This document shows, piece after piece, positions 1 through 64,000 of a stretch of DNA of 64,000 nucleotides. Position 1 is the stretch's first letter. The number at the start of each line of letters is the position of its first letter. The notes beneath the pieces are model-generated. The model saw only the letters and a program-made list of their open reading frames with translations, did no database searches and was not told the origin of the DNA. This DNA comes from Candidatus Omnitrophota bacterium (GTDB lineage Bacteria; Omnitrophota; Omnitrophia; Omnitrophales; Aquincolibacteriaceae): positions 56,385 through 120,384 of the forward strand of contig JAYTHE010000002.1 in NCBI GenBank assembly GCA_043732705.1. Reading direction: 5' to 3'. The translations under genes were made by a program, and so were the position numbers.

Positions 1-303
1 ATCGGTGTGGGCGGTGCGAAGGCGATTGCTTTGATCGGCCATAATGACTGCGGAATGCGCAACCTTGAATCGCGTAAAGAGATTTTTATTCAGGGGCTGA
101 TTGAACGTGCGGGCTGGACAAGAGCGCAGGCCGAAGAACATTTCGTGAAAAACCGCGAGCAGTATGAAATCGGCGAAGAAACTTCTTTTCTCATTAAAGA
201 ATCGCGCCGTCTCCGCGACCTTTATCCTAAATTGCCTGTAGTACCGATGCTTTACAATGTACATAGCAATGAACTCTTTCTGATTCTTGACGACCAAATA
301 TAG
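1..303 (+). CDS. C-terminal fragment of a beta-class carbonic anhydrase-like protein; the start lies upstream of the window
   Basis: GHNDCG resembles the HxxCG zinc-ligand motif of beta-carbonic anhydrases. The ORF runs in from the window edge. Confidence 0.35.
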   Translation: MGVGGAKAIALIGHNDCGMRNLESRKEIFIQGLIERAGWTRAQAEEHFVKNREQYEIGEETSFLIKESRRLRDLYPKLPVVPMLYNVHSNELFLILDDQI

Positions 304-378
304 AGAACAGCCAAACCTGTCCACCTCCCGGAGGTGGACAGGTGGAAACTCAGTGAATTGTGAAGGAAAAATGATTTT

Positions 379-1566
379 ATGAAAAAGAATATTTTATTAT
401 TTAGTTTAATTGCGCCTTTTTTTCTTGTGGCCTGTGGTCAGCAAAATTCAGGGACTTCTTCAAGTATTAAAATCGGATGCGCCGCGCCTTTGACGGGCGA
501 TCAAGCTCAAATCGGAATTGATATGTGTAACGGCGTCGAACTCGCGATTGAAATGGCCAATGATTTCGCGAAGCAATCCGCTGTTTCAGGGACAACGCCG
601 CTGCAATTTTCTATTTCACGCCAGGATGACCAGCATAATCCTTCGCAAGCCGTGAATATCGCCAAAAAACTTGTTTCTGATACCGATGTCGTGGCGGTTG
701 TTGGACACTTTAATTCAAGTTGCACCAAGCCATCCTCCGCAATTTATAGTGAAGCAGGCATGACTCAAATCACACCAGCTTCGACTAATCCGGATCTTTC
801 CAGTCAGGGATTTAAAACTTTTTTCCGCGTTTGTGCCACGGATGAAGTTCAGGGGCCGAGCGGCGCTGTATTTGCGGTGAATAAATTGGGCGCTAAAAAA
901 ATATATGTGATTGATGATAAAACAACTTACGGTAAAGGCCTTGCTGACGCTTTTGAAAAGAAAGCGCGTGCGCTTGGTGTCGAAATCCAGGGACATGAAG
1001 GTATTACGCAAGGTGATAAAGATTTCACGCCGCTTTTGACTAAAATCAAACCGCTTGCGCCGGATCTGATTTATTTCGGCGGTATTTATCCCGAAGGCTC
1101 CTTGCTTTTGCGTCAAATGCGTTCGCTGGACATTCAATCTTTGTTGATGGGCGGCGACGGCATTGCGACCGGGACATTTACCGAACTCGCGACCAAGGAA
1201 ATTGCGGAAGGCACTTATGCGACCATGGTCGGCGGTGATATGCACCAGGTTCCGGCTGCCGCGGCATTTATTGCGGCTTATGAAAAGAAATATGGAACAT
1301 TAGGGCAATGGTCTGCGTATGGATTTGATGCGGTTAATATTTTAATGAATGCGGTGCGGAAGGCCGGCGGCCAGAATCATTTTGTCTCTGCGCCTTCTGC
1401 GCAACCGAGCCGCGCAGCGGTATTAAAAGCCATGCGTGAAATTCCGGAATTTACGGGCGTTACCGGTAAAATTACTTTTGACGAAAAGGGTGATAATCAA
1501 AATCAGTTTATTGGTATCTTTCAGTTTAAAGATGGCAAGCTTGTCTATATCGGACCCGCCAATTAA
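379..1566 (+). CDS. livJ: Branched-chain amino acid ABC transporter substrate-binding lipoprotein (LivJ/LivK family)
   Basis: Signal peptide with an LVAC lipobox. The translation is typical of type I periplasmic binding proteins of the Leu/Ile/Val family. It leads a livHMGF operon. Confidence 0.8.
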   Translation: MKKNILLFSLIAPFFLVACGQQNSGTSSSIKIGCAAPLTGDQAQIGIDMCNGVELAIEMANDFAKQSAVSGTTPLQFSISRQDDQHNPSQAVNIAKKLVSDTDVVAVVGHFNSSCTKPSSAIYSEAGMTQITPASTNPDLSSQGFKTFFRVCATDEVQGPSGAVFAVNKLGAKKIYVIDDKTTYGKGLADAFEKKARALGVEIQGHEGITQGDKDFTPLLTKIKPLAPDLIYFGGIYPEGSLLLRQMRSLDIQSLLMGGDGIATGTFTELATKEIAEGTYATMVGGDMHQVPAAAAFIAAYEKKYGTLGQWSAYGFDAVNILMNAVRKAGGQNHFVSAPSAQPSRAAVLKAMREIPEFTGVTGKITFDEKGDNQNQFIGIFQFKDGKLVYIGPAN

Positions 1567-1581
1567 AATGCTGTCGAGAAA

Positions 1582-2490
1582 TTGATGAATTCTCTCGACG
1601 TTTTCTTTCAACAGCTGGTTAACGGTCTTACGATCGGCATGATTTATGCCCTGATCGCCCTGGGTTATACAATGGTTTACGGCATTGCCCAGCTGATTAA
1701 TTTTGCTCACGGCGAAATATTCATGGTCGGCGCTTATATCGGCCTTCTCATGTACTCCCTTCTGCATCCTGCCCTAGGCTCTTCTTGGGTTTTGATTCCT
1801 GTGTTTGCCGCGACCATGCTTATAACCGCTTTACTTGGCTATGTAATTGAGCGTTTTGCTTACCGCCCTTTACGCGAAGCGCCGCGTCTTGCGCCGTTGA
1901 TCACCGCGATCGGGATTTCTTTCGTGCTGCAAAACGCGGTAATGCTGATCGCCGGGGCGTCGGATAAAAGTTTTCCGCCGATGATAATCCTCCAAAAAAT
2001 TTCGATTTCCAAAGTTACTCTAACTAATTTACAAATTTTAATTGCGGCTGTTTCTGTTTCGCTGATGATTATCCTGCATCTTTTTGTGAAATACACGCGT
2101 GTCGGGAAAGCCATGCGTGCTTTGGCGGATGACAGACAAGCCGCGAGCTTAATGGGAGTTGATGTCAATCTCGTCATTGCGGTCGCCTTCTTAATCGGCT
2201 CAGCGCTGGCAAGCGCGGGCGGCGTTATGTTCGGCATGTATTACAACACGATTAACTTTCATGACGGTTATCTCGCGGGCTTGAAAGCTTTTACTGCCGC
2301 GGTGCTGGGTGGTATTGGAAATATTCCGGGCGCGATGCTGGGCGGAGTTTTGCTCGGTGTCTTTGAAGGCTTGGCAGCGGGATATATATCATCGCAATGG
2401 AAAAACGTTTTTGCCTTTTTACTTTTAATTCTCATTTTGCTTTTTCGTCCGACGGGATTGCTGGGCGCCAGGGTCGTCAAAAAGGTATGA
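1582..2490 (+). CDS. livH: Branched-chain amino acid ABC transporter permease
   Basis: Polytopic membrane protein with the LivH-type translation. It sits at operon position 2. Confidence 0.85.
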   Translation: MMNSLDVFFQQLVNGLTIGMIYALIALGYTMVYGIAQLINFAHGEIFMVGAYIGLLMYSLLHPALGSSWVLIPVFAATMLITALLGYVIERFAYRPLREAPRLAPLITAIGISFVLQNAVMLIAGASDKSFPPMIILQKISISKVTLTNLQILIAAVSVSLMIILHLFVKYTRVGKAMRALADDRQAASLMGVDVNLVIAVAFLIGSALASAGGVMFGMYYNTINFHDGYLAGLKAFTAAVLGGIGNIPGAMLGGVLLGVFEGLAAGYISSQWKNVFAFLLLILILLFRPTGLLGARVVKKV

Positions 2491-3437
2491 GTTTTAAAAA
2501 AATCCTGCCATGGCTCGGACTTGTTGCTATTTTTTCCATTCCTTTTTTAGATCATAATTCTTATCACATCGATGTGCTGGTAACCGCGGGTATTTTTATT
2601 TTGCTGGCGCTGGGTTTAAATGTCATCGTCGGTTATGCTGGTATTCTCAATTTGGGTTATGCCGCTTTCTTTGCTTTCGGCGCTTATACCTATGCGATTG
2701 TGAATATTCATTTTCATGTGCCATTTTGGGGCGGAGTTTTTGTGAGTGCGATCGCGACGGCAGTTTTTGGAATGCTGCTGGCTTTTCCCGCCCTAAGGCT
2801 TTCAGGCGATTATTTGGCGATTGTGACGCTTGGGGCGGGCGAAATTACGCGTATTGTGCTCAATAACCTGGATCAGGTAACCGGTGGCCCTAACGGACTT
2901 TTGGGCCTCGCGCATCCGCGTTTTGCCAAATTTGATTTTGGCGTCAAATCCCAACCCTATTATTTCCTGATTTTATTTTTTATTCTAATCGTCGTTTTCT
3001 TTTTGCGTCGTCTTGAAATTTCACGGCTGGGACGTGCTTGGCGCGCGCTGCGTGAAGATGAACTTGCCGCTTCCGCAATGGGCATTAACCTTGCCTGGGC
3101 GAAGTTGACTGCTTTTGGCATCGCGGGGTTTATCGCGGGCATCGCGGGAACAATCTTTGCCGCGAAGCAGGGCACCATTTCTCCCGATAGTTTTGACTTT
3201 ACGGTTTCAGTAATGGTGCTCGCGATGGTAGTCCTTGGCGGTATCGGCAGTATTCCGGGCGTCATTTTAGGCGCGGTAGTGCTGACGATTTTGCCCGAAT
3301 GTTTGCGTGATTTTACGGCCTACCGCATGTTGATTTTTGGCGCGGCGATGATTGTGATGATGCTTTTCTGTCCAAACGGGCTGTTTTCAATTTTTAGCTC
3401 TGTGCATTCCGCACAACCGCTGAAGGCAATCAAATGA
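2487..3437 (+). CDS. livM: Branched-chain amino acid ABC transporter permease
   Basis: LivM-type permease. The preferred start is the ATG at 2487 in an ATGA overlap with the livH stop. The track ORF begins earlier, at 2397, inside livH. Confidence 0.8.
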   Translation: MSFKKILPWLGLVAIFSIPFLDHNSYHIDVLVTAGIFILLALGLNVIVGYAGILNLGYAAFFAFGAYTYAIVNIHFHVPFWGGVFVSAIATAVFGMLLAFPALRLSGDYLAIVTLGAGEITRIVLNNLDQVTGGPNGLLGLAHPRFAKFDFGVKSQPYYFLILFFILIVVFFLRRLEISRLGRAWRALREDELAASAMGINLAWAKLTAFGIAGFIAGIAGTIFAAKQGTISPDSFDFTVSVMVLAMVVLGGIGSIPGVILGAVVLTILPECLRDFTAYRMLIFGAAMIVMMLFCPNGLFSIFSSVHSAQPLKAIK

Positions 3438-4234
3438 CAGTGAATAAAGAAATGCTTTCAGAGTTCAAAATTCTGAATATTGAAAATCTCACACGCCGTT
3501 TTGGCGGTGTGACGGCGATTGACGGTGTTAGCTTTGAAGTCCGTCAGGGACAAATTCTGAGTGTCATCGGCCCGAACGGCGCCGGTAAAACCACGCTTTT
3601 TAACTGTATTACCGGCCTTTACCGCCCCGATGAAGGTTCGATGTACTTCGGGGACTCACAAATGCTTTTAAACCGCATGCAGCCTTATGAAATCGCGGCC
3701 TGCGATATTTCACGCACGTTCCAAACCATCCGCCTTTTTAAAAATATGACGGCGCTTGAAAATGTGATGGTCGGCGCGCATTCCAAATTACGTTCGGGTA
3801 TGTTGAGCTGTTTGCTGCATCCGCGCTGGACACGCGTGGAGGAAAAACGCCTCGAACAGCGCGCGCACCGCCTGCTCGAATTTTTCTGCCTCAATGAAAA
3901 AGCGAATGAGCTGGCATGTAATCTTTCTTATGGGCATCAACGTAAACTTGAAATTGCGCGCGCGCTTGCGAGTGATCCCAAACTTTTACTTTTGGATGAG
4001 CCTGCGGCAGGCATGAACCCGAAAGAAAAAGAAGAATTGCTCGAACTGCTTTTCGCGATTCGCAGCCGCGGCGTGACGATTGTTTTGATCGAGCATGATA
4101 TGAAAGTCGTGATGCCGATTTCGGACCATATTGTGGTTTTGGATTACGGCAAAAAAATTGCCGAAGGGAAACCTAAAGAAATTCAAAATAACCCGTGTGT
4201 AATCGAAGCATATCTTGGAAAAACGACATGTTGA
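3434..4234 (+). CDS. livG: Branched-chain amino acid ABC transporter ATP-binding protein
   Basis: Walker A GPNGAGKTT, ABC signature LSYGHQRKLEIARAL and Walker B LLLLDEPAAG. The start overlaps the livM stop. Confidence 0.9.
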   Translation: MTVNKEMLSEFKILNIENLTRRFGGVTAIDGVSFEVRQGQILSVIGPNGAGKTTLFNCITGLYRPDEGSMYFGDSQMLLNRMQPYEIAACDISRTFQTIRLFKNMTALENVMVGAHSKLRSGMLSCLLHPRWTRVEEKRLEQRAHRLLEFFCLNEKANELACNLSYGHQRKLEIARALASDPKLLLLDEPAAGMNPKEKEELLELLFAIRSRGVTIVLIEHDMKVVMPISDHIVVLDYGKKIAEGKPKEIQNNPCVIEAYLGKTTC

Positions 4235-4239
4235 AAGCC

Positions 4240-4360
4240 GCACAAACCAAGGTAATTAAAATGTTCAGACAGCCGATGCTTCGCTCGGAACTCACATTTT
4301 AATTACCTTGGTTTGCGCTTGATTTTGAATTAAGGGCGTGGGAGCGATAAAAAGGAAAAA
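4240..4360. repeat. Short copy (c1) of the composite intergenic repeat family: a nested hairpin module plus a GGGCGTGGGAGCGATAAAAAGGA box
   Basis: Outer 24 bp inverted repeat GCACAAACCAAGGTAATTAAAATG / CATTTTAATTACCTTGGTTTGCGC. It encloses a conserved inner module TCAGACAGCCGA-tgcttcgc-TCGGAACTCA. The following box is similar to the GTGGGGTGGAGGCAATAAAAGGAG box of copies c2 and c4. Confidence 0.5.
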
Positions 4361-4457
4361 ATTTTTGCCTGCCGGCGGTCAAAAATTTTTCTATGATGCA
4401 TTTCATTCTCGCTTCTGCAGGAAGCAAGAATGAAAAGGGTTTAAAAAAAAGGCGAAA

Positions 4458-5165
4458 ATGTTGGAAGTAAAAAATTTACATTCAGGGTACGGGCCGATTG
4501 AAATTTTGAAAGGCGTGAATATTAAAATTTCGCAGGGAAAAATCGTGTCTTTGATTGGTTCTAACGGCGCGGGTAAAACCACCTTCCTTATGACGCTTTC
4601 CGGACTTTTACGCGCGCGTGAGGGTTCGGTTCAATTCGAAGGCCGCTGCCTTCAAAAAGCCTCTCCAAGCGATATTGTGCGGCAGGGAATTGTACAGGTG
4701 CCCGAAGGCCGGCGTATTTTTCCGAGAATGACTGTTTCTGAGAATCTGGATCTCGGCGCCTATACCCGCAAAGATAGCAAGCAGGCTGTGCAGCAGGATA
4801 AAGAAGAAATGCTCACCATGTTTCCAATTTTAAAGCAGCGCTATAACGGACAAGCGGGAAATTTGAGCGGCGGCGAACAGCAAATGCTCGCGATGGCGCG
4901 CGCGCTTATGGCCAAGCCCAAGCTTTTATTATTGGATGAACCGAGCCTTGGACTCGCGCCTAAAATGATCGAATTTATTTTTTCTTTGATCATGAAAATC
5001 AAAGAAAAAGGCCTGACGATTTTTTTGGTTGAGCAGAATGCCTGGAAAGCGCTAGAACTCGCCGATTATGCGTATGTCATCGAAAGCGGTACGATTCAGA
5101 TGGAAGGTGCCGGCAAAGAGCTATTGTCCAATCCACAGATTAAGCATGCTTATCTCGGCGCATAA
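4458..5165 (+). CDS. livF: Branched-chain amino acid ABC transporter ATP-binding protein
   Basis: Walker A GSNGAGKTT, signature LSGGEQQMLAMARAL and Walker B LLLLDEPS. Confidence 0.9.
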   Translation: MLEVKNLHSGYGPIEILKGVNIKISQGKIVSLIGSNGAGKTTFLMTLSGLLRAREGSVQFEGRCLQKASPSDIVRQGIVQVPEGRRIFPRMTVSENLDLGAYTRKDSKQAVQQDKEEMLTMFPILKQRYNGQAGNLSGGEQQMLAMARALMAKPKLLLLDEPSLGLAPKMIEFIFSLIMKIKEKGLTIFLVEQNAWKALELADYAYVIESGTIQMEGAGKELLSNPQIKHAYLGA

Positions 5166-5595
5166 TTTCACGCGCTATCAATTCCCCGTTCTCATTTGGA
5201 TGGTTTTCATTTTCATGCTTTCGTCGGCGCCCGCTGCGAATATACCCAATCCATTTCCGTACTTTCATCCTGCGGTGCATTTTGTGGAATATTCAGTCTT
5301 GGCCTTTCTTAGTGTGCGTGCGCTGCGCTACAAGCATCCCTGCCGGACTTTTGCGCTTATTGCCATCGTCACGTGGGGAATTGTGCTTTTATTTGCGGCA
5401 TCGGATGAATGGCATCAAACATTCGTTGCCGGACGAACGGGTCAGGGTAAAGATGTGCTTTTTGACGGCTTATACGCTTGGCTTGGAATCGGATTATTTT
5501 CGTTGGTGATTGGTAAAATTAAACCAAACAGTCATTTGGGGATTATTCAGAGCCGTCTTGTCCGATTTGTTTTTGAGACGAGAAGGAAACGCTAG
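5146..5595 (+). CDS. VanZ-like family membrane protein
   Basis: ASDEWHQTFVAGRTG matches the VanZ signature. Small polytopic membrane protein. The start is ambiguous; candidates are 5068, 5146 and 5200. Confidence 0.55.
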   Translation: MLISAHNFTRYQFPVLIWMVFIFMLSSAPAANIPNPFPYFHPAVHFVEYSVLAFLSVRALRYKHPCRTFALIAIVTWGIVLLFAASDEWHQTFVAGRTGQGKDVLFDGLYAWLGIGLFSLVIGKIKPNSHLGIIQSRLVRFVFETRRKR

Positions 5596-5604
5596 AAATA
5601 AAAA

Positions 5605-5640
5605 GAGCCGGCAGCAAAAAATCGCTGCCGGCTCAAATTT
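5605..5640 (+). terminator. Rho-independent terminator candidate after the VanZ-like gene
   Basis: GAGCCGGCAGC-aaaaaatc-GCTGCCGGCTC hairpin followed by AAATTT. Confidence 0.45.
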
Positions 5641-5977
5641 ATAAGTACGTTTATACAAGCAGCGGAGGAAACCGCGCACAGTGAAACTTACCTGGAGTTC
5701 TCAATTCAATAAACTTTTTTGACATAAGACACATATTTAACTCCGTTTTGCTTTTTATTAAAAATCAATCGGTTGTTTTCCTTTATGTGTTGCCTGTTAT
5801 TTAAATCCAAGCATTTCATCTAATCAGGTTAAGCACCGCAGTGCACCAAGGTTTAGATGTTTTAATGCTTATCTGAAATGTAATCACCTCTTATTGCTTT
5901 TACAAGAGCGAGTTATATCTTGCTATAAGCAAAAATTGCGGTTTTTCGCCCATCTTTTTCCGCATGCCGCCATGCTA

Positions 5978-6005
5978 TTGACACTGAAAAAAAAAGGCGT
6001 ATAGT
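5978..6005 (+). promoter_or_regulatory. Sigma70-type promoter candidate for the KimA-like transporter
   Basis: TTGACA at 5978-5983, a 16 nt spacer, then TATAGT at 6000-6005. Confidence 0.4.
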
Positions 6006-6009
6006 CCGC

Positions 6010-6130
6010 TCCTTATATGCCTAATCCGCTTTAACCAGCGGTACGGGGGACCCAAGTTCTTGGGGCGAATCATCGCAAGATGAAAGGTTATCTCGACCTT
6101 AGCCCGTCAGCTAACTTCGTCGGCATCAAG
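6010..6130 (+). promoter_or_regulatory. Candidate c-di-AMP (ydaO/kimA-type) riboswitch in the 5' leader of the APC transporter gene
   Basis: The leader contains ACGGGGGACCCA and UGGGGCGAAUCA elements between the promoter and the start codon. The downstream gene has the APC-plus-C-terminal-domain architecture of KimA (YdaO), the classic gene under this riboswitch. Called from memory of the motif and not verified by a covariance model. Confidence 0.4.
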
Positions 6131-6138
6131 GAGAAAAA

Positions 6139-8151
6139 ATGGAAACCAAACAGCCGGCATCCGGCTTGCCCGAGTCATTTCTTAAACAGATCAAAAAAAC
6201 TCTTTTCGGACCGCCCCGGAATCTTCACGATCCTTCGATCAAGCATCAGCTTTCTCTGATCGCATTTTTTGCTTGGGTTGGATTGGGTGCCGACGGACTT
6301 TCTTCTTCAGCCTACGGACCGGAAGAAGCTTTTCGCGCGCTCGGTCAAAATACCTATCTCGCCATCTTGCTTGCGGCAGCGACGGCATTAACTGTGTTTA
6401 TTATTTCCTCCGCCTACAGTCGCATTATTGAAACTTTTCCTTTGGGCGGCGGAGGTTACGTTGTCGCGACCAAGCTCTTAGGAAAGCCCGCTGGCGTAGT
6501 TTCGGGCAGCGCCTTGCTAGTGGATTACATTCTCACCATTACCGTTTCCATTGCTGGTGGAGGTGACGCGCTTTTCAGCCTTTTGCCGCAAGCCTGGATG
6601 GTTTTCAAACTACCGACAGAGATTGCCGCGATCGGTCTTTTGATCCTGATGAATTTGAGAGGCGTGAAAGAATCCGTTGCCGCGCTTGTGCCGATTTTTT
6701 TGATATTTGTGATCACGCACATCGTTCTCATTTTAGGTGGACTTTTGATTCATATTCCCGAAGCACCGCGCATTGCCAAAGAAGTGACGGATGGCTTTCA
6801 TTCTGGAGCATCCACGTTGGGATGGGGCGGCATGGCGCTGCTTTTTCTACGGGCCTATTCTTTAGGCGGCGGAACCTATACCGGAATTGAAGCTGTTTCC
6901 AACGGTGTCGGTATTTTGCGCGAACCCAAAGTGATTACCGGAAAAAGAACCATGCTTTATATGTCAGTCTCACTTGCGCTCACGGCGGGCGGGTTGCTTG
7001 TCTGCTATATGCTTGCGCATGTGAAGCCGGTGGATGGGCAAACTTTGAATACGGTTCTTGCAACACAATTGATGGGCCCTCTTCATGTCGCGGGTATTCC
7101 GATCGGCCATGCGATTGTTCTAATCACAATTTTATCCGAAGCCGTTTTGCTTTTGGTCGCGGCACAAACCGGATTTATTGACGGCCCGCGCGTAATGTCC
7201 AATATGGCGCAAGATTCATGGCTGCCGAAACGTTTCGCGATGCTTTCCGACCGTTTGACGATGCAAAACGGAATTCTTCTGATTGGCGCCGCTTCGATTG
7301 CGATTCTTGTCTACACTCGCGGCCACATAGGAACCTTAGTGGTTATGTATAGTATCAATGTGTTTTTGACTTTCTCTTTATCGGAATTAGGAATGATGCG
7401 GCATTGGTTTCAAAGCCGCAAAATTTCTAAAAAATGGAAGCGTGACTTTTTGATTCAAGCCGCGGCATTTACGCTCTGCTTCTCGATTCTTTGTGTCATG
7501 GTGTATGAAAAATTTACAGAGGGCGCGTGGGTGACTTTGTTGATTACTTCTTCCTGCATCGCGCTTTGCTTCATCATTAAAAACCATTATTACAGTGTCG
7601 CGAAGCGTATCCATGAAATCGATAAATTATTTGAAGCTGTTCCGCCGGATAACCGCGCGGCAGCGATGCTAGAATTTAATGAGAAAAATCCAACAGCGGT
7701 AATTTTAGTCGGCGGACATAGCGGATTAGGCACGCATATTCTTTTGAATATTTTCAGGTTATTTCCAAGCTCATTTAAGAATGTGGTGTTTTTAACCATT
7801 GGTATTGTGGACAGTACTTTTTTTAGGGAGAACAACCAAGTTGAAGTGGTCACGAAACAAAGCGAAGACATGCTCGGGCGTTATGTCGAAAGCGCGCGTC
7901 ATATGGGTGTTCCCGCGCGGTTTGAGTTTCATGTGGGCACGGAAGTGGTACAGTCGGCCGCGGAGCTTTGCATTGAGGTTTCAAAAAAATATCCCCGCGC
8001 GGTCTTTTTTGCGGGCGAGCTCGTGTTTGAACAGCCGCAGTGGTATCACCGCATTCTGCACAATGAGACAGCGTATGCGATTTTAAGACAAATCCGGTTC
8101 GCGGGATTGCCGATGGTTATTCTTCCGATACGGATTCGAGAGAAACTCTGA
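6139..8151 (+). CDS. APC-superfamily permease with a C-terminal cytoplasmic domain, possibly a KimA-like K+ transporter
   Basis: About 12 TM segments (aa 40-470) followed by a roughly 200 aa soluble domain. A riboswitch-like leader precedes it. Confidence 0.55.
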   Translation: METKQPASGLPESFLKQIKKTLFGPPRNLHDPSIKHQLSLIAFFAWVGLGADGLSSSAYGPEEAFRALGQNTYLAILLAAATALTVFIISSAYSRIIETFPLGGGGYVVATKLLGKPAGVVSGSALLVDYILTITVSIAGGGDALFSLLPQAWMVFKLPTEIAAIGLLILMNLRGVKESVAALVPIFLIFVITHIVLILGGLLIHIPEAPRIAKEVTDGFHSGASTLGWGGMALLFLRAYSLGGGTYTGIEAVSNGVGILREPKVITGKRTMLYMSVSLALTAGGLLVCYMLAHVKPVDGQTLNTVLATQLMGPLHVAGIPIGHAIVLITILSEAVLLLVAAQTGFIDGPRVMSNMAQDSWLPKRFAMLSDRLTMQNGILLIGAASIAILVYTRGHIGTLVVMYSINVFLTFSLSELGMMRHWFQSRKISKKWKRDFLIQAAAFTLCFSILCVMVYEKFTEGAWVTLLITSSCIALCFIIKNHYYSVAKRIHEIDKLFEAVPPDNRAAAMLEFNEKNPTAVILVGGHSGLGTHILLNIFRLFPSSFKNVVFLTIGIVDSTFFRENNQVEVVTKQSEDMLGRYVESARHMGVPARFEFHVGTEVVQSAAELCIEVSKKYPRAVFFAGELVFEQPQWYHRILHNETAYAILRQIRFAGLPMVILPIRIREKL

Positions 8152-8173
8152 CTTTGTCGGATATAATAAAAGC

Positions 8174-8968
8174 ATGCTAGAGTTAATGAGGCCAAAGAAA
8201 CCATCGCGGGGACTGCTGCTTGCTGAACAAGTCGGGCTGTTGAAGAAAATCAGCATAAAAGATTTGGAACAGCTTTATCTTTTTTATAAACCGGGAATTA
8301 TAAAAAACTCTGAAAAAAGCTTGGGCCATGATGGCTATGTTTGCGGATTCAGTCGCAACCTTTCGAATTCAGAAGGTGTTTCCCTGCGGGATTATTTTGT
8401 TGAGCGGGGCTTGGACGGCGATTACTCACCGGAGGAAATGATTGCTTTCGGTCGGCTTGATAAAGATACCTCCGGCCTGCTTGTTCTCGCAAGACGTAAC
8501 CGCTATCCCAAATTTATGGACCAGCTACTTCTTAATCCGCTTTGGAAAAAAGAAAGCATTCTCACTTCCAAGCTTTACCGCGCAAAAGTCAAAGGACTTG
8601 TTTCTTCTGCGGCGCTATCAAAAATCAAAACGCTCAAAATTCCGAGTAAGAATGAAACCGTGATTGAAGTGACAGTGGAAAGTATTCGACTCGTTTCTAC
8701 AGATCAGCCCGACAGGGGAAATTCGTCCTCGGTGGTTGAAATTGAAATTCATGAAGGCAAACATCATCAAGTTAAAAAAATGCTGCAAGCGATCAAGCAT
8801 CCTGTGCTGAAGGGCGGTTTGCACCGTGTCCGTTTTGCGATGATGTCCATCGGTGAAATGAAGGTAGGCCAGATTAGAAATTTGCTGCCGAAAGAAAAGA
8901 AACAGCTTGTGAAACTTTACAATGAGTGGCTGGCGTCAGAAAGAATTCGTTTCAATATTCAAAACTGA
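8174..8968 (+). CDS. Pseudouridine synthase, RsuA/RluB-like family
   Basis: GRLDKDTSGLLVLA catalytic-Asp motif and a downstream GKHHQVKKM motif typical of RsuA-family pseudouridine synthases. Confidence 0.6.
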   Translation: MLELMRPKKPSRGLLLAEQVGLLKKISIKDLEQLYLFYKPGIIKNSEKSLGHDGYVCGFSRNLSNSEGVSLRDYFVERGLDGDYSPEEMIAFGRLDKDTSGLLVLARRNRYPKFMDQLLLNPLWKKESILTSKLYRAKVKGLVSSAALSKIKTLKIPSKNETVIEVTVESIRLVSTDQPDRGNSSSVVEIEIHEGKHHQVKKMLQAIKHPVLKGGLHRVRFAMMSIGEMKVGQIRNLLPKEKKQLVKLYNEWLASERIRFNIQN

Positions 8969-9009
8969 TAATCGTGAGCTGCTTGCTAAATTCTATGTGT
9001 ATGCGAGGA

Positions 9010-9495
9010 AATCACTTTTAACATTTATTATGCTCAAACAGCCGGTGCTGCGCCCGGAACTCGCCTAATAAATATTAAAAGTGATTTTTTTCACCTGAGT
9101 GGGGTGGAGGCAATAAAAGGAGAAGCAAGGCGGCCAAATGGAGCTTGCTCGAATTCGCTTTTATTTTATTTGCTAATTACAGGCCTCAAGCTTGGCTGGT
9201 GAAGCTTCCGACCCTATCTTCTTCTGACCAGGCAAGCCGTGCCAGAAGAAATATTTCCTCAGTTTCTGCTTGGCCGAAACTGAGGAAGATATAGCGGGAA
9301 ACTTGTTTGAATTCCTTGAGGGCTAGAGCAGCAATGATATTATCGCATTTCGAGACACTTAGATTCGCAGGCCTTGTTTCACTGCTTTTAGCCTAGACCC
9401 CCACTATCGCGCTGAAATTGTAAATTAAGATTATCAAAATGCGAGTTCTGTGTCGAAGGACACAGTTGTTTGAGCCGAGTGATAATCTTAATTTA
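9010..9495. repeat. Full-length copy (c2) of the composite intergenic repeat element, about 490 bp, bounded by inverted nested-hairpin end modules
   Basis: Left module 9010-9086: outer stem AATCACTTTTAACATTTATTA / TAATAAATATTAAAAGTGATT around GCTCAAACAGCCGG-tgctgcgc-CCGGAACTCGCC. Right module 9421-9495 is the same motif in inverse orientation (GCGAGTTC-tgtgtc-gaagg-acacag-TTGTTTGAGCCG) inside the palindrome TAAATTAAGATTATCA / TGATAATCTTAATTTA. The interior shares conserved boxes with copy c4 at 61403-61890. Confidence 0.55.
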
Positions 9496-9533
9496 CGATC
9501 AACTCCTTGCTCTCAAGTGAATCGAGCGGATTT

Positions 9534-10052
9534 TTAATGATAAAGCGTAGTTTCGAAGATTTCATCGTTGAGCGCGATTCCAATCACATTTTCCATGACG
9601 GAATAAAGCGTAATATGATTCGTTCTTTGAAGGGCATTACTGACTTGCGCAATGAAGCCGGCATCGAAAGATAAAAATTCCAGCCTTTCGCTGTAATCAA
9701 TTTTTCTATCCACCAATTTTTTAAAGACATCCAGCTCGCGTTTGGCTTCTTTTACAATAATGACGCGTGTATTCTTCAATTTTGTAGCGAGCGCTCCGAC
9801 TTTCTTCAGGGCGATTTTCCCGCAATCAATCCAAAGTTTCGGTACACCGTGATCGCCGGGGATCATGAGATCCGGTTTGTAATGCATGTCCGCGCTGACT
9901 TCGACCTTCAGTTCAGTATCGTAGTAAATGAGATAGGAAAGCAGTTTCATTACAACGTGGTTGCGCAGTTCGGAAAGGTCTTTGACGAGAATGATTTTGG
10001 TTTGCGGAGGGATTTTCGGGGCGCAGACTTCGAAAGTAAATTTTTCTATCAT
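9534..10052 (-). CDS. YaeQ-family protein (putative)
   Basis: Weak similarity to the YaeQ fold signature around LWIDCGK...RVIIV. The size is about 170 aa. Confidence 0.4.
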   Translation of the reverse strand: MIEKFTFEVCAPKIPPQTKIILVKDLSELRNHVVMKLLSYLIYYDTELKVEVSADMHYKPDLMIPGDHGVPKLWIDCGKIALKKVGALATKLKNTRVIIVKEAKRELDVFKKLVDRKIDYSERLEFLSFDAGFIAQVSNALQRTNHITLYSVMENVIGIALNDEIFETTLYH

Positions 10053-10106
10053 GCGCGCATTATAAACATGCGCGCAGGTTTCAGGGCGAAAGTTTTCGGA
10101 AAGAAG

Positions 10107-10135
10107 ACTGGATCCCCGCCTCCGCGAGGATGACG
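10107..10135. repeat. REP-like palindromic unit, copy C, in inverse orientation
   Basis: The reverse complement reads GTCATCCTCGCGGAGGCGGGGATCCAGTC, a member of the GTCATCCCCGCG-N-AGGCGGGGATCCAG family. Confidence 0.5.
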
Positions 10136-10157
10136 AGCTTATTAAATTAACGACTCG

Positions 10158-10304
10158 TCAGTTCAGATAAAAAGTCTTAAGCCAGGCGTCATCGTTTTTA
10201 GCCGGATCAATCGGGCGTTTGATCTGAGTCTGGCAGCCCGCGATCTTAAAGCTGTATCTCTTCTTGCCTAAGGCGAAGCCGCGGGATTGTTTTTTCATTT
10301 TCAT
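10158..10304 (-). CDS. Unannotated small ORF (48 aa: MKMKKQSRGFALGKKRYSFKIAGCQTQIKRPIDPAKNDDAWLKTFYLN), translationally coupled to the upstream gene
   Basis: Its ATG overlaps the TGA of the 10305..10706 gene (TGAATG). It is below the 60 aa ORF-track cutoff. Coordinates are approximate to about 2 nt. Confidence 0.25.
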   Translation of the reverse strand: MKMKKQSRGFALGKKRYSFKIAGCQTQIKRPIDPAKNDDAWLKTFYLN

Positions 10305-10706
10305 TCAGTTCTCCTCGGTTAATTGGTTAATTAGGCTGACAAGAACATCGTTAAACTTTCTTACGGCGCGGATTTTTTCGGTGGGATACTTAAAATGAGC
10401 AGGAACTTCGATTTCGAGATTTAAAATGATATCCAAGTCTTGGACGGGATGAAGATAATCGAATTTAATCCAGAAGCGGCTTTTCAAGCGCGGGGCGTAA
10501 CATTCACAAAATCCCTCAGCGGTGCTGAAACCTAAAAAGCGGAAATAATCCCCCTGACAAACCTGCTCACCGTCTTCATAGTGTCTTTTGAAAGCAAGGC
10601 TCTCTACTAGCTTAAGCCAATCTCCGCACTGAGGTATTTCTTCCCGGGTCATAATACCGCCTAGGATACGCAAGCGTGATTTGTTACCAATAAATAAATC
10701 GACCAT
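10305..10706 (-). CDS. Hypothetical protein (133 aa)
   Basis: Clean ORF with no recognisable motif. Confidence 0.4.
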   Translation of the reverse strand: MVDLFIGNKSRLRILGGIMTREEIPQCGDWLKLVESLAFKRHYEDGEQVCQGDYFRFLGFSTAEGFCECYAPRLKSRFWIKFDYLHPVQDLDIILNLEIEVPAHFKYPTEKIRAVRKFNDVLVSLINQLTEEN

Positions 10707-10775
10707 GTCTTATCAAAAATTGAGCCAATTTCATGAAAAATTTAAATTATTTTACAAACCATGTAAAATGCGCGT

Positions 10776-11357
10776 ATGGAAAAGCAAAAGCCACGCTGCG
10801 GTTGGGCCAAAGAAGGGTTGATGCGGCGCTATCACGATGAGGAATGGGGTGTGCCCGTTTATGAAGACCAAAAGCAGTTTGAATTCTTGATCCTTGAAAG
10901 TGCGCAGGCCGGTTTAAGCTGGTCTTGTGTGCTTAATAAGCGTGAAAATTACTGCAAAGCTTTCGCCGGCTTTAATCCTAAAAAAGTGGCGCAGTTTGGC
11001 GCCGCGGATGTCAAAAAACTTTTAAATAATGCCGGAATTATCCGTAACTGTCTCAAAATTGAAGCCGCGATCAATAATGCCAAGCGTTTTCTTGAAATTC
11101 AAAAAGAATTCGGTAGTTTTTCAAATTATATTTGGCCTTTTGCCGCGAAGCTCAAATCCAAACCGCTTAAAACTTTGAAAGATTTACCGGCGATGACAGC
11201 TGAGTCAGAAACTTTGACCAAAGATATGAAAAAACGCGGATTCAAATTTTTGGGCGGAACGGTGCTTTACTCGCATATGCAGGCCGTCGGTATGGTGAAT
11301 GACCATTTGGTTTCTTGTTTCCGGCATCGAGAGATCAAGCAATTATGGAAAAAATGA
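10776..11357 (+). CDS. tag: DNA-3-methyladenine glycosylase I
   Basis: RCGW...YHDEEWGVP...[15 protein letters not shown] is the Tag family signature. Confidence 0.85.
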
Positions 11358-11641
11358 CAAGCGGTCCGGGATGGTCTCTGTCTTCCGATGACGAACCTAA
11401 GCCGGTTAAAAAAGCCAATCCTGATTCTCCCAAGCCCCAGATTCGATTGGAAAAAAGAGCCGGGAAATATGTTACGGTGATTGCGGGTTTGCATACTTAT
11501 GGCTCAGACCGGTTGAATACAATTGCCAAAGAATTAAAATCGCTTTGCGGTTCCGGTGGAACTGTTAAGGACGGGGTGATTGAAATTCAAGGCGATAAAG
11601 TAAAAGTTATTCAGGCCTGGTTTCAAAAGAATATCAAGTAG
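11345..11641 (+). CDS. yciH: SUI1/YciH-family translation initiation factor
   Basis: [16 protein letters not shown]...[17 protein letters not shown] is the SUI1 domain signature. The preferred start MEKMTSG overlaps the end of tag. Confidence 0.75.
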
Positions 11642-12512
11642 AAGGCATTTTGAGCAAGTGTCCGAGCTGTTCTTTATCTTGCTCAGAATCATCAGTTTGA
11701 GAATCCGATGACTGCGCCGCTTTGGCAGCGAGCCCCTGCATGTCTGCGGGCGCTTTTGACAAAGAGCTTTTTTCTGTAGCCGCAGCGCCTTGCTCAACGT
11801 GTATTTTGCCCTTTTCATCGATCATAAAATGACTGGATTTATCCGCGCCTTGAATGGGATCGGCATACACTTGGGCTCCCTGGTCGGTTGCTTCGACTCG
11901 AAAGCGGTAACCATTTTTGCCGTCTTTATAACTCGGATCGACTCCGCCTTCTTTAATTAACCTGTCCAAGTTTAACTTTTTTGTTCCGCCTTCTTCCATG
12001 GCGATGGCGGTTGCCTGGGAATGAAGATTGCGAAGGTCAACCATGACCGAAAGTTCAGAAGCATAATTTTTTAATGCGCCAAGATCAAGGCCTCCGAACA
12101 TTTTTTTTAATTGCTCCAAGGGGTCCAAAGACGACGCGGAAGCGGGAGGTGCGGCTGGAAGAGACGCTGCTTGCTGCATTAGCGGCAGCGGTTGAACCGG
12201 GGCCGCCGGTGCGGGAACTGCGGCAGGATGATTGCCGCCTTTAATGCGCTGCTCGGAAATTTTCCCCGCGGCATCTTTTACAAAAATCCGGTCCTGTTTG
12301 ACTTCCATGACTTGATAGCCCTGGTATTGTTCGCCTTTTTTATAAATATTTCCGTCAATGACGGCAAAGGACTGAGAGGGATTTTTGGATTCATAGACGA
12401 TACCTTCGACCGGAAGAGCTTCGTCTACCGCGTAAGATTTTTCCGTAAGGGGAAAAATGACAAGGATGGCGGCCGCGCACAAGAATAAACATGGGTTGTT
12501 AGAACATTGCAT
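11634..12512 (-). CDS. Secreted hypothetical protein with a Pro/Ala-rich linker, possibly pilus or secretion related
   Basis: Signal peptide [28 protein letters not shown]. The track ORF extends to 12551 and the inner ATG is preferred. No firm family assignment. Confidence 0.4.
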
Positions 12513-12665
12513 ATATTTTATTTCGACTTCCCCTATAAAAACATGACTCACTAAAAGTGTGCCGTTATCTTATAAATATTAAAAGGGTAGAAGCATTGTT
12601 TTTGCTTTCGTTTTAGAATAGGAAAGTTAATAAATTTTTTGAAAAACTTATTTAAGGACAGAAAA

Positions 12666-13586
12666 ATGGTGAAGGGGCTTACGGTATCAATTCTTTTGGG
12701 AGCGCTATTTTTTCAAGGCTGCGCATCGCAGGCTGGATTTTCAGAATCTTTTCCCAGGCGTTTAACGGAAACTCAAAATGTTTGGTATTACCGGAGTCGT
12801 GGAAATCCGGGTATGTCGCCATTTTCAAATCCGGGTGCTGTTGGCTATCAAGATGGGTTGATGAGCTTGCAGCAAGTTTTAGATCGCTTGGTTTATGTTT
12901 CACCTTTGAGGGGTTATTCGATTAAACTCGCTGTGGTGAATGATTCGAAAGTGAACGCTCATACGGATGGCTCAACGATTTATTTGAATTCGGGCCTTTT
13001 GACAGCGTTTCGCTATCACGATGACTTAGTGGCTTCAGTGATGGCGCATGAGCTCGGGCATATTCTCGCGAATCATCAACTGGAAGGGCAAAAGCGCGGT
13101 TCATCGCTAAGCTACCTGGGTTATTTAACCCCCGCTTTAGGTATTTTGCCCTACGGAAATTTGTATGGAAGTCTTGCCGGAACGGCTGTTCAGCAAGGCG
13201 CCCAAATGCGGCAATATTCTTATGACCGGCTTCAGGAGAATGAAGCGGATGCCATAGGTGTTTTTTTAGCGACGGATGCGGGCTACAACGGCATGGGGCT
13301 GAGCCAATTTTTTGATTATGTCGGCAGTTCAAGTTTTTCAACCCCCAGAAACTTATCGATTCCCACGAGCCTCAGCTCCATTCCTCAAAGCGCGGCAATT
13401 ACCTTACTGAGCACAAGCCCGCTTTATCAAACCCATCCGCGTTCCGCAAAGCGGAAAGAAATCGTGGAGCTTGTATTAAAAAGAAAAAAAGGTTTGATTA
13501 CCCAAGAACAGCTTCGGAAGCAGTCCGCATGGGTGGCCGATCTTTATGAAACGCTTGAAAGAAAGGTTCCCAAAACAGGCCGCTAA
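12666..13586 (+). CDS. M48-family zinc metallopeptidase lipoprotein
   Basis: Lipobox FFQGC, an HELGH HExxH zinc motif and a downstream ENEAD third-ligand region typical of M48 peptidases. Confidence 0.7.
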   Translation: MVKGLTVSILLGALFFQGCASQAGFSESFPRRLTETQNVWYYRSRGNPGMSPFSNPGAVGYQDGLMSLQQVLDRLVYVSPLRGYSIKLAVVNDSKVNAHTDGSTIYLNSGLLTAFRYHDDLVASVMAHELGHILANHQLEGQKRGSSLSYLGYLTPALGILPYGNLYGSLAGTAVQQGAQMRQYSYDRLQENEADAIGVFLATDAGYNGMGLSQFFDYVGSSSFSTPRNLSIPTSLSSIPQSAAITLLSTSPLYQTHPRSAKRKEIVELVLKRKKGLITQEQLRKQSAWVADLYETLERKVPKTGR

Positions 13587-13672
13587 CTTGATGAGTTTTC
13601 AATGTTGAAGGAATGTGTGGTTTCGTTTATCTTCGGCAGAAGCGTTAGCCCGCGCAATCGTGTATAATTTAG

Positions 13673-15256
13673 TTGGAAATACGAAATAATGAGGTTCCTG
13701 TGAAGCATTTGCCGACAGCATCGGAGATTCCGGATTTTAGAACCCTCTTTGAATCCGCCCCGGGATTATATCTCGTCCTCAATCCCGATTTGACGATTAT
13801 CGCTGTCAGCGATAATTATTTGCGCGCGACCATGACCGAGCGTGTAAAAATCCTCAACCGGAATCTTTTTGAGGTTTTTCCCGATAATCCGGATGATCCC
13901 AACGCGACCGGCGTGCGGAATTTAAAAGCTTCTTTGGAGCGCGTCTTTAAAAACAGAATTCCCGATAAGATGGCTGTTCAAAAATACGATATTCGCCGTC
14001 CGGAATCGGAAGGCGGAAAATTTGAAGAAAGGTATTGGAGCCCGTTGAATACGCCTGTTTTTGAAAAGGGGCGCAAAGGTATCGCCTACATCATTCATTG
14101 CGTGGAAGACGCGACGGAACTTGTTCGCTTGAGGCGGCACGGTGATGAACAGAAAAAATGGGCCGCTCAAAAATTCCAAAGTCTTCTCGATGCCGCGCCG
14201 GATGCGATGGTTATTATGAATCGCGACGGAGGAATTGTGCTTATGAATGCGCAATGTGAAAGTATTTTTGGGTTCAGACACGATGAATTGTTTGGAAAGC
14301 GAATAGAGGTTTTAATTCCCAATTGGTATCACTCTCAGTATTTCGGCCGGGGCGAAGACAATTTTTCAAATTTTCAAGCTTCGTCCACGCGACTTGATAC
14401 GGATCTTTCCGCTCTGCGTAAGGATCAGACGGAGTTTCCGGTGGAAATTAGTTTAAGTCCGCTGACGACAGAAGAAGGAACGCTTGTGATAGCTGCAATT
14501 CGTGATATCACGGAAAGGAAAAAAGCGGAAAAGATGATTCTTCAAAAAACAGCGGACCTTGTGCGCTCCCAATCGGAGCTGGACCAATTGGAGCTATTTG
14601 CTTTCGCCGCCACGCATGATTTACGAGAACCTCTGCACAAGATTGTTACGTTGGGAGACCTCTTGGATATTCATAGCGGAATGCTTCTCGATGAAAATGG
14701 AAAAAACTACCTTATGCGGATGCGTGTTGCCGCCAAAAAAATGGCGGAAATGTTCGATCAGCTGCGAACTTTATCTCAAATTGTGGCGGGCGGGCATTCT
14801 TTCGAGCCCCTGGATTTACAAAACATCATTCGCGAAGTAGTTGCGGATTTAGATGTCCGCGTGATGGAGGTTAGAGCGAAAATTGAAGTGGGAAATTTTC
14901 CCAAAGTCAAAGCGGACCCGACTCAAATGCGGCAGCTCTTTCAAAATTTGATTGCGAATGCCTTAAAATTCAGAAAAGAGAACGAGCCTTTAAAGATTGC
15001 AATTGAAAACTTTGAAGCGGGTCAAGGATTTATTGGAATTGCCGTGAAAGATAACGGCATTGGGTTTGACGAAAAGTATTTAGGGCGAATTTTCAAGCCT
15101 TTTCAAAGATTGAATTCCACGGGAGCCTACGGCGGAAGCGGAATAGGTCTGGCGATTTGTCATAAAATAGTTTTACGCCATGGTGGACAAATTACGGCGC
15201 AAAGCGCTCCCGGGCAGGGAACAGTTTTTTTTGTGAGCTTGCCGAGCCATAGTTAG
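13673..15256 (+). CDS. PAS-domain sensor histidine kinase
   Basis: PAS segments, an H-box ATHDLREPLHKI and an ATP-binding G-box GGSGIGLAICHKIV. Confidence 0.8.
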   Translation: MEIRNNEVPVKHLPTASEIPDFRTLFESAPGLYLVLNPDLTIIAVSDNYLRATMTERVKILNRNLFEVFPDNPDDPNATGVRNLKASLERVFKNRIPDKMAVQKYDIRRPESEGGKFEERYWSPLNTPVFEKGRKGIAYIIHCVEDATELVRLRRHGDEQKKWAAQKFQSLLDAAPDAMVIMNRDGGIVLMNAQCESIFGFRHDELFGKRIEVLIPNWYHSQYFGRGEDNFSNFQASSTRLDTDLSALRKDQTEFPVEISLSPLTTEEGTLVIAAIRDITERKKAEKMILQKTADLVRSQSELDQLELFAFAATHDLREPLHKIVTLGDLLDIHSGMLLDENGKNYLMRMRVAAKKMAEMFDQLRTLSQIVAGGHSFEPLDLQNIIREVVADLDVRVMEVRAKIEVGNFPKVKADPTQMRQLFQNLIANALKFRKENEPLKIAIENFEAGQGFIGIAVKDNGIGFDEKYLGRIFKPFQRLNSTGAYGGSGIGLAICHKIVLRHGGQITAQSAPGQGTVFFVSLPSHS

Positions 15257-15275
15257 CAAAGAAAGGTAGGATTGA

Positions 15276-15722
15276 ATGGTCAATAAAAAAAAACCAATTA
15301 TTTTAATGGCGGAAGACGATGACGACTTTTACACCCTGTTTAAAGAGGCATTTAAACAGTTGGATTCGGCCGGCGAAATCCGGCGTGTTGAAGACGGAGA
15401 AGCCCTGATGGATTATCTTCTGCGGCGCGGAGAATATCAGAACCCGGATCTGTCACCCGCACCCGGAATAATTTTTTTAGATTTAAACATGCCGAAGAAA
15501 AACGGCCTTGAAGCTTTGAGAGAAATTCGCTCGAACCCAGCACTCAGAAGCATTCCGGTAGTTATGCTCACGGTTTCTAATAATAAAAGCGATGTCCTTC
15601 TCAGTTACAAACTTGGCGTGAATTCTTTCGTGACCAAGCCCTACGAATTCAACCGGCTCGTTGAGGTGCTAAAAGTTTTTCAACAGTATTGGTTTGAAAC
15701 AGTTGAACTTCCCGGGGCGTAG
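15276..15722 (+). CDS. Single-domain response regulator (CheY-like receiver)
   Basis: Receiver domain with the phospho-acceptor context IFLDLNMP. Confidence 0.8.
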   Translation: MVNKKKPIILMAEDDDDFYTLFKEAFKQLDSAGEIRRVEDGEALMDYLLRRGEYQNPDLSPAPGIIFLDLNMPKKNGLEALREIRSNPALRSIPVVMLTVSNNKSDVLLSYKLGVNSFVTKPYEFNRLVEVLKVFQQYWFETVELPGA

Positions 15723-15769
15723 CGTTTCAATTTTTTTATGGATGGCCTCTTATTGAAAGGATTGCAATT

Positions 15770-16645
15770 GTGAAAAGTGAAAAAGGCACCATTTTAGTCG
15801 CGGATGATGAAAGAGATGTTTTGACAGGCTTAGTTCATATTCTTGAAAATGTCGGATATGAGGTTTATACGGCATCAAACGGGAATGAAGCGCTTCAAAA
15901 AGCAGCCGAGTTTTCGCCGGATCTCATTTTGCTTGATGTTCTTATGCCCGGCATGGATGGCAAAGAAGTTAAAGCCAAGTTGAATGATGATCCCGGCCTT
16001 GCTGAAACCCCGGTTATTTTTCTCAGCGCAAAAAAAGCAACGAATGATAAGTTAGACGGATTTTTGCTCGAAGCCGAAGATTACATTACCAAGCCTTTTG
16101 AGGTCGTGGAGCTTTTGGCGCGTGTTCGGTCTGTTCTTCGCCGCCGCCGGCATTATGAAGAAATTTCTATGACCGATGGTTTGACCGGGCTTGCCAATGT
16201 TCACCTTTTGAAGCGCGAGTTGAACCTGTTCTTTAATATCGCAAAACGCTACAAACATTTTTTTTCAATCGTAGTTTTTGATATCGACAATTTTAAGGTT
16301 ATCAACGACAGTTTTGGCCATCGTGCCGGAGACGAGGTCATTAAGTGGGTGGCGGTTTCGCTTAAGGAATGTTTGCGGGAAGCCGATTTGGTTGCGCGCT
16401 GCGGCGGCGATGAGTTTGTCGCACTTTTTCCGCATACGGCGGGCAAGCAGGCTGAAGTACCGCTTCTCCGTTTCCGTGAAGTATTAAAAAAAGGATTGCA
16501 GCTTGCAGGGAAAAGCCAAGTGATCACCGTTTCAGTCAGTGCCGGGATCGCGGTTTACAATCCGGATATCCAAAAAGCCTGGGACCTTTTTGAATCAGCT
16601 GATAAAGAAATGTACGTCGAAAAAGCTGCGAAAAAAGTTCAATAA
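15770..16645 (+). CDS. Response regulator with a GGDEF diguanylate cyclase output domain
   Basis: N-terminal receiver (LLDVLMPGMDG) followed by RCGGDEF. Confidence 0.8.
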   Translation: MKSEKGTILVADDERDVLTGLVHILENVGYEVYTASNGNEALQKAAEFSPDLILLDVLMPGMDGKEVKAKLNDDPGLAETPVIFLSAKKATNDKLDGFLLEAEDYITKPFEVVELLARVRSVLRRRRHYEEISMTDGLTGLANVHLLKRELNLFFNIAKRYKHFFSIVVFDIDNFKVINDSFGHRAGDEVIKWVAVSLKECLREADLVARCGGDEFVALFPHTAGKQAEVPLLRFREVLKKGLQLAGKSQVITVSVSAGIAVYNPDIQKAWDLFESADKEMYVEKAAKKVQ

Positions 16646-16695
16646 AGACCGACGTGGTTTTTTTGCGCTTGTCCGGCAGCAGTTTAATGCTCTGC

Positions 16696-16701
16696 TATAA
16701 T
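16696..16701 (+). promoter_or_regulatory. -10 box (TATAAT) positioned 7 nt upstream of a leaderless mini-ORF
   Basis: TATAAT-gcccgcc-ATG. The same arrangement occurs at 33132 as TAGAAT-gcgcgc-ATG. Confidence 0.4.
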
Positions 16702-16708
16702 GCCCGCC

Positions 16709-16813
16709 ATGAATCCCGTTAGAAAATTAAACAATAAGGCGTGGGCAGGTTTGCTCAAATTTGTGGCAAATAGATTGTCTTTAGAGAACAATAATTTTTT
16801 GAGGAGTTTCTAA
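16709..16813 (+). CDS. Leaderless mini-ORF (34 aa: MNPVRKLNNKAWAGLLKFVANRLSLENNNFLRSF), a paralogue of the ORF at 33144..33236, ending 4 nt before the next gene
   Basis: The N-terminus ATGAAYCCCGTTAGAAA is conserved at nucleotide and peptide level, and both copies end in NF-stop inside TTTCTAA. The ends are complementary (CCCGTTAGAAA / TTTCTAACGGG). Confidence 0.4.
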   Translation: MNPVRKLNNKAWAGLLKFVANRLSLENNNFLRSF

Positions 16814-16817
16814 CGGG

Positions 16818-17834
16818 ATGAATTCTTTACCTTGGAAGCGCATGAAAGAAGACAAGCTGATGAATGAAACCATCAGTCGCCTTGGCCTTCAAATCGCAGG
16901 TTCGGCGCTTGAGCCTTTGATCGCGCGATTGTACGCGGATCTTGCCGCAAAAAACCTCAGTTTTAACCCGCCTTGTTTTTTAGCCGATGAATGGTTTTGT
17001 CCGGTGGGGGTGCCTGCGATTGGAATTCCATTTTATTTGGCAAGCCCGCGTTTGCGCAAATTGGAGAAAAAAATGATTCTCGAAGTTGAGGGTGGTAGTA
17101 CGACAGAGTTTATGAAGCTCATGCGTCATGAAGCCGGGCATGCTTATTCTTATGCTTATGGACTTTACCGTAAACCTGCTTGGCGGGCTTTGTTTGGATC
17201 GGCCGCAACAGAATATCCTGATACTTATCATCCGCGCCCGTACAGCAAAAGCTACGTGATTCACCTTGAGAATTGGTATGCGCAAAGTCATCCGGACGAA
17301 GATTTTGCCGAAACCTTCGCGATTTGGTTAACGCCGGGCTTGAATTGGCGCAAGCGCTACAAAGGTTGGAAAGCGCTCAAGAAACTTGAGTTCGTGGATA
17401 AACTTATGAAAAGTTTGCATGGTAAGGTGCCTGTCTGCCTGCCGAAATCTGACTTACGTGAATTCGCGGGGCTGAATATGAAGCTTAAAACTTATTTCAA
17501 ACAAAAGATGAAGTTATACGAAGATACCTATCCGCATTTTTATGACCGTGATTTGAAATCGCTTTTTACGGATAAAGAAGAAGAGCGTTCTGCGGTGAAA
17601 GCTGCGGATTATTTGGGCAAAGCCAACGATAAGCTGGTGCGTGCGGTTGCATATTGGACTAAAGAAAAACGCTATACGATCGATCAGTTAATGAAGCGGC
17701 TTGTACGCCGCGCGGGAGAATTGGGGCTTTATGTCAGGGAAGGGCAGCAAAATACCGACATGCAGGCCTCGGCCTTCGTCTCAACACTTGTTTCAACCTA
17801 TCTTTTTACTGGAAAGTTTAAACGATCCAAATGA
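16818..17834 (+). CDS. Putative zinc-binding metallopeptidase-like protein (HEAGH motif)
   Basis: HEAGHAYSY HExxH motif. It is paired with an ATP-grasp gene downstream. Confidence 0.5.
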   Translation: MNSLPWKRMKEDKLMNETISRLGLQIAGSALEPLIARLYADLAAKNLSFNPPCFLADEWFCPVGVPAIGIPFYLASPRLRKLEKKMILEVEGGSTTEFMKLMRHEAGHAYSYAYGLYRKPAWRALFGSAATEYPDTYHPRPYSKSYVIHLENWYAQSHPDEDFAETFAIWLTPGLNWRKRYKGWKALKKLEFVDKLMKSLHGKVPVCLPKSDLREFAGLNMKLKTYFKQKMKLYEDTYPHFYDRDLKSLFTDKEEERSAVKAADYLGKANDKLVRAVAYWTKEKRYTIDQLMKRLVRRAGELGLYVREGQQNTDMQASAFVSTLVSTYLFTGKFKRSK

Positions 17835-17859
17835 GGGTGAGGGATTTATCTCGATCCAC

Positions 17860-17885
17860 TCATCCCCGCGAAGGCGGGGATCCAG
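17860..17885. repeat. REP-like palindromic unit, copy A
   Basis: TCATCCCCGCGAAGGCGGGGATCCAG: an 8 bp stem ATCCCCGC/GCGGGGAT with a GAAG loop. Confidence 0.5.
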
Positions 17886-17946
17886 GATGAACTATTACAT
17901 ATGCTTGAATTGAAAAAAATCTGGGATTGTTGATGAGGGGTCTTTT

Positions 17947-18966
17947 ATGAAGACGACACCGCGGGTTTTGGTTGCTTTCAATACGCTTTCCGCGTTTCCT
18001 CCCGATCAAGACTATACCGACGAATTGAAATTGCCGGATTGGCAGACGGAAGCGCATGTTGTGGCTGCTTTGCGCGAACTCGACTTTCCTTTTGAATTAC
18101 TTGGAGTCTATGACGACACATCGGTCTTTCAGAAAAAAATAGAATCTTTTAAGCCGGATGTCATTTTTAATCTGGTTGAACGTTTTAAAAACAGCGCGGC
18201 GCATGAAGCTGATATTGCCGCTTTTTTAAGGCTTACCGGCGTGCCTTTTACGGGTTGCGGCGCGACGGCGATTACATTGTGCAAAAATAAAGGCCTCGCG
18301 AAGCAAATTCTTTCGCATCACCGCATCCGCGTTCCGCAATTCGTCATCCTGCCGTTTAAAAAGAAAGTGCATCGGCCCAAGCGTTTAACTTTCCCGATTT
18401 TCGTGAAACCTTTAAAGGAAGAAGCTTCGGTTGGAATTTCACAGGCTTCCGTTGTGGATAATGACGATCAATTTTGCGAACGCGTGCAATTTTTGCACGA
18501 CACACTGAATCAAGATGTGATCGCGGAACAATTTATTTCGGGCCGTGAAATCTATGTTGGAATTATCGGCGATGACCGTCTCGAGGTTTTTCCGTTCCGT
18601 GAAATGGTTTTCTCGAGGGTTGATGATGAAGATCCTAAGATCGCGACTTACAAGGCTAAATGGGATGAAACTTACCGCAAAAAATGGGGTATTAAAAATA
18701 AGTTCGCGGATGATATTTCTCCGGCGCTTGAGGACAAAATTAAAAAATTGTCGAAACGCATTTACCGCGCGCTTGGAATTCGCGGCGCAGCGCGCCTTGA
18801 CTTGCGGTTAACATCCGAGGGCGAAGTTTTTTTTATCGAAGCGAATCCGAATCCGATGCTCGCGAAAGATGAAGATTTTGCTTTATCCGCGCAGAAGGCG
18901 GGGTTAAGTTATCCTGAATTAATACGGCGCCTAATTAACCTGGCGCCGGCCGAGGAAGAAGCATGA
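17947..18966 (+). CDS. ATP-grasp family protein (D-alanine--D-alanine ligase-like)
   Basis: ATP-grasp fold motifs, ending ARLDLRLTSEGEVFFIEANPNP. Confidence 0.7.
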   Translation: MKTTPRVLVAFNTLSAFPPDQDYTDELKLPDWQTEAHVVAALRELDFPFELLGVYDDTSVFQKKIESFKPDVIFNLVERFKNSAAHEADIAAFLRLTGVPFTGCGATAITLCKNKGLAKQILSHHRIRVPQFVILPFKKKVHRPKRLTFPIFVKPLKEEASVGISQASVVDNDDQFCERVQFLHDTLNQDVIAEQFISGREIYVGIIGDDRLEVFPFREMVFSRVDDEDPKIATYKAKWDETYRKKWGIKNKFADDISPALEDKIKKLSKRIYRALGIRGAARLDLRLTSEGEVFFIEANPNPMLAKDEDFALSAQKAGLSYPELIRRLINLAPAEEEA

Positions 18967-20195
18967 AATCGTTTCTCAAAAACTATTCCGAGTCACTGAT
19001 TTTACTTTCCGCGATTATTACCGGAGCATTGATCGGTGTTTTCTTTCCGGCTTTCGCGCTTACTCTCAAGCCTGTTGGGATCATTTGGCTGAATTTACTT
19101 TCGACCGCGGTGATTCCGCTCGTTTTCTTCTCCATTGCCGCCACTATCGCAAGTATGGGCAGTGGCAAACAGTTGAGCCGGATTTTAATCTGGATGATTA
19201 TTATTTTTACTGCCGCCAGCGTGATCGCGGCGGTTTTAATGTTAGCGGGTGTTTATTTTTTTCCGCCGGCGGCGACGATCAAACTCTCGCTTCAAACGGG
19301 CATTGAAATGAAACCATGGAATGCGGGCAAGTCGCTTGTTGAAGCTTTTTCAGTAGGTGATTTTGGTGAACTGCTGTCGCGCAAAAATATGCTGCCAATG
19401 ATTCTTTTTGCCGCGTTAATCGGCTGGGCTTCGCACGCGGCAGGGAAACAGGGCGAAACTTTTCGTCAGTATTTTATTTCGGGCAATGCCGTGATGATGA
19501 AAGTTATGCGGGGCATTATGCTCATCGCGCCGCTTGGGCTTGGTGTTTATTTTGCGGCGCTTGTGGCAGAAATGGGACCGCAAATTATGGGAACTTACGG
19601 CCAAATTGCCGGGCTGTATTATCCGTTTTCTTTTTCTTATTTTTTCATTTTTTTTACGTTTTACGCCTTTCTCGCGGGCGGCGTGAAATGGATTCCTGTT
19701 TTTTGGAAAAATATTATCCCGCCGTCATTGACCGCGCTCGGGACGGGCAGCAGCCTCGCGACCATTCCTTCCAATTTACAGGCTGCGGACCGCATGGGGA
19801 TTCCGCGCGAAACAAGTGAAATCGTGATTCCTGTCGGCGGCGTGATTCATAAATCAGGTTCGTGTCTTGCGGCCATCGTAAAAATTGCGCTGCTGCACCA
19901 GGTTTTTGGCGTGCCTTTTACCGGTATTGAAGCTTATGCGATTGCAGTGGGCGTGGCGGTTTTAAGCGGAGTAGTTATGGGCGGTATTCCCGGCGGCGGA
20001 TTTTTGGGGGAAATGCTGATCGTCAATCTTTATGGTTTTCCTCTGGAAGGCTTACCGATTATTTCCATGGTTGGAACGATTGTGGACCCGCCTGCGACTT
20101 TAGTGAACGCGACTGGCGATAATATCGCGAGCGCGCTTGTTTCCCGGTTGGTCTACGGAAAAAAGTGGCAAGTTAAACCGATTCAGCCCGGTTAA
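18963..20195 (+). CDS. Dicarboxylate/amino acid:cation symporter (DAACS family)
   Basis: Polytopic translation typical of GltP/DctA-type symporters. Confidence 0.75.
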   Translation: MKSFLKNYSESLILLSAIITGALIGVFFPAFALTLKPVGIIWLNLLSTAVIPLVFFSIAATIASMGSGKQLSRILIWMIIIFTAASVIAAVLMLAGVYFFPPAATIKLSLQTGIEMKPWNAGKSLVEAFSVGDFGELLSRKNMLPMILFAALIGWASHAAGKQGETFRQYFISGNAVMMKVMRGIMLIAPLGLGVYFAALVAEMGPQIMGTYGQIAGLYYPFSFSYFFIFFTFYAFLAGGVKWIPVFWKNIIPPSLTALGTGSSLATIPSNLQAADRMGIPRETSEIVIPVGGVIHKSGSCLAAIVKIALLHQVFGVPFTGIEAYAIAVGVAVLSGVVMGGIPGGGFLGEMLIVNLYGFPLEGLPIISMVGTIVDPPATLVNATGDNIASALVSRLVYGKKWQVKPIQPG

Positions 20196-21645
20196 TTAAT
20201 TTTCTGAGCATGCCCGGAAAAATAAATTGATGCGACGGAGTGACTAAATACCAATAAAGAATTCCCCATAAACCTTTCGGCCTGAATCTTGCGGTTTGTT
20301 TAATGCGAAGGCGACCGGAATTTGATTTTTCGATTAAAAATTCCAACGATGCTTCTCCAGGAAGTTTCATTTCTGCGGCTAGCAGTAATCTTTTTTTATC
20401 AACCAAATCCGCGACACGCCAGAAGTCTAAGGCGTCACCAATGCGTAGTTCATGCTCGTGGCTGCGGCCGCGGCGCAATCCCACGCCTCCAAAAATACGA
20501 TCGATAAAACCGCGCAAACTCCAAAGCCAGTCGGCATGATACCAGCCCGTTTTTCCGCCAATTGAAACAATCGCATTCCATGCTGATTCGATCGAGGCCG
20601 AAGTTTCTGCCATGCGAATATCACACAGTAAAGTTCCACCAGCCCATTTAGCATCACCTTTTTGAGCTGATTCAACCGGGGGAATCGTTCCCGCATCTGT
20701 CCAATGCGAGGGTATTTGATCGCTGCGCTGAACCTTAAGAGCTAGTCGGAAAGCTTCACGGCAGGAAAGTAATTTCTGAGGAATGATTTCTCGAATTTTA
20801 TTTTCAAGACAAATGACCGGATAGCGCAGACCTTCTGCGAGCGGTCGTGCGAGCGAAGCTGAAACAGGCGTGACTAAATGAATCCAGTATGAGCTAAGTC
20901 GCGGAGTTAAAACAGGGACGGGAATCATGAGTCGCGGAGGGAGACCAGCTTCTTCGGCATATATTTTCATGAGTTCACGATAAGTTAAAACATCGGTTCC
21001 GCCGATATCGAAAGTTTTTCCTGTGGTGAGTGGCGACTCAAGACAGCCCGCTAAATATTCAATCACGTTGCGCACTGCAATCGGCTGGTTGGGAGTTTCT
21101 AGCCAGCGCGGTGTAATCATGACTGGGAGGCGATCAACTAAATAGCGCAAGATTTCAAACGATGCACTACCGGACCCAATGATCATGGCGGCGCGTAATA
21201 CCGTTACGGGAACAGAGCTGGAACTTAAGATATGCGCTACTTCCATGCGTGATTGTAAGTGTTTGCTGAGTTGAGTAGTCTGATCTCCAAGGCCGCTCAA
21301 ATAAATAATTTTTTCAAATTTAGCCTCTTCGGCTGCGACCTTCATGTGCATGGCTGCGATTCGGTCAGCGGTTTCAAAGTCCTTTTGTCCCGGAAGCATC
21401 GAGTGAACAAGATAAAAAGCCGATGCGCAGCCGTGTGCAGCTTGCGTGAGGCTCGCCTGATTCATGACATCGACTTCAACGAGTTCCACGAGGGGGTTGT
21501 GTGACCAAGGGCGGCAGCTTAACTTTTCCATAGATCGTCCGGCTGCACGAACATGCCAACCTTTCTCAAGAAGATGGGGAATGAGTCTCCCGCCGATATA
21601 GCCGGTTGCGCCCGTAACGAGAATAATTTTTTGAGAATCAGGCAT
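20173..21645 (-). CDS. NAD(P)H-binding SDR-family protein with a C-terminal DUF2867-like domain
   Basis: N-terminal Rossmann TGATGYIGG motif. Confidence 0.6.
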   Translation of the reverse strand: MPDSQKIILVTGATGYIGGRLIPHLLEKGWHVRAAGRSMEKLSCRPWSHNPLVELVEVDVMNQASLTQAAHGCASAFYLVHSMLPGQKDFETADRIAAMHMKVAAEEAKFEKIIYLSGLGDQTTQLSKHLQSRMEVAHILSSSSVPVTVLRAAMIIGSGSASFEILRYLVDRLPVMITPRWLETPNQPIAVRNVIEYLAGCLESPLTTGKTFDIGGTDVLTYRELMKIYAEEAGLPPRLMIPVPVLTPRLSSYWIHLVTPVSASLARPLAEGLRYPVICLENKIREIIPQKLLSCREAFRLALKVQRSDQIPSHWTDAGTIPPVESAQKGDAKWAGGTLLCDIRMAETSASIESAWNAIVSIGGKTGWYHADWLWSLRGFIDRIFGGVGLRRGRSHEHELRIGDALDFWRVADLVDKKRLLLAAEMKLPGEASLEFLIEKSNSGRLRIKQTARFRPKGLWGILYWYLVTPSHQFIFPGMLRKLINRAESV

Positions 21646-22114
21646 TGAGTTTCCAGAGCCAAAAATTAAGTAAGGACACGAAGGGAACCCAAATTAAATA
21701 AGGTATGTTGATGAGAGCGCCGGTTTTTGAAAGTGGGTAAGTTCTTAAAATTAAAAATAGAATGGAGGCCCAAAGCAAAACAATTTCAACCAATCCTGCG
21801 AGGGGTGAATGAAGTTTGAAAAATAAAAAGGACCACATCACATTGAGTGTAAGTTGAATTGTGAACCAGATAAAAGCTATTTTGCGCCCAGGGTTGCTTG
21901 CGTCTGATTTTAATATAAGCCAAAGGCTCACGCCCATCAAAGTGAAAAGCGTTGTCCAGACGGGGCCAAAAATCCAATTGGGCGGATTGAAGGAAGGCTT
22001 TTGAATCGTTGCATACCAGCCATTAATTTCTGGTGTTGTGAGAAGGGCTCCGAGTCCGCCCGCGACTTGGCAGAAAACGATGCAGAGGATTAAATGGATC
22101 AGCGATTTTATTTT
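21638..22114 (-). CDS. tspO: TspO/MBR family tryptophan-rich sensory protein
   Basis: WY..L.KPSFNPP...FGPVWT is the TspO signature, with five TM helices. The inner ATG (MKIKS) is preferred because the track ORF overlaps pirin. Confidence 0.75.
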   Translation of the reverse strand, partial: KIKSLIHLILCIVFCQVAGGLGALLTTPEINGWYATIQKPSFNPPNWIFGPVWTTLFTLMGVSLWLILKSDASNPGRKIAFIWFTIQLTLNVMWSFLFFKLHSPLAGLVEIVLLWASILFLILRTYPLSKTGALINIPYLIWVPFVSLLNFWLWKLNA

Positions 22115-22125
22115 CATGGAATTAT

Positions 22126-22818
22126 TCAGCTCAGGTCGAAAAGCAAGAATTCGCAATCAGAAATAGAATTCAAATGAATGTGATCTTCTTCTGAAATCGC
22201 AACGCCATCTCCCGGCTCAACCTTAGTATTGTTTATAAGCATTTTTCCGCTTGCAACTTGAATCCAAGTGTGACGATTTTTTTCAAGGTGCAGGCTTAGG
22301 GCTTGCTCGCTTTTGAGATGTCCCACGAAAACTTTCGCATCTTGATTGATCGTGAGCGGTGCCTTCAAGGTTGCGGGAGCAGCAATGAGCTTAAGAGGAT
22401 CGCCTGTGAAAGGAATCAATTTTTGTTCATAGCCCGGTTCGAAGTCTTTTTTTTCAGGAGTGATCCAAATTTGAAGTAAATGACACGGCTCTTTGTCTGA
22501 GGCATTGTATTCGCTATGCCGAATTCCGGTGCCGGCAGTCATGCTTTGCAATTCACCGCGTTTAATGGTGCCGCGGTTTCCAAGGCTATCGCGATGCTCA
22601 AGCTCTCCTTTAAGAATATAAGTTACAATTTCCATATCGCGATGACCATGCAAAGGAAAGCCTTGCCCGGGTTCGATCACATCTTCATTGATGACGCGAA
22701 GAGAGCGGAAGCCCATATGCTGAGCATCATGGTAATCGCCGAAAGAAAACGAGTGGTAAGTATCGAGCCAACCGTGGTTGAAATGTCCGCGTTCGGAGGA
22801 CTTACGAATTTGAATCAT
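22126..22818 (-). CDS. Pirin family protein
   Basis: HGWLDTYHSFSF...GFPLHGHRDMEIVTYIL cupin motifs. Confidence 0.85.
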   Translation of the reverse strand: MIQIRKSSERGHFNHGWLDTYHSFSFGDYHDAQHMGFRSLRVINEDVIEPGQGFPLHGHRDMEIVTYILKGELEHRDSLGNRGTIKRGELQSMTAGTGIRHSEYNASDKEPCHLLQIWITPEKKDFEPGYEQKLIPFTGDPLKLIAAPATLKAPLTINQDAKVFVGHLKSEQALSLHLEKNRHTWIQVASGKMLINNTKVEPGDGVAISEEDHIHLNSISDCEFLLFDLS

Positions 22819-22825
22819 GCTTAAT

Positions 22826-22890
22826 TATGTCATTGCGAGCATAGCGAAGCAATCTAGATTGCCGCGTCGTCCTATGGACTCCTCGCAATG
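22826..22890. repeat. Compound palindromic repeat GTCATTGCGAG...CTCGCAATGAC with an inner GCAATC/GATTGC stem
   Basis: An 11 bp perfect outer stem and nested inner hairpin in the ferritin-pirin intergenic gap. Confidence 0.5.
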
Positions 22891-22891
22891 A

Positions 22892-23398
22892 CTAATTAGT
22901 GGCAACTTTATTGGCTAGGCCGCCGATTTCCTTATCAATGAAATAAAGGCCGCGTCCGTCGGTGCCGGTGCGTTTCATCAGGTCAAGCAAGTCACGGAAC
23001 AGCTTCTCTTCTTCATGTTGTTCAGCAACATACCACTGCAGAAAATTGAATGTTGAATGGTCTTTTTCAACCAGGCAAAGGTCGACCAAGCTGTTGATTT
23101 GATCTGTGACTTTCTTTTCATTTTCAGCGACGAGCTTAAAAACCTGGTCGATGGATTTAAAAATATCAGATGGATTTTTGAAAGGTTCGACGAGTGCGTG
23201 GCCGCCGGTTGCATTAATGTAATGAAAAAGTTTCAGCATATGCGTGCGCTCCTGTTCGGCATGCACATAAAGAAACTTTGCTGAGCCGGGAAGGGCGTTG
23301 ACTTCGCACCATGAAGCCATCGCAAGATAATAATGTGCGGAATAATTTTCAGACGTAACCTGTGCATTCAAGGCTTTTTCAATTTTTTTGGATAACAT
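22892..23398 (-). CDS. Ferritin (non-heme, Ftn-like)
   Basis: Ferritin-like diiron four-helix translation, about 165 aa. Confidence 0.75.
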   Translation of the reverse strand: MLSKKIEKALNAQVTSENYSAHYYLAMASWCEVNALPGSAKFLYVHAEQERTHMLKLFHYINATGGHALVEPFKNPSDIFKSIDQVFKLVAENEKKVTDQINSLVDLCLVEKDHSTFNFLQWYVAEQHEEEKLFRDLLDLMKRTGTDGRGLYFIDKEIGGLANKVATN

Positions 23399-23572
23399 AA
23401 TTTCCTCCGGGTTAGGTAAGTAGTTCTACAAAAATTATACACGGTTTTTAAATTTGAAATCATGCGGAATCGAATATTTTTTAAAAAACGTAAGACAGAA
23501 TCCGATTACTTATTAATCCGATTCAAAAATAATCTTACCGAAATTCTAAAAAGGGAAGAGTTGGGTGTCTGC

Positions 23573-23650
23573 GGTTGACGTAGTCAGAGCAGAAATAAAA
23601 CCGTGCTCTGACTGCGTCAACCGCACTTTGCGAAGTGCGGGACAAAAGAG
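23573..23650 (-). terminator. Tandem hairpins downstream of the nitroreductase gene
   Basis: A 20 bp inverted repeat GCGGTTGACGTAGTCAGAGC / GCTCTGACTGCGTCAACCGC is followed by CCGCACTT-tgcg-AAGTGCGG. Confidence 0.4.
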
Positions 23651-23684
23651 GAAAAAGCGGTTGCGCGCAGCGCAGAGCCGAGCG

Positions 23685-24335
23685 TCATCGACGTTCAATA
23701 AGACGCTGGGAAGAGAAGCGAACTTTGATCATCTTCGCGTTTTTATCGTCCTGGCTGCGGTAGCCGCAAGGGCAAAGTACGGTAGTCGTCCATTCCGAAT
23801 GTTGAATACCGAGAGTCTCGTCATATTTCGCGGGCACAAAACCTTCCATTGGGCAGGTGTCAATCGACAGCGTCGCGGCGCTGGTCATTAAATTTCCAAG
23901 CGCGATATAAGCTTGGCGCGCGGCCCAATCCGCGGAATATTGCGCGCGCGGGCCTTCCACAATGTCACCGAGCATAATGCTGCGGTAACCCGCAAGCTGA
24001 TCGGCTGATGTTCCGCGGACTTCAGCCAGGCGGTTGACCCAGGCATCAATATCCGCGGCATCGACTTTTGTTTTGGTCAAGAAAACGACAAGGTGCGAGC
24101 AGTCGGCAACTTGGCGTTGATTCCAGGAATGAGGAACTAATTTTTCGCGCAGTTCCTGGTTAGTAATCACAAGAAATTTCCAAGGCTGCAATCCGTATGA
24201 AGAAGCCGTCAAAATTAATGCTTCTTCCAAAGCCTTCCAGGTTTCGGGCGGAATTTTCTTTGAAGCGTCAAATTGTTTAACGGCATAGCGCCATTTAAGG
24301 CTTTGTACTAATTCGGCTTCTTTTTTAAAACCCAC
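23685..24335 (-). CDS. Nitroreductase-family NAD(P)H oxidoreductase
   Basis: Nitroreductase fold motifs (RYAVKQFD...). A GTG start at 24335 with an AGGGAG SD is preferred over the track start at 24413. Confidence 0.65.
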   Translation of the reverse strand: MGFKKEAELVQSLKWRYAVKQFDASKKIPPETWKALEEALILTASSYGLQPWKFLVITNQELREKLVPHSWNQRQVADCSHLVVFLTKTKVDAADIDAWVNRLAEVRGTSADQLAGYRSIMLGDIVEGPRAQYSADWAARQAYIALGNLMTSAATLSIDTCPMEGFVPAKYDETLGIQHSEWTTTVLCPCGYRSQDDKNAKMIKVRFSSQRLIERR

Positions 24336-24441
24336 GCAGCACTCCCTAAATGGTTGAAGGGTATAGAGATAATAACGAGAAGCATTGTCGCATAAAGCCG
24401 CCCCCCTAGGCAATTACCTTGCGGGGGTGTACAATTGATGT

Positions 24442-24804
24442 ATGAATAAACGTTGGTTCTCAGTCTCAGCATTAATCATGGCCTGGATGTTTGCTTTCTC
24501 CACGCTTAGCACTTGTTATTGTCAGCCACTTTCAGCTTCTGCGCCCACGGCGCAACCAGCGGCACATTGCGGCCAGCATTCATCCAAAGCGAAGGGCTGC
24601 TGCAGCCCCCGCATTCAAAACGACACATTTGAAAACGCAGCTTCACAAGTTCACGTTGAGCAAAAATCTGTTAGGCAGTTTTTAGCGGTTCATGATACTC
24701 AAACGGATCTTTCAGTTTTATCTGAGAGAAACAGTTTTAGGCCCGCGCTCGATACTTCGCCGCCACCGCAGCTTTATCTTCTTCATCACGCCTTCCTGAT
24801 TTAA
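24442..24804 (+). CDS. Small Cys-rich secreted protein preceding the cusBA-like genes; a metal-binding role is speculative
   Basis: A signal peptide and a HCGQHSSKAKGCCSP cluster. Confidence 0.35.
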   Translation: MNKRWFSVSALIMAWMFAFSTLSTCYCQPLSASAPTAQPAAHCGQHSSKAKGCCSPRIQNDTFENAASQVHVEQKSVRQFLAVHDTQTDLSVLSERNSFRPALDTSPPPQLYLLHHAFLI

Positions 24805-24873
24805 TTCACGGCCGCTTCAAAAGCAGAGAATTTTTCTCTGTCTTGTTTTATTTTTCCAAACTGAGGAAAACCC

Positions 24874-26058
24874 GTGAAGAAAATTTTAGTTGTTCTGATT
24901 CTTTTAGCTTTCGCATCGGCGGGATGGTTTTATTTCAACCGTGTGCATGGGGACTTGTCGGCAAGTCATGCGCAAGAACAGTATCAATGTCCTATGCATC
25001 CGCAAGTGGTTCAAGATCATCCCGGAAATTGCCCGATTTGCGGCATGCGGCTGAATCATTTAGCCTCCGAGCCTTCGGCTCAACCGGCGGAAGGGCAAAA
25101 AAAAATAGCCTTTTACCGTAATCCGATGAATCCTAAGGTTACCTCGCCCGTTCCCGCGAAAGATGAAATGGGTATGGATTATATTCCGGTCTATCAACAG
25201 ACGGGAGATGCTCTGCCCGCATCCGATGTGCCTGATCATGGTGCGGTGATGCTCAGCGCGGATAAAATTCAAACCATCGGAATTCGTACGGCTGAAGCGC
25301 GCATCAGCAATTTAATTCTCTCTTTGCGTGTCACCGGCACAGTTTTCCACAATCATGAAATTTACGAAATGCTTACGGCTTATCGTGATGCGATTCAGGT
25401 CGAACAGCGTGTCAAAAAACCGACGCCGGAACTTGTAGCGCAGTCGCGCGTCAAAGCTAATGATTTGCGGATTAAGTTGCGGAGGTATGGCATCGGCGAT
25501 GAGGTGTTTAAGAAAGCGGCAGAGAACTTGGCGGATCCCACCAGTTTTATCCCTGCACATTTAATTATCGCAGCCAACGGAGCGTATGTGGACGCGCGTT
25601 TGCCGGCTGCGGAAGCTGTTCGTGTGGCTTTGGGACAAAAAGCTCGGCTGATGTCATCACTTTTTCCGGATAAAACTCTTGATGGAATTGTGAAGTCAGT
25701 CGATTCAATTGTGGATTCAGAAACTCAAACTGTCGCTGTGCGGATTGAAGTTCAGAATGGACATGAGCTTTTGAGGCCCGGACTTTTTGTGAATGTGGAA
25801 ATGGATATTGAGACAGGCAATAAGCTTGCGGTTCCGGAAGACGCGATTTTAAATTCGGGGCGTGGCGCTTATGTGTTCATTGAAAAATCCGCGGGTGTTT
25901 TTCTGCCAAAGCATGTTGAAACCGGATTGACCGCCGGAACAAACGTGGAAATTATCTCGGGGCTTGCTGAAGGAGAGAAGGTGGTCATTTCAGCAAATTT
26001 TCTTTTAGATTCTGAGTCGCGCTTCGAAGCCGCGCGGCAAGGTGGTTCCTATGATTGA
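24874..26058 (+). CDS. cusB: RND efflux periplasmic adaptor (CusB/SilB-like) with an N-terminal CPMHP metal-binding module
   Basis: YQCPMHPQVVQDHPGNCPICGM module plus membrane-fusion-protein beta-barrel/lipoyl regions. Confidence 0.8.
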   Translation: MKKILVVLILLAFASAGWFYFNRVHGDLSASHAQEQYQCPMHPQVVQDHPGNCPICGMRLNHLASEPSAQPAEGQKKIAFYRNPMNPKVTSPVPAKDEMGMDYIPVYQQTGDALPASDVPDHGAVMLSADKIQTIGIRTAEARISNLILSLRVTGTVFHNHEIYEMLTAYRDAIQVEQRVKKPTPELVAQSRVKANDLRIKLRRYGIGDEVFKKAAENLADPTSFIPAHLIIAANGAYVDARLPAAEAVRVALGQKARLMSSLFPDKTLDGIVKSVDSIVDSETQTVAVRIEVQNGHELLRPGLFVNVEMDIETGNKLAVPEDAILNSGRGAYVFIEKSAGVFLPKHVETGLTAGTNVEIISGLAEGEKVVISANFLLDSESRFEAARQGGSYD

Positions 26059-29000
26059 AAAAATCATTGATTTTTCGGCGCGTAACAAATTTTTGGTGAT
26101 TATCTTTACCATTGCGACGCTTACTGTCGCTTGGTTTTCGATGCGCCATATGCCGCTTGATGCGATTCCCGACCTTTCGGATACGCAGGTCATTGTCTAT
26201 TCGCAGTGGGATCGCAGTCCGGATTTGATGGAAGATCAGGTTACGTATCCGATTGTAACCGCGATGCTCGGCACGCCGAAGGTGAAAGCTGTGCGCGGGT
26301 TTTCTGATTTTGGATATTCATATGTTTATATTATTTTTGAAGACGGCACCGACCTTTATTGGGCACGTAGCCGTGTGCTTGAATATTTAAGCAAGATTCA
26401 ATCGCGTTTGCCCGAAGGTGTTAAGACTGAACTTGGTCCTGATGCAACCAGCGTTGGCTGGGTTTATCAATATGCTTTGGCGGATGATACGGGCCGCCGC
26501 ACTTTGCCTGAATTGCGCTCCGTGCAGGATTGGTATTTGCGTTATGCCTTGCAGGCTGTTCCGGGTGTTTCGGAAGTTGCCGCAGTGGGCGGATTCGCAA
26601 AGCAAGCTCAGGTTAATGTTGATCCAGAAAAACTTCGCGCATTTAATTTATCGATTGGTGATGTGGTTAATGCCGTCAAAGCTTCGAATCAATCGACAGG
26701 CGGCCGTTTGCTTGAAGTGAATGGTTTTGAATTCATGGTTCGCGCTCAAGGTTATGCAAAAACACCCGCAGATATCGGATCAGCGGCGATTCGCACGAAT
26801 TCGCGTACCGGCGCGGCTATTTTAGTGCGCGATGTTGCAAAAGTGGAATGGGGCCCTGAAATGACGCGCGGTGCGGCGGAGCTCGATGGCAAAGGCGACG
26901 CGGTTGGCGGCATTATTGTGATGCGTCACGGTGAAAACGCTTTGCATGTGATTGAGCGCGTGAAAGCTAAACTTAAAGAGCTGCAAAAGACTTTGCCCGA
27001 AGGCGTACGTATTGTTGAAACTTATGACCGTTCGGATTTAATTCATCGTGCGATTGAAACGCTGAAGCATACGCTGATCGATGAAATGCTGATTGTGAGT
27101 TTCGTAATTTTGATTTTTCTTTGGCATTTGCCTTCCGCGATTATTCCGATCATCACAATTCCGGTTTCGGTATTGCTCGCGTTTATTCCGATGACCATGA
27201 TGGGTTTAACTTCCAATATTATGTCGCTCGCAGGCATTGCGATTTCAATTGGCGTGCTTGTCGACGGCGCGATTGTCGAAGTTGAAAACGCTTATAAAAA
27301 ACTTCAGCTTTGGCAGGATGGCGGTCGCAAAGGCGATTACCACGAAGTGCGTCTTGCCGCACTGAAAGAAGTTGGTCCCGCGGTTTTCTTTTCACTGCTT
27401 GTGATTGCCGCTGCTTTTGTTCCGGTTTTTACACTTGTGGACCAAGAAGGCCGTTTGTTTAAGCCGCTAGCTTACAGTAAAAATCTGGCGATGGTGATTG
27501 CGGCGATTTTGGCGGTGACTTTGGATCCCGCGATGCGCATGCTTTTTACGCGCATGGATCCCTTTCAATTTAAGCCGCGTTGGCTTGCAAGCGTCGCGAC
27601 CACGCTTGCGGTTGGAAAATATTATCCCGAAGAAAAACATCCCGTCAGCCGCGTACTTTTTAAACTGTATGAGCCGGCCGTGCGTTTTGTTTTGCGTTTT
27701 AGAAAAACAACGCTACTGGCAGCTGTGCTGTTGATGGTGGTGACTGTGCCTGTTTTTCAAAAGTTGGGCAGTGAATTTATGCCGCCGCTCAATGAGGGTA
27801 CTTTGCTCTATATGCCGACGGCATTGCCCGGTATGTCGGTCACGGAAGCACGCCGTGTTTTGAATATTCAAAACCGCATATTGATGAAATTTCCGGAGGT
27901 TGAACATGTTTTTGGAAAAGCCGGCCGCGCGGAAACTTCAACCGATCCCGCGCCGCTTTCCATGATGGAAACCACGATTACGCTTCGTCCTAAATCAGAG
28001 TGGCGGCACAAACCCGTGGTTTATCCGGCATGGCTGCCCGCGCTTTTGCACGATTTCTTTCAAAAAATTCACCCTGACCGTGCGATGACAATGGATGAAT
28101 TGACCGATGAAATGGATAAGCAATTGCAATTGCCCGGTATTCCCAATATTTGGACTATGCCGATTAAAAATCGAATTGATATGCTTTCAACCGGCATTCG
28201 CACGCCTGTTGGGGTGAAAGTTTTAGGCTCGGATCTCAAAGTCATTCAAAAGGTGGGTGAAAATCTTGAGCAAATTCTGAAAACCGTGCCCGGTACGCGC
28301 AATGCTTTTTCCGAACGTGTTTCCGGCGGATATTTTATCGACTTTGATTTGAAGCGCGACGCGCTCGCGCGTTACGGAATTTCAGTTGACGCAGCCGAAG
28401 CCACAATTTCATCAGCAATCGGCGGGGAAGTTGTGACTCATTTGGTGGATGGCCGCGAACGTTATTCCGTGAATGTGCGGCTCGCGCGTGATTTTCGTTC
28501 CGATCTTCCGTCTTTGGGACGCGTGCGTGTTAAAGCCCCTTCGGGCACCGATATTCCGATTTCAGAATTGGCGGAACTGACAAAACGTGAAGGCCCTGCG
28601 ATGATTCGCGATGAAAACGGCATGCTCGCAGGCTATGTTTATGTCGATGTGGCCGGACGTGATATCGGCAGCTTTGTCGTGGAAGCCAAGCGTAAAGTGA
28701 ATGAAGCTGTGAAAGTTCCGGCTGGCTATCAGCTGGTGTGGAGCGGGCAGTATGAAAATATGCAACGCGTTACGGAGCGTTTAAAATTTGTGATTCCCAT
28801 TACACTTTTTATTATCGCCTTACTGCTTTATATGAATACCAAGTCAGCAGTGAAAACCGCGATGGTTTTACTCGCGGTTCCGTTCTCCTTAATCGGCGCG
28901 GTTTGGTTGCTGCATTTGCTCGGTTATAACATGTCGATTGCCGTGTGGGTGGGGATGATTGCCTTGATGGGGCTCGATGCCGAGACCGGCGTTTTTATGC

Positions 29001-29299
29001 TGCTCTATCTGGATATCGCCTATGCTGATGCTGTGCGCGAAGGCCGTATGCGTAACCGCGCAGATCTTCACGCCGCGGTTTTGCATGGTGCGGTGAAACG
29101 CGTGCGCCCCAAAATGATGACGGTAATCGCGGCCATGGCCGGGCTTTTACCGATTCTCTGGGCGCATGGTGCCGGGGCGGATGTGATGCGCCGCATTGCC
29201 GCGCCGATGATCGGTGGGCTCGCGTCATCATTTGCGCTCGAACTTCTCATTTATCCGGTGCTGTATTCTTTTTGGAAAGAAAGAGAATTGAAAAAATAG
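26042..29299 (+). CDS. cusA: Heavy-metal efflux RND permease, CusA/CzcA family
   Basis: 1085 aa 12-TM RND protein in the HME family, translationally coupled to cusB. Confidence 0.9.
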   Translation: MVPMIEKIIDFSARNKFLVIIFTIATLTVAWFSMRHMPLDAIPDLSDTQVIVYSQWDRSPDLMEDQVTYPIVTAMLGTPKVKAVRGFSDFGYSYVYIIFEDGTDLYWARSRVLEYLSKIQSRLPEGVKTELGPDATSVGWVYQYALADDTGRRTLPELRSVQDWYLRYALQAVPGVSEVAAVGGFAKQAQVNVDPEKLRAFNLSIGDVVNAVKASNQSTGGRLLEVNGFEFMVRAQGYAKTPADIGSAAIRTNSRTGAAILVRDVAKVEWGPEMTRGAAELDGKGDAVGGIIVMRHGENALHVIERVKAKLKELQKTLPEGVRIVETYDRSDLIHRAIETLKHTLIDEMLIVSFVILIFLWHLPSAIIPIITIPVSVLLAFIPMTMMGLTSNIMSLAGIAISIGVLVDGAIVEVENAYKKLQLWQDGGRKGDYHEVRLAALKEVGPAVFFSLLVIAAAFVPVFTLVDQEGRLFKPLAYSKNLAMVIAAILAVTLDPAMRMLFTRMDPFQFKPRWLASVATTLAVGKYYPEEKHPVSRVLFKLYEPAVRFVLRFRKTTLLAAVLLMVVTVPVFQKLGSEFMPPLNEGTLLYMPTALPGMSVTEARRVLNIQNRILMKFPEVEHVFGKAGRAETSTDPAPLSMMETTITLRPKSEWRHKPVVYPAWLPALLHDFFQKIHPDRAMTMDELTDEMDKQLQLPGIPNIWTMPIKNRIDMLSTGIRTPVGVKVLGSDLKVIQKVGENLEQILKTVPGTRNAFSERVSGGYFIDFDLKRDALARYGISVDAAEATISSAIGGEVVTHLVDGRERYSVNVRLARDFRSDLPSLGRVRVKAPSGTDIPISELAELTKREGPAMIRDENGMLAGYVYVDVAGRDIGSFVVEAKRKVNEAVKVPAGYQLVWSGQYENMQRVTERLKFVIPITLFIIALLLYMNTKSAVKTAMVLLAVPFSLIGAVWLLHLLGYNMSIAVWVGMIALMGLDAETGVFMLLYLDIAYADAVREGRMRNRADLHAAVLHGAVKRVRPKMMTVIAAMAGLLPILWAHGAGADVMRRIAAPMIGGLASSFALELLIYPVLYSFWKERELKK

Positions 29300-29376
29300 C
29301 TTAAGCATAGGGTTTTACCTGATGGTTGCTGTTTTAATTTAGAAGAGAATAAGGATTCAAAATAAAAGGAGAAGTT

Positions 29377-29853
29377 ATGAAACAGTTAAATTTAGCTCTA
29401 CGGCCTCGTCGCAATCGCGTAACGTGTTTGGTTTTTATGCTGCTCGCGGTTGTGACATTGTCTTTGCCGCTTTATGCTGATTGTGACTCATCTGAAAGAA
29501 ATGGAACGATGAGCGAAGAAAGGGAGAGTGAGAGAGGTATGATGGGCGGCGGGAAAATGGAAATGCACGGCATGATGATGAAAATGATGATGCAAAAATC
29601 AGTCGTGGCAACGTCAGACGGCGGCATTGTAATTGTTGCCGGGAATAAAATTACTAAATACGACAAACATCTCAAGCTTGTGAATGAAGTCGAAACCAAA
29701 ATGGATATAGAAGACATGGAAAAGAAAATGAAGGGAATGATGAAGATGTGTCCCCTGATGAAGGGTGGAATGAAAACCAGAGAGGAACGGCCTGAAGAAG
29801 CTGTGTCAGGCGCTTCATCTGACGCAGACAGTGACCACTCGGCGCATCATTGA
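29377..29853 (+). CDS. Met-rich secreted protein, likely Cu(I)/Ag(I)-binding
   Basis: A signal peptide and runs such as [19 protein letters not shown] and [16 protein letters not shown]. Confidence 0.5.
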
Positions 29854-29863
29854 AGAGAGGTTT

Positions 29864-32038
29864 ATGAAAGAGCACGCTTGCTGTCGTTCTCCAGTTAAAG
29901 CAGAGCAACCGCCGCCAAAAAATGCCGGTGGTTACACTTGTCCGATGCATCCGGAGATTGAGCAAGACCATCCCGGAACTTGCCCAAAATGTGGAATGGC
30001 GTTAGAACCCAAAAATGCTTCTGCTGCGCCTGAAAATCAAGAATATCACGATATGTTGCGACGATTCTGGGTGAGCTTAGGTCTTTCTGTGCCCGTTGCC
30101 TTTTTTGCCATGACCGAAATGCTTCCAAATAGGCCGTTTCAAAGTTTTTTATCTATGCAGCATGTGAATTGGATCGAATTTGTTCTTGCAAGTGTTGTTG
30201 TGTTTTGGGGAGGGCTACCTTTTTTTGAGCGCGGTGTGGCGTCGATTATTCATCGCAGCTTGAATATGTTCACGCTTATCGCATTGGGTGTGGGTGTGGC
30301 GTATGTTTACAGCGCCTCTGCAACGCTTGCGCCTGGAATTTTTCCGGCAAACTTTCGCGGGCACGGCGGTGAAGTGGCGGTTTATTTTGAAGCCGCGTCT
30401 GTTATTACCGTTTTAGTTTTGCTGGGGCAGGTTTTAGAATTAAAAGCTCGTACGCAAACCGGTGAAGCGATTCAAGCACTTTTAAATCTTGCGCCAAAAA
30501 TGGCGCGTGTTATCGCGGCGGATGAAATAGAAAAAGACATTCCTATCGAAAATGTGCAGCGTGGCGATAAGTTACGTGTGCGGCCCGGCGAAAAAATTCC
30601 GTCGGATGGTTTGGTTGTGGATGGCGAGAGCGCAGTGGATGAATCGATGGTTACTGGCGAATCTATGCCCGTTGAAAAATCTAAAGGCTCAAAAGTTGTC
30701 GGCGGCACGGTCAATGGCACAGGCAGTTTAATTGTGCAGGCTGAAAAAATCGGCAGTGAGACTTTGCTTGCTCAAATTGTGCATATGGTCGGTGAAGCAC
30801 AACGCAGCAGAGCGCCGATCCAGCGTTTGGCCGACATCGTTGCGGCTTATTTTGTTCCGATGGTTTTGGTTGTAGCAGCGATTACTTTTTTTATTTGGGG
30901 GTTTTTCGGACCGGAACCGAAAATGGTTTATGCGATTGTAAATGCTGTGGCGGTATTGATTATTGCTTGTCCTTGCGCGCTAGGGCTTGCGACACCGATG
31001 TCTATTATGGTCGGCGTAGGCCGCGGCGCAACAGCCGGAATTTTAATCAAGAATGCCGAAGCGCTGGAGGTTTTTAGAAAAGTTGATACTCTGATTTTTG
31101 ATAAAACGGGCACGCTCACCGAAGGTAAACCCAAACTTGTTTCCGTTGCTTCCGCGCCCGGAATGAACGAAGCTGATTTTTTACGATTTGCCGCCAGTTT
31201 AGAACGCGCAAGCGAACACCCATTGGCGCAGGCGATTGTTAAAGGGGCCGAAGCAAAAGGTGTTCGCTTTTCCGAAATCCAAAATTTTAAATCGGTTACC
31301 GGCAAAGGCGTTCAGGGCACTTTGGACCGCAAGCAGGTTCTTCTCGGGAATCAAAAATGGATTGAAGAGCTGGGCGTTATTACCACGGATTTTTCCGCGC
31401 AAGCAGACAAGCTGCGTGAAGACGGCCAGACGGTTATGTTTGTGGCGGTTGAAAAGAAAATTGCGGGAATACTTGGCGTGGCCGATGCGGTTAAAGATTC
31501 GACGCCGGAAGCCATTCAATTGCTGCACCAAGACGGCCTCAGGCTCATTATGGTTACCGGCGACAATCCGGTCACGGCAAATGCGGTAGCAAAAAAACTG
31601 GGCATTGACGAAGTGCGCGCGGGTGTTTTGCCCGAGCAAAAAGGCGCAATTGTGAAAGAATTACAGGCGCAAGGCAAGCGTGTCGCGATGGCAGGTGATG
31701 GCGTGAATGACGCGCCCGCGTTGGCGCAGGCGGACGTGGGTATCGCCATGGGAACAGGTACGGATGTTGCGATGCAAAGCGCGGGAGTCACGCTTGTCAA
31801 AGGTGATTTGCGCGGCATTGCCAAGGCGCGCGCATTAAGCCGCGCGACGATGGCCAATATCCGTCAAAATCTTTTTTTCGCATTTATTTACAATCTTCTC
31901 GGTGTGCCGGTTGCCGCGGGAATTTTGTATCCTTTTTTTGGAATTTTGTTGAGTCCGATTATCGCCAGCGCAGCCATGGCTTTTAGTTCAGTTTCGGTTA
32001 TCATGAATGCATTGCGCCTACGCCGTATTTCTCTCTAG
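29864..32038 (+). CDS. copA: Copper-translocating P1B-type ATPase
   Basis: N-terminal [22 protein letters not shown] module, a TM CPC motif ([13 protein letters not shown]), DKTGTLT phosphorylation and [10 protein letters not shown] hinge motifs. The start is chosen at 29864 after an AAGAGAGG SD. Confidence 0.9.
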
Positions 32039-32117
32039 TTTTTGTCAAAATCTCAACCCTGATTTGTTTCCATTTGGTATGCGCAAATTTATTAAATCAA
32101 GAGTAAAATAAACGCTT

Positions 32118-33113
32118 ATGGCTAACCACAAACATTCTCACGCTAAAGGGCATTCTCATTCCCATGCTGTGATTGACCCGTCGATTGTGACGCATGAACG
32201 CGGGCTATGGGCCGTGAAATGGTCCTTCATTGTTTTAATGATTACAGCTGCTTTGCAGCTCATCGTCGTGATTCTTTCAAGTAGCGTTGCGCTGCTTGCA
32301 GATACCATTCATAACTTTGCGGACGCGGCGACAGCCATCCCGCTTGGTATTGCTTTTTTATTTGTCCGCTTGAAACCAAGCAAGCGTTTTAATTATGGTT
32401 ACGGACGCGTTGAAGATTTAGCCGGCGTTATTGTCATTTTACTAATTCTTTTCAGCGGAATTGTCGCCGCTTATCAATCTGTGAATCGATTTTTTCATCC
32501 GCAGGATATTCATCATTTGGGTATCGTTGCCTTAGCGTCGATTTTGAGTTTTATCGGAAATGAAGGTGTGGCAATTTTTAGAATCAAAGTCGGCAAAGAA
32601 ATTGGCAGTGCGGCTTTAATCGCGGATGGTTATCACGCGCGCATTGACGGGTGGTCAAGCCTGGCTGTGCTTGTCGGGGCGATCGGAATTTGGCTCGGCT
32701 TTCCGCTTGCAGACCCGCTCATGGGTTTATGTATTACCGCTTCAATTCTTTATATCACATGGATATCCAGCAAAGAAATTTTTACTCGATTGTTGGATGG
32801 TGTTGATCCGGATGTGATTCATGAAGTCGAACATTCTACCGGGCATGTGCAAGGCGTCCAGAAAATTGGAGAAATTAAAGCGCGCTGGTCGGGGCATAAA
32901 CTTTACGTTGAAATGGCGATTGCCGTAAAAAGCGATGCCTCCGTGAAAGAAGGGCATGACATAGCCAAGGAAGTGCGTCACCAAATCCTGCATCATCTTC
33001 CGCATGTCGAGCAAATTATGATTCATGTCGATCCGGAAAATGAATTCGGAAGCGCGCATTATAAAATCGGCCCGCATGCGCATGGCGATGGCCCGGTGCA
33101 TTCGCATGACTGA
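32118..33113 (+). CDS. Cation diffusion facilitator (CzcD-like) transporter
   Basis: His-rich N-terminus, six TM helices with HxxxD-type motifs and a C-terminal His-rich tail. Confidence 0.8.
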   Translation: MANHKHSHAKGHSHSHAVIDPSIVTHERGLWAVKWSFIVLMITAALQLIVVILSSSVALLADTIHNFADAATAIPLGIAFLFVRLKPSKRFNYGYGRVEDLAGVIVILLILFSGIVAAYQSVNRFFHPQDIHHLGIVALASILSFIGNEGVAIFRIKVGKEIGSAALIADGYHARIDGWSSLAVLVGAIGIWLGFPLADPLMGLCITASILYITWISSKEIFTRLLDGVDPDVIHEVEHSTGHVQGVQKIGEIKARWSGHKLYVEMAIAVKSDASVKEGHDIAKEVRHQILHHLPHVEQIMIHVDPENEFGSAHYKIGPHAHGDGPVHSHD

Positions 33114-33143
33114 AGCTTTTTGATCTTCTGTTAGAATGCGCGC

Positions 33144-33236
33144 ATGAACCCCGTTAGAAATTTACCAAAAATCGCGCAGCCATTCATTTTCAGCCTGGTG
33201 AATTTGGACAACACGGTATTGAAAAAGAATTTCTAA
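33144..33236 (+). CDS. Leaderless mini-ORF (30 aa: MNPVRNLPKIAQPFIFSLVNLDNTVLKKNF), a paralogue of 16709..16813
   Basis: TAGAAT -10 box 6 nt upstream. It shares the conserved MNPVR start and NF-stop end, which sits 5 nt before the next ATG. Confidence 0.4.
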   Translation: MNPVRNLPKIAQPFIFSLVNLDNTVLKKNF

Positions 33237-33241
33237 CAAAA

Positions 33242-33406
33242 ATGAAACTGCCCATTGCACGGCTGCTTCCGCTATTGGCAGTGCCTGTCATTATTTTAAC
33301 CGCGGTTATGACGGTTATTTTTTGGCAGCAAAACAAAACGAAAATCAGTTTCTCTGATTATGGCGAGCCGCCACCACCTCAGTTAATAAAACATATGCAG
33401 AGATAA
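33242..33406 (+). CDS. Unannotated small membrane protein (54 aa: MKLPIARLLPLLAVPVIILTAVMTVIFWQQNKTKISFSDYGEPPPPQLIKHMQR)
   Basis: It lies immediately downstream of mini-ORF 2 and has a single predicted TM helix. Below the ORF-track cutoff. Confidence 0.3.
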   Translation: MKLPIARLLPLLAVPVIILTAVMTVIFWQQNKTKISFSDYGEPPPPQLIKHMQR

Positions 33407-33442
33407 AGAGGCGAGATTTAGACTGAATTGGTTTCTTGGTTT

Positions 33443-33496
33443 GAAACAAAAAATAAAAAACCGAAGCGGTTTGTGCCGCTTCGGTTTTTGAAAGAA
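33443..33496. terminator. Bidirectional rho-independent terminator
   Basis: AAAAACCGAAGCGG-tttgtg-CCGCTTCGGTTTTT with A/T runs on both sides, between convergent genes. Confidence 0.55.
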
Positions 33497-33498
33497 AA

Positions 33499-33807
33499 TT
33501 AAGAAACAGTAGCCGTTGTTGCAGTTTTAGCCTTTTCTGCAGCTTCTTTTTCAGCTTTCTTCGCGTCTTGTTGGACTTTGCGTTCAGCTTGCTTCTTTTC
33601 GCGCTCTAATTTTCTTTGAGCTTGCTTAGCTTCACGATCAGCCTTCTTTTTGGCTTTCGCAGCCTTTTTTGCATCACGGTCAGCCATGTTCTCGGCTTTC
33701 TTTTGCATGCCTTTTGCAGCGGCAGCGACATCGCTGTCAGCGTGAACTACCGGAGCGGCCAAGCACAAAGTTGCAATCAAGAGAACAAACAAATTAAATC
33801 TTTTCAT
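33499..33807 (-). CDS. Secreted Lys/Ala/Glu-rich repeat protein (KAKE-like)
   Basis: A signal peptide MKRFNLFVLLIATLCLAAPVVHA followed by a low-complexity K/A/E-rich region. The inner ATG with an AAGGA SD is preferred. Confidence 0.4.
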   Translation of the reverse strand: MKRFNLFVLLIATLCLAAPVVHADSDVAAAAKGMQKKAENMADRDAKKAAKAKKKADREAKQAQRKLEREKKQAERKVQQDAKKAEKEAAEKAKTATTATVS

Positions 33808-34048
33808 ACTTTTTCCTTTTTGAATTAACGAATCATACCCATTATACGTATGTTTGACGCAGGGTGAAGCCCGCTTCTTCAATTTTTTATTAGGGGTATT
33901 TAGTCCTTCGCCGACCCTCATAACACCGTCTATTCCACTACGCGGATTGTTAGCTTAATTCCTCACGAATCAAGCAGTTCCCTGGTATCAACCCCCTTAG
34001 GCCGCCTTCAGAATGGAGGCAGTAATCGATTAACCTGAGGGGTGATCT

Positions 34049-34336
34049 ATGAAAAAGAATACAACTGTTACAAGCGGTATTATTATTTTTGCATTTATTT
34101 TGAGCGGGTCTACCGTCACGCATGCCGCTTTAGCAGAGTCCGCGCATGCAATTGTTTGGGAGCAAAAAAACTTTTTAATCGAGGGGACAGCACGCTTATT
34201 TTCGCATTGGCTTAATCACAAAAAACCAAATGCGCCTATTTTAAAAATGACTGCCTTGCCGGAAAAATCAAAAACGCCAATATCCGGGTGGGAGCAACAG
34301 CTGAGTGCTTCCCGTCTAGTTGCTGCTTCCGCGTAG
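34049..34336 (+). CDS. Small secreted hypothetical protein
   Basis: Signal peptide only, no recognisable motif. Confidence 0.3.
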   Translation: MKKNTTVTSGIIIFAFILSGSTVTHAALAESAHAIVWEQKNFLIEGTARLFSHWLNHKKPNAPILKMTALPEKSKTPISGWEQQLSASRLVAASA

Positions 34337-34381
34337 ATTCTGCAAAAGCAGAAAGCTAATCCGTTAGTCCGCTGCGAAGCT

Positions 34382-34410
34382 GTCATCCCCGCGCAGGCGG
34401 GGATCCAGTC
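34382..34410. repeat. REP-like palindromic unit, copy B
   Basis: GTCATCCCCGCGCAGGCGGGGATCCAGTC. Confidence 0.5.
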
Positions 34411-34449
34411 TTTTGCTCGTATTTGCTGGTCTTGAGTTATAATCCAACC

Positions 34450-34725
34450 ATGCCTCAATCTCTTTTAGCATTAGTTGAAATCAGTTTTGCCAACGAGGAT
34501 GATTTTAAAAAGGGCACTGATTTAGTTCAAAGCAATTTGCGTGAATGTAAGACCGCTTCAGCCTTTGCCGTTTATGAAGACAAAATTGGTTTTCACATGT
34601 GGTTCGACGGACAAGCTGATTATTCGCTTCTGAATCAAATCAAAAAAGAGTTGGCTGCGAATGGGCTTCAGAATTTCAGCCTTAACATTCGCGAGTTTAC
34701 TGAAACTAAAACTTTTAAGATTTAG
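34450..34725 (+). CDS. Hypothetical small protein of about 90 aa
   Basis: ORF only. The inner Met start is preferred. Confidence 0.3.
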   Translation: MPQSLLALVEISFANEDDFKKGTDLVQSNLRECKTASAFAVYEDKIGFHMWFDGQADYSLLNQIKKELAANGLQNFSLNIREFTETKTFKI

Positions 34726-34887
34726 TCCGCGTACTTTCCCACGCGATAAAAGCTTTCTTGCGAATAGGATTCAAGCGGTATTCACCGGTTACGCTGGTTT
34801 CAGAAAGATCAGAACATTTCTAAAAGTATCGAGTTTGATTAGTTTATAATACTTAAACGTCATCCTTTGATTTGACAGGGGGTATTT

Positions 34888-35211
34888 ATGAAGAAAATCA
34901 TTTGTGTTTTAGTTGTGCTTGGCATTGCGGGATTAATTATATTTCAGGCCAGCTCACGCAGGATTGACGGCGCCATTATGACGCTTGACCCTATGAAACA
35001 GTCATTTACGGTCATTCAAAAAAGGTTATTATCCGGGCGTTCAGATACGTCCGAAATTTATGTGATTCCCACGACCCGCTTTCAGGGGATCAAGGCGATG
35101 ATGGAATTGAAAATGGGCGACCGGGTAAAGGTTTATGTTGTCAAAAAAAGTGACGGCCGGCTTGAAGCCGCGCTGATTCAGCTGAAGCAGAAGCCGATCA
35201 CGAATATTTAA
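34888..35211 (+). CDS. Small secreted hypothetical protein
   Basis: Signal peptide only. Confidence 0.35.
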   Translation: MKKIICVLVVLGIAGLIIFQASSRRIDGAIMTLDPMKQSFTVIQKRLLSGRSDTSEIYVIPTTRFQGIKAMMELKMGDRVKVYVVKKSDGRLEAALIQLKQKPITNI

Positions 35212-35259
35212 GCGCACTCAAGCCTGTTTGATTTTAATTTAGAGTTATCCGGAGGATTT

Positions 35260-35733
35260 ATGGCGAAAGCAAAGAAAGTGAAAGCACCGAAGACATCTAA
35301 GAAAGGTAAAAAAGAAATCGACGCGCCGATGATGCCGACGATCATCGAGGGCTTGTCTAAGCTGGTCGAGCGGCTTGAGATTGTCGAGCGCAAAGTGGAT
35401 CAGGTGAATAGCCGTATCTCCAATATTTTATTTGAAATCCGAGGAGAGATTCAGCAAAGCGCGCGTCAGCAGAATGCTTCACACCAGCAAAACCCTTATT
35501 CGTATTCACAACCCCAGCGCCCGTTGCCCGTTATGCCTCCGCGCCAAATGTATCAGGTGGTTTGCGCGGACTGCAAAAAGAGTGCGGAAGTGCCTTTTAA
35601 GCCCGGTGACCGGCCCGTTTATTGCAAAGAATGTTTCGCCGCCCGCAAATCCGGAAATGTTGTCGTCGCTGCAGCCCCTGCCGCTCCGGCAAAAACTGAA
35701 AAGCCTTCGAAAGCTAAGAAGAAAAAGAAGTGA
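35260..35733 (+). CDS. Zinc-ribbon protein with a Lys-rich N-terminal region and a CxxC-x17-CxxC C-terminal module
   Basis: VCADCKKSAEVPFKPGDRPVYCKEC resembles the zf-trcl type probable zinc ribbon. Confidence 0.45.
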   Translation: MAKAKKVKAPKTSKKGKKEIDAPMMPTIIEGLSKLVERLEIVERKVDQVNSRISNILFEIRGEIQQSARQQNASHQQNPYSYSQPQRPLPVMPPRQMYQVVCADCKKSAEVPFKPGDRPVYCKECFAARKSGNVVVAAAPAAPAKTEKPSKAKKKKK

Positions 35734-36134
35734 AGAAGATTCTTATTGGCTCATTCTTTGCGTTGATCAGCTCAAGTGTGGTGTTTGCGCAGTTGGGGCC
35801 GATTGAAGAATCGCTTGCTTATAAGCGGTATCAATCCCGTCCTCAAACTGAATTGTCCAAACTGATTTATGTCATGGATCGTTTTAATGTGCCGGGCGTT
35901 GAAGTTAAGGTTGATGACAGTACTTTTTCCGCAGACAAAGTTTTTCCTTTTTGGAAAGTGAATTTGAGGGTGAGCTACGATGAGGAAGCAGCTGAAGAAT
36001 GGATTCAGAGATATTGTTATCGTTCGGATGATACCAACGAGGTGATTTATATGCGAACAGGGAATGAAGATTTTAAACCAGCCCGAGATAGCTTTCTTGA
36101 AGAGCTCAACCGCCTTCGCGAACTTTTAAAATAA
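35730..36134 (+). CDS. Secreted hypothetical protein
   Basis: Signal peptide only. An ATGA overlap couples it to the upstream gene. Confidence 0.4.
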   Translation: MKKILIGSFFALISSSVVFAQLGPIEESLAYKRYQSRPQTELSKLIYVMDRFNVPGVEVKVDDSTFSADKVFPFWKVNLRVSYDEEAAEEWIQRYCYRSDDTNEVIYMRTGNEDFKPARDSFLEELNRLRELLK

Positions 36135-36138
36135 AACG

Positions 36139-36669
36139 GTGATTTCAACTATCGATCATGCAATTTTTTTCTTTTTCCAGGGGCTGCAGAGGCCTTGGCT
36201 GGATTATTTCCTCGCATGGCCGACGTATTTAGGCGACACAAAAGTTCTGCTTAGTTTTTTGCTTCCCGCCGTTTTGATTTTCGACAAAAAAAATGCTTTT
36301 CGAACCATTGCGGCGATTTCTATCGCATTATTGATTGTGGGATATGCTTCGCCCACACTCAAAGAACTTTTTCACCGTCCGCGGCCGCATATTTTTTGGG
36401 AAAATGTACATGTGATTTTCGCAAAGCCGCACAATGACGCTTTTCCTTCGGGGCATGCGATGGTTATCTTCGCCGCCATGTTTATGCTGAGCCATTATTA
36501 TCCTAAATTAAGTCCGTGGTTTTACGCGGCCGCAGTTTGGGTGGGGATGACGCGCGTCTATGTCGGTGCGCATTATCCGACCGATATTGTTGGTGGTATG
36601 ATTTTTGGTGTGTTGTGCGGATGGCTTGCGAGTGTAATTGTGAAATTTTATTCGCAGCGCGCAGCATAA
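36139..36669 (+). CDS. PAP2-family phosphatase (PgpB/undecaprenyl-diphosphatase-like)
   Basis: PAP2 motifs KxxxxxxRP, PSGH (PSGHAMV) and SRxxxxxHxxxD (VGAHYPTDIVGG). Confidence 0.8.
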   Translation: MISTIDHAIFFFFQGLQRPWLDYFLAWPTYLGDTKVLLSFLLPAVLIFDKKNAFRTIAAISIALLIVGYASPTLKELFHRPRPHIFWENVHVIFAKPHNDAFPSGHAMVIFAAMFMLSHYYPKLSPWFYAAAVWVGMTRVYVGAHYPTDIVGGMIFGVLCGWLASVIVKFYSQRAA

Positions 36670-36766
36670 GGTTATAGCAAAAACGATCTTTTTCAAGTCG
36701 TTAAGAATTCGTGCTAATAAAGGGCAGGCTTCGATTTGACAAGATCGAACCATTTGGATAGCTTAG

Positions 36767-36786
36767 TGATGTAAGCGCTTACATCA
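36767..36786. promoter_or_regulatory. LacI-family operator palindrome upstream of the regulator gene
   Basis: TGATGTAAGCGCTTACATCA is a perfect 20 bp palindrome matching the TGTAANCGNTTACA-type consensus. Confidence 0.5.
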
Positions 36787-36800
36787 TTAAAGGAAAAACA

Positions 36801-37841
36801 ATGCGGAAAATGACCATTTACGAAATAGCTAAAAAATCAGGCGTATCCATCGCGACGATTTCCCGCGCGGTCAATCCGGAAACACAGCACAAGGTCGCTG
36901 CGCAAACCTTGGGAAAAATTGAAAGATTGATCGCTCAGCACAATTACACGCCCAATCGCGCGGCAAGCCAATTGACGCGAGCGCGTTACATGACCGTAGG
37001 TGTGCTGATTCCGCATCATGCCGGCATTCTTCTTGAGCCGTATTACTCCAAAATTCTCTGCGGTGTGGCGGATGCATTACTCGATACAGACTATAAAATG
37101 AAAATCGTCATGCTCAAATGCCAGAAGCCAAAATGGGACAAATATAATTTTCAAATCGGCGAAGGGATTGACGCGTTGATTGTGACGCATTGGCATGCTT
37201 TCTTTTCGGGGGGAAGCTCCCTGGAGAATATGAAGATTCCTTGTGTTGTGTTAAATGACGTGGAAAACGGCGTGAAAGCGCATTTTATAGCGGGCGATCA
37301 TTATCAGGGCGGGCGCATGGTCGCGGATTATTTGTTTAACGAAGGCCACCGCCGTTTTGCGGTAATGACGGGCCCGAAAGGTTCAAGCGACAGCCATATG
37401 CGGCTGAAAGGATTTCGCGACGGGTTGTCTAAAAAGAGAATTAAGCTGGAGCCTCATCAAATAATGTGCGGCGAATTTCAGGAACAAAAAGCCGCGGACA
37501 TTACGGAAGACTTGCTTCAGGCAAATCCGAAGGCCACGGCACTTTTCTGTTTGAATGACGGTATGGCTTTGGGGGTATTGCGCCGCTTAAAGGAATTAAA
37601 AGTGGATTGCCCGAAGAAGATTTCGGTGGTGGGTTATGACAACGATTCACGGGGCGAACTTTCCCTGCCGGCGCTCTCGAGCGTGCAAGTGCCGCTTTAC
37701 GGAATGGCACATGCCGCGGCGAAACAATTGGCGGAGTATCTTGTGAACGCTGAAAGCAAGAAAAGTAAAAATAGTTTGGCCGGCCGGATACTTTTACCGG
37801 TTGAGCTTGTGAAAAGAAAGTCCGTCAGGCAGGTTCGGTAA
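36801..37841 (+). CDS. LacI-family transcriptional regulator
   Basis: An N-terminal HTH (IYEIAKKSGVSIATISRAVN) and a periplasmic-binding-protein-like effector domain. Confidence 0.85.
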   Translation: MRKMTIYEIAKKSGVSIATISRAVNPETQHKVAAQTLGKIERLIAQHNYTPNRAASQLTRARYMTVGVLIPHHAGILLEPYYSKILCGVADALLDTDYKMKIVMLKCQKPKWDKYNFQIGEGIDALIVTHWHAFFSGGSSLENMKIPCVVLNDVENGVKAHFIAGDHYQGGRMVADYLFNEGHRRFAVMTGPKGSSDSHMRLKGFRDGLSKKRIKLEPHQIMCGEFQEQKAADITEDLLQANPKATALFCLNDGMALGVLRRLKELKVDCPKKISVVGYDNDSRGELSLPALSSVQVPLYGMAHAAAKQLAEYLVNAESKKSKNSLAGRILLPVELVKRKSVRQVR

Positions 37842-37858
37842 AAAAATTTGTACTTGAA

Positions 37859-37872
37859 TGTAAGCGCTTACA
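37859..37872. promoter_or_regulatory. Second LacI-type operator, upstream of the large secreted repeat protein
   Basis: TGTAAGCGCTTACA has the same core as the operator at 36767. Confidence 0.5.
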
Positions 37873-37898
37873 CATAAAACAAAAAGGGGAATAAGACA

Positions 37899-40409
37899 AT
37901 GAGAAAGCAAACGTTAAAAATAAATCAAATCCTCGCGGCATTTCAAATTGCAGGAATTGTTTTTTCACAGAATGTTTTTGCAGCCGATCTTATGCTGGTG
38001 AGCAATCAACCCGTAGCGGTTGTTTCGGCAACAACCGCCGCAACATCAACAGCTGCGGCGCCGATACCGGCTGACCCGCTCGCAGACCATCCGCTTTCCG
38101 CCGCAACTATGCCGCCGCTTCCTGCAGGTTATACACGCGCGGCATCGAATATCAATTTTGCGTTTCAGGTCAAGTCGACCGGAACGTATGGAAAAAGTCT
38201 TGTTCTGCGAGATTTAAGAACGAACGTTGAGCAGACATTGGCTGGTTATTCGATCGAGACTTACGGAGAAAATATTTTTAAAGTTTACGACGTTTCTCCT
38301 GACGGTCAATTTGTCGTGTTCGCCGACAAAAGCGGGGATGAAGCGCGGCTTCAGCGCATTGATAATCCTGCCAGTAAAATCAGTGTGAATATGGCGGGTA
38401 CAGGAGGATTAGGTGCGATTGAGTGGGCTGGAACAGGAAGCGCTTCCACTGTAATTTTGACCAATCTCGTCGGCAGTCAAAGTCAAAATGTCCTCGTCGG
38501 TAGTCAAAAGGTTACGGTTCTTCTTTCAACATTCACCGTCATACCTAACTTACCTGCGGGATATGTGCGCGCGGAATCGAATGTCAATTTTGCCTTTCAG
38601 GTCGACACTCTCAATACTTATTTGTACCGGTTGAAGTTAATGGACTTACGGACGGGACAAATTCAAATATTGGCGACATCGTCGCTGGAATCTTACGGCG
38701 ATAAAGTCTTTAAAGTCCGGGATGTTTCACCAAGCGGGGAATTTGTCGTGTTTGCGGACAAAGGCGGCAGCGAGGCGCGGCTTCAACGCATTGATAATCC
38801 TGCCAGTAAAATTAGTGTGAGTATGGCGGGTACAGGAGGATTAGGTGCGATTGAGTGGGCTGGAACAGGAAGCGCTTCCACTGTAATTTTGACCAATCTC
38901 ATCGGCAGTCAAAGTCAAAATGTCCTCGTCGGTAGTCAAAAGGTTACGGTTCTTCTTTCAACTTTCACGGTCATGCCTAATAATTTGATTCAGCCTTCTC
39001 AGACATTGTCGTCTTACAACATCCGGCCGTTGCCGACAGACGGCCGCGCTCAGGGAGATCAGCCTTTTCCGACCATAACAACCGTGGCGCCTGCAGGTGC
39101 AGTCGCAATATTGGGCCAAAATGCGCGCGGTATCCAGTCTTCTTATGAAACACGCAGCGCAGGGTGGGCGGGCGTGGGATTTACTTTTGATAATTTTTCA
39201 ACGACTGGAATCGAAACAGGAAATTTGTCAATTCTTTCTCAACTCACGTTCGGAGTAAGGGGGGATACTTCAACGATAAAATTAGAAGTTGTGGATTCGC
39301 TAGATCGAAAAGCAGTGATTCATCTTACGGGAATTCGCTCCGATATCGAAGGTGTATGGTCAATTCCTGTTTCGTCCTTGACGGGGATTGATCTTGGCAA
39401 GGTACGGATGATTTATTTCATCGTCGAAGGGGATAACAAGACCGGTGCTCTTTATATCAATCAGTACCCGCTTGGCTCGAGCTTTCCAAAGGTGTATCAA
39501 TCCTCAACGGAAATTACTGCGCTACCCGGGAATCCTGCCAATAACACAGTCATTCCCAATGGCGCGACTGCATCAATGACAGCCACAGGCCGCGGCGGTG
39601 TTCTGACTTATAATTCCGGTGCCCCGGGATGGGTGGGCGGAGGATTCAATTATGACAATTTTTCCACAACAGCGATTGAAACAGCGGATTTTAGTGTTTA
39701 TAAGCAATTAATCTTCGGACTTAAAGGCAGTCCTTTGCGGGTCAAGCTTGAATTCATTGACGACCAAAACAAAAAGGCAGACTTTTATTTGGAGCAAATA
39801 CGGACTGACCTTGAGAATGAATGGGCTGTTAGCACGGCCGATATCATTGCCGCCGGCGTGAATCTTCAAAAAATCAGGATGATTTATTTTATTATTGAAG
39901 GCGTGAATCAATCCGGAACGCTTGAGATTAATCGCATGCCCACAGTAATACAACCAAATATGGCGGCAAACATTCAAGCGTTGCCGGAAAGCCCCACACC
40001 GCGTGTTGTCAAAGTTGCGCCCGCGACGGGCACAATTGCGACCGTATCGACGCTTTCACGCGGCGCTCGGCTGGATTATCAGACCGGCACGCCGGGATGG
40101 GCAGGAGTTGGATTTACTTATGATGATCCGGCTACACCTGCAGTCGAAAGTGTGAATTTAAGCACTTTGCCTTATCTTGGATTTGGGATAAAAGGCAACG
40201 CCACCCAGGTCAAGCTGGAACTTGTAGATGCGGACGGCCGCAAGGCTTCCGTGAAGTTGACCGGCATTCGAAGTGATTTGGAACAGCGGTGGGCAATTTC
40301 GCTTTTACCTTTTGCGGCTTACGGGATCGATTTGACGCGAATCAGAACGCTGTACTTTATCGTGGAAGGCCAAAATCAAAACGGTATCCTCGATATTTAC
40401 CGGCTTTAA
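37899..40409 (+). CDS. Large secreted repeat protein: two N-terminal repeats of about 145 aa plus three CBM/CIA30-like modules of about 110 aa; likely a carbohydrate-binding surface protein under LacI control
   Basis: A signal peptide is present. The N-terminal 435 bp unit is duplicated, and a roughly 240 bp stretch (38301-38540 against 38730-38970) is nearly identical. The motif GWAGVGFT.D.......E is repeated three times. Confidence 0.55.
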   Translation: MRKQTLKINQILAAFQIAGIVFSQNVFAADLMLVSNQPVAVVSATTAATSTAAAPIPADPLADHPLSAATMPPLPAGYTRAASNINFAFQVKSTGTYGKSLVLRDLRTNVEQTLAGYSIETYGENIFKVYDVSPDGQFVVFADKSGDEARLQRIDNPASKISVNMAGTGGLGAIEWAGTGSASTVILTNLVGSQSQNVLVGSQKVTVLLSTFTVIPNLPAGYVRAESNVNFAFQVDTLNTYLYRLKLMDLRTGQIQILATSSLESYGDKVFKVRDVSPSGEFVVFADKGGSEARLQRIDNPASKISVSMAGTGGLGAIEWAGTGSASTVILTNLIGSQSQNVLVGSQKVTVLLSTFTVMPNNLIQPSQTLSSYNIRPLPTDGRAQGDQPFPTITTVAPAGAVAILGQNARGIQSSYETRSAGWAGVGFTFDNFSTTGIETGNLSILSQLTFGVRGDTSTIKLEVVDSLDRKAVIHLTGIRSDIEGVWSIPVSSLTGIDLGKVRMIYFIVEGDNKTGALYINQYPLGSSFPKVYQSSTEITALPGNPANNTVIPNGATASMTATGRGGVLTYNSGAPGWVGGGFNYDNFSTTAIETADFSVYKQLIFGLKGSPLRVKLEFIDDQNKKADFYLEQIRTDLENEWAVSTADIIAAGVNLQKIRMIYFIIEGVNQSGTLEINRMPTVIQPNMAANIQALPESPTPRVVKVAPATGTIATVSTLSRGARLDYQTGTPGWAGVGFTYDDPATPAVESVNLSTLPYLGFGIKGNATQVKLELVDADGRKASVKLTGIRSDLEQRWAISLLPFAAYGIDLTRIRTLYFIVEGQNQNGILDIYRL

Positions 40410-40436
40410 AATAAGAAGATCCAAAAAGGAGAGACT

Positions 40437-41105
40437 TTGAAAAGAGCTTCTCGAATTTTATTCGGCGTATTTTTATTGAGCATCTTTGCTTTTGTGCCAT
40501 TAGGCGGGTGCGAAGAATTTAAAAAAGAACCGTCCGACTTTTACACATTAGATGTTTCCCACAAATATCAACCGCATTTTCAAAGTCCTCAAAAATATAC
40601 AGCGGAGGACATGCGATTTTTAGCACACGAAGTTTTAATCAAGATGAAGCAAATATTAGGGGTCGAATTTGACCGCGGAAATCCGGCTCATGTCCGTGAG
40701 CTTGCCGAATTTTTTAAATTACTTCCCAATGAGGAGCTGGATATTTATTCCACGCCTATGTCGGATTCTGACATTTTGTATTTTGTGGATTCCGAACAAT
40801 TTGGGACCAAAGAATTGTATCCTCAAAACGCGCAGCAGCTTGTCGTGCGGTTTTATTGGGAGGGGCTGGCCCGCATAGCTGCCGAACATTACAAATTAAG
40901 AGTGGTGGATAACAAATCCGCTGTGAAGCCGCGCATGTCGCGCGGTAAGGTAAGCGATATGGCAACTACAGCGATGTTCGAGAAGCGGCCCGGCATAAGT
41001 ATTGCGCAGGCTGCCAAAGAAAATAAGGAACGATATGATTTTGGCAGGCTCATTAAACATCTTCACGAGAAAGGATTGCCTCGCGCCAACAAACGAAGCA
41101 GTTAG
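40437..41105 (+). CDS. Hypothetical lipoprotein
   Basis: Lipobox PLGGC after a signal peptide. Confidence 0.45.
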   Translation: MKRASRILFGVFLLSIFAFVPLGGCEEFKKEPSDFYTLDVSHKYQPHFQSPQKYTAEDMRFLAHEVLIKMKQILGVEFDRGNPAHVRELAEFFKLLPNEELDIYSTPMSDSDILYFVDSEQFGTKELYPQNAQQLVVRFYWEGLARIAAEHYKLRVVDNKSAVKPRMSRGKVSDMATTAMFEKRPGISIAQAAKENKERYDFGRLIKHLHEKGLPRANKRSS

Positions 41106-41260
41106 GATGGTAATTTTAAGACAGCCGCTTGATGATGACCCGCAAGATCAAGCATTTCACAACCCGAAAGAGTCTTCCATTGACCGGGAACACCATTGCT
41201 ATGTATTGTTATAAACTGCACGAGAGAGACATTTTTTAAATAATTTATTTTTCCGAAAAT

Positions 41261-44200
41261 TTGATTTTTGAAAAAGATCAGTTACGTTTCCTTAAAGTTG
41301 TTTCATCTAAGAAAAAGGAATCGATCGTGCTATCCCAAAATCATTTTTTTTATTCTGCGCGTTTGCGCCGTGTTATAGCTTTTTTTCTTGTGATAGTGTT
41401 TCTTTTTTCTGACTACGCTTTTCTTCCTGCGAGCTTTGCACAAACCCTGCGTGCAACGGGTGCTGGCAATTTGTCCGCTTCGAATTTCGTTCCAATGAAA
41501 CTGGCTTTTTCTGAATCGTGGGGAAAGGTTGACGAAACGTTTAAGGGAGCTTCACAGAAAACATTAATTTTGATTCAGGACGCGCATGATTCGCTTGAAG
41601 CTCAGGAAAATATTGCGCATCTTGTTGATTATTTTGTCCGCGAGAAAAAAGTTCATACCGTTTACGAAGAAGGGCTAGAAGGCAAAGTTCCCACCGACGA
41701 TTATTTCGGTTTTATCCGCAACTCGGATGTGAAGCGCGAAGTCGCTTATTATTTAATGGATCATTTGCGTGTCGGTGGTGCTGAGTATGCGCATATTAAT
41801 CGTCACCGGCCGTTTAATTTGGTCGGAATCGATAATCATAAACTGCATGAACAAAACTTGTTCTGGTTTCGACGTGTTTTTCAAAATAGCGATGTTATTC
41901 AAAACGACTTGCGATTGCTTAAAAAACGCCTTCAAAAAATCGCCGATAAAAAATTAAACAAAAAAATAAAGAGCTGGCTCAAAGGTTATGAGCGTTATCA
42001 TCGCGGCGAAATGGCTTTTTATGATTTTCTGCGCCCCAGTGTCGATGCGCTCGGCAAGCAGCCTTTTCCGTCCAAACAGTTTCCTCAAATTCAAATCCTG
42101 CGGGAACCTTCCGATTTAGCGCAAATCAAAACACCGGAACTTTTTAAAGAAGTCGAAAGCTTTGATTCCTGGATGCTCGAAGCTTTGGGCCATAATGCTG
42201 ATGAAAAAGAACTTTTACGGCTTTTTCGACAAGTTATGCTTTTCGAAAAACTCAGCACTTTTAAGCTGACGCCCCATGAATTTAAATGGGCGCAGGAAGT
42301 TCTCAGGTCATTCAACACGCAAGCCGCCGCCAAATTTATCCACCGTGCATCTAATCAATCCGTTGTGCTTTCGACGGTTTGGGAATCTTATTTGCGCGAC
42401 GCATTACAGTTTTATGAAACGGCCTATGCGCGTGATGAGGCCGTCGAGCAAAATCTTGCGAACGGTTTTTTGAATGACAAAGAAAATGAAGCCGTGCTCG
42501 TCTTCGGCGGATTTCATAAAGATGCCATCAAAAATATTTTGCAGAGGCACGGGATTTCTTATGCTGTAATCAGTCCTAAGATCTCGGGAGTTTCGAAAAG
42601 GCATCAGGCCTATTATCAGGAAATTATGGCACATGGATATTTGAAATCAGAACTTCCGCAAGCCTTGGCGCGTGCGACGGTTCAAAACCATGTTTTTCAA
42701 ATTACTTCCCGCGAAGGTTTTCCCGCATATTTACGAAGAGTTCTGCCCCCACGTCTGTCTTCTTTGCTGCCTTTGACAATCGCACGTTCTGAACAACGCG
42801 ATAACGGTATCGAACGTGTGGACTACCCTGACTCCCATTTGCGCATTGCCATGGCGCAAATCAATACAACCGTCGGAGATTTTGAAGGCAATTATCGTAA
42901 AGCTTTAGCATCGTATGAAAAGGCGCGCACTCAAGATGTGGATGTGCTTGTTCTGCCCGAGCTAACTATTTCCGGTTATTTGCCGGAAGACTTGGTCAAT
43001 AAAGAACATTTTGTGCGCCAAAACAAAGAAACATTGCATTTGTTTGCGAAACAGATTCAAGACATGACGGTGGTGATCGGATTTATTGATTCCGATGATC
43101 AGGGTAATTTGTATAACGCCGCCGCGGTGATCTCAGACGGTGAAGTCAAACATGTTTATCATAAATGGGATTTGCCGAATTACGGCGTGTTTGACGAAAA
43201 ACGAAATTTTACCGGCAAAGAAACAACGATTTTCACTCCCGGACACACGCCATTTGTTTTTACGGTTAAAGGTTTGCCGGTGGGCCTTAATATTTGTGAA
43301 GACATATGGAATGACCGCGGTCGCGGACTCAATGTGTATGAAGAAGAAGCCAAGTTGGGCGCAAAATTACAAATCAATATTTCAGCGTCTCCTTTTCATG
43401 AACAAAAACTGGATCAAGTCCGCTTAGATTTGTTGCGAAAAAGAGCCGCGCAAACAGGTTCCATTATTCTTTATGCGAATTTGGTGGGGGGACAAGATGA
43501 GGTTGTTTTCGACGGTGGCAGCATGATTATGACTCCGCAAGGAGAGTTGACTGCGCGTGGAGCCCAGTTTCAAGAAGACCTCGTTATTACGGACGTTGAT
43601 TTAAGCCGTTCGAATAATCAGCCTCATGCGGATGCGCTTTTCCCCGCAATGAGCCCGTCGCAAAACAGCAGCCGTAAGGTTCCGCTCGAAAAACGTGAAT
43701 TAACACCGCCGCTTTCGGCAATTGCGGAAGATTACGAAGCGATGGTTCTCGCGACGCGTGATTATTTAAGAAAAAGTGGTTTCAAAACAGTGGTTTTGGG
43801 TTTGAGTGGCGGAATTGATTCGGCGGTTGTCGCTGCCATTGCACGTGATGCGATTGGTGCTGAAAATGTGAAAGGCATTTCGATGCCGACACAATTTAAT
43901 AGTGAAGGCACGAAAAGCGATGCGCGCATAACCGCCGAAAAGCTTGGGATTAAATTTGAAGAGAATCCGATTCAGAACTTGTTTAGCCTGTTTCTAAGCA
44001 CGGTCGAAGGTAACGCCAAGACAGGCTTTGTGGCGACATTTTATGCCTTTTTACGCTGGTTTTCTATGATGCCCAAATTTGGACATTGGTTTCAACGTTT
44101 TTCCCTCGTCGGTTTTTCAGCGTTCGGAATTTCAGAAGAAAATATGCAAGCTCGCATTCGGGGCATGATGTTAATGCGTGAATCCAACAAAAATGGCTCG

Positions 44201-47200
44201 TTGCTTTTGACCACCGGCAATAAAAGTGAAACGGCAGTGGGTTATGCAACTTTATATGGAGATATGGCAGGCGGATTTGCACCGATTAAAGATGCCTATA
44301 AAACTAGAGTATTTGATTTTGCACGGTATGTGAATCAGCGCGATGCTAGAGAAGTGATCCCTGTGAGCACAATTGACAGACCGCCTTCCGCGGAATTAAA
44401 CAAAGACCAAAAAGATGAAGATGCGCTGCCGCCTTATGTGACGGAGCTTGATCCGATGCTCAAGCTTTATCTTGAAAAAAATGCCCCGGCTGAAGATTTG
44501 GCAGTTGTTGCCGGAATGAAACAGGCTTTAACAGAGAAGGGCATTTATTCGGAGGAGAAACATCGGCTTTTTGCGGACGAAGTTTTCACAACGGGCAATT
44601 TGATCCAGGCGCTTGCGAAACTTCGGGCGCAGCTTGGCAACCCCAATGACGAGCCCTTTTCCAGTCTTAAGGAAAGAGCCGCAGAATTAGGCTCCAAAAA
44701 AGCGCATGATGTGATTCGCCGCGTTGATTTAAATGAATATAAACGTCGGCAGGGACCTCCGGGAGTTAAATTAACACCGACCGCCTTTGGTAAAGACCGG
44801 CGCATGCCCATCGTGAATACTTATCGTCAAAGAGGGGTTGAAGATTTTTTACGCCGTGATGGCGCACCCCGAGCTGTAACAGTTAAAAAAGAAGACGCCG
44901 CGCTGATTGTCGGAAAATTCGCGCCTTTTCATAACGGCCATGAATCTTTGATTAGGCAGGCATTAAATGAAAATGAAAAAGTAGTTGTTTTGGTTTATGA
45001 CCATCCCGAATTAATTAATATTTCCGCCACTGAAATGGCTGAAATGATTACAAAAATTATTAACAACGAGCGTTTGACGGTCATTCCTGTTTATGGCGCC
45101 CCTCCGGCCGGAGATTCCCGGGAAGCACGTCAAGCGCATCTTGATTTCATGAAACGGCAATTGCCGCCCAATATTCATGTTACCAAGGTTTATAACAATG
45201 AATGGTATGGCAAAGATATTGCGAATGGATTAAATGCGGAAATTATTCAACCCGATCCTAAAAGAACGCAGATTGGTATTTCTGCAAAAAAAATCCGTCA
45301 AGATCCCACTTCGCTTGCGGAAGCCCATGTGCATCCGGATATGTGGGAGCGATTGCAAAAATCAGGAACTAAAATGTGGGCGGTTCCGGATCAGGAAAGG
45401 CTTTACCGTGAAGGCATGGATGCAAGTTTTGTTGATCGGTCCATGGACGAAGCTGAGAAGGTAAGAATCCGCGCAAGTATTGAGGCTAAAAATCCAGGCT
45501 ATGCAGATAAGGCTAAGCTTTTCGCACCCGTCAAATGGGATCCGGCAACGTACGAAAGTGAAAACCTTCCTTCAGTTGTTGGCAATCTGAGAGATCACGC
45601 CACATTCAGCCAGCAACGCGGTGTGCGTATTTTGGATTTATTAATCCGCGATCCTAAAAAAGGCTGGGCCATTCCGAAAGTTCTTGAGCCTTTCCGCGAA
45701 GCGATTCAAATGGCGGTGGAACATGAACGCGCGATCAACCCTGATTTTGATGAATTGCATGTTTACGTGACGATTGACCAAAAGAAAGTCGAGCCGGATA
45801 AATTTCAACGCCGTCCCGGCGGGCATGCCGATGCTTTTCCGACGAAAGAAACCAACAACATTTCATCGGAGCTTGTTTTGGATGACACCTACATCATGTC
45901 GGACCGGCCTGAAATTTCGACATGGCTCATGCCCGGACCTTTTCCGGTCAAGGATGTTGATTTGAATGATGATGAAGCCGTTTTGAAGCGTTTTGATGAG
46001 GTCGGACAAAAGCAAATCGCAGCCGGCAAAGCAAAGCAAATGCCCGCGTTTCAAATGATTCGCATGACGCCCTATGACATTCATGCGGTTGCGCAAAATA
46101 AGACAGGCCATCCGATTGAACGTACCTTTATCAAGGTGCAATTCAGCCGCGACCGTTTGAACATGATGGGCAATACCTTGAACCGCGTTGAAGATAAAAA
46201 GGGCACGCCTGTTTTTGATTATTCGGATTGGACATGGATTCCCCGCAAACAGGGGGTGCGTAATAACCGTAACAGTATTCTTGGTTGGAATCGCGCGGAT
46301 GCGGATCAATTTCTTGAAGTGGATCCTTCCAAAATTGATTTTAATCAGGGTAAAGTGGCTTTTGATTGGGCTGAGCCTGAAGTTTTATTTATTAAAAAAA
46401 TTGAGGGCGTGCATGCCGAGCCCGCGATTGAGGGCGAAGTTTTAGAGACAAAGGTCAATGGGGATATCGTCACTTTCAATATCGCGCAAAAAGGCGACCG
46501 AAAAATTACCACGAGCCAGGGCGATCAATATTTTTTAAGCGATGAAAAATTTAGAGACCGTTACTTTGCGGATGAAGGCAAAGACGGTTTTTATCAGCCG
46601 CAAGCGCAGGTTGCGCGAGCTATTCGTATTATAAAACCGATTCGTATTCGCTCTTCTTGGGGTGCCTGGCAATATTTGTCTGTGGGCAGTGTTCTCGTTA
46701 GTACACACGCCGATCATGCTTACGGCATTCATAAAGATAATTATGAAGCGTCTTATCGCCGCACCGATGCTGAAGGCAATTTTCTGAGTGAACAATTATT
46801 GAATCCTGATCAGGTTGTTTCAGCAGATGTTTCGCCGGCTCTTAAAGGACAAATCGAGAGTCTTAATCCTGCTCATTCAACAGATAATCTTTTTGGTGTG
46901 GCCAAATGGGATGTCGCCGGATTCAATGAACCGCATTTACCGGTAGTCATCAGCGACACACTTTCAAATCGTGACAATGTCAGCTATTTTGAAGGTGACA
47001 CAGGTATACGCTACTTGGACCTTTTAATTTATGCCCCCGGCCAGGGGTGGGCCATTCCAAAAAATTTGGAACCGTTTATAGAACCGATTCGTTTAGCTTA
47101 TGAAGCAGAACGTTTAGCGAACCCTGCTTTTAAAGAACGGTTCATTCATATTACCGTTGATCAAAAAACAGTGCCAATAGACAAGCCCGGGCGCAGACCA

Positions 47201-50200
47201 GGATTGCATGCGGATGCCGGTTTGAAAGATGCGAATGGCCGTTCAATCGATGTGCTGGCTGAAAATCGCAGAGAGATTGAAGCGATGCGCGGCAAGTCGT
47301 CGGATCATGCGTATGTTTTTTATGATAAATTACCGACGGAATTTTATCCCGGGCCTTTTCATTTGGAACAAGCCGCTGACGGCGCCACTTTTGAATCTTT
47401 GGTTCCTCCCGGACAAACGCCCGTTACTTATCCGAAATTTACTTTGCTGCGGCTGAATGCTTTTGATGTACACACATCCACAATCAATCAAACCGGTGAG
47501 TCACAAAAACGGACATTTTTTAAACTTCAATTTACCGAACGCCTTTTGGACCGCCCAAATAATTCAATCAATTCCTTTTTGAATTATGACCGTGCCCGCG
47601 CGGTTTCAGTACAGCGCTCCGAACAGCGTTCAAACATGAGCCGTGAGGATGCGCTCGCGAATATTGCGAGATTGAATGCTGCGCGTCCAAAGGGTTACCC
47701 GGAAAGAAGCTTGAATCTTACCAAGCCTTATACTGCGCCGATTGTTTATAAAAATGCGCGTTCGAAGAAAAATCCTTATGGTTGGGCGCATCCTGATTTA
47801 AGCGACTCAAAAATTTCCGCGGCTGATAGACACCGTGCAATTGAAACATTGCGTGCCCATATTATGCGTTTTGATGAGCAGTTTGATCTAAGAACCGATT
47901 TTGATCCGGAAACGGGTTTGCCGGTTAACGATGCTGAAACCGGCTTGAACGGCAGAGGATCACTTGGGCGACATGGACCCAATCCGGCTGAAGATGCGAT
48001 TTTTTTGCGTTATAACAAAGCGGGTGAGTTGGAGGTTTTGGTGATTGAAAGAAATGACGGCGGCGGCCGGGCTTTGCCGGGCGGCATGATCAAGGAAGGG
48101 GAAGAAAATTTAGTCGGTGTGACATCAACTCGAGAATTAGAAGAAGAAACTAAGCTTCAAATTGATATGACGAAAGGTGTGGTTGTTTTTCGCGGGAAAG
48201 CGAATGAATGGCGCGATACCAATGATGCATGGATGGTGACACGAGGTGTGGCAGTTTTGCTTTCATGGGAAGAGTCCCAGCATTTAAAACCGCACGCAGG
48301 AAGTGACGCCAAGAAAAAGACTGCGCGCTTTGTTAAAGTTACCGACAATATGGGGCTTTACGCGCATCATCAAATTAATGTGAATAATGCCGTTGCGATG
48401 GTGAGAAATGGACAGCTTCAAACTTCAGATGAGGCTATCAACAAAAATATACCGGCTGTAGATATCACCATTACAGACATTGAAGAGGCCTATGAATTAT
48501 TCAAGGCGGGCAAAGGAAAAGTGTCAGAAAGTTACGATTTAATTGTGCCCGAAACTCCGCATGGCGGGGGCTATGCCGTTTTCGCGGGGCTTGAAGAAAC
48601 ACTTTCTTCAATTCGCCGCCGTCGATTTACACCTGATCACATCGCGGCTTTGCGCAAAATGGAAACTTTTTCAGAAGACTTTTTAAAATTTTTACAGCAA
48701 TTTACATTTGAAGGCGATTTGGATGCTTTGCCGGAAGGATCGGTTGTTTCACCGAAAATTCCTTTAATGCGTATTCAAGCCACGCCCGTGGAAATGGCGC
48801 TTTTAAAAGGTTTGATTCAAAACCGAATTGGTTTTAGTACGAATATTGCGACAAAGACTGCCCGAATTACTCAAGCGGCTAATGGTGATTTCGTGACTCC
48901 CGAGGCAATGGAACGTTTGCGCAAGAAAGACGGACTCGCTCCCGAGCAAGTCAAAAAAATACGCCCCGTTTCGGATTTTGGTCAGCGTCGAGGGCAGGGT
49001 AAAGGTTCGCTTGTCGCATCCCTCGCGGCAATTATTGGCGGAGCTATTTCGACTTCGTTTGTAAAAGCGGCAAAGCAGTTTTTCTTGAATGCAAGCGGAA
49101 CGATGGCGCATCTTTTTATCTCGTCTTTTCCGGCAAAATTAGAAATTATGGCTTTTCGTATTTGGGGAAAAATTTATCCGAAGACCTCTATTTTCCTGCT
49201 CGACACCTATGATTCAATTGAAGCGACAAAAAAAGCAATTATTGTCGCAAAAGAAATGGTCTTAAACGGAGGGCAGCTTTTTGGCGTTCGCTTAGATAGC
49301 GGCGATTTAGTGGTGCTATCGCGCACGATTCGAAAAATGCTGGATGATGCCGACCTTCACTATGTCAAAATTTTCGCGACGGATGATTTGGATGAATTTA
49401 AAATTACCGACATTTTATCAAAAGGCGCGCGCATTGACGGATTTGGCGTTGGCACGAATTTAATCACGGGCGGTAAACAAGCTACCTTAAAGTTGGAGTT
49501 TGTTCCATCTCATGGCGAGCGTTATTGGCGCGCGCGGCATCAAGGGCAATTTACGCGTTATGTGCGCACTGACAGAGACCGCGTGGCGCATGCGAGCTAT
49601 GGTGAAGAAATGACGGAGTTGCTCCGCCCCTTTTGGCGCAAGGGCCAACGTGTTCAAGATGCTAAAAAGCCCTGGAAAGCGCATGAGCGTGCAATTGATG
49701 AGCTTAGGCAATTTAAGCCCGAAAATAAAAAATTAGAAAACGCAGCCACGATTCCCGTTGAAGACCAAAAAAATCCTTTGACGATTAACCCCGAAACAGA
49801 TGCCATTATTTCGATTGACGCCACAAAAGCATTTATGAAAAAGGGTGGTTTGCCGGTGAAAGATGGCGACGATGTTGTTGCGCCCATCAAATTGCTCTTA
49901 CGGCGCTTTCCGAAAAATCGGCGTTTTGCGGCTGTAGACAAACATCCGCGTGGACATATATCTTGGGCAAGCTCTTTTGTCGGAACTCCACCCATGACTT
50001 ATTTAACTTATGAAGAGGTTGAAAAGTGGACGGATGCAAATCATAAAATTGGGCCGAATGCTAAATTTGACTTAGCGCAGCTTAAAGAAAAACTTAAAAG
50101 AATTGGCGGGCAAATGCTATGGCCCGATCACGCTGGAGAAAACACTCCGGAGTCGGAGCTGCATCCTGATTTTCTGGAAAGCGATTTTGAATATATTGAA

Positions 50201-53200
50201 GTTAAGGGTATGGATCCCGCGACAGATTCTTACAGTGCCTTTTTTGATAATGACGGCAACCCCACGAAATTGGCGCAAGAGCTTAGAAAGCGGGGAATTA
50301 AGCGAGTTTTTGTTATGGGCTTGGCCTATGATTATTGCGTGGGCTGGTCAGCCGAAGGCGCGCATAAATTAGGATTTGAAGTTGTTGTTGTAAAAGATGG
50401 TACGCGCCCGGTTGGTTTTCCTGCGGATAGTATTTCAAAAATGGATGCATCTTTTGCGGCAAAAGAAATTCCGGTTGTTTCGACTCAGGATGTTCTTGAT
50501 GCCAACGATTATCGTGGTGTCAACATGGCCAAGATGCTTGAAACCCCGATTGCGCACCCTGATTTTCCGGAAGAAGAAGATAGCTCCGCGCTTGAAGAAG
50601 ATATGTACCACATTACGATGGGCCAAACGCTGTTTCTTGAAAACTTACATAATCAGCCGGCGACTTTTGATTATTTTTATCGTGCTGCGCCTTATGGTCA
50701 GGATCACATCACGGTTTCAGGTTTGCGTTTCCTTCTTGAAGAATTAAAAAAATTCCGTTTTACTGAAGAGCAAATTCAATATCTAGCGAACATTCACAAG
50801 TTGAGCAGTGCTTCGGAGCTTGATCCAAAATATGTTGCTTACTTGCGAAATTATCGCTTCCAAGGTGATATTTCAGGCTTGCCTGAAGGCAGTGTGGCTT
50901 ATCCGAATGAACCGATTTTGACGGTCAAAGGCACGCTTTTTGACACCATGATCATTGAGACATTGATTCTGAAGACAATGAATTTTGGTGGGTTGATTTC
51001 AACTTGGGCAAGTTTGGAAAGACAACAAAAAGGAAATAATGCTCGTTTGATTGCGACCGGTCTTGAGGGCGCGCATGGAATTGCTCATAGCAGAGCAGCC
51101 TATGCGGCCTTTATTGCGGGCATCGACGCGACAGACGATTTTGATGCCGCAATGCGTTATGGAATTCCGTTAGCTGGCCCTCGCCAAAAGGGAACAAGAT
51201 TGGGCGCGGATCTTTTGACCGGTGGACCGAAATCTTCTATGGGCGGGGTTTATAAATTAGTTCATATAAATAAACGTGGTGTTGTTAAGTTGAGTGAGAA
51301 CGCGGCTAAAACATCGTTGCCCGGGAATAAAGTTATTGTTGAAGTTGTGGACAAAACCACGGGAAAAGTATTGCGTCGGTTGAAAAAGTTACAAAGTGAA
51401 AAGCTTGAGTTGGCCGCGAATGAAAAAATTAGAGTTCGATCCATTCCGCTTGTACACAAGGGCGAAGCCATTTATTCCGTACCAGATCCTTTTGAGGTTC
51501 GTGCTTATCGCGACGCGGATGCGGCGCGCCTCAAAGACATTAAAGCGTCGGAAGTTTCTCCGCGCATGGCGGCTTTCCAGAAAAAGCTCATTGATCGCAT
51601 TCATGGCCGATCTGAGCAGCGCAAGCCGCATCCGAATGTTCAGGAATCCGAATTATCAGAGGGCGAGGTAGATCAACTTTATGCTTTCTCAAAATCAATG
51701 ATGGAGCAAGCGCGAAGTATTTTGGATGAGTTTATTGTGCGGGGGTTTGGTCAATCAAAAAAAGATGATGGTAGTGTCTTGACCGATATTGACCCTGCAA
51801 TTCAACAGCGTGTTTTAGAAATGGTGCGTGAAAGATTCCCGGCGCATTATGTGCTCGCGGAAGAAAAATTGACTTCGGCTGAAGCGAGAGAGAATGACGC
51901 TTTAAAAAACTCCGATTATAAGTGGGTAGTTGATCCAATTGACGGGTCTCGAATTCTCGGAGAGGGTAATAATTATTACGCTATCTCGATCGCCCTGTAT
52001 TTCAAGGGAAAACCGGTGCTAGGATTAGTTTATTCGCCTTTCTTGGGCGGTTTTTTAGAAACTTCGCAGAATGAACCGCATGTCACCTTAAATCATATGC
52101 CGATTGTGCTTGATCCGAAGGCGGCTTTGCCTAAAACCCTCAAAACGATTATTCCGGGCACGACTCCCTACTCTGAGAATTTTAGAGAGGCCCTATTGGA
52201 TGATACTAGGCTGCGCCAAGCAGGCGTTCAAAAGATTGAAACACAAGTGGTGATCCGTTCCGCAGTGGTTAACCTGGCCAATATTTTACGTAGCCGTTAC
52301 GACTTATTTGCCAATATCGGCGAAAAGGAAATGAATATTTGGGATATTGCCGCGGCAGGCTATCTTCTGCAAAAAGCTGGGCGCAGCATGCTTGTTTCGC
52401 GTGGCGGTAAGTGGGAAAATGCTCTCGAAGTTTTTAGACATGATTTGACTTCGACGCAAACTATGAGTGGTTATCATTTTATAGCTGGATCCGACGCTGT
52501 TTTGGCCCATGTGCAAGCCATTTTGAGTCCGAGCGGTACACCCGTGAACAGTAGCCAATTACCCAGAGATGTCGAAACTGTTTCAAACCGAGTGATCTCG
52601 CACGATAAGCCCTTCGCGGCGGTATTCGATTTTCATGGAACCTTGGTAGAAACTACATGGAAAAATGAATTTGCGCTTGCGTATGACCAGGTGAAAAAAG
52701 TTGGTATGGCTGCCGCGCTTGCATGGGTTGAAAAAAACGCGCATCAAGATTTACGAGTTTTTATGCCCGCGCAGCTTGGAATGAAACAGTCTGAATTTTT
52801 AAAAATTTTGGCGGTAGCACAGGAAGAGTCTCGTGAAAACTATTTTCCGCGACTGCTTGACGGCGCGCGTGAAATGGTTCAGGCGCTTTTGGAAAGAAAT
52901 GTGCCTGTTTTTATTCTTACGGGGTCGCCGAGTGAGGTTGTTTTAAAACAGCTTGAGCAAGCGGGCCTGCTTGATTTAATTCCTAAAGAAAACATTATTA
53001 CTCGAGATCGCATTGAGCAATCCACCGGTAAGGTTCAAGGATCGCTCAAAGATGCGGCGATTTCAAGTCTTCAAACGCAGCTTCCTAATCACCGCTTTTT
53101 ACATTTTAGCGATTCACCGGGTGGATTCGAATCAATTCACCAAATCGAGGGTTTTAATTTTGGGCGCGTGGATGGCGAAGGCCAGGAAAGGGTCGCTAAG

Positions 53201-54952
53201 CGGGAAAGGATGGTTGGAAGTCAGGCTGATTTCTTGTTGAACGCTGGGTTTAAGCATTGGCGAGAGCTAATTGATTTTCTGAAAATTAAAACAGCGTTGC
53301 AATACCAAGCTCCCGTGCTTGCGACGACCAGTGATGAGGCCGTTGAAGTCCCGTTTATTTTGCCGGCAAAGCGGAATGGTGGATTGGCCCTCCACATTTT
53401 TGTCAGTGACGATCTGAAGGAGGTTACTTATTCGGAAGTGCTTGACGATTCTCAAGTTTATGGCAAAGAGGGTGCTGTAGATTATACGAAACTTAAACTT
53501 AAAAAAATCGCTACGTTTCCAAGCTCTTACCTTATTTCTCCATCCAAACAAATTGCGGTACTTTCGCCGCCGGAAGTTTTAGACGCGATCGGGCGTGTTT
53601 GGCCCCAACATAAACGCTATACGACTTATCGTGGCGTCACGACATCGTGGGATCAAGAGGAAGACATTAATGTTTGGTCATTCAACATTGATAGCGGTTA
53701 CCTGCTTAAGGTTTTGCATGAAGCCGGGTTGCTCAACGAGACTGTCAAAAAAGCCGCTGAAGTGGGCGTGGGCGGCGGACAGGTTTCCGCCGATATTGTC
53801 GCAGCGCTGCCTCATTTGGAGGAAATGACGTTCTCCGATATTAGTTTGTATGCTTTGCGCGCCGCAAAGGCAAACATTTTGCCGTGGATTAAGAAGAAAC
53901 TCATACGGCTTAGGACTTTTCTTGGAAAAGGTATTAAAGCCTTTCCGAAAGATTTAGATTTGTTGATTGTCAATCCGCCTTATATTCCCACATCGCCATT
54001 TGAAAAAAGACCCACGAACGATCCTTATCGAGGTACCGGGTTGATTCATGAAGTGATTCAAGACGGTTTTAGGCATTTAAATCCTGCGAATCCTAAGGCA
54101 GCGGTTGTGATGAATGTAAGCTCTTTGGCCGCACAGGATTTTGAGCGTTATCAGCAAGAGTTTTCAGCGCAAGTTGAAATTTCGCCGATTGGGGAGCCTT
54201 TACTTGTGCCGCTTAAAATTCGTACGATTTCAGAAGAGTGGAAGCGGTGGTTGGTTGAAAATGGAATGCTTGAAAGACGCCCCACGACCAAGCTAGGCGA
54301 AGAGGAATATTGGCACCGGATTCAAGCCTATGTCATTCGCCCCAAGGCGAATGTGCGTTCGGAACAACGTTTAGCAGATAGTCAGCCTGTAACTATTTTT
54401 CAATCCAAGCCTGTTCGTGCTTCTGCAGTTGAAGGGGTTTTTGTAGCTCCTATTACAGTGCTTGTTGATGCGCGTGACTTTGCCGCTTTTAATTCGGAAC
54501 AGAAGCAAGAGTTTTTTAAGTTGTTCGAAAAATATCAAGGGCAACAGCATTTGAAATTTATCTTTGAAAATATAGCAGCTTTAAACGAACAAGATCCTGT
54601 CGCTGCTGAATTACGGGATTTTGCAGGGCAATATCCACGTTTGATTGAAACGCGCAATCAATCCCTAGATAGGTTGGCACTTCCGAAAACAGCGGTGATT
54701 ATGGTTTCAAAAGAGGGGCTGGATAACGCGGCTCGGGAAAGTATGATCCGAAGCAGTGTGCCCCAGCACTTGATCGTTTCATATAAAAGACAAAATATCT
54801 CCGCAGGGTTAATTACAGCGGCACTTTTATTGTTTCAATCGGAACGGTATCAAGCTTATCAAAACCGGTCACTTTCAGAAGTTCCGAGTGATTTACAAGC
54901 TCAAGTATTTGAGATTTTGGAAAGCTTTGTTTATATTGGGCGTTCGGCTTAA
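41261..54952 (+). CDS. Giant 4563 aa multidomain protein fusing the NAD biosynthesis, salvage and turnover enzymes, with an N-terminal TM anchor
   Basis: A single uninterrupted 13,692 nt ORF. Recognisable domains are listed as separate 'other' features below. Confidence 0.85.
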   Translation: MIFEKDQLRFLKVVSSKKKESIVLSQNHFFYSARLRRVIAFFLVIVFLFSDYAFLPASFAQTLRATGAGNLSASNFVPMKLAFSESWGKVDETFKGASQKTLILIQDAHDSLEAQENIAHLVDYFVREKKVHTVYEEGLEGKVPTDDYFGFIRNSDVKREVAYYLMDHLRVGGAEYAHINRHRPFNLVGIDNHKLHEQNLFWFRRVFQNSDVIQNDLRLLKKRLQKIADKKLNKKIKSWLKGYERYHRGEMAFYDFLRPSVDALGKQPFPSKQFPQIQILREPSDLAQIKTPELFKEVESFDSWMLEALGHNADEKELLRLFRQVMLFEKLSTFKLTPHEFKWAQEVLRSFNTQAAAKFIHRASNQSVVLSTVWESYLRDALQFYETAYARDEAVEQNLANGFLNDKENEAVLVFGGFHKDAIKNILQRHGISYAVISPKISGVSKRHQAYYQEIMAHGYLKSELPQALARATVQNHVFQITSREGFPAYLRRVLPPRLSSLLPLTIARSEQRDNGIERVDYPDSHLRIAMAQINTTVGDFEGNYRKALASYEKARTQDVDVLVLPELTISGYLPEDLVNKEHFVRQNKETLHLFAKQIQDMTVVIGFIDSDDQGNLYNAAAVISDGEVKHVYHKWDLPNYGVFDEKRNFTGKETTIFTPGHTPFVFTVKGLPVGLNICEDIWNDRGRGLNVYEEEAKLGAKLQINISASPFHEQKLDQVRLDLLRKRAAQTGSIILYANLVGGQDEVVFDGGSMIMTPQGELTARGAQFQEDLVITDVDLSRSNNQPHADALFPAMSPSQNSSRKVPLEKRELTPPLSAIAEDYEAMVLATRDYLRKSGFKTVVLGLSGGIDSAVVAAIARDAIGAENVKGISMPTQFNSEGTKSDARITAEKLGIKFEENPIQNLFSLFLSTVEGNAKTGFVATFYAFLRWFSMMPKFGHWFQRFSLVGFSAFGISEENMQARIRGMMLMRESNKNGSLLLTTGNKSETAVGYATLYGDMAGGFAPIKDAYKTRVFDFARYVNQRDAREVIPVSTIDRPPSAELNKDQKDEDALPPYVTELDPMLKLYLEKNAPAEDLAVVAGMKQALTEKGIYSEEKHRLFADEVFTTGNLIQALAKLRAQLGNPNDEPFSSLKERAAELGSKKAHDVIRRVDLNEYKRRQGPPGVKLTPTAFGKDRRMPIVNTYRQRGVEDFLRRDGAPRAVTVKKEDAALIVGKFAPFHNGHESLIRQALNENEKVVVLVYDHPELINISATEMAEMITKIINNERLTVIPVYGAPPAGDSREARQAHLDFMKRQLPPNIHVTKVYNNEWYGKDIANGLNAEIIQPDPKRTQIGISAKKIRQDPTSLAEAHVHPDMWERLQKSGTKMWAVPDQERLYREGMDASFVDRSMDEAEKVRIRASIEAKNPGYADKAKLFAPVKWDPATYESENLPSVVGNLRDHATFSQQRGVRILDLLIRDPKKGWAIPKVLEPFREAIQMAVEHERAINPDFDELHVYVTIDQKKVEPDKFQRRPGGHADAFPTKETNNISSELVLDDTYIMSDRPEISTWLMPGPFPVKDVDLNDDEAVLKRFDEVGQKQIAAGKAKQMPAFQMIRMTPYDIHAVAQNKTGHPIERTFIKVQFSRDRLNMMGNTLNRVEDKKGTPVFDYSDWTWIPRKQGVRNNRNSILGWNRADADQFLEVDPSKIDFNQGKVAFDWAEPEVLFIKKIEGVHAEPAIEGEVLETKVNGDIVTFNIAQKGDRKITTSQGDQYFLSDEKFRDRYFADEGKDGFYQPQAQVARAIRIIKPIRIRSSWGAWQYLSVGSVLVSTHADHAYGIHKDNYEASYRRTDAEGNFLSEQLLNPDQVVSADVSPALKGQIESLNPAHSTDNLFGVAKWDVAGFNEPHLPVVISDTLSNRDNVSYFEGDTGIRYLDLLIYAPGQGWAIPKNLEPFIEPIRLAYEAERLANPAFKERFIHITVDQKTVPIDKPGRRPGLHADAGLKDANGRSIDVLAENRREIEAMRGKSSDHAYVFYDKLPTEFYPGPFHLEQAADGATFESLVPPGQTPVTYPKFTLLRLNAFDVHTSTINQTGESQKRTFFKLQFTERLLDRPNNSINSFLNYDRARAVSVQRSEQRSNMSREDALANIARLNAARPKGYPERSLNLTKPYTAPIVYKNARSKKNPYGWAHPDLSDSKISAADRHRAIETLRAHIMRFDEQFDLRTDFDPETGLPVNDAETGLNGRGSLGRHGPNPAEDAIFLRYNKAGELEVLVIERNDGGGRALPGGMIKEGEENLVGVTSTRELEEETKLQIDMTKGVVVFRGKANEWRDTNDAWMVTRGVAVLLSWEESQHLKPHAGSDAKKKTARFVKVTDNMGLYAHHQINVNNAVAMVRNGQLQTSDEAINKNIPAVDITITDIEEAYELFKAGKGKVSESYDLIVPETPHGGGYAVFAGLEETLSSIRRRRFTPDHIAALRKMETFSEDFLKFLQQFTFEGDLDALPEGSVVSPKIPLMRIQATPVEMALLKGLIQNRIGFSTNIATKTARITQAANGDFVTPEAMERLRKKDGLAPEQVKKIRPVSDFGQRRGQGKGSLVASLAAIIGGAISTSFVKAAKQFFLNASGTMAHLFISSFPAKLEIMAFRIWGKIYPKTSIFLLDTYDSIEATKKAIIVAKEMVLNGGQLFGVRLDSGDLVVLSRTIRKMLDDADLHYVKIFATDDLDEFKITDILSKGARIDGFGVGTNLITGGKQATLKLEFVPSHGERYWRARHQGQFTRYVRTDRDRVAHASYGEEMTELLRPFWRKGQRVQDAKKPWKAHERAIDELRQFKPENKKLENAATIPVEDQKNPLTINPETDAIISIDATKAFMKKGGLPVKDGDDVVAPIKLLLRRFPKNRRFAAVDKHPRGHISWASSFVGTPPMTYLTYEEVEKWTDANHKIGPNAKFDLAQLKEKLKRIGGQMLWPDHAGENTPESELHPDFLESDFEYIEVKGMDPATDSYSAFFDNDGNPTKLAQELRKRGIKRVFVMGLAYDYCVGWSAEGAHKLGFEVVVVKDGTRPVGFPADSISKMDASFAAKEIPVVSTQDVLDANDYRGVNMAKMLETPIAHPDFPEEEDSSALEEDMYHITMGQTLFLENLHNQPATFDYFYRAAPYGQDHITVSGLRFLLEELKKFRFTEEQIQYLANIHKLSSASELDPKYVAYLRNYRFQGDISGLPEGSVAYPNEPILTVKGTLFDTMIIETLILKTMNFGGLISTWASLERQQKGNNARLIATGLEGAHGIAHSRAAYAAFIAGIDATDDFDAAMRYGIPLAGPRQKGTRLGADLLTGGPKSSMGGVYKLVHINKRGVVKLSENAAKTSLPGNKVIVEVVDKTTGKVLRRLKKLQSEKLELAANEKIRVRSIPLVHKGEAIYSVPDPFEVRAYRDADAARLKDIKASEVSPRMAAFQKKLIDRIHGRSEQRKPHPNVQESELSEGEVDQLYAFSKSMMEQARSILDEFIVRGFGQSKKDDGSVLTDIDPAIQQRVLEMVRERFPAHYVLAEEKLTSAEARENDALKNSDYKWVVDPIDGSRILGEGNNYYAISIALYFKGKPVLGLVYSPFLGGFLETSQNEPHVTLNHMPIVLDPKAALPKTLKTIIPGTTPYSENFREALLDDTRLRQAGVQKIETQVVIRSAVVNLANILRSRYDLFANIGEKEMNIWDIAAAGYLLQKAGRSMLVSRGGKWENALEVFRHDLTSTQTMSGYHFIAGSDAVLAHVQAILSPSGTPVNSSQLPRDVETVSNRVISHDKPFAAVFDFHGTLVETTWKNEFALAYDQVKKVGMAAALAWVEKNAHQDLRVFMPAQLGMKQSEFLKILAVAQEESRENYFPRLLDGAREMVQALLERNVPVFILTGSPSEVVLKQLEQAGLLDLIPKENIITRDRIEQSTGKVQGSLKDAAISSLQTQLPNHRFLHFSDSPGGFESIHQIEGFNFGRVDGEGQERVAKRERMVGSQADFLLNAGFKHWRELIDFLKIKTALQYQAPVLATTSDEAVEVPFILPAKRNGGLALHIFVSDDLKEVTYSEVLDDSQVYGKEGAVDYTKLKLKKIATFPSSYLISPSKQIAVLSPPEVLDAIGRVWPQHKRYTTYRGVTTSWDQEEDINVWSFNIDSGYLLKVLHEAGLLNETVKKAAEVGVGGGQVSADIVAALPHLEEMTFSDISLYALRAAKANILPWIKKKLIRLRTFLGKGIKAFPKDLDLLIVNPPYIPTSPFEKRPTNDPYRGTGLIHEVIQDGFRHLNPANPKAAVVMNVSSLAAQDFERYQQEFSAQVEISPIGEPLLVPLKIRTISEEWKRWLVENGMLERRPTTKLGEEEYWHRIQAYVIRPKANVRSEQRLADSQPVTIFQSKPVRASAVEGVFVAPITVLVDARDFAAFNSEQKQEFFKLFEKYQGQQHLKFIFENIAALNEQDPVAAELRDFAGQYPRLIETRNQSLDRLALPKTAVIMVSKEGLDNAARESMIRSSVPQHLIVSYKRQNISAGLITAALLLFQSERYQAYQNRSLSEVPSDLQAQVFEILESFVYIGRSA
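41366..42800 (+). other. Giant-ORF N-terminus: a TM/signal-anchor helix (VIAFFLVIVFLFSDYAFLPASFA) followed by a roughly 450 aa unassigned domain
   Basis: Hydrophobic helix at aa 36-60. No confident family match. Confidence 0.4.
42830..44520 (+). other. Giant-ORF domain: glutamine-dependent NAD+ synthetase (NadE) as a CN-hydrolase/nitrilase domain plus an NAD-synthase PP-loop domain
   Basis: CN-hydrolase motifs LVLPELTISGY and the catalytic Cys context LNICEDIW. An NAD synthase SGGIDS PP-loop and TTGNKSETAVGYATLYGD follow. Confidence 0.8.
44880..45400 (+). other. Giant-ORF domain: NMN/NaMN adenylyltransferase (NadM/NadR-type nucleotidyltransferase)
   Basis: The (H/T)xGH motif appears as GKFAPFHNGHESL, together with the ISAKKIR-type second motif. 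Confidence 0.7.
45615..47560 (+). other. Giant-ORF: a duplicated unassigned domain of about 180 aa (copies at 45615-46165 and 47000-47560) separated by a beta-rich spacer
   Basis: Paralogous segments: G(V/I)R(I/Y)LDLLI..P..GWAIPK.LEPF and ..TVDQK.V..DK..RRPG.HADA. I recognise no family. Confidence 0.4.
47940..48340 (+). other. Giant-ORF domain: Nudix hydrolase, ADP-ribose pyrophosphatase-like
   Basis: GRHGPNPAEDAIF and the Nudix box ALPGGMIKEGEENLVGVTSTRELEEETKL. Confidence 0.7.
48500..49510 (+). other. Giant-ORF domain: type II phosphoribosyltransferase of the NAPRT/NAMPT superfamily, copy 1
   Basis: LLDTYDSIEA, GVRLDSGDL and GFGVGTNL motifs. Confidence 0.65.
49795..50500 (+). other. Giant-ORF domain: nicotinamidase / isochorismatase-like cysteine hydrolase (PncA)
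   Basis: IISIDATKAF carries the Asp, a Lys lies in the mid region, and VFVMGLAYDYCV carries the catalytic Cys. Confidence 0.7.
50590..51560 (+). other. Giant-ORF domain: nicotinate phosphoribosyltransferase-like (PncB-type), copy 2
   Basis: An N-terminal MYHITMGQ box of LTM type, a central PRTase barrel and a C-terminal VKLSENAAKTSLPGNKV tail typical of NAPRTases. Confidence 0.6.
51700..52520 (+). other. Giant-ORF domain: inositol-monophosphatase/CysQ-family phosphatase, a candidate NADP or PAP phosphatase
   Basis: DGSVLTDIDP, WVVDPIDGS and WDIAAAGYLL IMPase motifs. Confidence 0.65.
52600..53260 (+). other. Giant-ORF domain: HAD-superfamily phosphatase
   Basis: Motif I FDFHGTLVET (DxDGT type) and motif III ILTGSP. 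Confidence 0.6.
53560..54350 (+). other. Giant-ORF domain: SAM-dependent methyltransferase with an NPPY motif (HemK/N6-amino MTase class)
   Basis: A glycine-rich VGVGGGQVS SAM loop and LLIVNPPYIPT. Confidence 0.6.
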
Positions 54953-54972
54953 TCCGCTTAAAATTCGCGGGG

Positions 54973-56079
54973 TTAGGGCAGGCGTTTTGACCCGGCTGTG
55001 TCAAGTATTTGGCAAATGGAAGCCTTTGTAAATTCCTTCCCGAAAACGCGGTGCCACACCTCGGGCGATTCCATAATTAAGTAAGTGGTTACACCGGGAA
55101 GATGCTTTTCGAGCATCTCGACCAAGCCTTTATAGAGTTCGAGGCGGCGGTGTTTGAAATAACGCAATTTTCCGTCCATGCCGTTGACCCATTGTCCGTA
55201 AGGTAATTTTGATTTCGGAAAACGGTCCTGCATTTTCTTTTTGAGATCCGGCATCATGCGCAAGGAGCCGATTGAAATCCAGGCAATTTTATCGGCCGGC
55301 ACTGCCGCTGCGATTTTCTGAACGGTGATTTCGTATTCTATTTCCCAATTTTCAAAATCAATCATCGGGTCAAAATGAAATCCGACGCGGTAGCCCGGAA
55401 TTTTAGCGATTTTGGATGCGGCTTCCAATCTCTCCGCGATTGTGGCGCATTTATGCTCTTCTTCTTTCTGAATCGGTCCGGCATTAATCGACCAAGATAC
55501 GATGGTTTTACCTTCAGGTTTTAAATCCAAAAGATTTTTGATGTTATCGCTTTTCGTTTTAAATTCGAGCACGGCATTTTTTTGCTTCGCAAAAAAAGGT
55601 ACAAGAATTTTCGACGTATGCGTGATGTGATCAAGCGAAAGCGAATCGGATAAATGGCCGGTGCCGATGCGGAAAAATTTACCGGGGTGGCGATTAAGGA
55701 ATTTTTGAAGATTATCGAGAATCTCATCCATGTTTACGTAAATCATCAGCAGGGGATTGGTTAAATAAGCCTGCAGAATGCAATAGCTGCATTCCATGTC
55801 GCAGCCTTCCTGTAAATGAAGCGAGTGATAATCGCAGGAGAAATAATCTTCGGCTTCGGGAAAAGGTTTGAAGGAACGGCCCTGATCGCGCGCCAGGAAA
55901 ATTGTTTTCTTGCCTTGCACCCAGGGGTCACGATTGGTTTTTACGTTTTCATAAACATCGCTCGCGTGTTTCGCGCTTTCACGCGGGACATTCGGAAAGC
56001 GTTTCAAAATATCTTTTGTAAGCGGAAGTTTTTCTGCACCTTTTTCGATATAGATTTTGGAGGGAGTGAACAATTTCAT
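54973..56079 (-). CDS. Radical-SAM protein of the spore-photoproduct-lyase/DNA-photolyase-like family
   Basis: A CDMECSYC CxxxCxxC cluster, overall SplB-like size. The ATG at 56079 (MKLF) is preferred, in an ATGA overlap with the GT2 stop. Confidence 0.55.
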   Translation of the reverse strand: MKLFTPSKIYIEKGAEKLPLTKDILKRFPNVPRESAKHASDVYENVKTNRDPWVQGKKTIFLARDQGRSFKPFPEAEDYFSCDYHSLHLQEGCDMECSYCILQAYLTNPLLMIYVNMDEILDNLQKFLNRHPGKFFRIGTGHLSDSLSLDHITHTSKILVPFFAKQKNAVLEFKTKSDNIKNLLDLKPEGKTIVSWSINAGPIQKEEEHKCATIAERLEAASKIAKIPGYRVGFHFDPMIDFENWEIEYEITVQKIAAAVPADKIAWISIGSLRMMPDLKKKMQDRFPKSKLPYGQWVNGMDGKLRYFKHRRLELYKGLVEMLEKHLPGVTTYLIMESPEVWHRVFGKEFTKASICQILDTAGSKRLP

Positions 56080-57014
56080 TGTTCCGCTCCACGTTCCACG
56101 CCCCACGCCCCACGGTTTTCATTCGTGGCCCGTGGCTCGTGGCCCGTGGCTCCAAATAAATTTGAAAGTTCGTTAAGTAATTCCGTGTTATTTCTTTTTT
56201 TTGCCCCAAGTTCTAAGATTCTAAGTTTTTCATTGTACATGGCTTGTGCGGCTTGGGTTTGCGCAGGATTGAGAATACCGGATGCGATGGTTTCCGCCAA
56301 AGCTTTGACGCGAAAACGGTCCATGGCTTCGTATTTGTGCGAAAGCTGGTCTTCATGTCCGCCATATTTTTTTAAATATTCTTCCTCGATCAAACCGACA
56401 GGGTAGCGCGATGCGATGCGCAGCCACATTTCATAGTCTTCACAAGCGGGGTAACTTTCATTAAAGCGCCCGACTTCATCCAAAAGCGAACGATGAATCA
56501 TGACCGCGGACGGACTGATCGCGCAAAGCGGCAGGCAATGTTCAAAAATCCAGCCGCCTTCTTTTTCGTGTTTTTTCATTTTATTGACGCGTACGCCTTT
56601 ACGGATCCAAATTTCATCAGTCTGGCAGATTTTATATTCCGGATTTTTCAGAAAAAAATTCATTTGAGCCGCAAGCATATTAGGCAGCCATTCATCGTCG
56701 GAATCAAGAAATGCGATCCACTCGCCTTTGGCTTGTGCGATGCCGGTGTTGCGTGCGGCGGAAACTCCGCGATTGGCTTGGCTGATAAATTTAATGGGGA
56801 ATGCTTTAGGAGTGATGGGAGCTTCGCCAAAACCCAAATGATGTTCTTTTCCGTTCGGCAAATAAAGTTTATGGATTAGCTCTTCGGTATTATCGGTGGA
56901 GCCGTCATCGACTACGATCAGTTCAAACTCCGCGCCCTGCTGGGTCAGCACCGAATGAATAGCGCGACGCACAATGTCGGCCCGGTTATATGTGGGGATA
57001 ATCACTGAAATCAT
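56076..57014 (-). CDS. Family 2 glycosyltransferase
   Basis: VIIPTYNR...VVDDGSTD...DSDDEW GT-A motifs. Confidence 0.8.
   Translation of the reverse strand: MISVIIPTYNRADIVRRAIHSVLTQQGAEFELIVVDDGSTDNTEELIHKLYLPNGKEHHLGFGEAPITPKAFPIKFISQANRGVSAARNTGIAQAKGEWIAFLDSDDEWLPNMLAAQMNFFLKNPEYKICQTDEIWIRKGVRVNKMKKHEKEGGWIFEHCLPLCAISPSAVMIHRSLLDEVGRFNESYPACEDYEMWLRIASRYPVGLIEEEYLKKYGGHEDQLSHKYEAMDRFRVKALAETIASGILNPAQTQAAQAMYNEKLRILELGAKKRNNTELLNELSNLFGATGHEPRATNENRGAWGVERGAEQ
56087..56152. repeat. Long imperfect hairpin built from (CCACGNN)4 / (CGTGGNN)4 arms at the GT2 / radical-SAM gene junction
   Basis: In mRNA sense it reads GCCACGGGCCACGAGCCACGGGCCACG-aaugaaaac-CGUGGGGCGUGGGGCGUGGAACGUGGAGC. The 3' arm covers the SD GGAG of the downstream gene. 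Confidence 0.5.
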
Positions 57015-57046
57015 GCGGGCATTTTAGCAGAATTGGCTTAAATTAG

Positions 57047-57334
57047 GTCGTGTTGACATTGTTTCTACGCTCGCGACAGAGACGCGTTGCAAGCAGCACA
57101 AGGAACGAAGAGAAAGGCGCACCCGCTGCGGTGCGTCGACGATGAGTGACGCCGTGATGCGACGCAACTCGCTCTGTCCCCCCAAAAAGGTTATCCATGG
57201 GTTGTGGCGGCATGGTTGTCGTCTCAGCGTTGTTCCTCCTCGACGTAGTGCAGAGACTACGCCATCGTCGTCACGCCTTGATTCGACAGCCATGGCGCTC
57301 ACAACGCGAGTGCATAAACAATGTCAACACGACC
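57047..57334. mobile_element. MITE-like 288 bp palindromic element with 29 bp terminal inverted repeats in a divergent promoter region
   Basis: The TIRs are GGTCGTGTTGACATTGTTTCTACGCTCGC and its near-perfect inverse GCGAGTGCATAAACAATGTCAACACGACC. The interior is itself palindromic. No ORF with coding features is present. Confidence 0.45.
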
Positions 57335-57388
57335 TACCCTTTCCGGGTTTTTACTTGCGGCATTGCACCAAATGCATAAAAATGGGGC

Positions 57389-57844
57389 ATGAAAATTTTT
57401 GGAGCTAAGAAATGGCTTGAAATTATTATTTGTGTGCTTATTCTGATGAGCGCGCGCGCAGCTTTTGCCGCGGGCAGGATTGATGCGATTGCTGATTTGC
57501 AAGAACAGCGTGTGAATGTTTGCAAAGAGCTTGTGAGCGGGGATGATAAAAGTGTCATCAAGGCTTTGAAGGAGACCGGGGATTTGATTGAGAAGCAGAT
57601 TAAACAATCGGCTGATCCCGAGTTTTCGCGCAGAGCTTTTACCCCCGCAACCCGGAAGCTGGATTTAATTTACCAAGCTGATAAAGTCAGAAAGCCTCAA
57701 ATCAATTATATGGGCGATGTTTATCGTGCGGCGCTAGCCGGATTGAGAGTTCAATACCGGGATGAAATTCGTCGGCAAATCCTTGAGGAAAACAATCTTA
57801 AATCAGATTTTTTTGAAAATGATTGCAGGAGACTACTTAAATAA
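57389..57844 (+). CDS. Secreted hypothetical protein
   Basis: Signal peptide ending AAFAAG. Confidence 0.4.
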   Translation: MKIFGAKKWLEIIICVLILMSARAAFAAGRIDAIADLQEQRVNVCKELVSGDDKSVIKALKETGDLIEKQIKQSADPEFSRRAFTPATRKLDLIYQADKVRKPQINYMGDVYRAALAGLRVQYRDEIRRQILEENNLKSDFFENDCRRLLK

Positions 57845-58294
57845 ATGTTAACCCCTTACGCAACGAAATGGATTTGGCGCGTTTTTTGGATAGTGATCCT
57901 GATCAATATTTTTGTTGTTTGCTCGCACTATACGAATAATTTACGCGCCCGCTTTCCAAATATGGATTGGTCGCGCGCCCATTTTGGAATTGCTTCATGG
58001 TATAGCGAAAAAGATAAGTTTATTAACAAACGCACGGCGAATAATGAGAAGTTTGACGATGACGCGATGACATGCGCTTCCTGGCATTATCCATTTCAGG
58101 AAAAACTGCTCGTAATCAATGCTTTTAACGGTCATTGGACGGTTTGCCGCGTGAATGACCGCGGGCCGGCGAAACGGCTGCACCGCGAAATTGATTTAAC
58201 CCACGCTGTTTTCCGTGAAATTTCGAAATCAAAAACAGGCCTCATTCCGGTTACGGTAATCCCTATAGAAAAGGCCAAAACCCGTTTCCGTTAA
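57845..58294 (+). CDS. rlpA: RlpA-like double-psi beta-barrel protein (septal ring lytic transglycosylase family)
   Basis: GIASWYS...MTCASWHYPF...VCRVNDRGP...IDLTHAVF is the DPBB signature. Confidence 0.7.
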   Translation: MLTPYATKWIWRVFWIVILINIFVVCSHYTNNLRARFPNMDWSRAHFGIASWYSEKDKFINKRTANNEKFDDDAMTCASWHYPFQEKLLVINAFNGHWTVCRVNDRGPAKRLHREIDLTHAVFREISKSKTGLIPVTVIPIEKAKTRFR

Positions 58295-58439
58295 ATTCAG
58301 CCGGATAAATCCGGCCAAATGAAGATAGGGGCTTGACTTAAATAGCATCCTGTTTATGATTTAGGCCTGAAATTCTAATTTCATCCTGCCATGAAGGGCT
58401 GCTCGGGGCGGCTCTTAAACTGATAATTAAGGACTGATA

Positions 58440-59552
58440 ATGATCATTGGTGTTCCTAAAGAAACGGCGTCCGGCGAAAACCGCGTGGCGCTTGTTCCTG
58501 AAACAATTGCGAAGCTGATTAAAGCTGGTTTTCAGGTCAATATTCAGCAAGGCGCCGGGGCCAAAGCCTATTTTCAAGACGCCGATTATCAAAAAGCAGG
58601 CGCGAATGTCATTTCTGATGTTTATGTATCGGATGTCATCGTCAAAGTAAGCGCGCCCACAGCTGCTGAAATTGCCCGCCTCAAATCAGGCGCGATTTAC
58701 ATCAGTTTTTTGAATCCATTAGCGGAACCTTCCACAAGCGCTGAGCTTGCGAAAAAAGGCGTGACGGCTTTCAGTATGGAGCTCATTCCGCGTACCAGCC
58801 GTGCGCAAAGTATGGACGCGCTTTCTTCCCAGGCGAATATCGGCGGCTATAAAGCTGTTTTAACAGCGGCAACGGTCATCGGAAAATATTTCCCGATGCT
58901 AACGACGGCCGCCGGAACTGTTCCGCCCGCAAAAGTTTTGGTGATTGGTGTCGGTGTTGCCGGACTTCAGGCAATCGCAACTGCGCGCCGTTTGGGTGCG
59001 GTTGTCAGCGCTTTTGACATTCGCCCTGAAGTGAAAGAACAAGTTCATAGTTTGGGAGCGAAGTTTGTGGAAGCTAAAGTTGAAGTTGCGAGCGCGGAAG
59101 GCGGCTACGCGAAAGAAGTCAACGAAGACACCAAGAAAAAATTGCAGGAAGCTTTGGCTGAAACCGTTGCGGCTTCGGATATTGTGATTACAACCGCGCA
59201 GGTTCCGGGTAAAAAAGCGCCGGTGCTTGTAACACGCGACATGGTTGCGAAAATGCGTGCGGGTTCGGTCATCATCGATATGGCTGCTGAACAAGGCGGC
59301 AACGTTGAGGGTTCAAAAGCAAACGAAACGGTTGAAACCGGCGGGGTTCGTATCCTCGGCCCGGTGAATTTGCCGTCATCCATGCCGGTACATGCCAGCC
59401 AGCTTTATTCGAAAAATATTTTTTCTTTACTGAATTTGATGGTGAAAGAAGGCAAGCTCAATCTTGATCTGAATGACGATATTTTGAAAGGCGCTTGCGT
59501 CGCGCATGGCGGGCAAGTGGTGAATGAAAGAGTGAAGGGGTTACTTAAATGA
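58440..59552 (+). CDS. pntAA: NAD(P) transhydrogenase subunit alpha, part 1 (NAD(H)-binding dI)
   Basis: The AlaDH/PNT N- and C-domains, including a GVGVAGLQA Rossmann motif. Confidence 0.9.
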   Translation: MIIGVPKETASGENRVALVPETIAKLIKAGFQVNIQQGAGAKAYFQDADYQKAGANVISDVYVSDVIVKVSAPTAAEIARLKSGAIYISFLNPLAEPSTSAELAKKGVTAFSMELIPRTSRAQSMDALSSQANIGGYKAVLTAATVIGKYFPMLTTAAGTVPPAKVLVIGVGVAGLQAIATARRLGAVVSAFDIRPEVKEQVHSLGAKFVEAKVEVASAEGGYAKEVNEDTKKKLQEALAETVAASDIVITTAQVPGKKAPVLVTRDMVAKMRAGSVIIDMAAEQGGNVEGSKANETVETGGVRILGPVNLPSSMPVHASQLYSKNIFSLLNLMVKEGKLNLDLNDDILKGACVAHGGQVVNERVKGLLK

Positions 59553-59664
59553 GACCACAAGTTATGGAACAAAGTGAGCATAACTTGTATGGTTTAAATT
59601 TATCCCGAGTCAAAATTATGTTCGATGGAGATATCAGCCCGGAGCAAGGCGAAGGACATTTACT

Positions 59665-59967
59665 ATGAACGAAGTTTTCTTAAATGGAATCACGGTGCTT
59701 TTGCTCGCGACTTTTGTCGGGCTTGAAGTTATCAAAAAAGTTTCACCGCTTTTGCATACGCCTTTGATGTCTCTGACGAATGCGATTAGCGCGATCAGCA
59801 TTGTCGGCGCGATTTTAGTCGCCGGTTCCGCGGAGCATCACAGCCGACTCGGAACGATTCTTGGCGCCGTCGCGGTTTTTTGTTCGATGACCAATATTGT
59901 TTCCGGATTTTTAATCACGGACCGCATGTTGAAGATGTTTAAAAAACGTGAACCGGTAAAAAAATGA
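59665..59967 (+). CDS. pntAB: NAD(P) transhydrogenase subunit alpha, part 2 (membrane dII-alpha)
   Basis: A small four-TM protein sitting between pntAA and pntB. Confidence 0.85.
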   Translation: MNEVFLNGITVLLLATFVGLEVIKKVSPLLHTPLMSLTNAISAISIVGAILVAGSAEHHSRLGTILGAVAVFCSMTNIVSGFLITDRMLKMFKKREPVKK

Positions 59968-61346
59968 GTATGAGCATGATTACTTCCATCGCTTATCTTC
60001 TGGCGGCTGGGCTTTTTATTCTCTCGCTGCGTTGGATGAATTCACCGGTAACCGCGCGTCGCGGTGTGCCCGCGGGTATTGCGGCAATGGTGCTTGCGAT
60101 TGGCGGAACCTTGATCAGTCCGAGCGTTAGTCATTTTACCGCGATTATTATTGCGGTGATTCTTGGTGGTGCGGTGGGTGTTCCGCTCGCGCAGGTTCCG
60201 ATTACTGCAGTTCCGCAGCGGACCGCACTTTCACATGCTTTTGGCGCTTTGGCCGCGGCGCTTGTCGGAACGGCAAAATATTTTACGCTTTCGCAGTCTG
60301 AGTTGACACCCTTTGTAACGGGTGCGATTGTGCTCGAAGTTCTGCTCGGATTCGTTACTTTTACCGGCAGTATTATGGCAGCGCTTAAATTACAAGAATT
60401 AATTCCGACCCGCCCGATGACTTTTCCCGGACAGAACTTTTTTAATTTATCGGTTCTTGGCGCGGCAATTGTGCTTGGCATTTTGCTGATTTTAAATCCG
60501 GCCACGAGCTGGATGTTTGTCGCGGTTGCGGGCTTGGCGCTGCTTTTCGGAATTTTATTGATTCTCCCGATCGGCGGCGCGGATATGCCGACTGTCATTT
60601 CTTTGTTGAATGCTTATGCCGGTCTCTCGGCGGTGGCGATGGGCTTCGTGCTGAATAACAGTCTTTTGATTATCGCAGGGGCGCTTGACGGCGCGAGCGG
60701 TTTAATTCTTTCGATCATTATGTGTAAAGCCATGAATCGTTCTTTTGCGAATATTCTTTTTGGCGCTTTCGGCCAGGTTCAGCAAAGTGCGGCAGTCGGA
60801 ACACAAGGCGATAAAGTTTGTCACACAGTCACTGCGGAAGAAGCGGCGGAATATTTAAAGGAAGCGCAGCGCGTTGTGATCGTGCCCGGTTATGGCATGG
60901 CCGTCGCGCAGGCGCAGCATAAAGTCGAAGAACTTTTTGATCATTTAACATCCCGCGGCATTGACGTGAAATTCGCGATTCATCCCGTTGCGGGACGTAT
61001 GCCCGGCCACATGAACGTGCTTTTAGCTGAAGCGGATATTCCTTACGACAATTTAATTGAAATGGAAGAAATCAATCCTGAGATGGGGCAGGTTGACGTT
61101 GTCATTGTCATCGGCGCGAATGACGTTGTGAATCCGGCGGCAAGAACCAATCCCGGAAGTCCGATTTATGGTATGCCTGTGATTGAAGTTGATAAGGCGA
61201 AGCAGATTATTTTTATGAAACGCGGCCTTGCGACAGGGTTTGCCGGCGTTGAAAACGAACTTTTCTATAATCCCAAGACCATGATGCTTTTTGGTTCCGC
61301 CAAAGAAACCGTCGGCCATTTAACTGCAGCGCTTAAAGCCGAATAG
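59964..61346 (+). CDS. pntB: NAD(P) transhydrogenase subunit beta
   Basis: A TM dII-beta region followed by the NADP(H)-binding dIII GYGMAVAQAQH region. Confidence 0.9.
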   Translation: MSMSMITSIAYLLAAGLFILSLRWMNSPVTARRGVPAGIAAMVLAIGGTLISPSVSHFTAIIIAVILGGAVGVPLAQVPITAVPQRTALSHAFGALAAALVGTAKYFTLSQSELTPFVTGAIVLEVLLGFVTFTGSIMAALKLQELIPTRPMTFPGQNFFNLSVLGAAIVLGILLILNPATSWMFVAVAGLALLFGILLILPIGGADMPTVISLLNAYAGLSAVAMGFVLNNSLLIIAGALDGASGLILSIIMCKAMNRSFANILFGAFGQVQQSAAVGTQGDKVCHTVTAEEAAEYLKEAQRVVIVPGYGMAVAQAQHKVEELFDHLTSRGIDVKFAIHPVAGRMPGHMNVLLAEADIPYDNLIEMEEINPEMGQVDVVIVIGANDVVNPAARTNPGSPIYGMPVIEVDKAKQIIFMKRGLATGFAGVENELFYNPKTMMLFGSAKETVGHLTAALKAE

Positions 61347-61402
61347 TCAGTTTTTCTTTCTGCTCTTCGATCGATCCAATATACAAAGCGCTTAAGCGCC
61401 TA

Positions 61403-61890
61403 CAAAGAATCAGGCTCGCCTCAAACAGCTGCGTCCTTACGGCGCAGAACTCGGCGAATTTGATTCTTTATAGGCGCTCTTTTTTGGCAGTGTGGGGTGG
61501 GGCAATCATCAGAGAAGCAAGGCTAAGACCACCAACTTACTCGAAGGCGCATTTATTTTATCTGATTCCTTCCTGCCTCAAGCTTTGCATTGTAGCTTCC
61601 CGTTATATCTTTTTTTGTCTCAGCGAAGCCGGGACAAAAAAATAAGCCAATCTTTTTTCCTAGTACTGCTGTGCAGAACTAGGAAAAGGTATGACGGGAA
61701 ACTAGATTATTGAGGTTGGGGGCTGTGGTCGGAATCTTAATAGAGAGCCTTCGAGGAATTGAGATTGTAATGCCTTGTTTCTCCGCTAATTGCTTCCACG
61801 CCCATATATTGCGGATGTTCGCTGGAAAAAGATTTAAAAGGCGAATTTGCCGACTTGGACGGCATTGTTTGAGCCGGTTAAATCTTTTTT
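61403..61890. repeat. Full-length copy (c4) of the composite intergenic repeat element
   Basis: Left nested hairpin CAAAGAATCAGGCTCGCC-TCAAACAGCTGCG-tccttacgg-CGCAGAACTCGGCG-AATTTGATTCTTT. It also carries the GTGGGGTGGGGCAATCATCAGAGAAGCAAGG, CTCGAAGGCGCATTTATTTTATCTG and GCCTCAAGCTTTGC..GTAGCTTCCCG boxes collinear with c2. A degenerate inverted right module lies near 61840-61890. Confidence 0.5.
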
Positions 61891-61984
61891 CAGTGAACCC
61901 AGCTCATGGTTTTTACGCCACGCTGTAGTCTGTAATCTAAAGCCGGATTGTGCTAAAATACTTTTTTCTTGAAGGAGCATTTTT

Positions 61985-62617
61985 ATGAAGAATTATTCTG
62001 AGCTTTCTCTGCAGCAATATTTAGACGAACTTTCAAGCGATGCGCCGATTCCGGGTGGGGGAAGCGTATCCGCCTATTCCGCAGCTTTAGCTTTAGGGCT
62101 CATGCAAATGGTTGCAAGAATCACTCTCAAGCGCAAAATTAAACCTGAATTGTCTCCCGAAGAAAAAGATCAGGAAGATAAGAATAAAATATCGTTGCAG
62201 GAAATCATCAATGAAGTGGAAGTCGTGAAGCAGCAGGCGATGCAGGTTGTTTCGACTGATCCGCAGGTTTATCACGAAGTCATGAGTTGTTATGCTCAGA
62301 AAGCTTCCGAGTTGGAAATTGATGCGGCGTTGCTTAAAGCTTTTCGGCTTCAGGCGGATCTTTCCAAGAAAATCGCGCAAGCGCTTGATTTAAACGGAAA
62401 ACTTGCGGGTCTTGTGACGGGAGCGATTAAAAATGATTTGATTGTCGCGCAGCACTTACTCAAGGCGGCGTTTCAAGGCGCTTACCATACCGCGCACATT
62501 AATATTGTCTATTTAAAAAATACTACAAAAAAACTTTCGGCTGAGGATGAGCTGGCAGCGATCCGGCTTAATTTTGGGATAACAGGTAATGTTGCCCCGG
62601 CTCCGGCACACCATTAA
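61985..62617 (+). CDS. Cyclodeaminase/cyclohydrolase family protein (FTCD_C-like, methenyl-THF cyclohydrolase-type)
   Basis: PIPGGGSVSAYSAALALGLMQMV is the FTCD_C signature. It lies upstream of folD. Confidence 0.7.
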   Translation: MKNYSELSLQQYLDELSSDAPIPGGGSVSAYSAALALGLMQMVARITLKRKIKPELSPEEKDQEDKNKISLQEIINEVEVVKQQAMQVVSTDPQVYHEVMSCYAQKASELEIDAALLKAFRLQADLSKKIAQALDLNGKLAGLVTGAIKNDLIVAQHLLKAAFQGAYHTAHINIVYLKNTTKKLSAEDELAAIRLNFGITGNVAPAPAHH

Positions 62618-62692
62618 GTTTTGGTTCTGAGCGCGGTAAATTTTTCTCTGAGACTTACGTCTCAACCGCGACCAAGAGCAGCTATATAAAAA

Positions 62693-63568
62693 ATGAAAGG
62701 TTTGAAAATGACCGCTAAATTATTAGAAGGTAAAAATCTCGCGGTACAAATGCAGAATGAGATCCGTGAATTTGTGGTGCAGGCACCGGGTCGGATTTGT
62801 CTTGCTGTAGTTGAAACCAAAAAAGATCCTTCCGCCGAATGGTATATGGGCGCTCAGGAAAAGCTCGCCGCAAAACTTGGCATTGAATATCTCAAGACTA
62901 ATTGCGAGCAAGTTCCCGATGAGGGTTCGCTAGTTATGAAAATTCGAGACCTTTCCGATGATCCGTTTGTGCACGGTATTTTCCTTTCGATGCCTTTGCC
63001 CCCGCAGTATAACGCGACACGCATTATCGATGCGCTGGATCCCAAAAAGGACGTGGAAGGTATTCATCCTTCGACTTTGGGTTTAATTGTGATGCGCCGT
63101 CGTGTTTCCGTTCCGCCCACCGCTTATTCCGCTTATTTATTGGCTAAATCCGCCGGCATGCCATTGCTTGGAAAGCGTGCGCTTGTGATTGGACAAAGCG
63201 CGATTGTCGGCCGTCCGCTTTCGATTTTGCTCGGTGAAGAACGCATGACCACGACGATCGCGAATGCCGGAACGACGCCCGAAGACTTGAAGAAATTTGT
63301 TTCGGAAAGTGACTTTGTTTTTGCCTGCGTCGGGAAACCCGGGCTGGTTCAAGGAGACTGGGTGAAACCTGGCGCGGTGCTTGTGGATGTGGGCACAACA
63401 GAAGTGAATGGGAAGTTGGTGGGCGATATTGAGTTTGATGCCGCTGCGCAAAAAGCGGGTTTCATTACGCCTGTTCCGGGCGGTGTGGGGCCGCTCACAA
63501 CCACTTTACTTTTCAAAAATTTGACCAATCTCATTCAAAGCCATAGCTCCCATAAAAAGTCGTCTTAA
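62693..63568 (+). CDS. folD: Bifunctional methylenetetrahydrofolate dehydrogenase/cyclohydrolase
   Basis: FolD translation with GIFLSMPLP and GKPGLVQGDWVKPGAVLVDVG. Confidence 0.9.
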   Translation: MKGLKMTAKLLEGKNLAVQMQNEIREFVVQAPGRICLAVVETKKDPSAEWYMGAQEKLAAKLGIEYLKTNCEQVPDEGSLVMKIRDLSDDPFVHGIFLSMPLPPQYNATRIIDALDPKKDVEGIHPSTLGLIVMRRRVSVPPTAYSAYLLAKSAGMPLLGKRALVIGQSAIVGRPLSILLGEERMTTTIANAGTTPEDLKKFVSESDFVFACVGKPGLVQGDWVKPGAVLVDVGTTEVNGKLVGDIEFDAAAQKAGFITPVPGGVGPLTTTLLFKNLTNLIQSHSSHKKSS

Positions 63569-63575
63569 AAACTTG

Positions 63576-64000
63576 ATGAAAAAAATTCAGGCTATTCTCA
63601 AAAAAAAGCAGCGCCGTGAAAAAGTTACGGTATTGACTGCCTATGATTTTCCCACCGCGCGAATTTTAGACGAAGCCGGCATTGATATTTTGTTGGTCGG
63701 CGACTCGCTTGGAATGGTTTTGCGCGGCGACGCGAATACGCGCGGCGTGACAATCGATCACATGGTTTATCACACTCAGGCTGTTACGCGTGCTGCGAAA
63801 AACGCGCTTATTGTCGCGGATATGCCTTATCGGTCATATACGAACCCGGCCGCTGCCGTGAAAAATGCGAAGCGTCTTATCAAAGAAGGCGGCGCGGACG
63901 CGGTTAAGCTTGAAGGCGGAAAAGCAATTGAGAAGCAAGTCGCGGCGATTCTCAAAGCTAAAATTCAAGTCATGGGCCATATCGGCATGACGCCGCAAAG
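63576..64000 (+). CDS. panB: 3-methyl-2-oxobutanoate hydroxymethyltransferase, N-terminal part; the gene runs off the window
   Basis: LTAYDFPTARILDEAGIDILLVGDSLGMV matches PanB. No stop codon occurs before the window ends. Confidence 0.8.
   Translation, partial: MKKIQAILKKKQRREKVTVLTAYDFPTARILDEAGIDILLVGDSLGMVLRGDANTRGVTIDHMVYHTQAVTRAAKNALIVADMPYRSYTNPAAAVKNAKRLIKEGGADAVKLEGGKAIEKQVAAILKAKIQVMGHIGMTPQ

Follow-up and report, generated by a model that had tools for sequence, protein, structure and literature searches.

The window, that is, the whole 64,000-nucleotide stretch of DNA that was analysed, contains one unbroken open reading frame of 4563 codons plus a stop on the forward strand (41261..54952, 13.7 kb), as the initial sequence-only reading had described. 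In the public gene call, the identical protein (P0001, here the NAD protein) starts at a GTG at 41327 and has a length of 4541 aa; AAGGAA is located 8 nt upstream of this GTG, which is probably the true start of a 4541 aa product. Misassembly had been raised as a concern, and the evidence speaks against it: the identical protein is present in an NCBI contig of 256 kb and in a Logan contig (26.8 kb, SRR23617244) that was assembled separately, the GC content is even along the whole gene, and the 13.7 kb are free of stop codons. That the frame is an artefact or a decaying locus, either an assembly chimera or a stop-less former operon without a functional product, is highly improbable, since the catalytic motifs are intact, all four family signatures described below are present in the correct order, and every block has homologs (26-54% identity) that occur in the same arrangement elsewhere, even though the protein database has this precise architecture only once and one motif, LSEQL, may have decayed. 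The ORF is thus a real bacterial gene, and its assignment to the Omnitrophota follows from the distribution of the family. The pntAB genes, located downstream at 58440-61346, were considered as part of the same unit and are not counted in it because two genes on the opposite strand intervene.

Pfam and NCBIfam profile searches support essentially all of the domain assignments proposed earlier (NadE, NMNAT, Nudix, PRTase, PncA, IMPase, HAD and NPPY methyltransferase); all features given here are on the + strand. The first cargo enzyme is a glutamine-dependent NAD+ synthetase, NadE (42842..44536), composed of CN_hydrolase (aa 528-783, 119 bits) and NAD_synthase (aa 826-1092, 197 bits) domains. 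It scores 597.9 bits against the NadE equivalog NF010588, whose cut-off is 479; the nitrilase Glu/Lys/Cys contexts (LPELT, KWDLPNY, NICED) and the P-loop LSGGIDS are legible, and an insertion of ~40 aa is present near aa 917-955. An HxGH (PFHNGH) nucleotidyltransferase follows (44891..45310, aa 1211-1350), which is NMNAT-like: its top NCBIfam matches are all NMNAT models (NadR, NadM, archaeal), with 27-37 bits against cut-offs of 127-409, and it matches the NMNAT family phrog_3462 with an E-value of 5e-13. Two copies of a domain without an assigned function, here called X (45467..46183, aa 1403-1641, with a match to phrog_1843; and 46841..47572, aa 1861-2104), flank a PGDYG-like beta-rich domain that is weakly matched (46478..46759). 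The Nudix hydrolase domain (48002..48349, aa 2248-2363) exceeds the Pfam NUDIX cut-off (27.7 vs 21.1 bits) and has no NCBIfam match; its Nudix box is slightly non-canonical, with an insertion of 1-2 residues and the final Gly absent.

A complete nicotinate phosphoribosyltransferase, NAPRT (48482..49771, aa 2408-2837), is next, with scores, summed over both NAPRT-like copies of the protein, of 475 bits for TIGR01513 (cut-off 297) and 488.5 for NF006695 (cut-off 469). It is followed by a PncA-type domain of the isochorismatase fold (49802..50431, aa 2848-3057), in which the contexts of the D...K...C catalytic Cys and of the D/H/H metal ligands are present. Its best NCBIfam match is the nicotinamidase NF008623, at 114.6 bits below the cut-off of 174, and Pfam Isochorismatase scores 45.3 against a cut-off of 27; on these profile scores the domain is nicotinamidase-like rather than an equivalog-grade PncA. 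The second, shortened NAPRT-like domain (50573..51607, aa 3105-3449; NAPRT') keeps an intact NAPRTase_N and a partial barrel. An IMPase-family phosphatase (51677..52417; Inositol_P, aa 3473-3719, 102 bits) is nearest to HisN, CysQ and SuhB models, with scores under their cut-offs, and is followed by a HAD-superfamily phosphatase (52616..53128, aa 3786-3956) and a methyltransferase module (53270..54355) with an MTS/HemK-like core containing NPPY at 53699-54016 (aa 4147-4252). All four steps from nicotinamide via nicotinate, NaMN and NaAD to NAD are represented, by PncA, NAPRT, the NMNAT-like domain and NadE, with the Nudix domain besides, so that the NAD theme recognized at the outset holds; NAD-metabolism roles for the IMPase, HAD and methyltransferase domains are guesses.

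The duplication of domain X, also seen earlier, is confirmed by 35% identity between aa 1403-1641 and 1861-2104 (E 5e-43). Domain X has no Pfam family and is instead matched by phrog_1843; it counts 728 representative clusters at 50% identity (E <= 0.001), and RRxGxHxDA...H...RTFxKxxF is invariant. A profile search of the PDB with domain X returned nothing meaningful, and an affinity to 2OG/Fe(II) oxygenases, suggested by the HxD...H...R pattern, is unconfirmed. We also considered the phage gene neighbourhood as a pointer from X to NAD and rejected it, because the genes next to X in phages encode either hypothetical proteins or dCTPase, PNK and RNA ligase.

Ahead of the cargo, the protein begins with a charged stretch and a hydrophobic segment at aa 32-57 (RLRR, then VIAFFLVIVFLF; hydrophobic part 41366..41431, aa 36-57), where a transmembrane helix had been predicted. 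The segment has, by its sequence, the shape of a signal peptide or a type II signal-anchor. In the N-termini of 115 family members, the uncharged run has a median length of 19 aa, with a net charge of +3.0 ahead of it and -0.13 behind it; by hydropathy and the charge rule, an N-terminus of this kind predicts that most of the protein is exported. This is hard to reconcile with cargo that needs ATP, PRPP, glutamine and SAM.

The N-domain that follows (41498..42670, aa ~80-470) defines the family. It is an alpha/beta domain with a parallel beta-sheet core and a large helical insertion, resembling the TIKI/TraB/ChaN/erythromycin-esterase fold, and is modelled by AlphaFold with a pLDDT of 80. All 119 of 119 members have D107-A-H109, E136-E137 and GGFH419; E175 is a further invariant residue, and the NAD protein has every invariant column, including the signatures IQDAHDSLEAQ, EEG.EG, GGAEYAH and GGFH. 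It is 33-39% identical to the 19 members aligned with it, and the search table gives ~32-44%. The NAD protein's own N-domain has no Pfam match, and a sequence profile search against the PDB gave nothing meaningful; PF04187 (ChaN, Tiki superfamily) is matched by 3 of 20 family members (best E-value 0.016). The His-to-Glu spacing of 28 residues (H109/E137) equals that of Bcr135 (H85/E113) and RRSP (H3902/E3930), an equivalence drawn from spacing and not from structural superposition. Bcr135 and RRSP belong to the 2His/2Glu TIKI family, some of whose members are site-specific endopeptidases; many proteins of the superfamily have extracytoplasmic functions, and RRSP is one of the effectors of MARTX toxins (PMC6254334). 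The TIKI/erythromycin-esterase superfamily also holds esterases and non-enzymes, which counts against reading the domain as a protease.

This N-domain connects the NAD protein to a phylum-wide family of at least 120-150 giant multi-enzyme Omnitrophota proteins. We found 119 further proteins of 2,544-7,831 aa that match the NAD protein solely at aa ~60-500 and are unrelated in their other Pfam content, and a scan of GTDB representative genomes gave 152 loci. Apart from one that bears the label Planctomycetales, the 80 matches listed all come from Omnitrophota MAGs or unclassified MAGs, and a single genome can have as many as 6 paralogs. The members consist of a signal-anchor-like segment, a TIKI-type domain of ~400 aa, motif-separated enzyme cargo and a C-domain of ~190 aa. 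The C-domain extends ~165-215 aa beyond the last motif and ends in hydrophobic-x-[S/A]-A-COOH (C-terminal AA or SA in 111 of 120 proteins); that of the NAD protein (54371..54949, 193 aa) has a Rossmann-like alpha/beta fold, no conserved catalytic residues and the tail YIGRSA. The cargo of the family includes sugar-nucleotide epimerases, radical SAM enzymes, kinases, a pseudouridine synthase, sigma-70 regions and SecA domains. Upstream of ~70 family loci, there is no conserved neighbour gene able to supply a dedicated protease. With these relatives sharing both of its ends, the NAD protein is not the one-off fusion that it had first seemed.

The cargo of the NAD protein is punctuated by a short motif, which occurs four times, each time as RSEQR and each time between domain blocks, leaving five blocks. 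Site 1 (42785..42799, aa 509-513) is in the linker between the N-domain and NadE, site 2 at 47615..47629 (aa 2119-2123), site 3 at 51608..51622 (aa 3450-3454) and site 4 at 54356..54370 (aa 4366-4370). A further LSEQL (46784..46798, aa 1842-1846), ~10-20 residues N-terminal of the position aligned with the module-closing RSELR of P0002, is possibly a decayed site, to judge from this alignment. The RSEQR copies use different codons, which argues that selection acts on the peptide and excludes a DNA-level repeat, and the motif has no copy in the 15,286 aa of the other ORFs of the window. In 120 family proteins, RSExR occurs 816 times against ~13 expected, and RAExR 193 times against 17 expected, certain proteins employing RAExR or RPExR throughout; the flanks are unconserved, and the linkers are rich in Ser, Ala, Pro and Glu. 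Against cleavage, a linker motif conserved in this way might just as well serve for binding.

The positions of the motif were compared with random placement over 701 cargo alignments between family members. The motif is inside the aligned stretch in 137 cases (656 +/- 34 under random placement), just ahead of it in 366 (against 92) and just behind it in 371 (against 119). R-[S/A]-E-x-R thus marks the borders of shuffled modules. For example, the NMNAT-X-PGDYG module of P0002 lies between RSELR at aa 1374 and aa 2004, with a gap of 7 residues on the N-side and 0 on the C-side, and the NAPRT-PncA-NAPRT' module of P0274, homologous to that of the NAD protein, ends 5 residues ahead of RSEVR. Position 4 of the motif varies by lineage: its uniformity within a protein is 0.48 against 0.22 expected, and across the paralogs of one genome it is Leu in 19 of 19 copies in JAUYMS and Gln in 4 of 4 in the NAD protein. 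As it is uniform over the paralogs of a genome, recognition in cis and in trans are not told apart.

The NAD cargo set recurs on two unrelated carriers, so that the combination, thought to be unique, is not. On at least three other contigs, the set is divided between two adjacent giant genes with a different carrier. Nudix-NAPRT-PncA-NAPRT' is found in P0271 to P0274, 46-54% identical to the NAD protein, and the adjoining gene encodes the methyltransferase (its module 45-48% identical to that of the NAD protein), HAD, NadE and NMNAT, in some cases with a Nudix or the duplicated domain. This carrier begins with canonical AxA signal peptides, has no TIKI domain and no Pfam match for its N-domain, and contains 1 motif in ~10,900 aa, which makes it a natural control. 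Both the NMNAT-X-PGDYG-X' block (906 aa in P0122) and Nudix-NAPRT-PncA-NAPRT' are without internal motifs. A PRPP-synthetase-like domain is present in L086 gene B, one of the related giant proteins. As for the full architecture of the NAD protein, none identical was found among 5.8 billion clusters, in a search dominated by words from the N-terminal domain, although giant multi-enzyme proteins as such have already been described. The recurrent set (methyltransferase, HAD, NadE, NMNAT(-X), Nudix, NAPRT, PncA and NAPRT') holds independently of cleavage, and its presence on two carriers flags the HemK-like methyltransferase, the HAD phosphatase and domain X as candidate new players in NAD metabolism.

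Because the motif marks module borders and occurs four times in the NAD protein, we favour processing over a permanent scaffold. The best reading, to which we give about an even chance, is a membrane-targeted polyprotein that would be cut at RSEQR into five pieces. Targeting to the membrane would come first, followed by cuts at the four sites, most likely made by the TIKI-like domain at the protein's own N-terminus or by its counterpart in a paralog. The five products, in a fixed 1:1 stoichiometry, would be the anchored hydrolase domain, NadE-NMNAT-X-PGDYG-X', Nudix-NAPRT-PncA-NAPRT', IMPase-HAD-methyltransferase and the C-domain. Together they may turn nicotinamide, by way of nicotinate, NaMN and NaAD, into NAD and also clear ADP-ribose or nucleotides, a pathway that would be encoded as a polyprotein instead of an operon. 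The sites are only four and the predicted multi-domain products are large (911-1605 aa); in the AlphaFold model, the first RSEQR is in a low-confidence, disordered linker (pLDDT below 40) and is not docked into the N-domain.

An alternative, which we judge unlikely, is that the protein stays uncleaved as a membrane-tethered multi-enzyme scaffold ("NAD-ome"), with R[S/A]ExR as a docking motif in flexible linkers for the N- or C-terminal bookend domain or for another partner, so that the modules are folded or clustered. The closed NAD cycle on a single scaffold, initially suggested by the domain order, belongs here, and it is made doubtful by the division of the protein into five blocks at a motif that marks module borders throughout the family. 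A position in unconserved linkers with much Ser, Ala, Pro and Glu is typical of docking motifs too, the multi-domain NAD blocks without internal motifs make it plain that permanent fusion of NAD enzymes works, and the same cargo is carried essentially motif-free on the alternative carrier; yet the motif strictly co-occurs with the TIKI-like domain, the hydrolase-type constellation invariant in all N-domains would be useless for pure docking, and the cargo of some members, such as sigma-70 regions and SecA domains, seems to need release.

The other alternative, distinctly unlikely in our view, shares the cleavage step with the polyprotein reading and differs in location and purpose. In it, the protein would be an exported, MARTX-like effector polyprotein, its conserved end domains serving in delivery or processing, whose modules are freed in a host or prey cell having ATP and PRPP. 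There they would maintain the NAD pools of the host or redirect them, for instance to counter immunity that depletes NAD. The secreted or surface effector imagined earlier fits the export-type N-termini of both carriers (the charge asymmetry of the 115 proteins, and AxA on the alternative one), and it is in keeping with the extracytoplasmic work of many TIKI-superfamily members, RRSP among them (PMC6254334), with reports of Omnitrophota as host-dependent or predatory nanobacteria bearing giant surface proteins, with the phage relatives of domain X and of the NMNAT-like domain, and with the rebuilding of NAD by phages to counter immunity (10.1101/2024.02.11.579819). Against it, the topology is a prediction from hydropathy and the charge rule, the family cargo resembles general housekeeping, and the Pfam scan found no translocation apparatus, RTX repeats or CPD domain.

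Extending the polyprotein reading to the phylum, we tentatively propose, leaning against rather than for it, that whole Omnitrophota pathways may be encoded as self-processing polyproteins, with an N-terminal TIKI-fold protease, genome-specific R-[S/A]-E-x-R sites, equimolar enzymes and modules shuffled as motif-bounded cassettes. In its strongest form, suggested by the signal sequences on both carrier types, the products would be exported into a host or prey, and the NAD set would serve there as a package of effectors that preserves the NAD of the host or replenishes it. Independently of cleavage, export-type leaders on ATP-dependent cytoplasmic enzymes present a sharp paradox for the cell biology of host-dependent nanobacteria.

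Giant "multi-enzyme metabolic cluster" proteins have been described in Omnitrophota (Nielsen & Lui 2026 preprint, 10.64898/2026.06.07.730766), as have giant genes (West-Roberts et al. 2023, 10.1101/2023.11.21.568195), whose proteins could not be split for analysis because no cleavage points were known. In both studies, as here, the phylum is the same and methyltransferases, HAD, NUDIX, epimerases and radical SAM enzymes tile one chain; the N-terminus is also membrane- or signal-associated, and post-translational cleavage has been speculated on. The published catalogues concern proteins of >= 10,000 aa (or > 30,000 aa), for which C39 or S8 peptidases are proposed, whereas the NAD protein, at 4.5 kaa, carries the enzymes of one coherent pathway; it shares the Pfam diversity and the TM or signal segment of the Class 1 giants of Nielsen & Lui 2026, and its 4,541-4,563 aa fall below their threshold of 10,000 aa. 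By text search (for the preprint, "motif" and "cleav"), the TIKI-like N-domain, the [S/A]A-tailed C-domain and R[S/A]ExR are apparently unmentioned in these two works. If our reading is true, the giant-gene field gains the cleavage map that is now missing, and hundreds of giant ORFs could be divided into units open to testing by means of R[S/A]ExR in combination with the TIKI-like domain and the [S/A]A tail.

Known NAD fusions (NadE, NadM-Nudix and NadR, which is HTH-NMNAT-RNK) combine two or three activities, whereas the NAD protein has at least eight NAD-related or candidate domains. It contains the same canonical nitrilase and synthetase pair as NadE, and NMNAT and Nudix co-occur in it as in NadM-Nudix, but its NMNAT is fused to X-PGDYG-X' and not to Nudix. 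The phage systems NARP1 and NARP2 are compact mobile NAD-rebuilding sets with a NAMPT/NAPRT-family transferase, an NMNAT and a PRPP-synthetase-like kinase (10.1101/2024.02.11.579819). Relatives of the NMNAT-like domain and of X occur in phages, and L086 gene B supplies a PRPP-synthetase-like domain; in contrast, the NAD protein has no Adps homolog and is encoded on a bacterial chromosome. The pentafunctional AROM protein likewise carries consecutive pathway steps on one chain, but without a punctuation motif, a protease-like domain or a signal sequence.

MARTX toxins resemble the family in that conserved ends bracket shuffled enzyme modules, which in MARTX are freed by site-specific autoprocessing, and their effector RRSP has a TIKI fold, as the N-domain of the NAD protein probably does. 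The resemblance is functional only, since the cargo of the NAD protein is biosynthetic and not cytotoxic; Pfam searches of the whole protein (E <= 0.01) detected no RTX or glycine-rich repeats, CPD (Peptidase_C80) or T1SS signal, and a signal peptide at the N-terminus speaks for Sec and not for T1SS. Viral polyproteins of the picornavirus and flavivirus type are likewise encoded by one ORF with a protease embedded in it, have short conserved recognition sites between domains and yield equimolar products, whereas the NAD protein comes from a cellular gene for metabolic enzymes, with an inferred cleavage and a putative protease of a different fold. If the motif is a processing site, bacteria would have for ordinary metabolism a polyprotein strategy that has so far been known mainly from viruses and a few toxins.

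A single open frame of 4563 codons at positions 41261-54952 on the forward strand encodes the megaprotein, and the identical protein is carried by a 256 kb NCBI contig and by a separately assembled 26.8 kb Logan contig (run SRR23617244), which upholds the one uninterrupted 13.7 kb ORF described earlier. The GC content is flat along the gene, and no signs of a chimera were seen in the two assemblies or the GC profile. We take the GTG at 41327 as the probable real start: P0001 (4541 aa), the publicly called gene product of identical sequence, starts there, and an AAGGAA lies 8 bases 5' of it. Two ORFs lie directly 5' of the gene on the same strand, at 37899-40409 (836 aa) and 40437-41105 (222 aa); neither has a Pfam match or is conserved beside other family members, and the 222-aa ORF was also called on the separately assembled Logan contig. 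At the 3' end, a spore-photoproduct-lyase-family radical SAM gene (54973-56106, reverse strand) is convergent with the megaprotein gene and separated from it by only 20 bp. The downstream pntAB genes (58440-61346) were considered as members of the same unit and rejected, since the opposite-strand spore-photoproduct-lyase-like and GT2 genes intervene. Elsewhere in the window, a heavy-metal efflux cluster (24874-33113, forward strand) comprises a CusB/HlyD-like protein with HMBD, an AcrB/CusA-type RND pump, a P-type ATPase with HMBD and a CDF transporter, and a c-di-AMP riboswitch (RF00379, 6008-6140, forward strand; score 85.5 bits, gathering cut-off 38) directly precedes a gene for a 670-aa amino-acid-permease-family protein (6139-8151).

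Nearly all of the domain assignments made from the sequence alone were supported by profile searches. The nitrilase-type amidohydrolase and NAD synthetase (NadE) scored 598 bits against a curated equivalog threshold of 479, while the best matches of the HxGH nucleotidyltransferase were all NMN adenylyltransferase (NMNAT) models, far under their thresholds. The complete NAPRT copy exceeds its equivalog threshold with a score that is the sum over both NAPRT-like copies, the second of which (NAPRT') is shortened; nicotinamidase is the top match of the PncA-like domain, under the equivalog cut-off. A Nudix domain, IMPase-family and HAD phosphatase domains and a HemK/MTS-type methyltransferase with NPPY were also found. 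About 40 residues rich in aromatics, FVATFYAFLRWFSMMPKFGHWFQRFSLVGFSAFGI, are inserted into the NAD synthetase domain at 44009-44125 (aa ~917-955), and the profile matches break on either side of this insertion.

The internally duplicated domain X (45467-46183 and 46841-47572, forward strand) aligns between its two copies, aa 1403-1641 and 1861-2104, at 35% identity (E 5e-43). It has no Pfam family and matches phrog_1843, annotated as function unknown; an exhaustive HMMER search returned 728 representative clusters at E <= 0.001. X is present as a "hypothetical protein" in jumbo, T4-like and Microbacterium phages (MG752970, MF360958, HM114315, MZ355724), in whose neighbourhoods no NAD link was found. 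Its signature, RRxGxHxDA...H...RTFxKxxF, is invariant, and its HxD...H...R part hints at a possible oxygenase-like site of the 2-oxoglutarate/Fe(II) type. Members of this widespread family are often joined to an NMNAT-like and a PGDYG domain. Standalone proteins of the forms NMNAT-X (449 aa), NMNAT-X-PGDYG (650 aa, PGDYG being a beta-rich domain) and NMNAT-X-PGDYG-X' (906 aa, X' being the second copy) exist; the second block of the megaprotein is thus best read as NadE fused to a pre-existing NMNAT-X-PGDYG-X' module.

With the whole protein as query, no other protein of the same architecture was found. Instead, 119 proteins of 2,544-7,831 aa aligned, all of them solely over aa ~60-500 of the query; their cargo, the enzyme modules behind this N-terminal domain, differs entirely from one protein to the next and includes epimerases, radical SAM enzymes, ROK and protein kinases, PEP-utilising enzymes, HD domains, metallophosphoesterases, GNATs, methyltransferases, helicases, and even SecA and sigma-70 regions. 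The named ones are Omnitrophota or Omnitrophica, except one labelled Verrucomicrobiae. Scanning one genome per GTDB species gave 152 family loci, of which the 80 listed are from Omnitrophota or unclassified MAGs, except one labelled Planctomycetales, with up to 6 paralogs per genome. It is worth mentioning that the Pfam lists of four relatives (P0094, P0098, P0115 and P0088) contain SecA domains, sigma-70 regions 2-4, the RNA polymerase alpha CTD, pseudouridine synthase and cytidylate kinase; such housekeeping-type cargo would apparently have to be freed from its membrane tether.

The modules are separated by a short motif. RSEQR occurs at aa 509, 2119, 3450 and 4366 of the megaprotein, each time between domain blocks and with differing codons, and at no other place when the 64 kb window is translated in all six frames. 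Across the 120 family proteins, RSExR was observed 816 times against about 13 expected, with L, V, M, A, I, T, S or Q at position 4 and no flank conservation beyond a small/acidic residue bias. RAExR is likewise enriched (193 against 17), and proteins without RSExR employ RAExR or RPExR, as in P0040 with 15 RAExR copies; the other ORFs of the window have no copy of the motif in 15,286 residues. In 701 cargo alignments between different family members, 137 motif sites fell inside the aligned region, where random placement gives 656 +/- 34; 366 lay shortly before its start (92 at random) and 371 shortly after its end (119 at random). R[S/A]ExR marks the borders of modules. For example, the NMNAT-X-PGDYG block of the relative P0002 is flanked by RSELR at aa 1374 and 2004, with gaps of 7 residues on the N-side and 0 on the C-side; the megaprotein reads LSEQL about 10-20 residues N-terminal of the point corresponding to the second of these sites, which may be a decayed copy.

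Within one protein, position 4 is far more uniform than by chance (0.48 against 0.22): it is Gln in all four sites of the megaprotein, and paralogs of one genome share it, with Leu in 19 of 19 in one MAG and Ala dominant in another. This is the pattern that we would expect if the site co-evolves with its reader.

A candidate reader is the shared N-terminal domain. Its AlphaFold model, built from 20 family sequences, has a mean pLDDT of 80 and leaves the stretch containing the first RSEQR disordered; the top five Foldseek neighbours were EreC and Bcr135, with weak scores. The Pfam ChaN/Tiki model gave weak matches in 3 of 20 members and none in the megaprotein. EreC, Bcr135 and the ChaN/Tiki proteins all belong to the TIKI superfamily. 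Active members of the TIKI superfamily, which include the site-specific endopeptidases Tiki and RRSP, have a 2His/2Glu site, with catalytic His/Glu positions at H85/E113 in Bcr135 and H3902/E3930 in RRSP (PMC6254334). All 119 of 119 family sequences, at only ~32-44% identity to the megaprotein, retain D107-A-H109, E136-E137, E175 and G-G-F-H419 without change, and the His-to-Glu spacing of 28 residues is that of Bcr135 and RRSP. On account of this invariance at low identity and the shared spacing, we regard the domain as a probable active hydrolase of the TIKI superfamily. It may be a peptidase that cuts R[S/A]ExR, which is our inference.

The last motif lies 165-215 residues from the C-terminus in about 70 of 115 proteins, ahead of a domain modelled as a five-stranded Rossmann-like fold (pLDDT 79); its structural neighbours were all generic, and no catalytic residue is conserved in it. 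Ala-Ala or Ser-Ala ends 111 of the 120 proteins, preceded by hydrophobic-[V/A]-[I/V/F]-[A/S]-x; the megaprotein itself ends in YIGRSA (54932-54949, forward strand). The [S/A]-A tail recalls an ssrA-like or C-terminal recognition tail.

The NAD cargo also travels on another carrier. Homologs of the Nudix-NAPRT-PncA-NAPRT' block (aa 2124-3449) at 46-54% identity cover it fully in P0271 and P0272, mostly in P0273, and over the NAPRT-PncA-NAPRT' part in the fragment P0274, where an RSEVR follows 5 residues past the block, matching the third site of the megaprotein. On three contigs (L084, 10001-21996; L086, 10001-25580; and that of P0271), the next gene downstream encodes another giant protein of 2,219-3,741 aa with an MTS methyltransferase, NadE and an NMNAT-like domain, 26-48% identical to their counterparts in the megaprotein. 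HAD domains are found in the P0271 and L084 genes, a second Nudix in L084, X in L086, and PRPP-synthetase-like or radical SAM domains in some. Since the methyltransferase and HAD phosphatase accompany the NAD enzymes here too, they probably share in their function. This carrier has its own strongly conserved N-domain (~350 aa, WVNLSPYEKDR...PRKYFSGG, no Pfam match) and C-terminal sequence (GDF.G.TPVI.R..P). It lacks the TIKI-like domain and holds 1 copy of R[S/A]ExR in about 10,900 aa; the motif is therefore associated with the TIKI-like carrier and not with the cargo. The NAD cargo is a conserved set and no unique accident, and with 119 giant relatives sharing the N-domain, the supposed uniqueness of the megaprotein is lost.

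We propose, at roughly even probability, that the megaprotein is a membrane-targeted polyprotein: its N-terminal segment would direct it to the membrane, and the TIKI-like domain of the protein itself would then probably make the cuts, one at each of the four RSEQR. Alternatively, it may stay uncleaved as a scaffold on which the motif is a docking site, which we consider rather unlikely. Giant ORFs in Omnitrophota were already known, and cleavage by C39 or S8 peptidases has been speculated on, with the cleavage points called unknown (West-Roberts et al., 10.1101/2023.11.21.568195). A 2026 preprint that sorts proteins from 10 kaa upwards has a class called "multi-enzyme metabolic cluster", and words beginning with "cleav", "motif", "linker" or "polyprotein" are absent from its text (10.64898/2026.06.07.730766). 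In the literature that could be searched, RSELR, RSEVR and RSEMR turn up solely in papers on alginate lyases, an unrelated subject. As a kind of object, giant multi-enzyme proteins of Omnitrophota are already known; what appears to be new are the bookend domains at both termini, the motif that punctuates the modules and the conserved set of NAD cargo. As for the sequence-only reading, the NAD pathway in one ORF stands, its uniqueness does not, and the mode of action suggested is probably wrong.

Where a TM helix had been read at the N-terminus, the hydrophobic segment at aa 36-57 proved real. In 115 members the N-terminus contains a hydrophobic stretch free of charged residues, with a median of 19 aa; the net charge is +3.0 before and -0.13 after it, and the alternative carrier has textbook signal peptides, with a canonical AxA on each gene of the pairs. 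By the positive-inside rule, the bulk of both kinds of protein should cross the membrane. This presents a paradox, as cargo needing ATP, PRPP, glutamine, SAM or Fe-S clusters clashes with an export-type N-terminus. Possibly the segment serves only as a tether, or an energised extracytoplasmic space exists, or the products act in another cell. A variant of our proposal in which the protein is an exported effector seems improbable to us. Action in another cell would agree with reports that Omnitrophota depend on hosts or are predators, and the bookended family would then function like the MARTX toxins.

Follow-up and report, generated by a model that had tools for sequence, protein, structure and literature searches.

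Bacterial NAD biosynthesis and salvage are among the best-charted pathways, and we know of no 2-oxoglutarate (2OG) oxygenase that acts in them; our literature searches for such an enzyme in bacterial NAD biosynthesis or salvage found none. Pyridinium compounds such as NMN/NAD+, trigonelline, and 1-methylnicotinamide share a carbon on a cationic ring nitrogen with the substrates of AlkB, a 2OG oxygenase that hydroxylates such a carbon, upon which the free base is released. For the domains described here, this oxidative N-dealkylation is a mechanistic analogy only. By fold, the closest known enzymes are PhyH-like and related small-molecule Fe(II)/2OG dioxygenases (ColD, EvdO2/HygX/AviO1, TlxI, EasH, FtmOx1, SptF, AndA, AsqJ, and EctD), together with enzymes of the PKHD or prolyl 4-hydroxylase type (E. 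coli YbiX/PiuC, PHD2, and viral collagen prolyl hydroxylase). By pathway, they are NadM, a bifunctional enzyme in which NMNAT and Nudix (ADP-ribose pyrophosphatase) modules share one polypeptide and are adjacent in ordinary representatives (e.g. gene 22 of the Ralstonia jumbo phage RsoM2USA), and the phage pathways NARP1, NARP2, and NARP3, which as described contain no dioxygenase. Neither the NARP3 paper nor a survey of viral NAD systems mentions one.

A duplicated domain between the NMNAT and Nudix modules of a megaprotein

The window (the whole 64,000-nucleotide stretch of DNA that was analysed) contains a 4563-aa open reading frame (41261..54952) whose closest relatives are in Omnitrophota, and which encodes a megaprotein carrying two paralogous domains, X1 and X2. 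Like NadM, it has a NadR/NadM-type NMNAT (GKFAPFHNGH motif in the translation) and a Nudix module in one chain and in an NAD salvage setting, but the two are not adjacent. Pfam, run on the whole megaprotein, places them at aa 1216-1275 (CTP_transf_like) and aa 2248-2363 (NUDIX), in agreement with the original prediction that the domain pair lies between them. The gap of about 850 residues is occupied by X1, a PGDYG-like domain, X2, an RSEQR motif, and a stretch of about 120 aa without a domain match. RSEQR occurs four times in the megaprotein, against an expected count of 0.003, and the copy after X2 bounds a NadE-NMNAT-X1-PGDYG-X2 block. The features are as follows:

44846..45466, + strand: NadR/NadM-type NMNAT module (aa 1196-1402), with Pfam CTP_transf_like inside it; directly N-terminal to X1
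45467..46288, + strand: X1, Fe(II)/2OG dioxygenase-like domain (aa 1403-1676); in family alignments A1 and A2
46289..46840, + strand: PGDYG-like spacer domain (aa 1677-1860)
46478-46759, + strand: PGDYG-like C-terminal half of the spacer (aa 1740-1833), similar to PF14083
46841..47611, + strand: X2, second Fe(II)/2OG dioxygenase-like domain (aa 1861-2117)
47615..47629, + strand: RSEQR punctuation motif just past X2, from a motif search of the megaprotein
48002..48349, + strand: Nudix module (Pfam NUDIX, E=3e-6)
LDLLI: aa 1458 (X1) and aa 1919 (X2)
GWAIPK: aa 1468 (X1) and aa 1929 (X2)
LEPF: aa 1475 (X1) and aa 1936 (X2)
DQK: aa 1506 (X1) and aa 1967 (X2)
RRPG: aa 1517 (X1) and aa 1978 (X2)
HADA: aa 1522 (X1) and aa 1983 (X2)
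Motif residues of X1: R1517, H1522, D1524, H1608, R1621
Motif residues of X2: R1978, H1983, D1985, H2071, R2084

When the two segments were compared by BLASTP, we found 35% identity over 257 aligned positions (E=1e-44), far beyond chance, which bears out the earlier claim that they are paralogous. Each copy is about 260-275 aa long instead of the 180 aa first suggested, and the range originally assigned to the pair (45615-47560) truncates X1 at its N-terminus and X2 at its C-terminus. The shared motifs all lie where they had been reported, except that copy 1 reads TIDQK and not TVDQK. X1 is 47-59% identical to the X1 of other organisms and only 35% identical to its own X2, and the duplication is therefore old. 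Moreover, the X1 and X2 sequences fall into two distinct clades, and the same proteins contribute orthologs to both; the X1 of the megaprotein belongs to the X1(+PGDYG) clade, and wherever context is available, X2 co-occurs with X1-PGDYG. We rejected a recent tandem duplication or an artefact of assembly as the origin of the two copies, given the low identity between them and the closer orthologs that each has elsewhere.

A word-indexed protein search found only 2-5 relatives of X, whereas an exhaustive profile search revealed a family of 768 representative clusters, many of them free-standing proteins of 235-290 aa. The statement that the segments could not be placed in a family holds for the sequence libraries: Pfam assigned nothing to X in the megaprotein, searches with 47 family members hit no 2OG-oxygenase model in Pfam (E<=1) or in NCBIfam (E<=0.01), and PDB sequences gave no match at E<=10 with the family profile and none with a single sequence. 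The only matches are to PHROG 1843 ('unknown function'), for all 47 members, and to PHROG 8970, for 41 of them. The public copies are all named 'hypothetical protein', and the family is not described in the literature that we searched on PGDYG, on dioxygenases linked to NAMPT/NadV/NrtR, in a jumbo-phage survey, or in two Omnitrophota papers.

The spacer between the copies is itself a conserved domain of 160-180 aa, found after X in 38-40 of 152 representative proteins. A low-complexity linker was considered and rejected, as about 40 proteins share the spacer at 30-63% identity. Pfam PF14083 (PGDYG), a family of bacterial and phage proteins, is matched by 18 of 25 spacer homologs (best E=6.6e-7); the window spacer itself scores 20.7 bits (E=5.6e-4), below the gathering cut-off of 27 bits, and equivalent weak matches occur in L005 and P0010. 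About 95 C-terminal residues of the spacer align to nearly the whole 102-position model, whereas the additional N-terminal half of about 65 aa and the constant fusion after an X domain set the spacer apart from PGDYG. Judged from these alignments, the spacer domain appears to be distantly related to PGDYG, a name for which a full-text search returned no papers.

Fold and predicted active site

Structure prediction and fold search, which the original prediction had proposed as a check, were run on X2, the only copy modelled. An alignment of four sequences gave an AlphaFold pLDDT of 52 for the X domain and was discarded; with an alignment of 47 sequences, the X2 model was confident. It has the double-stranded beta-helix (jelly-roll) core expected of the Fe(II)/2OG superfamily, and in the fold search it matched only this fold of Fe(II)/2OG dioxygenases, with small-molecule oxygenases as the best structural matches. 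In a search of BFVD, uncharacterised viral homologs (those of Orpheovirus and jumbo phages included) ranked ahead of annotated 2OG oxygenases. No ART, TIR, SIR2, or CD38-type folds were among the listed matches, nor was X2 predicted to adopt a non-catalytic fold, the outcome that had been named as refuting the NAD-consuming role.

Alignment for invariant residues, also proposed earlier, yielded an iron triad and a downstream Arg. Specifically, R118, H123, D125, H211, and R224 are invariant in the 47 sequences of the family alignment. In a set of 135 full-length domains, drawn from representatives that share less than 50% identity, each of the three triad residues is kept in 133, R224 in all 135, and R118 in 131, with Lys in the other four. 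Read from the sequence, both window copies carry the putative 2-His-1-carboxylate triad HxD...H. In this superfamily, the 2OG-binding basic residue lies 10-15 residues past the distal His on the next strand; R224 is 13 residues past H211, which is on the predicted strand 210-213, and is itself on the predicted strand 222-232. We infer that R224 binds the C5-carboxylate of 2-oxoglutarate. Profile alignments with E. coli YbiX and YbiU (hhalign) did not reach significance, but they place GxHxD of the X family over the HxD motifs of these two proteins. Taken together, it is highly likely that X1 and X2 have the dioxygenase fold and an intact active site.

Genomic context of the X family

Four independent links connect the X family with NAD genes: fusion to NMNAT, membership in a nadABC operon, adjacency to NrtR, and adjacency to phage NAMPT. 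The same NMNAT module that precedes X1 in the megaprotein stands directly before X in L001, L003, L004, and L005 (tblastn and BLASTP), and 11 representatives, a divergent clade among them, have NMNAT fused immediately N-terminal to X. NMNAT-X1-PGDYG(-X2) is a conserved unit, and the order NMNAT-X1-PGDYG-X2 is kept in two Omnitrophota MAGs. In L001, this unit is divided over two genes beside NadE and the NAPRTase-like and PRPP-synthetase-like genes; the latter two are a likeness to the phage NARP pathways. In the alphaproteobacterial locus L005, an 877-aa chain has NMNAT-X1-PGDYG followed by a Nudix-like C-terminus, and its gene adjoins NAPRTase and NadE. In both L005 and the megaprotein, X1-PGDYG separates the NMNAT from the Nudix, unlike in NadM, and the megaprotein adds X2.

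Stand-alone members show similar links. In L006, a nadA-nadB-nadC operon that has NrtR upstream is closed by an X gene overlapping the end of nadC; in L022, X lies 80 bp downstream of an NrtR-like gene. In phage RsoM2USA, X adjoins NAMPT and is 6 kb from NMNAT-Nudix, which are NARP2 components; in L009, NAMPT is 7.6 kb from X. Many other homologs have no detectable NAD gene nearby, including those in the early regions of T7-like and T4-like phages and in the jumbo-phage loci L007, L010, and L012. Overall, in agreement with the earlier view, the domains look catalytic and are tied to NAD metabolism by their fusion, operon, and regulator contexts.

Alternative explanations

The original prediction proposed that the pair is a classical NAD consumer (with NAD glycohydrolase, ADP-ribosyl cyclase, or ADP-ribosyltransferase-like activity), which would be the source of the nicotinamide and ADP-ribose. 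All that speaks for this is pathway logic, as the other modules make NAD or recycle these two products. The structural comparison does not support it: the confident X2 model matches 2OG-oxygenase folds exclusively, and the family conserves a metal triad and an Arg in place of the H-Y-E/R-S-E motifs of ARTs or the TIR, SIR2, and CD38 set. This proposal is now extremely improbable, and in the explanation that we favour, X1 and X2 are not glycohydrolases or ADP-ribosyltransferases. The domains might instead have kept an oxygenase-like fold without catalysis, as scaffolds or ligand sensors that space or regulate NMNAT and Nudix. Ordinary NadM has NMNAT and Nudix side by side, and the insertion of X1 and X2 between these modules would fit such a role; duplication could serve architecture. 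The triad and Arg, however, are nearly invariant across the 135 diverse domains and present in both copies, and many homologs are free-standing, which makes a purely structural role quite improbable.

Two further readings accept an active oxygenase and differ in its substrate. Hydroxylation of a macromolecule, either a protein (prolyl, lysyl, or asparaginyl residues, possibly in another module of the megaprotein) or RNA/DNA as by AlkB and TET, could couple NAD synthesis to the supply of O2 and 2-oxoglutarate, or serve the repair or modification of nucleic acids. Against this, the X2 model best matches oxygenases of small molecules, the partners conserved in fusions and operons are likewise enzymes that act on small molecules, and no peptide- or nucleic-acid-binding module was detected; nothing about X points to a peptide substrate, and its sequence alignment with the PKHD/prolyl 4-hydroxylase type is not significant (P=0.03). 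We consider a macromolecular substrate unlikely. Slightly less unlikely is a general activity of the family on nucleotides or on intermediates of the PRPP pathway, with the NAD-linked members as one specialisation and phosphoribosyltransferase chemistry (NadC, PncB, NAMPT, and PyrE) or nucleoside monophosphates as the common denominator. X stands beside NadC, NAPRTase, and NAMPT, and a distant member is clustered with pyrC, pyrD, pyrF, and pyrE (L013); other members are fused to Pol-beta nucleotidyltransferase, HD, or histidine-phosphatase (His_Phos_1) domains, and phage copies lie among early and nucleotide-metabolism genes, such as that for the dCTPase gp56. Because of the pyrimidine context, these fusions, and the loci without NAD genes, the family may act on nucleotides more broadly. 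However, X is fused directly to NMNAT in at least two divergent clades, the NAD-specific regulator NrtR flanks two unrelated stand-alone members, and the pyrimidine context is a single case.

Proposed function

On balance, we lean towards the explanation that X1 and X2 are intact Fe(II)/2OG dioxygenases acting in pyridine-nucleotide metabolism, and, jointly with this role, that the X family constitutes a group of non-haem Fe(II)/2-oxoglutarate-dependent dioxygenases that had no name before. We propose that the X1-PGDYG-X2 block is inserted into a NadM-like NMNAT...Nudix enzyme within a megaprotein with further modules that make or recycle NAD. Each X domain would coordinate Fe(II) with H/D/H and bind 2-oxoglutarate with the Arg. 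With O2, it would then hydroxylate a C-H bond in some phosphorylated small molecule that belongs to pyridine-nucleotide metabolism, and dealkylation or desaturation could follow. As candidate binders of a phosphate or carboxylate, we name the invariant Arg that precedes HxD by five residues and the basic residues near it. The substrate could be NMN/NaMN, NAD/NaAD, ADP-ribose, or a derivative that has been modified or damaged, and the reactions that we envisage are demethylation of trigonelline or N-methylnicotinamide, C1' hydroxylation of NMN/NAD, desaturation of a dihydro-NAD isomer, and oxidation of ADP-ribose. Oxidative consumption of NAD/NMN by hydroxylation of the carbon on the pyridinium nitrogen is chemically conceivable and would be a purely speculative variant. 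As a best guess, an NAD-related compound that salvage enzymes cannot use would be made usable or removed, with X1-PGDYG and X2 acting as a working pair or on consecutive steps. It is important to point out that many Omnitrophota have been described as lacking aerobic oxidases (preprint), and an O2-requiring reaction therefore counts against this explanation.

More tentatively, an O2/2OG-dependent step in pyridine-nucleotide metabolism may extend from NrtR- and nadABC-linked bacterial genes to the NAD-salvage loci of jumbo phages, with Omnitrophota-type megaproteins combining a NadM-like enzyme with the X1-PGDYG/X2 pair. The stand-alone members are small and easily expressed, which makes the question directly testable. 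If the link to NAD genes is functional, the X family would represent an enzymatic or quality-control step for pyridine nucleotides that is absent from current maps, and it could bear on the contest between phages and bacteria over NAD.

Domain organization of the megaprotein

The megaprotein is encoded by an ORF of 4563 codons (window 41261..54952, + strand), and the same protein is present in a public assembly, where it starts at codon 23 (GTG at 41327) and not at the TTG at 41261. Its Pfam-assigned modules are listed here with the two copies of the duplicated domain (X1 and X2, members of a family that we call X) and a recurrent pentapeptide.

Features of the megaprotein (+ strand; aa, residues of the ORF; nt, window positions)
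aa 509-513, nt 42785-42799: RSEQR
aa 528-783: CN_hydrolase (Pfam)
aa 826-1092: NAD_synthase (Pfam)
aa 1216-1275: NadR/NadM-type cytidylyltransferase-like NMNAT (Pfam)
aa 1403-1676, nt 45467-46288: X1
aa 1861-2117, nt 46841-47611: X2
aa 2119-2123, nt 47615-47629: RSEQR
aa 2248-2363: NUDIX (Pfam)
aa 2570-2833: NAPRTase (Pfam)
aa 2848-3048: isochorismatase / nicotinamidase (Pfam)
aa 3111-3241: second NAPRTase_N (Pfam)
aa 3450-3454, nt 51608-51622: RSEQR
aa 3473-3716: inositol-monophosphatase-like (Pfam)
aa 3786-3956: HAD (Pfam)
aa 4366-4370, nt 54356-54370: RSEQR

Between aa 1276 and 2247, Pfam was blank apart from a sub-threshold PGDYG match at aa 1740-1832. The two segments of this region that the original prediction had described as repeats are indeed paralogous (BLASTP E=1e-44, with 35% identity across 257 aligned positions), and every motif reported in them was found at its position. 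The length of about 180 aa assigned to the copies was too short, as they extend over aa 1403-1676 and aa 1861-2117. An antisense ORF within X1 (45863-46309, minus strand, 148 aa) is unsupported and most likely spurious.

The four RSEQR sites (expected count, 0.003) each separate functional blocks. P0020, a homolog of 6010 aa, contains RSELR 12 times, and two of these sites exactly flank its NMNAT-X1-PGDYG unit; on metagenome contig L001 this unit is encoded by a gene of its own. The pentapeptide was not found in two other proteins from the family search, P0006 and P0013. This pattern suggests that RSE[QL]R may be a protease cleavage site for polyprotein processing or a conserved hinge.

The N-terminal ~500 aa (41261-42790, aa 1-510) have no Pfam match and include a hydrophobic stretch near aa 36-60, RRVIAFFLVIVFLFSDYAFLPASFAQ, that resembles a membrane anchor or signal peptide; this region shares 37% identity with the P0020 N-terminus and has weaker matches in an Omnitrophota locus (L003, 15019-16275). 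The C-terminal blocks (51611-54952, aa 3451-4563) comprise the inositol-monophosphatase-like module, which could be an NADP phosphatase, the HAD module, a domain whose NPPY motif (LLIVNPPYIP) is characteristic of HemK/N6-type methyltransferases, and a ~200-aa tail without family assignment after the last RSEQR. Two ORFs without Pfam match lie immediately 5' on the same strand (37899-40409, 836 aa; 40437-41105, 222 aa) and also adjoin the megaprotein on a Logan contig. Elsewhere the window has the gene content of an ordinary bacterial chromosome (transporters, AcrB/CusA-type efflux, a P-type ATPase, LacI and PntAB); a metal-efflux cluster upstream (24874-33113) encodes an HlyD-type adaptor and a P-type ATPase, each with a heavy-metal-binding domain, together with an AcrB/CusA-type pump and a CDF transporter.

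X1 and X2 have the predicted fold and motif of Fe(II)/2-oxoglutarate dioxygenases

An AlphaFold model of X2 made with four sequences was poor (pLDDT 52), and the model from a 47-sequence alignment reached a pLDDT of 92.5 and a pTM of 0.90. The only invariant columns in this alignment were R118, H123, D125, H211 and R224 (X2 numbering). Among 135 full-length X domains (representatives below 50% identity), H123, D125 and H211 were each kept in 133, R224 in all 135, and R118 in 131, with Lys in the other 4. Both megaprotein copies keep all five residues (R1517, H1522, D1524, H1608 and R1621 in X1; R1978, H1983, D1985, H2071 and R2084 in X2). Judged by sequence pattern, the invariant residues are a predicted HxD...H iron triad and an Arg 13 residues past the distal His, the place at which 2-oxoglutarate (2OG) oxygenases have a 2-oxoglutarate-binding residue. 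H211 and R224 are predicted to lie on consecutive strands. Comparison with E. coli YbiX and YbiU by hhalign was not significant, and it placed the GxHxD and distal His of X on their motifs. Basic residues beside the predicted metal site are also kept across the family (R118, often R119; K, R or G at position 109).

The superfamily is well known, and the X family itself is unnamed. The original prediction could not place the repeats in a family, and we likewise obtained no match in Pfam, NCBIfam or PDB sequences: none of the 47 aligned members matched the 2OG-oxygenase models of Pfam and NCBIfam, and the family profile found no PDB sequence. A word-indexed protein search returned only two relatives; a profile search run exhaustively against 1.84 billion cluster representatives yielded 768 of them at E<=1e-3, of which 115 reached E<=1e-30. 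Many homologs are free-standing proteins of 235-290 aa. PHROG 1843 ("unknown function") was matched by 47 of 47 aligned members and PHROG 8970 by 41 of 47, and public names, where present, are "hypothetical protein", save one odd automatic label. Homologs occur in Omnitrophota and proteobacterial MAGs, on viral contigs (among them jumbo phages of 296 and 457 kb), and in Ralstonia phages RsoM2USA and RPSC1, Salicola phage SCTP-2, Acinetobacter phage 133 and others, as well as, by structure (BFVD), in Orpheovirus and Catovirus. The best viral structural match, A0A2I2L347 of Orpheovirus IHUMI-LCC2, a giant virus of amoebae, has 470 aa (28% identity, TM 0.75), a length compatible with X plus a PGDYG-like domain. 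No NAD salvage is reported for eukaryotic viruses in a published survey of viral NAD systems; neither this survey nor the jumbo-phage survey or the NARP papers mention the X family or its association with NAD genes.

X1 carries a PGDYG-like domain and is orthologous across megaproteins

The segment between the copies (aa 1677-1860), originally described as a beta-rich spacer, is not a linker, as a homologous ~160-aa segment follows X in 38-40 of 152 representative proteins (30-63% identity). Of 25 such segments, 18 matched Pfam PGDYG (PF14083), a family without known function and with no solved structure detectable by sequence. The best E value was 6.6e-7, and the segment of the window scored 20.7 bits against a cut-off of 27 bits. 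X1 is therefore a two-domain "X + PGDYG-like" unit and X2 an X domain alone.

When the megaprotein modules were used as tblastn probes, the order NMNAT-X1-PGDYG-X2 was also found in megaproteins of Omnitrophota MAGs (L003, L004), and on contig L001 it is present as two genes, NMNAT-X1-PGDYG (P0010, 650 aa) and X2 (P0001, 437 aa). The window X1 is 47-59% identical to the X1 of these three loci and only 35% identical to its own X2, and in a neighbour-joining tree X1(+PGDYG) and X2 formed separate clades, with orthologs from the same proteins in both. X2 was accompanied by X1-PGDYG in every case with context; X1-PGDYG occurred without X2 in L005, P0013 and P0020. The L005 protein (877 aa) is a single NMNAT-X1-PGDYG chain with a Nudix-like C-terminus, that is, a NadM with an insertion.

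Genomic context of the X family

In 11 representatives X directly follows a fused NMNAT; among them is a divergent clade in which this NMNAT shares only 28-37% identity with that of the window. The clusters of L001 and L005 are syntenic and include NAPRTase, NadE, PRPP synthetase and a PncA-like protein. The cleanest operon evidence comes from Proteobacteria bacterium UBA6503 (L006, DJLZ01000003.1, 3379-10717), in which NrtR, two ankyrin-repeat proteins, NadA, NadB and NadC precede a stand-alone X of 265 aa (9920-10717); this X is last in the nadA-nadB-nadC operon, shares 56 nt with the end of nadC and is followed by a SpoU methylase and TldD/PmbA. On a JGI 3300065536 contig (L022, 6046-10319), 80 bp separate an NrtR-like gene (Nudix + NrtR winged helix) from a distant X downstream. 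A 502-aa protein without Pfam match follows this X, and a divergently transcribed 361-aa gene with a faint nucleoside 2-deoxyribosyltransferase-like match lies upstream. Gene 12 of Ralstonia jumbo phage RsoM2USA, which encodes X, adjoins NAMPT (gene 14), with an NMNAT-Nudix gene 6 kb away, and on viral contig L009 X lies 7.6 kb from NAMPT. Genes 17-22 of RsoM2USA (L011, 851-5398) place NMNAT-Nudix beside a tellurite-resistance-like set (TelA, vWA-TerF-like, TerC/DUF475, TerD), a few kb upstream of NAMPT and the X homolog. These contexts outside the megaprotein group are independent and point the same way, toward NAD metabolism.

This link does not hold for every family member. Several of the phage copies lie in early regions without a recognisable NAD gene, and in GCA_964443475.1 (L013, 8001-12807) a distant X (24% identical) follows a MarR gene and lies beside pyrC, pyrD, pyrF and pyrE (dihydroorotase, DHO dehydrogenase, OMP decarboxylase and phosphoribosyltransferase), a pyrimidine and not an NAD context. 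One clade (P0079, P0081, P0101) is fused to a Pol-beta-type nucleotidyltransferase, accompanied in some members by an HD phosphohydrolase, a PGAM-like histidine phosphatase or both, which hints that the wider family may act on nucleotides.

Predicted activity

The NAD glycohydrolase, cyclase or ADP-ribosyltransferase activity originally envisaged for X1 and X2 is very unlikely in light of the modelled fold and motif, which also speak against a passive scaffold role. The most economical reading is that X1 and X2 would be paired, active Fe(II)/2OG dioxygenases whose substrate would be a small phosphorylated compound of pyridine-nucleotide metabolism. The fusion partners of X act on NMN/NaMN, NAD and ADP-ribose, its operon partners produce NaMN, and NrtR, the regulator adjoining X, is an ADP-ribose sensor. 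That the family acts on nucleotides more broadly and not on NAD alone, as the Pol-beta-type fusions and the pyrimidine locus might indicate, seems unlikely to us, and we consider it slightly less probable still that the X domains are macromolecule hydroxylases.

For the dioxygenase pair, oxidative dealkylation at the carbon on the pyridinium nitrogen would be chemically plausible for the fold. Attack at ribose C1' of NMN or NAD could release nicotinamide, and attack on the N-methyl group of trigonelline or 1-methylnicotinamide could yield nicotinate or nicotinamide; ribose hydroxylation or desaturation of mis-reduced dihydronicotinamide would be plausible as well. A point of caution is the O2 requirement of the predicted reaction, as the nearest relatives of the ORF are Omnitrophota, which according to a recent preprint are largely without aerobic terminal oxidases. 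Small stand-alone family members exist, which makes the question of X activity directly testable.

Follow-up and report, generated by a model that had tools for sequence, protein, structure and literature searches.

The canonical dimer-type NAPRT is made of identical subunits, and its active site pairs the alpha/beta barrel of one subunit with its partner's N/C-terminal sandwich domain (PMC4442680). In the head-to-tail dimer of the human enzyme (hNAPRT), Y21 and K396 come from monomer B and R171, H213, S214 and R318 from monomer A; mutagenesis cited in the same source found lower NAPRT activity for Y21A, R318A and H213A (PMC4442680). Such a homodimer has two equivalent sites and a full residue set in each subunit. 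Monomer-type NAPRTs also exist, in which the capping is intramolecular (PMC10907753). In the Xanthomonas NAMPT, mixing domain-A-defective mutants with a domain-B mutant brings activity back (PMC10907753), and thus a heterodimer with a single good composite site works.

The two NAPRT domains described here (copies 1 and 2) share with the dimer-type NAPRTs (2F7F/4MZY, human 4YUB; TIGR01513 / PRK09243) their fold and subfamily and, when both copies are combined, the catalytic residue set. Unlike in those enzymes, the 'subunits' lie in one chain, are 19-28% identical, and about 130 barrel columns are gone from copy 2. Fusions of a single NAPRT with a nicotinamidase, in either order (NAPRT-PncA or PncA-NAPRT: P0006-P0023, P0056, P0062; Bacteroidota, Legionella, others), also hold both domains in one chain, presumably leading from nicotinamide through nicotinate to NaMN. 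Their one NAPRT is complete, with all motifs, and still needs to homodimerise, and none of these fusions has a complementary second copy. Profile search scores drop steeply from the tandem family (663 bits) to these fusions (457 bits). RsmC reportedly has tandemly duplicated domains with functional specialisation. Our pair resembles it in an in-chain duplication followed by a division of labour between catalytic and non-catalytic copies; it differs in fold, in chemistry and in that neither NAPRT copy would suffice by itself, since two subunits already shared the ancestral active site. The Xanthomonas heterodimers (PMC10907753) likewise bring together domain-A-defective and domain-B-defective partners around one intact composite site; they are laboratory-mixed point mutants of a homodimer, whereas the NAPRT pair is natural, fused, conserved and marked by a large deletion. 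Multi-enzyme giants have been described in the same phylum, Omnitrophota, with many enzyme domains and an N-terminal signal peptide or anchor (10.64898/2026.06.07.730766; 10.1101/2023.11.21.568195). The protein studied here differs from them in being far shorter (4.6 kaa), with domains all of one pathway, and neither source mentions NAD salvage, nicotinate or NAPRT ('nicotin' occurs 0 times).

A multi-enzyme ORF with two NAPRT domains

The window, a stretch of 64,000 nucleotides from a Candidatus Omnitrophota bacterium, contains an ORF of 4563 aa (13.7 kb, from the ORF list) that holds both NAPRT copies and the nicotinamidase (PncA), all three in frame (Table 1). A GTG start 22 codons further in gives the 4541-aa form recorded as P0043, which is the same protein with a different start. 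Pfam searches on the entire ORF and on segments gave the order of five modules: an N-terminal signal/anchor with an unknown domain; NadE (CN_hydrolase and NAD_synthase) with an NMNAT-like domain and a duplicated unknown domain; a NUDT9-like Nudix domain with NAPRT copy 1, PncA and NAPRT copy 2; IMPase-like, HAD and small methyltransferase domains; and an unknown C-terminal domain. The two NAPRT copies and PncA are a minor fraction of this ORF, along which the GC content is even (0.43-0.46). The punctuation motif RSEQR occurs four times in the ORF, and six-frame translation gives no further instance; the codons used are not identical from one repeat to another. An RSExR motif separates modules in the clade of the window protein.

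The sequence-only reading had placed two NAPRT/NAMPT-superfamily domains around a nicotinamidase at 48500-51560, and this span was essentially right (refined, 48446-51607). The DTYD, GVRLDSGDL and GFGVGTNL motifs that it quoted for copy 1 lie where it put them, and the LTM-like box and NAPRT-type C-terminal tail that it gave to copy 2 were recovered as LEEDMYHITM and SMGGVYKLV...VVKLSENAAKTSLPGNKVIV. Copy 1 matches Pfam NAPRTase_N (2.7e-16) and NAPRTase (2e-06), NCBIfam NF006695 (1.1e-94) and TIGR01513 (3.5e-90), and PDB 2F7F (4.3e-48). Copy 2 matches NAPRTase_N (2.4e-30), TIGR01513 (1.3e-58) and 2F7F (9.9e-28). The PncA domain matches Pfam Isochorismatase (1.9e-14), the nicotinamidase model NF008623 (2.5e-33) and the A. 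baumannii nicotinamidase 2WT9 (2.7e-25). All these matches are well past chance level. PncA also matches 2WT9 in fold (TM 0.93-0.95), with about 35 aa inserted. Its catalytic and metal-binding residues, which we take to be an Asp-Lys-Cys triad and an Asp/His/His metal site, all align, and the domain looks intact. The Nudix domain (Pfam NUDIX 7.6e-08; Nudix box RELEEET at nt 48131-48151) has human NUDT9 ADP-ribose pyrophosphatase (1Q33, 2.2e-14) as its top PDB sequence match, followed by TRPM2 NUDT9-H domains, and is a probable ADP-ribose pyrophosphatase.

Table 1. Coordinates of the ORF, its NAPRT-bearing module and the motifs compared (window positions).
Feature	Position	Strand	Residues and remarks
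ORF holding both NAPRT copies and PncA	41261-54952	+	4563 aa
RSEQR punctuation motif	47615-47629	+	aa 2119-2123; N-terminal boundary of Nudix-NAPRT1-PncA-NAPRT2 module
NUDT9-like Nudix domain	47648-48445	+
NAPRT copy 1	48446-49774	+	aa 2396-2838, refined boundaries
Copy 1, ITITDIEEAYELF in place of LxTDxYxxTM box	48464-48502	+
Copy 1, DLIVPETP	48536-48559	+	N-domain Arg replaced by Pro
Copy 1, 29-aa helical insertion	48884-48970	+	AF2 secondary structure
Copy 1, FGQRRGQG, kept	48977-49000	+	R2576/R2577 = hNAPRT R171/R172
Copy 1, SGTMAHLF, kept	49094-49117	+	H2617 = hNAPRT H213
Copy 1, DTYD, kept	49202-49213	+	aa 2648-2651
Copy 1, GVRLDSGDL, kept	49283-49309	+	aa 2675-2683; R2677 = hNAPRT R318
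Copy 1, GFGVGTNL, kept	49439-49462	+	aa 2727-2734
Copy 1, TLKLEFVPS	49484-49510	+	K396 replaced by Val
Copy 1, K.S..K.T.PG.K hairpin			deleted
PncA domain	49775-50542	+	aa 2839-3094, refined boundaries
PncA, IISIDATKAF	49805-49834	+	Asp
PncA, VDKHPRGHIS	49934-49963	+	Asp/His/His
PncA, LWPDHAG	50117-50137	+	His
PncA, VKGMDPATDSYSAF	50201-50242	+	Lys
PncA, GLAYDYCVGW	50318-50347	+	Cys nucleophile
NAPRT copy 2	50543-51607	+	aa 3095-3449, refined boundaries
Copy 2, LEEDMYHITM, kept	50591-50620	+	aa 3111-3120; D3114/Y3116 = hNAPRT D19/Y21
Copy 2, FDYFYRAAP, kept	50666-50692	+	R3141 = N-domain Arg
Copy 2, ATGLEGAHG	51053-51079	+	Arg pair gone
Copy 2, deletion junction GIPLAGPRQKGTRLGADLLTGG	51161-51226	+	GT.AH, DTYD, RLDSGD, DLDE removed
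Copy 2, SMGGVYKLV, kept	51236-51262	+	K3332 = hNAPRT K396
Copy 2, VVKLSENAAKTSLPGNKVIV, kept	51281-51340	+	with SMGGVYKLV, NAPRT-type C-terminal tail (51236-51340)
RSEQR punctuation motif	51608-51622	+	aa 3450-3454; C-terminal boundary of Nudix-NAPRT1-PncA-NAPRT2 module

Reciprocal degeneracy of the two copies

We compared residues in a MAFFT alignment of 17 copy-1, 18 copy-2 and 6 canonical sequences. G.RR, the His of GT.AH, RLD and GVGT are each present in 17/17 copy-1 sequences. The D.Y box is found in none of the 17, the N-domain Arg is usually Pro, the K.S..K.T.PG hairpin is deleted, and among the 16 sequences covering the K396 position there is no conserved Lys (Lys in two, Arg in two). 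Copy 2 has D.Y and the N-domain Arg in 18/18 and the Lys of GV[YF]K in 17/17. It lacks the Arg pair, its GVGT motif has degenerated, and its deletion spans GT.AH, DTYD, RLDSGD and DLDE; in P0053 nothing is left of the barrel remnant. The copies are reciprocally degenerate: the half of the catalytic residues missing from one is the half that the other keeps. Hence at most one site can form, and together they are probably one enzyme with one site.

Conservation follows the same division. The invariant columns of copy 1 (47/426) include R2576, R2577, H2617, D2648, T2649, R2677-D2679 and G2729-T2732, and those of copy 2 (24/345, 7%) include D3114, Y3116, R3141, G3329, V3330, K3332, K3343 and K3350. 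In pairwise comparison copy-1 sequences share 48% identity on average and copy-2 sequences 39%, the two copies track each other (r = 0.82), and copy 2 is under purifying selection. One copy had been suggested to be a non-catalytic paralogue. This stands insofar as copy 2, judged by the motifs left in it, cannot catalyse on its own; it does not stand as a description of a relic, since copy 2 keeps invariantly the NAPRT residues donated to a partner. Where NAMPT has Asp219 and human NAPRT has Ser214 (PMC4442680), copy 2 has a deletion and 17/17 copy-1 sequences have Leu, Ala or Phe (Leu in the window protein), never Ser, so that substrate handling may depart from that of canonical NAPRTs. The Leu170-equivalent of copy 1 also varies (Q/L/F).

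The pair behaves as a conserved unit, with copy 1 before copy 2 in every case, and was seen only in multi-enzyme NAD-salvage proteins. PncA lies between the copies in the window protein, P0001-5, P0044-49 and P0053, upstream of both in P0050-52, and is absent from P0055; it is fused in 16/17 members with both copies. At least 16 further clusters (50% identity) from independent samples, three Omnitrophota genomes among them, share this architecture with 35-57% identity, and the three tandem proteins found in named genomes are all from this phylum. Most members of the family have signal-peptide-like N-termini, which are hard to square with a PRPP- and ATP-dependent enzyme.

A composite active site and its alternatives

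We propose, with a probability of roughly 0.7, that the two copies are covalently joined as a pseudo-heterodimer and share one composite active site, to which the fused PncA supplies nicotinate. They would be the two halves of one asymmetric NAPRT of the dimer type (E. faecalis / human type). The barrel of copy 1 would provide the residues for PRPP, nicotinate and the ATP-phosphohistidine; the stacking Tyr, the Lys that binds phosphate and probably an Arg would come from the sandwich domain of copy 2. The counterpart site, between the barrel of copy 2 and the sandwich domain of copy 1, would have been given up on both sides. PncA would turn nicotinamide into nicotinate beside the single NAPRT site, the upstream Nudix domain may yield AMP and ribose-5-phosphate from ADP-ribose, and NaMN may be carried through NaAD to NAD by the NMNAT-like and NadE modules that the ORF also encodes. 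We infer the interface between the copies, catalysis, nicotinate as the substrate and any channelling.

An AF2 model of the 1054-aa chain from a 30-sequence alignment reached a mean pLDDT of 89.1 and a pTM of 0.79, even if copy 2 and the interface rest on few sequences in it because the canonical sequences of this alignment fell mostly on copy 1. The model indicates a compact structure with confident inter-domain packing, although the pTM does not say which packing. An earlier model, for which 6 sequences were used, had poor scores (pLDDT 67, pTM 0.56). Against a composite site, copy 1 retains a reduced sandwich domain of its own.

Copy 2 could instead be a non-catalytic structural or regulatory remnant (a PncA scaffold, ligand sensor or spacer), with copy 1 catalysing alone or as a homodimer of two giant chains. 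Copy 2 has no barrel catalytic motif and evolves faster, copy 1 by itself exceeds the TIGR01513 cut-off (303.1 vs 297.4 bits), and there is the precedent of the monomer-type enzymes. We nevertheless consider this rather unlikely: the residues that a partner's sandwich domain contributes in canonical enzymes (Tyr, Asp, Arg and Lys; PMC4442680) are missing from copy 1, and the site of copy 1 would thus be incomplete in a monomer or homodimer. These residues are invariant in copy 2, where few columns are, and the pair is kept where PncA sits elsewhere or is missing. A single composite site whose specificity has moved from nicotinate to another pyridine carboxylate or base would fit the changes at the Ser214- and Leu170-equivalents and the insertion of copy 1, which is specific to the family and adjoins barrel strand 1. 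It seems decidedly improbable given the intact-looking nicotinamidase, whose product is nicotinate, in nearly all two-copy members, the invariance of R2677, which binds the nicotinate carboxylate (PMC4442680), and the plant NAPRT P0034, which likewise has Ala at the Ser position.

The sequence-only reading had favoured one NadV/NAMPT-like and one PncB-like domain, giving both the nicotinamide and the nicotinate routes in one chain. Each chain does have two domains of the PRTase superfamily, and Pfam PF04095 spans NAPRT and NAMPT, but we give this very little credence. Both copies belong to one subfamily: their top NCBIfam scores come from the same NAPRT models (TIGR01513 and NF006695), and dimer-type NAPRTs match them best in sequence (2F7F and 4YUB) and lead the fold search (4MZY/2F7F, E ~3e-35), with NAMPTs much lower (~6e-17). 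Against the NAMPT-type model NF006629, copy 1 reaches 14.8 bits (cut-off 405) and copy 2, which lacks the catalytic barrel, has no match. The loss of catalytic residues from one copy is an outcome that the sequence-only reading had itself named as refuting it. These scores, the fold ranking and the lack of an Asp at the Asp219 position argue against either copy being a NAMPT, and with PncA in the same chain a direct nicotinamide route is redundant. A chimeric assembly, or a pseudogene fusion that is decaying and has no function, is just as hard to believe. The metagenomic source, the unusual ORF length and the internal deletion in copy 2 might point that way, but the ORF runs without a stop codon and with even composition, its architecture recurs in independent samples, and its conservation is specific to positions. 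If the composite-site reading is true, the two NAPRT copies would be a single salvage enzyme and not two salvage routes.

Layout of the open reading frame

The interval 48500-51560, in which a sequence-only reading had recognised a nicotinamidase domain flanked by two phosphoribosyltransferase domains, is part of a single open reading frame (ORF) of 4563 codons, along which base composition is even. An exact look-up of the 4563-aa product gave no match, as its database entry (P0043) has a later start. Segment-wise matches to models and PDB entries confirmed the arrangement. The first NAPRT domain (copy 1) matches NF006695 (1e-94), TIGR01513 (3.5e-90), and PDB 2F7F (4e-48); the middle domain (PncA) matches the nicotinamidase model NF008623 (2.5e-33) and 2WT9 (2.7e-25); and the second NAPRT domain (copy 2) matches TIGR01513 (1.3e-58) and 2F7F (1e-27). 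The four motifs picked out by eye were all found in frame (see table). The 14 Pfam families detected at E <= 0.01 amount to about ten distinct domains, in the order CN_hydrolase, NAD_synthase, cytidylyltransferase-like, NUDIX, NAPRTase_N/NAPRTase/NAPRTase_C, Isochorismatase, a second NAPRTase_N, Inositol_P, HAD, and a small methyltransferase. CN_hydrolase and NAD_synthase together are predicted to be a glutamine-dependent NAD synthetase, and the cytidylyltransferase-like domain carries a GKFAPFHNGH motif (NMNAT-like).

Coordinates of the features discussed (window positions; aa, residues of the giant ORF)
Feature	Nucleotides	Residues	Remarks
Giant ORF	41261-54952 (+)		4563 codons
Signal-like N-terminus	41261-41443	1-61	
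RSEQR, first	42785-42799		module boundary
NAD synthase insertion	44009-44143	917-961	
Duplicated domain, unit 1	45467-46183	1403-1641	
PGDYG-matching stretch	46478-46756	1740-1832	
Duplicated domain, unit 2	46841-47572	1861-2104	
RSEQR, second	47615-47629		module boundary
Copy 1 (NAPRT)	48446-49774	2396-2838	
Copy 1 insertion	48884-48970	2542-2570	29 aa
DTYD	49202		motif in frame
GVRLDSGDL	49283		motif in frame
GFGVGTNL	49439		motif in frame
PncA (nicotinamidase)	49775-50542		
Copy 2 (NAPRT)	50543-51607	3095-3449	
DMYHITM	50600		motif in frame
RSEQR, third	51608-51622		module boundary
Inositol-monophosphatase-family domain	51677-52408		module 51677-53983
HAD hydrolase	52616-53128		same module
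Small methyltransferase	53699-53983		same module
RSEQR, fourth	54356-54370		module boundary
c-di-AMP riboswitch	6008-6140 (+)		RF00379
ORF 3' of the riboswitch	6139-8151		670 aa

Other parts of the ORF have features of their own. The NAD synthase domain contains a strongly aromatic, hydrophobic insertion, GFVATFYAFLRWFSMMPKFGHWFQRFSLVGFSAF, that splits the Pfam alignment. A domain of ~240-260 aa occurs twice (35% identity, E 2e-44), with an RRPG.HADA motif conserved in both units; it has no Pfam match, and aa 1330-2118 have no PDB sequence match. Between the two units lies a weak match to PGDYG (PF14083, 18.6 bits, under the cut-off), and sequence resembling this stretch, judged by eye, is present in P0051 and P0052 (P numbers denote database proteins; P0001-P0005, P0044-P0053, and P0055 are relatives with the tandem NAPRT pair). 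The insertion in copy 1, which separates the scaffolding helix from barrel strand 1, forms two short helices in the AlphaFold2 (AF2) model; it is found in most family members and is short or absent in P0005, P0047, P0050, and P0053. The module 3' of the NAPRT pair, whose methyltransferase has an NPPY motif, may have a role in NAD(P) metabolism, e.g., as an NADP or NaMN phosphatase. Elsewhere in the window, a c-di-AMP riboswitch (85.5 bits, E 1.7e-18) lies directly 5' of a 670-aa ORF.

Two NAPRT copies and a predicted composite active site

The best-scoring models are the same NAPRT models for both copies: TIGR01513 (cut-off 297.4) gives 303.1 for copy 1 and 199.0 for copy 2, and NF006695 (cut-off 469) gives 317.8 and 198.6, so that only copy 1 passes, narrowly and on TIGR01513 alone. 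PF17767 matches both (2.7e-16 and 2.4e-30, respectively), and PF04095 and PF17956 match copy 1 only. The N-domain, alpha/beta barrel, and C-terminal domain of the 2F7F/4YUB fold are all found in copy 1, and in the two copies viewed together; the barrel of copy 2 is atrophied. The model of monomer-type PncB (TIGR01514, E. coli/yeast type; cut-off 269.55) scores only 29.5 bits for copy 1 and 48.6 bits for copy 2. NF006629 (PRK09198; cut-off 405), which we take to be the NAMPT/NadV-type model (its library label is 'nicotinate phosphoribosyltransferase'), gives 14.8 bits (E 0.009) for copy 1 and no match for copy 2. Both copies resemble the dimer-type NAPRTs (4YUB, 2F7F, 1YTD), a group set apart from the monomer-type enzymes (PMC10907753). 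Foldseek searches with the AlphaFold models placed E. faecalis NAPRT (4MZY/2F7F) at the top (E ~3e-35, TM 0.76-0.78), followed by human and archaeal NAPRTs, with NAMPT structures far lower (~6e-17). The Asp that recognises the amide is D219 in human NAMPT and D203 in Xcc NAMPT, and the residue is Ser214 in human NAPRT (PMC4442680, PMC10907753). The Asp219 position is Leu in copy 1 (SGTMAHL), the family as a whole has Leu, Ala, or Phe there, and in copy 2 it is deleted. The proposal that one copy is NadV-like and the other PncB-like is thus refuted by the model scores, the specificity residue, and the fold ranking.

The pattern of residue conservation, first seen with six members, was analysed in an alignment of 17 copy-1, 18 copy-2, and 6 canonical NAPRT sequences. 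Copy 1 retains G.RR, the GT.AH histidine, RLD, and GVGT in all 17 sequences, and mostly DTYD. Its LxTDxYxxTM box is missing throughout (0/17), the conserved N-domain Arg is usually Pro, the GGVYK Lys is not conserved, and the K.S..K.T.PG.K hairpin is deleted. Copy 2 retains D.Y and the N-domain Arg (both 18/18), the GV[YF]K Lys (17/17), and the greater part of the hairpin motif; it lacks the Arg pair, its GVGT is degenerate, and a gap of ~130 columns takes out GT.AH, DTYD, RLDSGD, and DLDE. Pairwise alignments with 2F7F show copy 1 covering residues 27-152 and 156-330, and copy 2 covering residues 2-203 and resuming at ~310. In P0053, even the remnant of the copy 2 barrel is missing.

Type II phosphoribosyltransferases (NAPRT, NAMPT, QPRT) are textbook examples of obligate homodimers with shared active sites. 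Human NAPRT dimerises head to tail, one monomer's N-terminal domain touching the barrel of the other, and its site takes Y21 and K396 from monomer B and R171, H213, S214, and R318 from monomer A (E. faecalis equivalents Y17, K333, R163, H205, S206, and R262; PMC4442680). Mutagenesis cited in the same work found activity impaired by Y21A, R318A, and H213A. Neither copy holds this full set. By alignment mapping, copy 1 carries the monomer-A set minus the Ser (R171, H213, and R318 present; Y21, K396, and S214 absent), copy 2 carries the monomer-B set (Y21 and K396), and each has lost the opposite set; only the union of the two is complete, Ser excepted. The active site would be assembled from the barrel of copy 1 and the sandwich domain of copy 2, the sole combination possible, and the reciprocal site, from the barrel of copy 2 and the sandwich domain of copy 1, would be dead on both sides. 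Mixing a domain-B mutant of Xanthomonas NAMPT with domain-A mutants brought activity back after subunit exchange (PMC10907753), so a heterodimer with a single composite site does work.

An AF2 model built with a 6-sequence alignment had a mean pLDDT of 67 and a pTM of 0.56. A second model, of the 1054-residue chain copy 1-PncA-copy 2 and based on 30 sequences (tandem-family members, canonical NAPRTs, and fusions), reached 89.1 and 0.79, with a pLDDT of ~90 in the barrel remnant of copy 2. For a predicted three-module chain, a pTM of 0.79 means that the modules are placed with confidence relative to each other. The compact model is consistent with intramolecular assembly; the head-to-tail geometry itself we infer.

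In the explanation that we regard as best supported, with a probability of about 0.7, the two copies are fused into an asymmetric pseudo-heterodimer of NAPRT that has one composite predicted active site and is coupled to PncA. Such an enzyme would catalyse the reaction of dimer-type NAPRTs (PRK09243; EC 6.3.4.21), nicotinate + PRPP (+ATP) -> NaMN. Its main rival, in which copy 2 is a non-catalytic accessory, takes up a fallback of the sequence-only reading, namely that one copy is non-catalytic. That fallback holds as far as the loss of R171, H213, S214, and R318 from copy 2 goes, but it sits poorly with the retention of Y21 and K396 and with the signs of selection on this copy. Mean pairwise identity is 48% among copy 1 and 39% among copy 2 sequences, which suggests that copy 2 changes somewhat faster, and the two copies track each other (r = 0.82), so that copy 2 is under selection rather than decaying. 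Invariant columns number 24 of 345 in copy 2 (including D3114, Y3116, R3141, G3329, V3330, K3332, K3343, and K3350) and 47 of 426 in copy 1 (including R2576, R2577, H2617, D2648, T2649, R2677-D2679, and G2729-T2732). A non-catalytic copy 2 is unlikely in our judgement.

Distribution and origin of the tandem pair

Relatives carrying both copies were collected by a word-indexed search, which gave five, and by an exhaustive profile search with a trimmed alignment against 1.84 billion representatives, which gave twelve more clusters at 50% identity. Scores in the profile search stood at 663 bits and then fell sharply to 457 at the first canonical NAPRT-PncA fusion. Copy 1 precedes copy 2 in all family members. 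PncA lies between the copies in the window protein, P0001-P0005, P0044-P0049, and P0053; it is upstream of both in P0050-P0052, and absent from P0055 (808 aa). Adjacent copies are joined by a linker of ~40-60 residues, partly of low complexity. The NAPRT pair is a conserved unit. Separate genes resembling copy 1 or copy 2 were not found among the next-best matches (the canonical fusions P0056 and P0062, and P0094), all of which are complete canonical NAPRTs. When one genome per GTDB species was scanned, the tandem pair turned up at only three loci, all in Omnitrophota MAGs. The closest, L001, encodes at least 3394 aa in one ORF, whose domains are NadE, Nudix, NAPRT1, PncA, NAPRT2, and IMPase-like. 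The tandem-NAPRT family is small, and apparently restricted to Omnitrophota.

We built a neighbour-joining tree from the 190-column N-terminal region shared by the copies. Copy 1 and copy 2 form well-supported clades (bootstrap 99 and 100, respectively) on long branches that are not sisters, and identity between the copies is 19-28%, against 27-38% between each copy and canonical NAPRTs. A recent tandem duplication was rejected on these grounds. Either an old duplication or the joining of two distinct NAPRT lineages may have given rise to the pair. Two database entries for NAPRT of the bird Lonchura striata, P0024 and P0029, also show a doubled N-terminal NAPRT region, with two equal HMM matches each; these are probably artefacts of gene models or assembly with no relation to the bacterial pair.

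Predicted NAD recycling on a single chain

The alignment of PncA with 2WT9 keeps D (IDATKAF), D.H...H (DKHPRGH), H (WPDH), K (KGMD..DSYSAF), and C (YDYCV). The catalytic triad (Asp-Lys-Cys) and metal site (Asp/His/His) of nicotinamidases are thus conserved, and the folds agree with a TM of 0.93-0.95. The NF008623 score (115.7) falls short of the cut-off (174), for which an insertion of ~35 aa is the probable cause. The domain just upstream of copy 1 is NUDT9-like, with human ADP-ribose pyrophosphatase as its best PDB match (1Q33, 2e-14) and an intact Nudix box (RELEEET). Nicotinamide and ADP-ribose are both products of NAD-consuming enzymes. Since the residues and fold of PncA are kept and the NUDT9-like domain has an intact Nudix box, the module that the second and third RSEQR enclose would handle both, nicotinamide through PncA and ADP-ribose through the NUDT9-like domain. 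The Preiss-Handler route would be finished by the NMNAT-like and NadE modules, which lie in the same ORF; this pathway assignment is drawn from the established functions of these domain families. In the relatives the same domains recur in a different order, together with PRPP synthetase, histidine phosphatase, and additional Nudix modules: P0045, P0050, and P0052 add PRPP synthetase-like modules (Pribosyltran_N), and P0045 also has a histidine-phosphatase domain. On a single polypeptide of the PRPP synthetase-like relatives, ADP-ribose could be turned into ribose-5-P, then PRPP, then NaMN.

The RSEQR motif occurs four times in the giant ORF and nowhere else in the six frames of the window. RSExR is found seven times in the ORF of L001 (6-10187) and four times in P0001, against an expectation of ~0.1-0.2, and more distant relatives lack it. 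A DNA or RNA repeat was rejected as the explanation of RSEQR, as codons vary between occurrences. RSExR is a candidate protease processing site or linker signature. None lies within the Nudix-NAPRT1-PncA-NAPRT2 block, which fits the idea that this block has to stay whole. A signal-peptide-like N-terminal segment—a basic stretch, then a hydrophobic core—is present in 13 of 18 family proteins (the window protein, P0002, P0003, P0005, P0044, P0045, P0047, P0048, P0049, P0051, P0052, P0053, and P0055), and the window ORF has one hydrophobic segment only (aa 29-61). In P0051 (4960 aa), aa 875-987 form a domain of the Rce1-like CAAX intramembrane protease type (PF02517, 7.7e-07), which could have a bearing on self-processing in such long proteins.

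These features can also be read, though we consider it unlikely, as those of an exported or membrane-anchored polyprotein that is cut into pathway modules by a site-specific protease at RSExR, with which a host-dependent Omnitrophota bacterium, at or inside a partner cell, harvests nicotinamide and ADP-ribose and rebuilds NAD outside its own cytoplasm. One of the cut modules would then consist of the fused, single-site NAPRT heterodimer, PncA, and ADP-ribose pyrophosphatase. Predicted export or anchoring sits awkwardly with enzymes in need of ATP, PRPP, and glutamine.

Multi-enzyme giant proteins of Omnitrophota have been described in general terms (bioRxiv 10.64898/2026.06.07.730766; 10.1101/2023.11.21.568195), and neither work mentions NAD salvage or NAPRT. 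The window ORF has the features of class 1 of these giants (many enzyme Pfams, an N-terminal segment, and the host phylum), but is 4.6 kaa long, whereas those highlighted in bioRxiv 10.64898/2026.06.07.730766 have at least 80 kaa. Our literature search turned up no account of a NAPRT in tandem or pseudo-dimeric form, nor of NAD salvage in Omnitrophota.

NAMPT and NAPRT are drug targets. The natural fused pair, if real, would be a clean evolutionary experiment that reveals the true contribution of residues by each subunit; it would mean that one composite site suffices and that the second barrel is largely dispensable. It would also correct the annotation of proteins now labelled just "nicotinate phosphoribosyltransferase" or "NAD+ synthase". 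The pair stands within a predicted single-chain line of NAD recycling: ADP-ribose pyrophosphatase, nicotinamidase, NAPRT, NMNAT, and NAD synthetase, to which relatives add PRPP synthetase. Omnitrophota are suspected of host dependence, and this line would give a concrete, testable handle on the role and processing of their metabolic giants.
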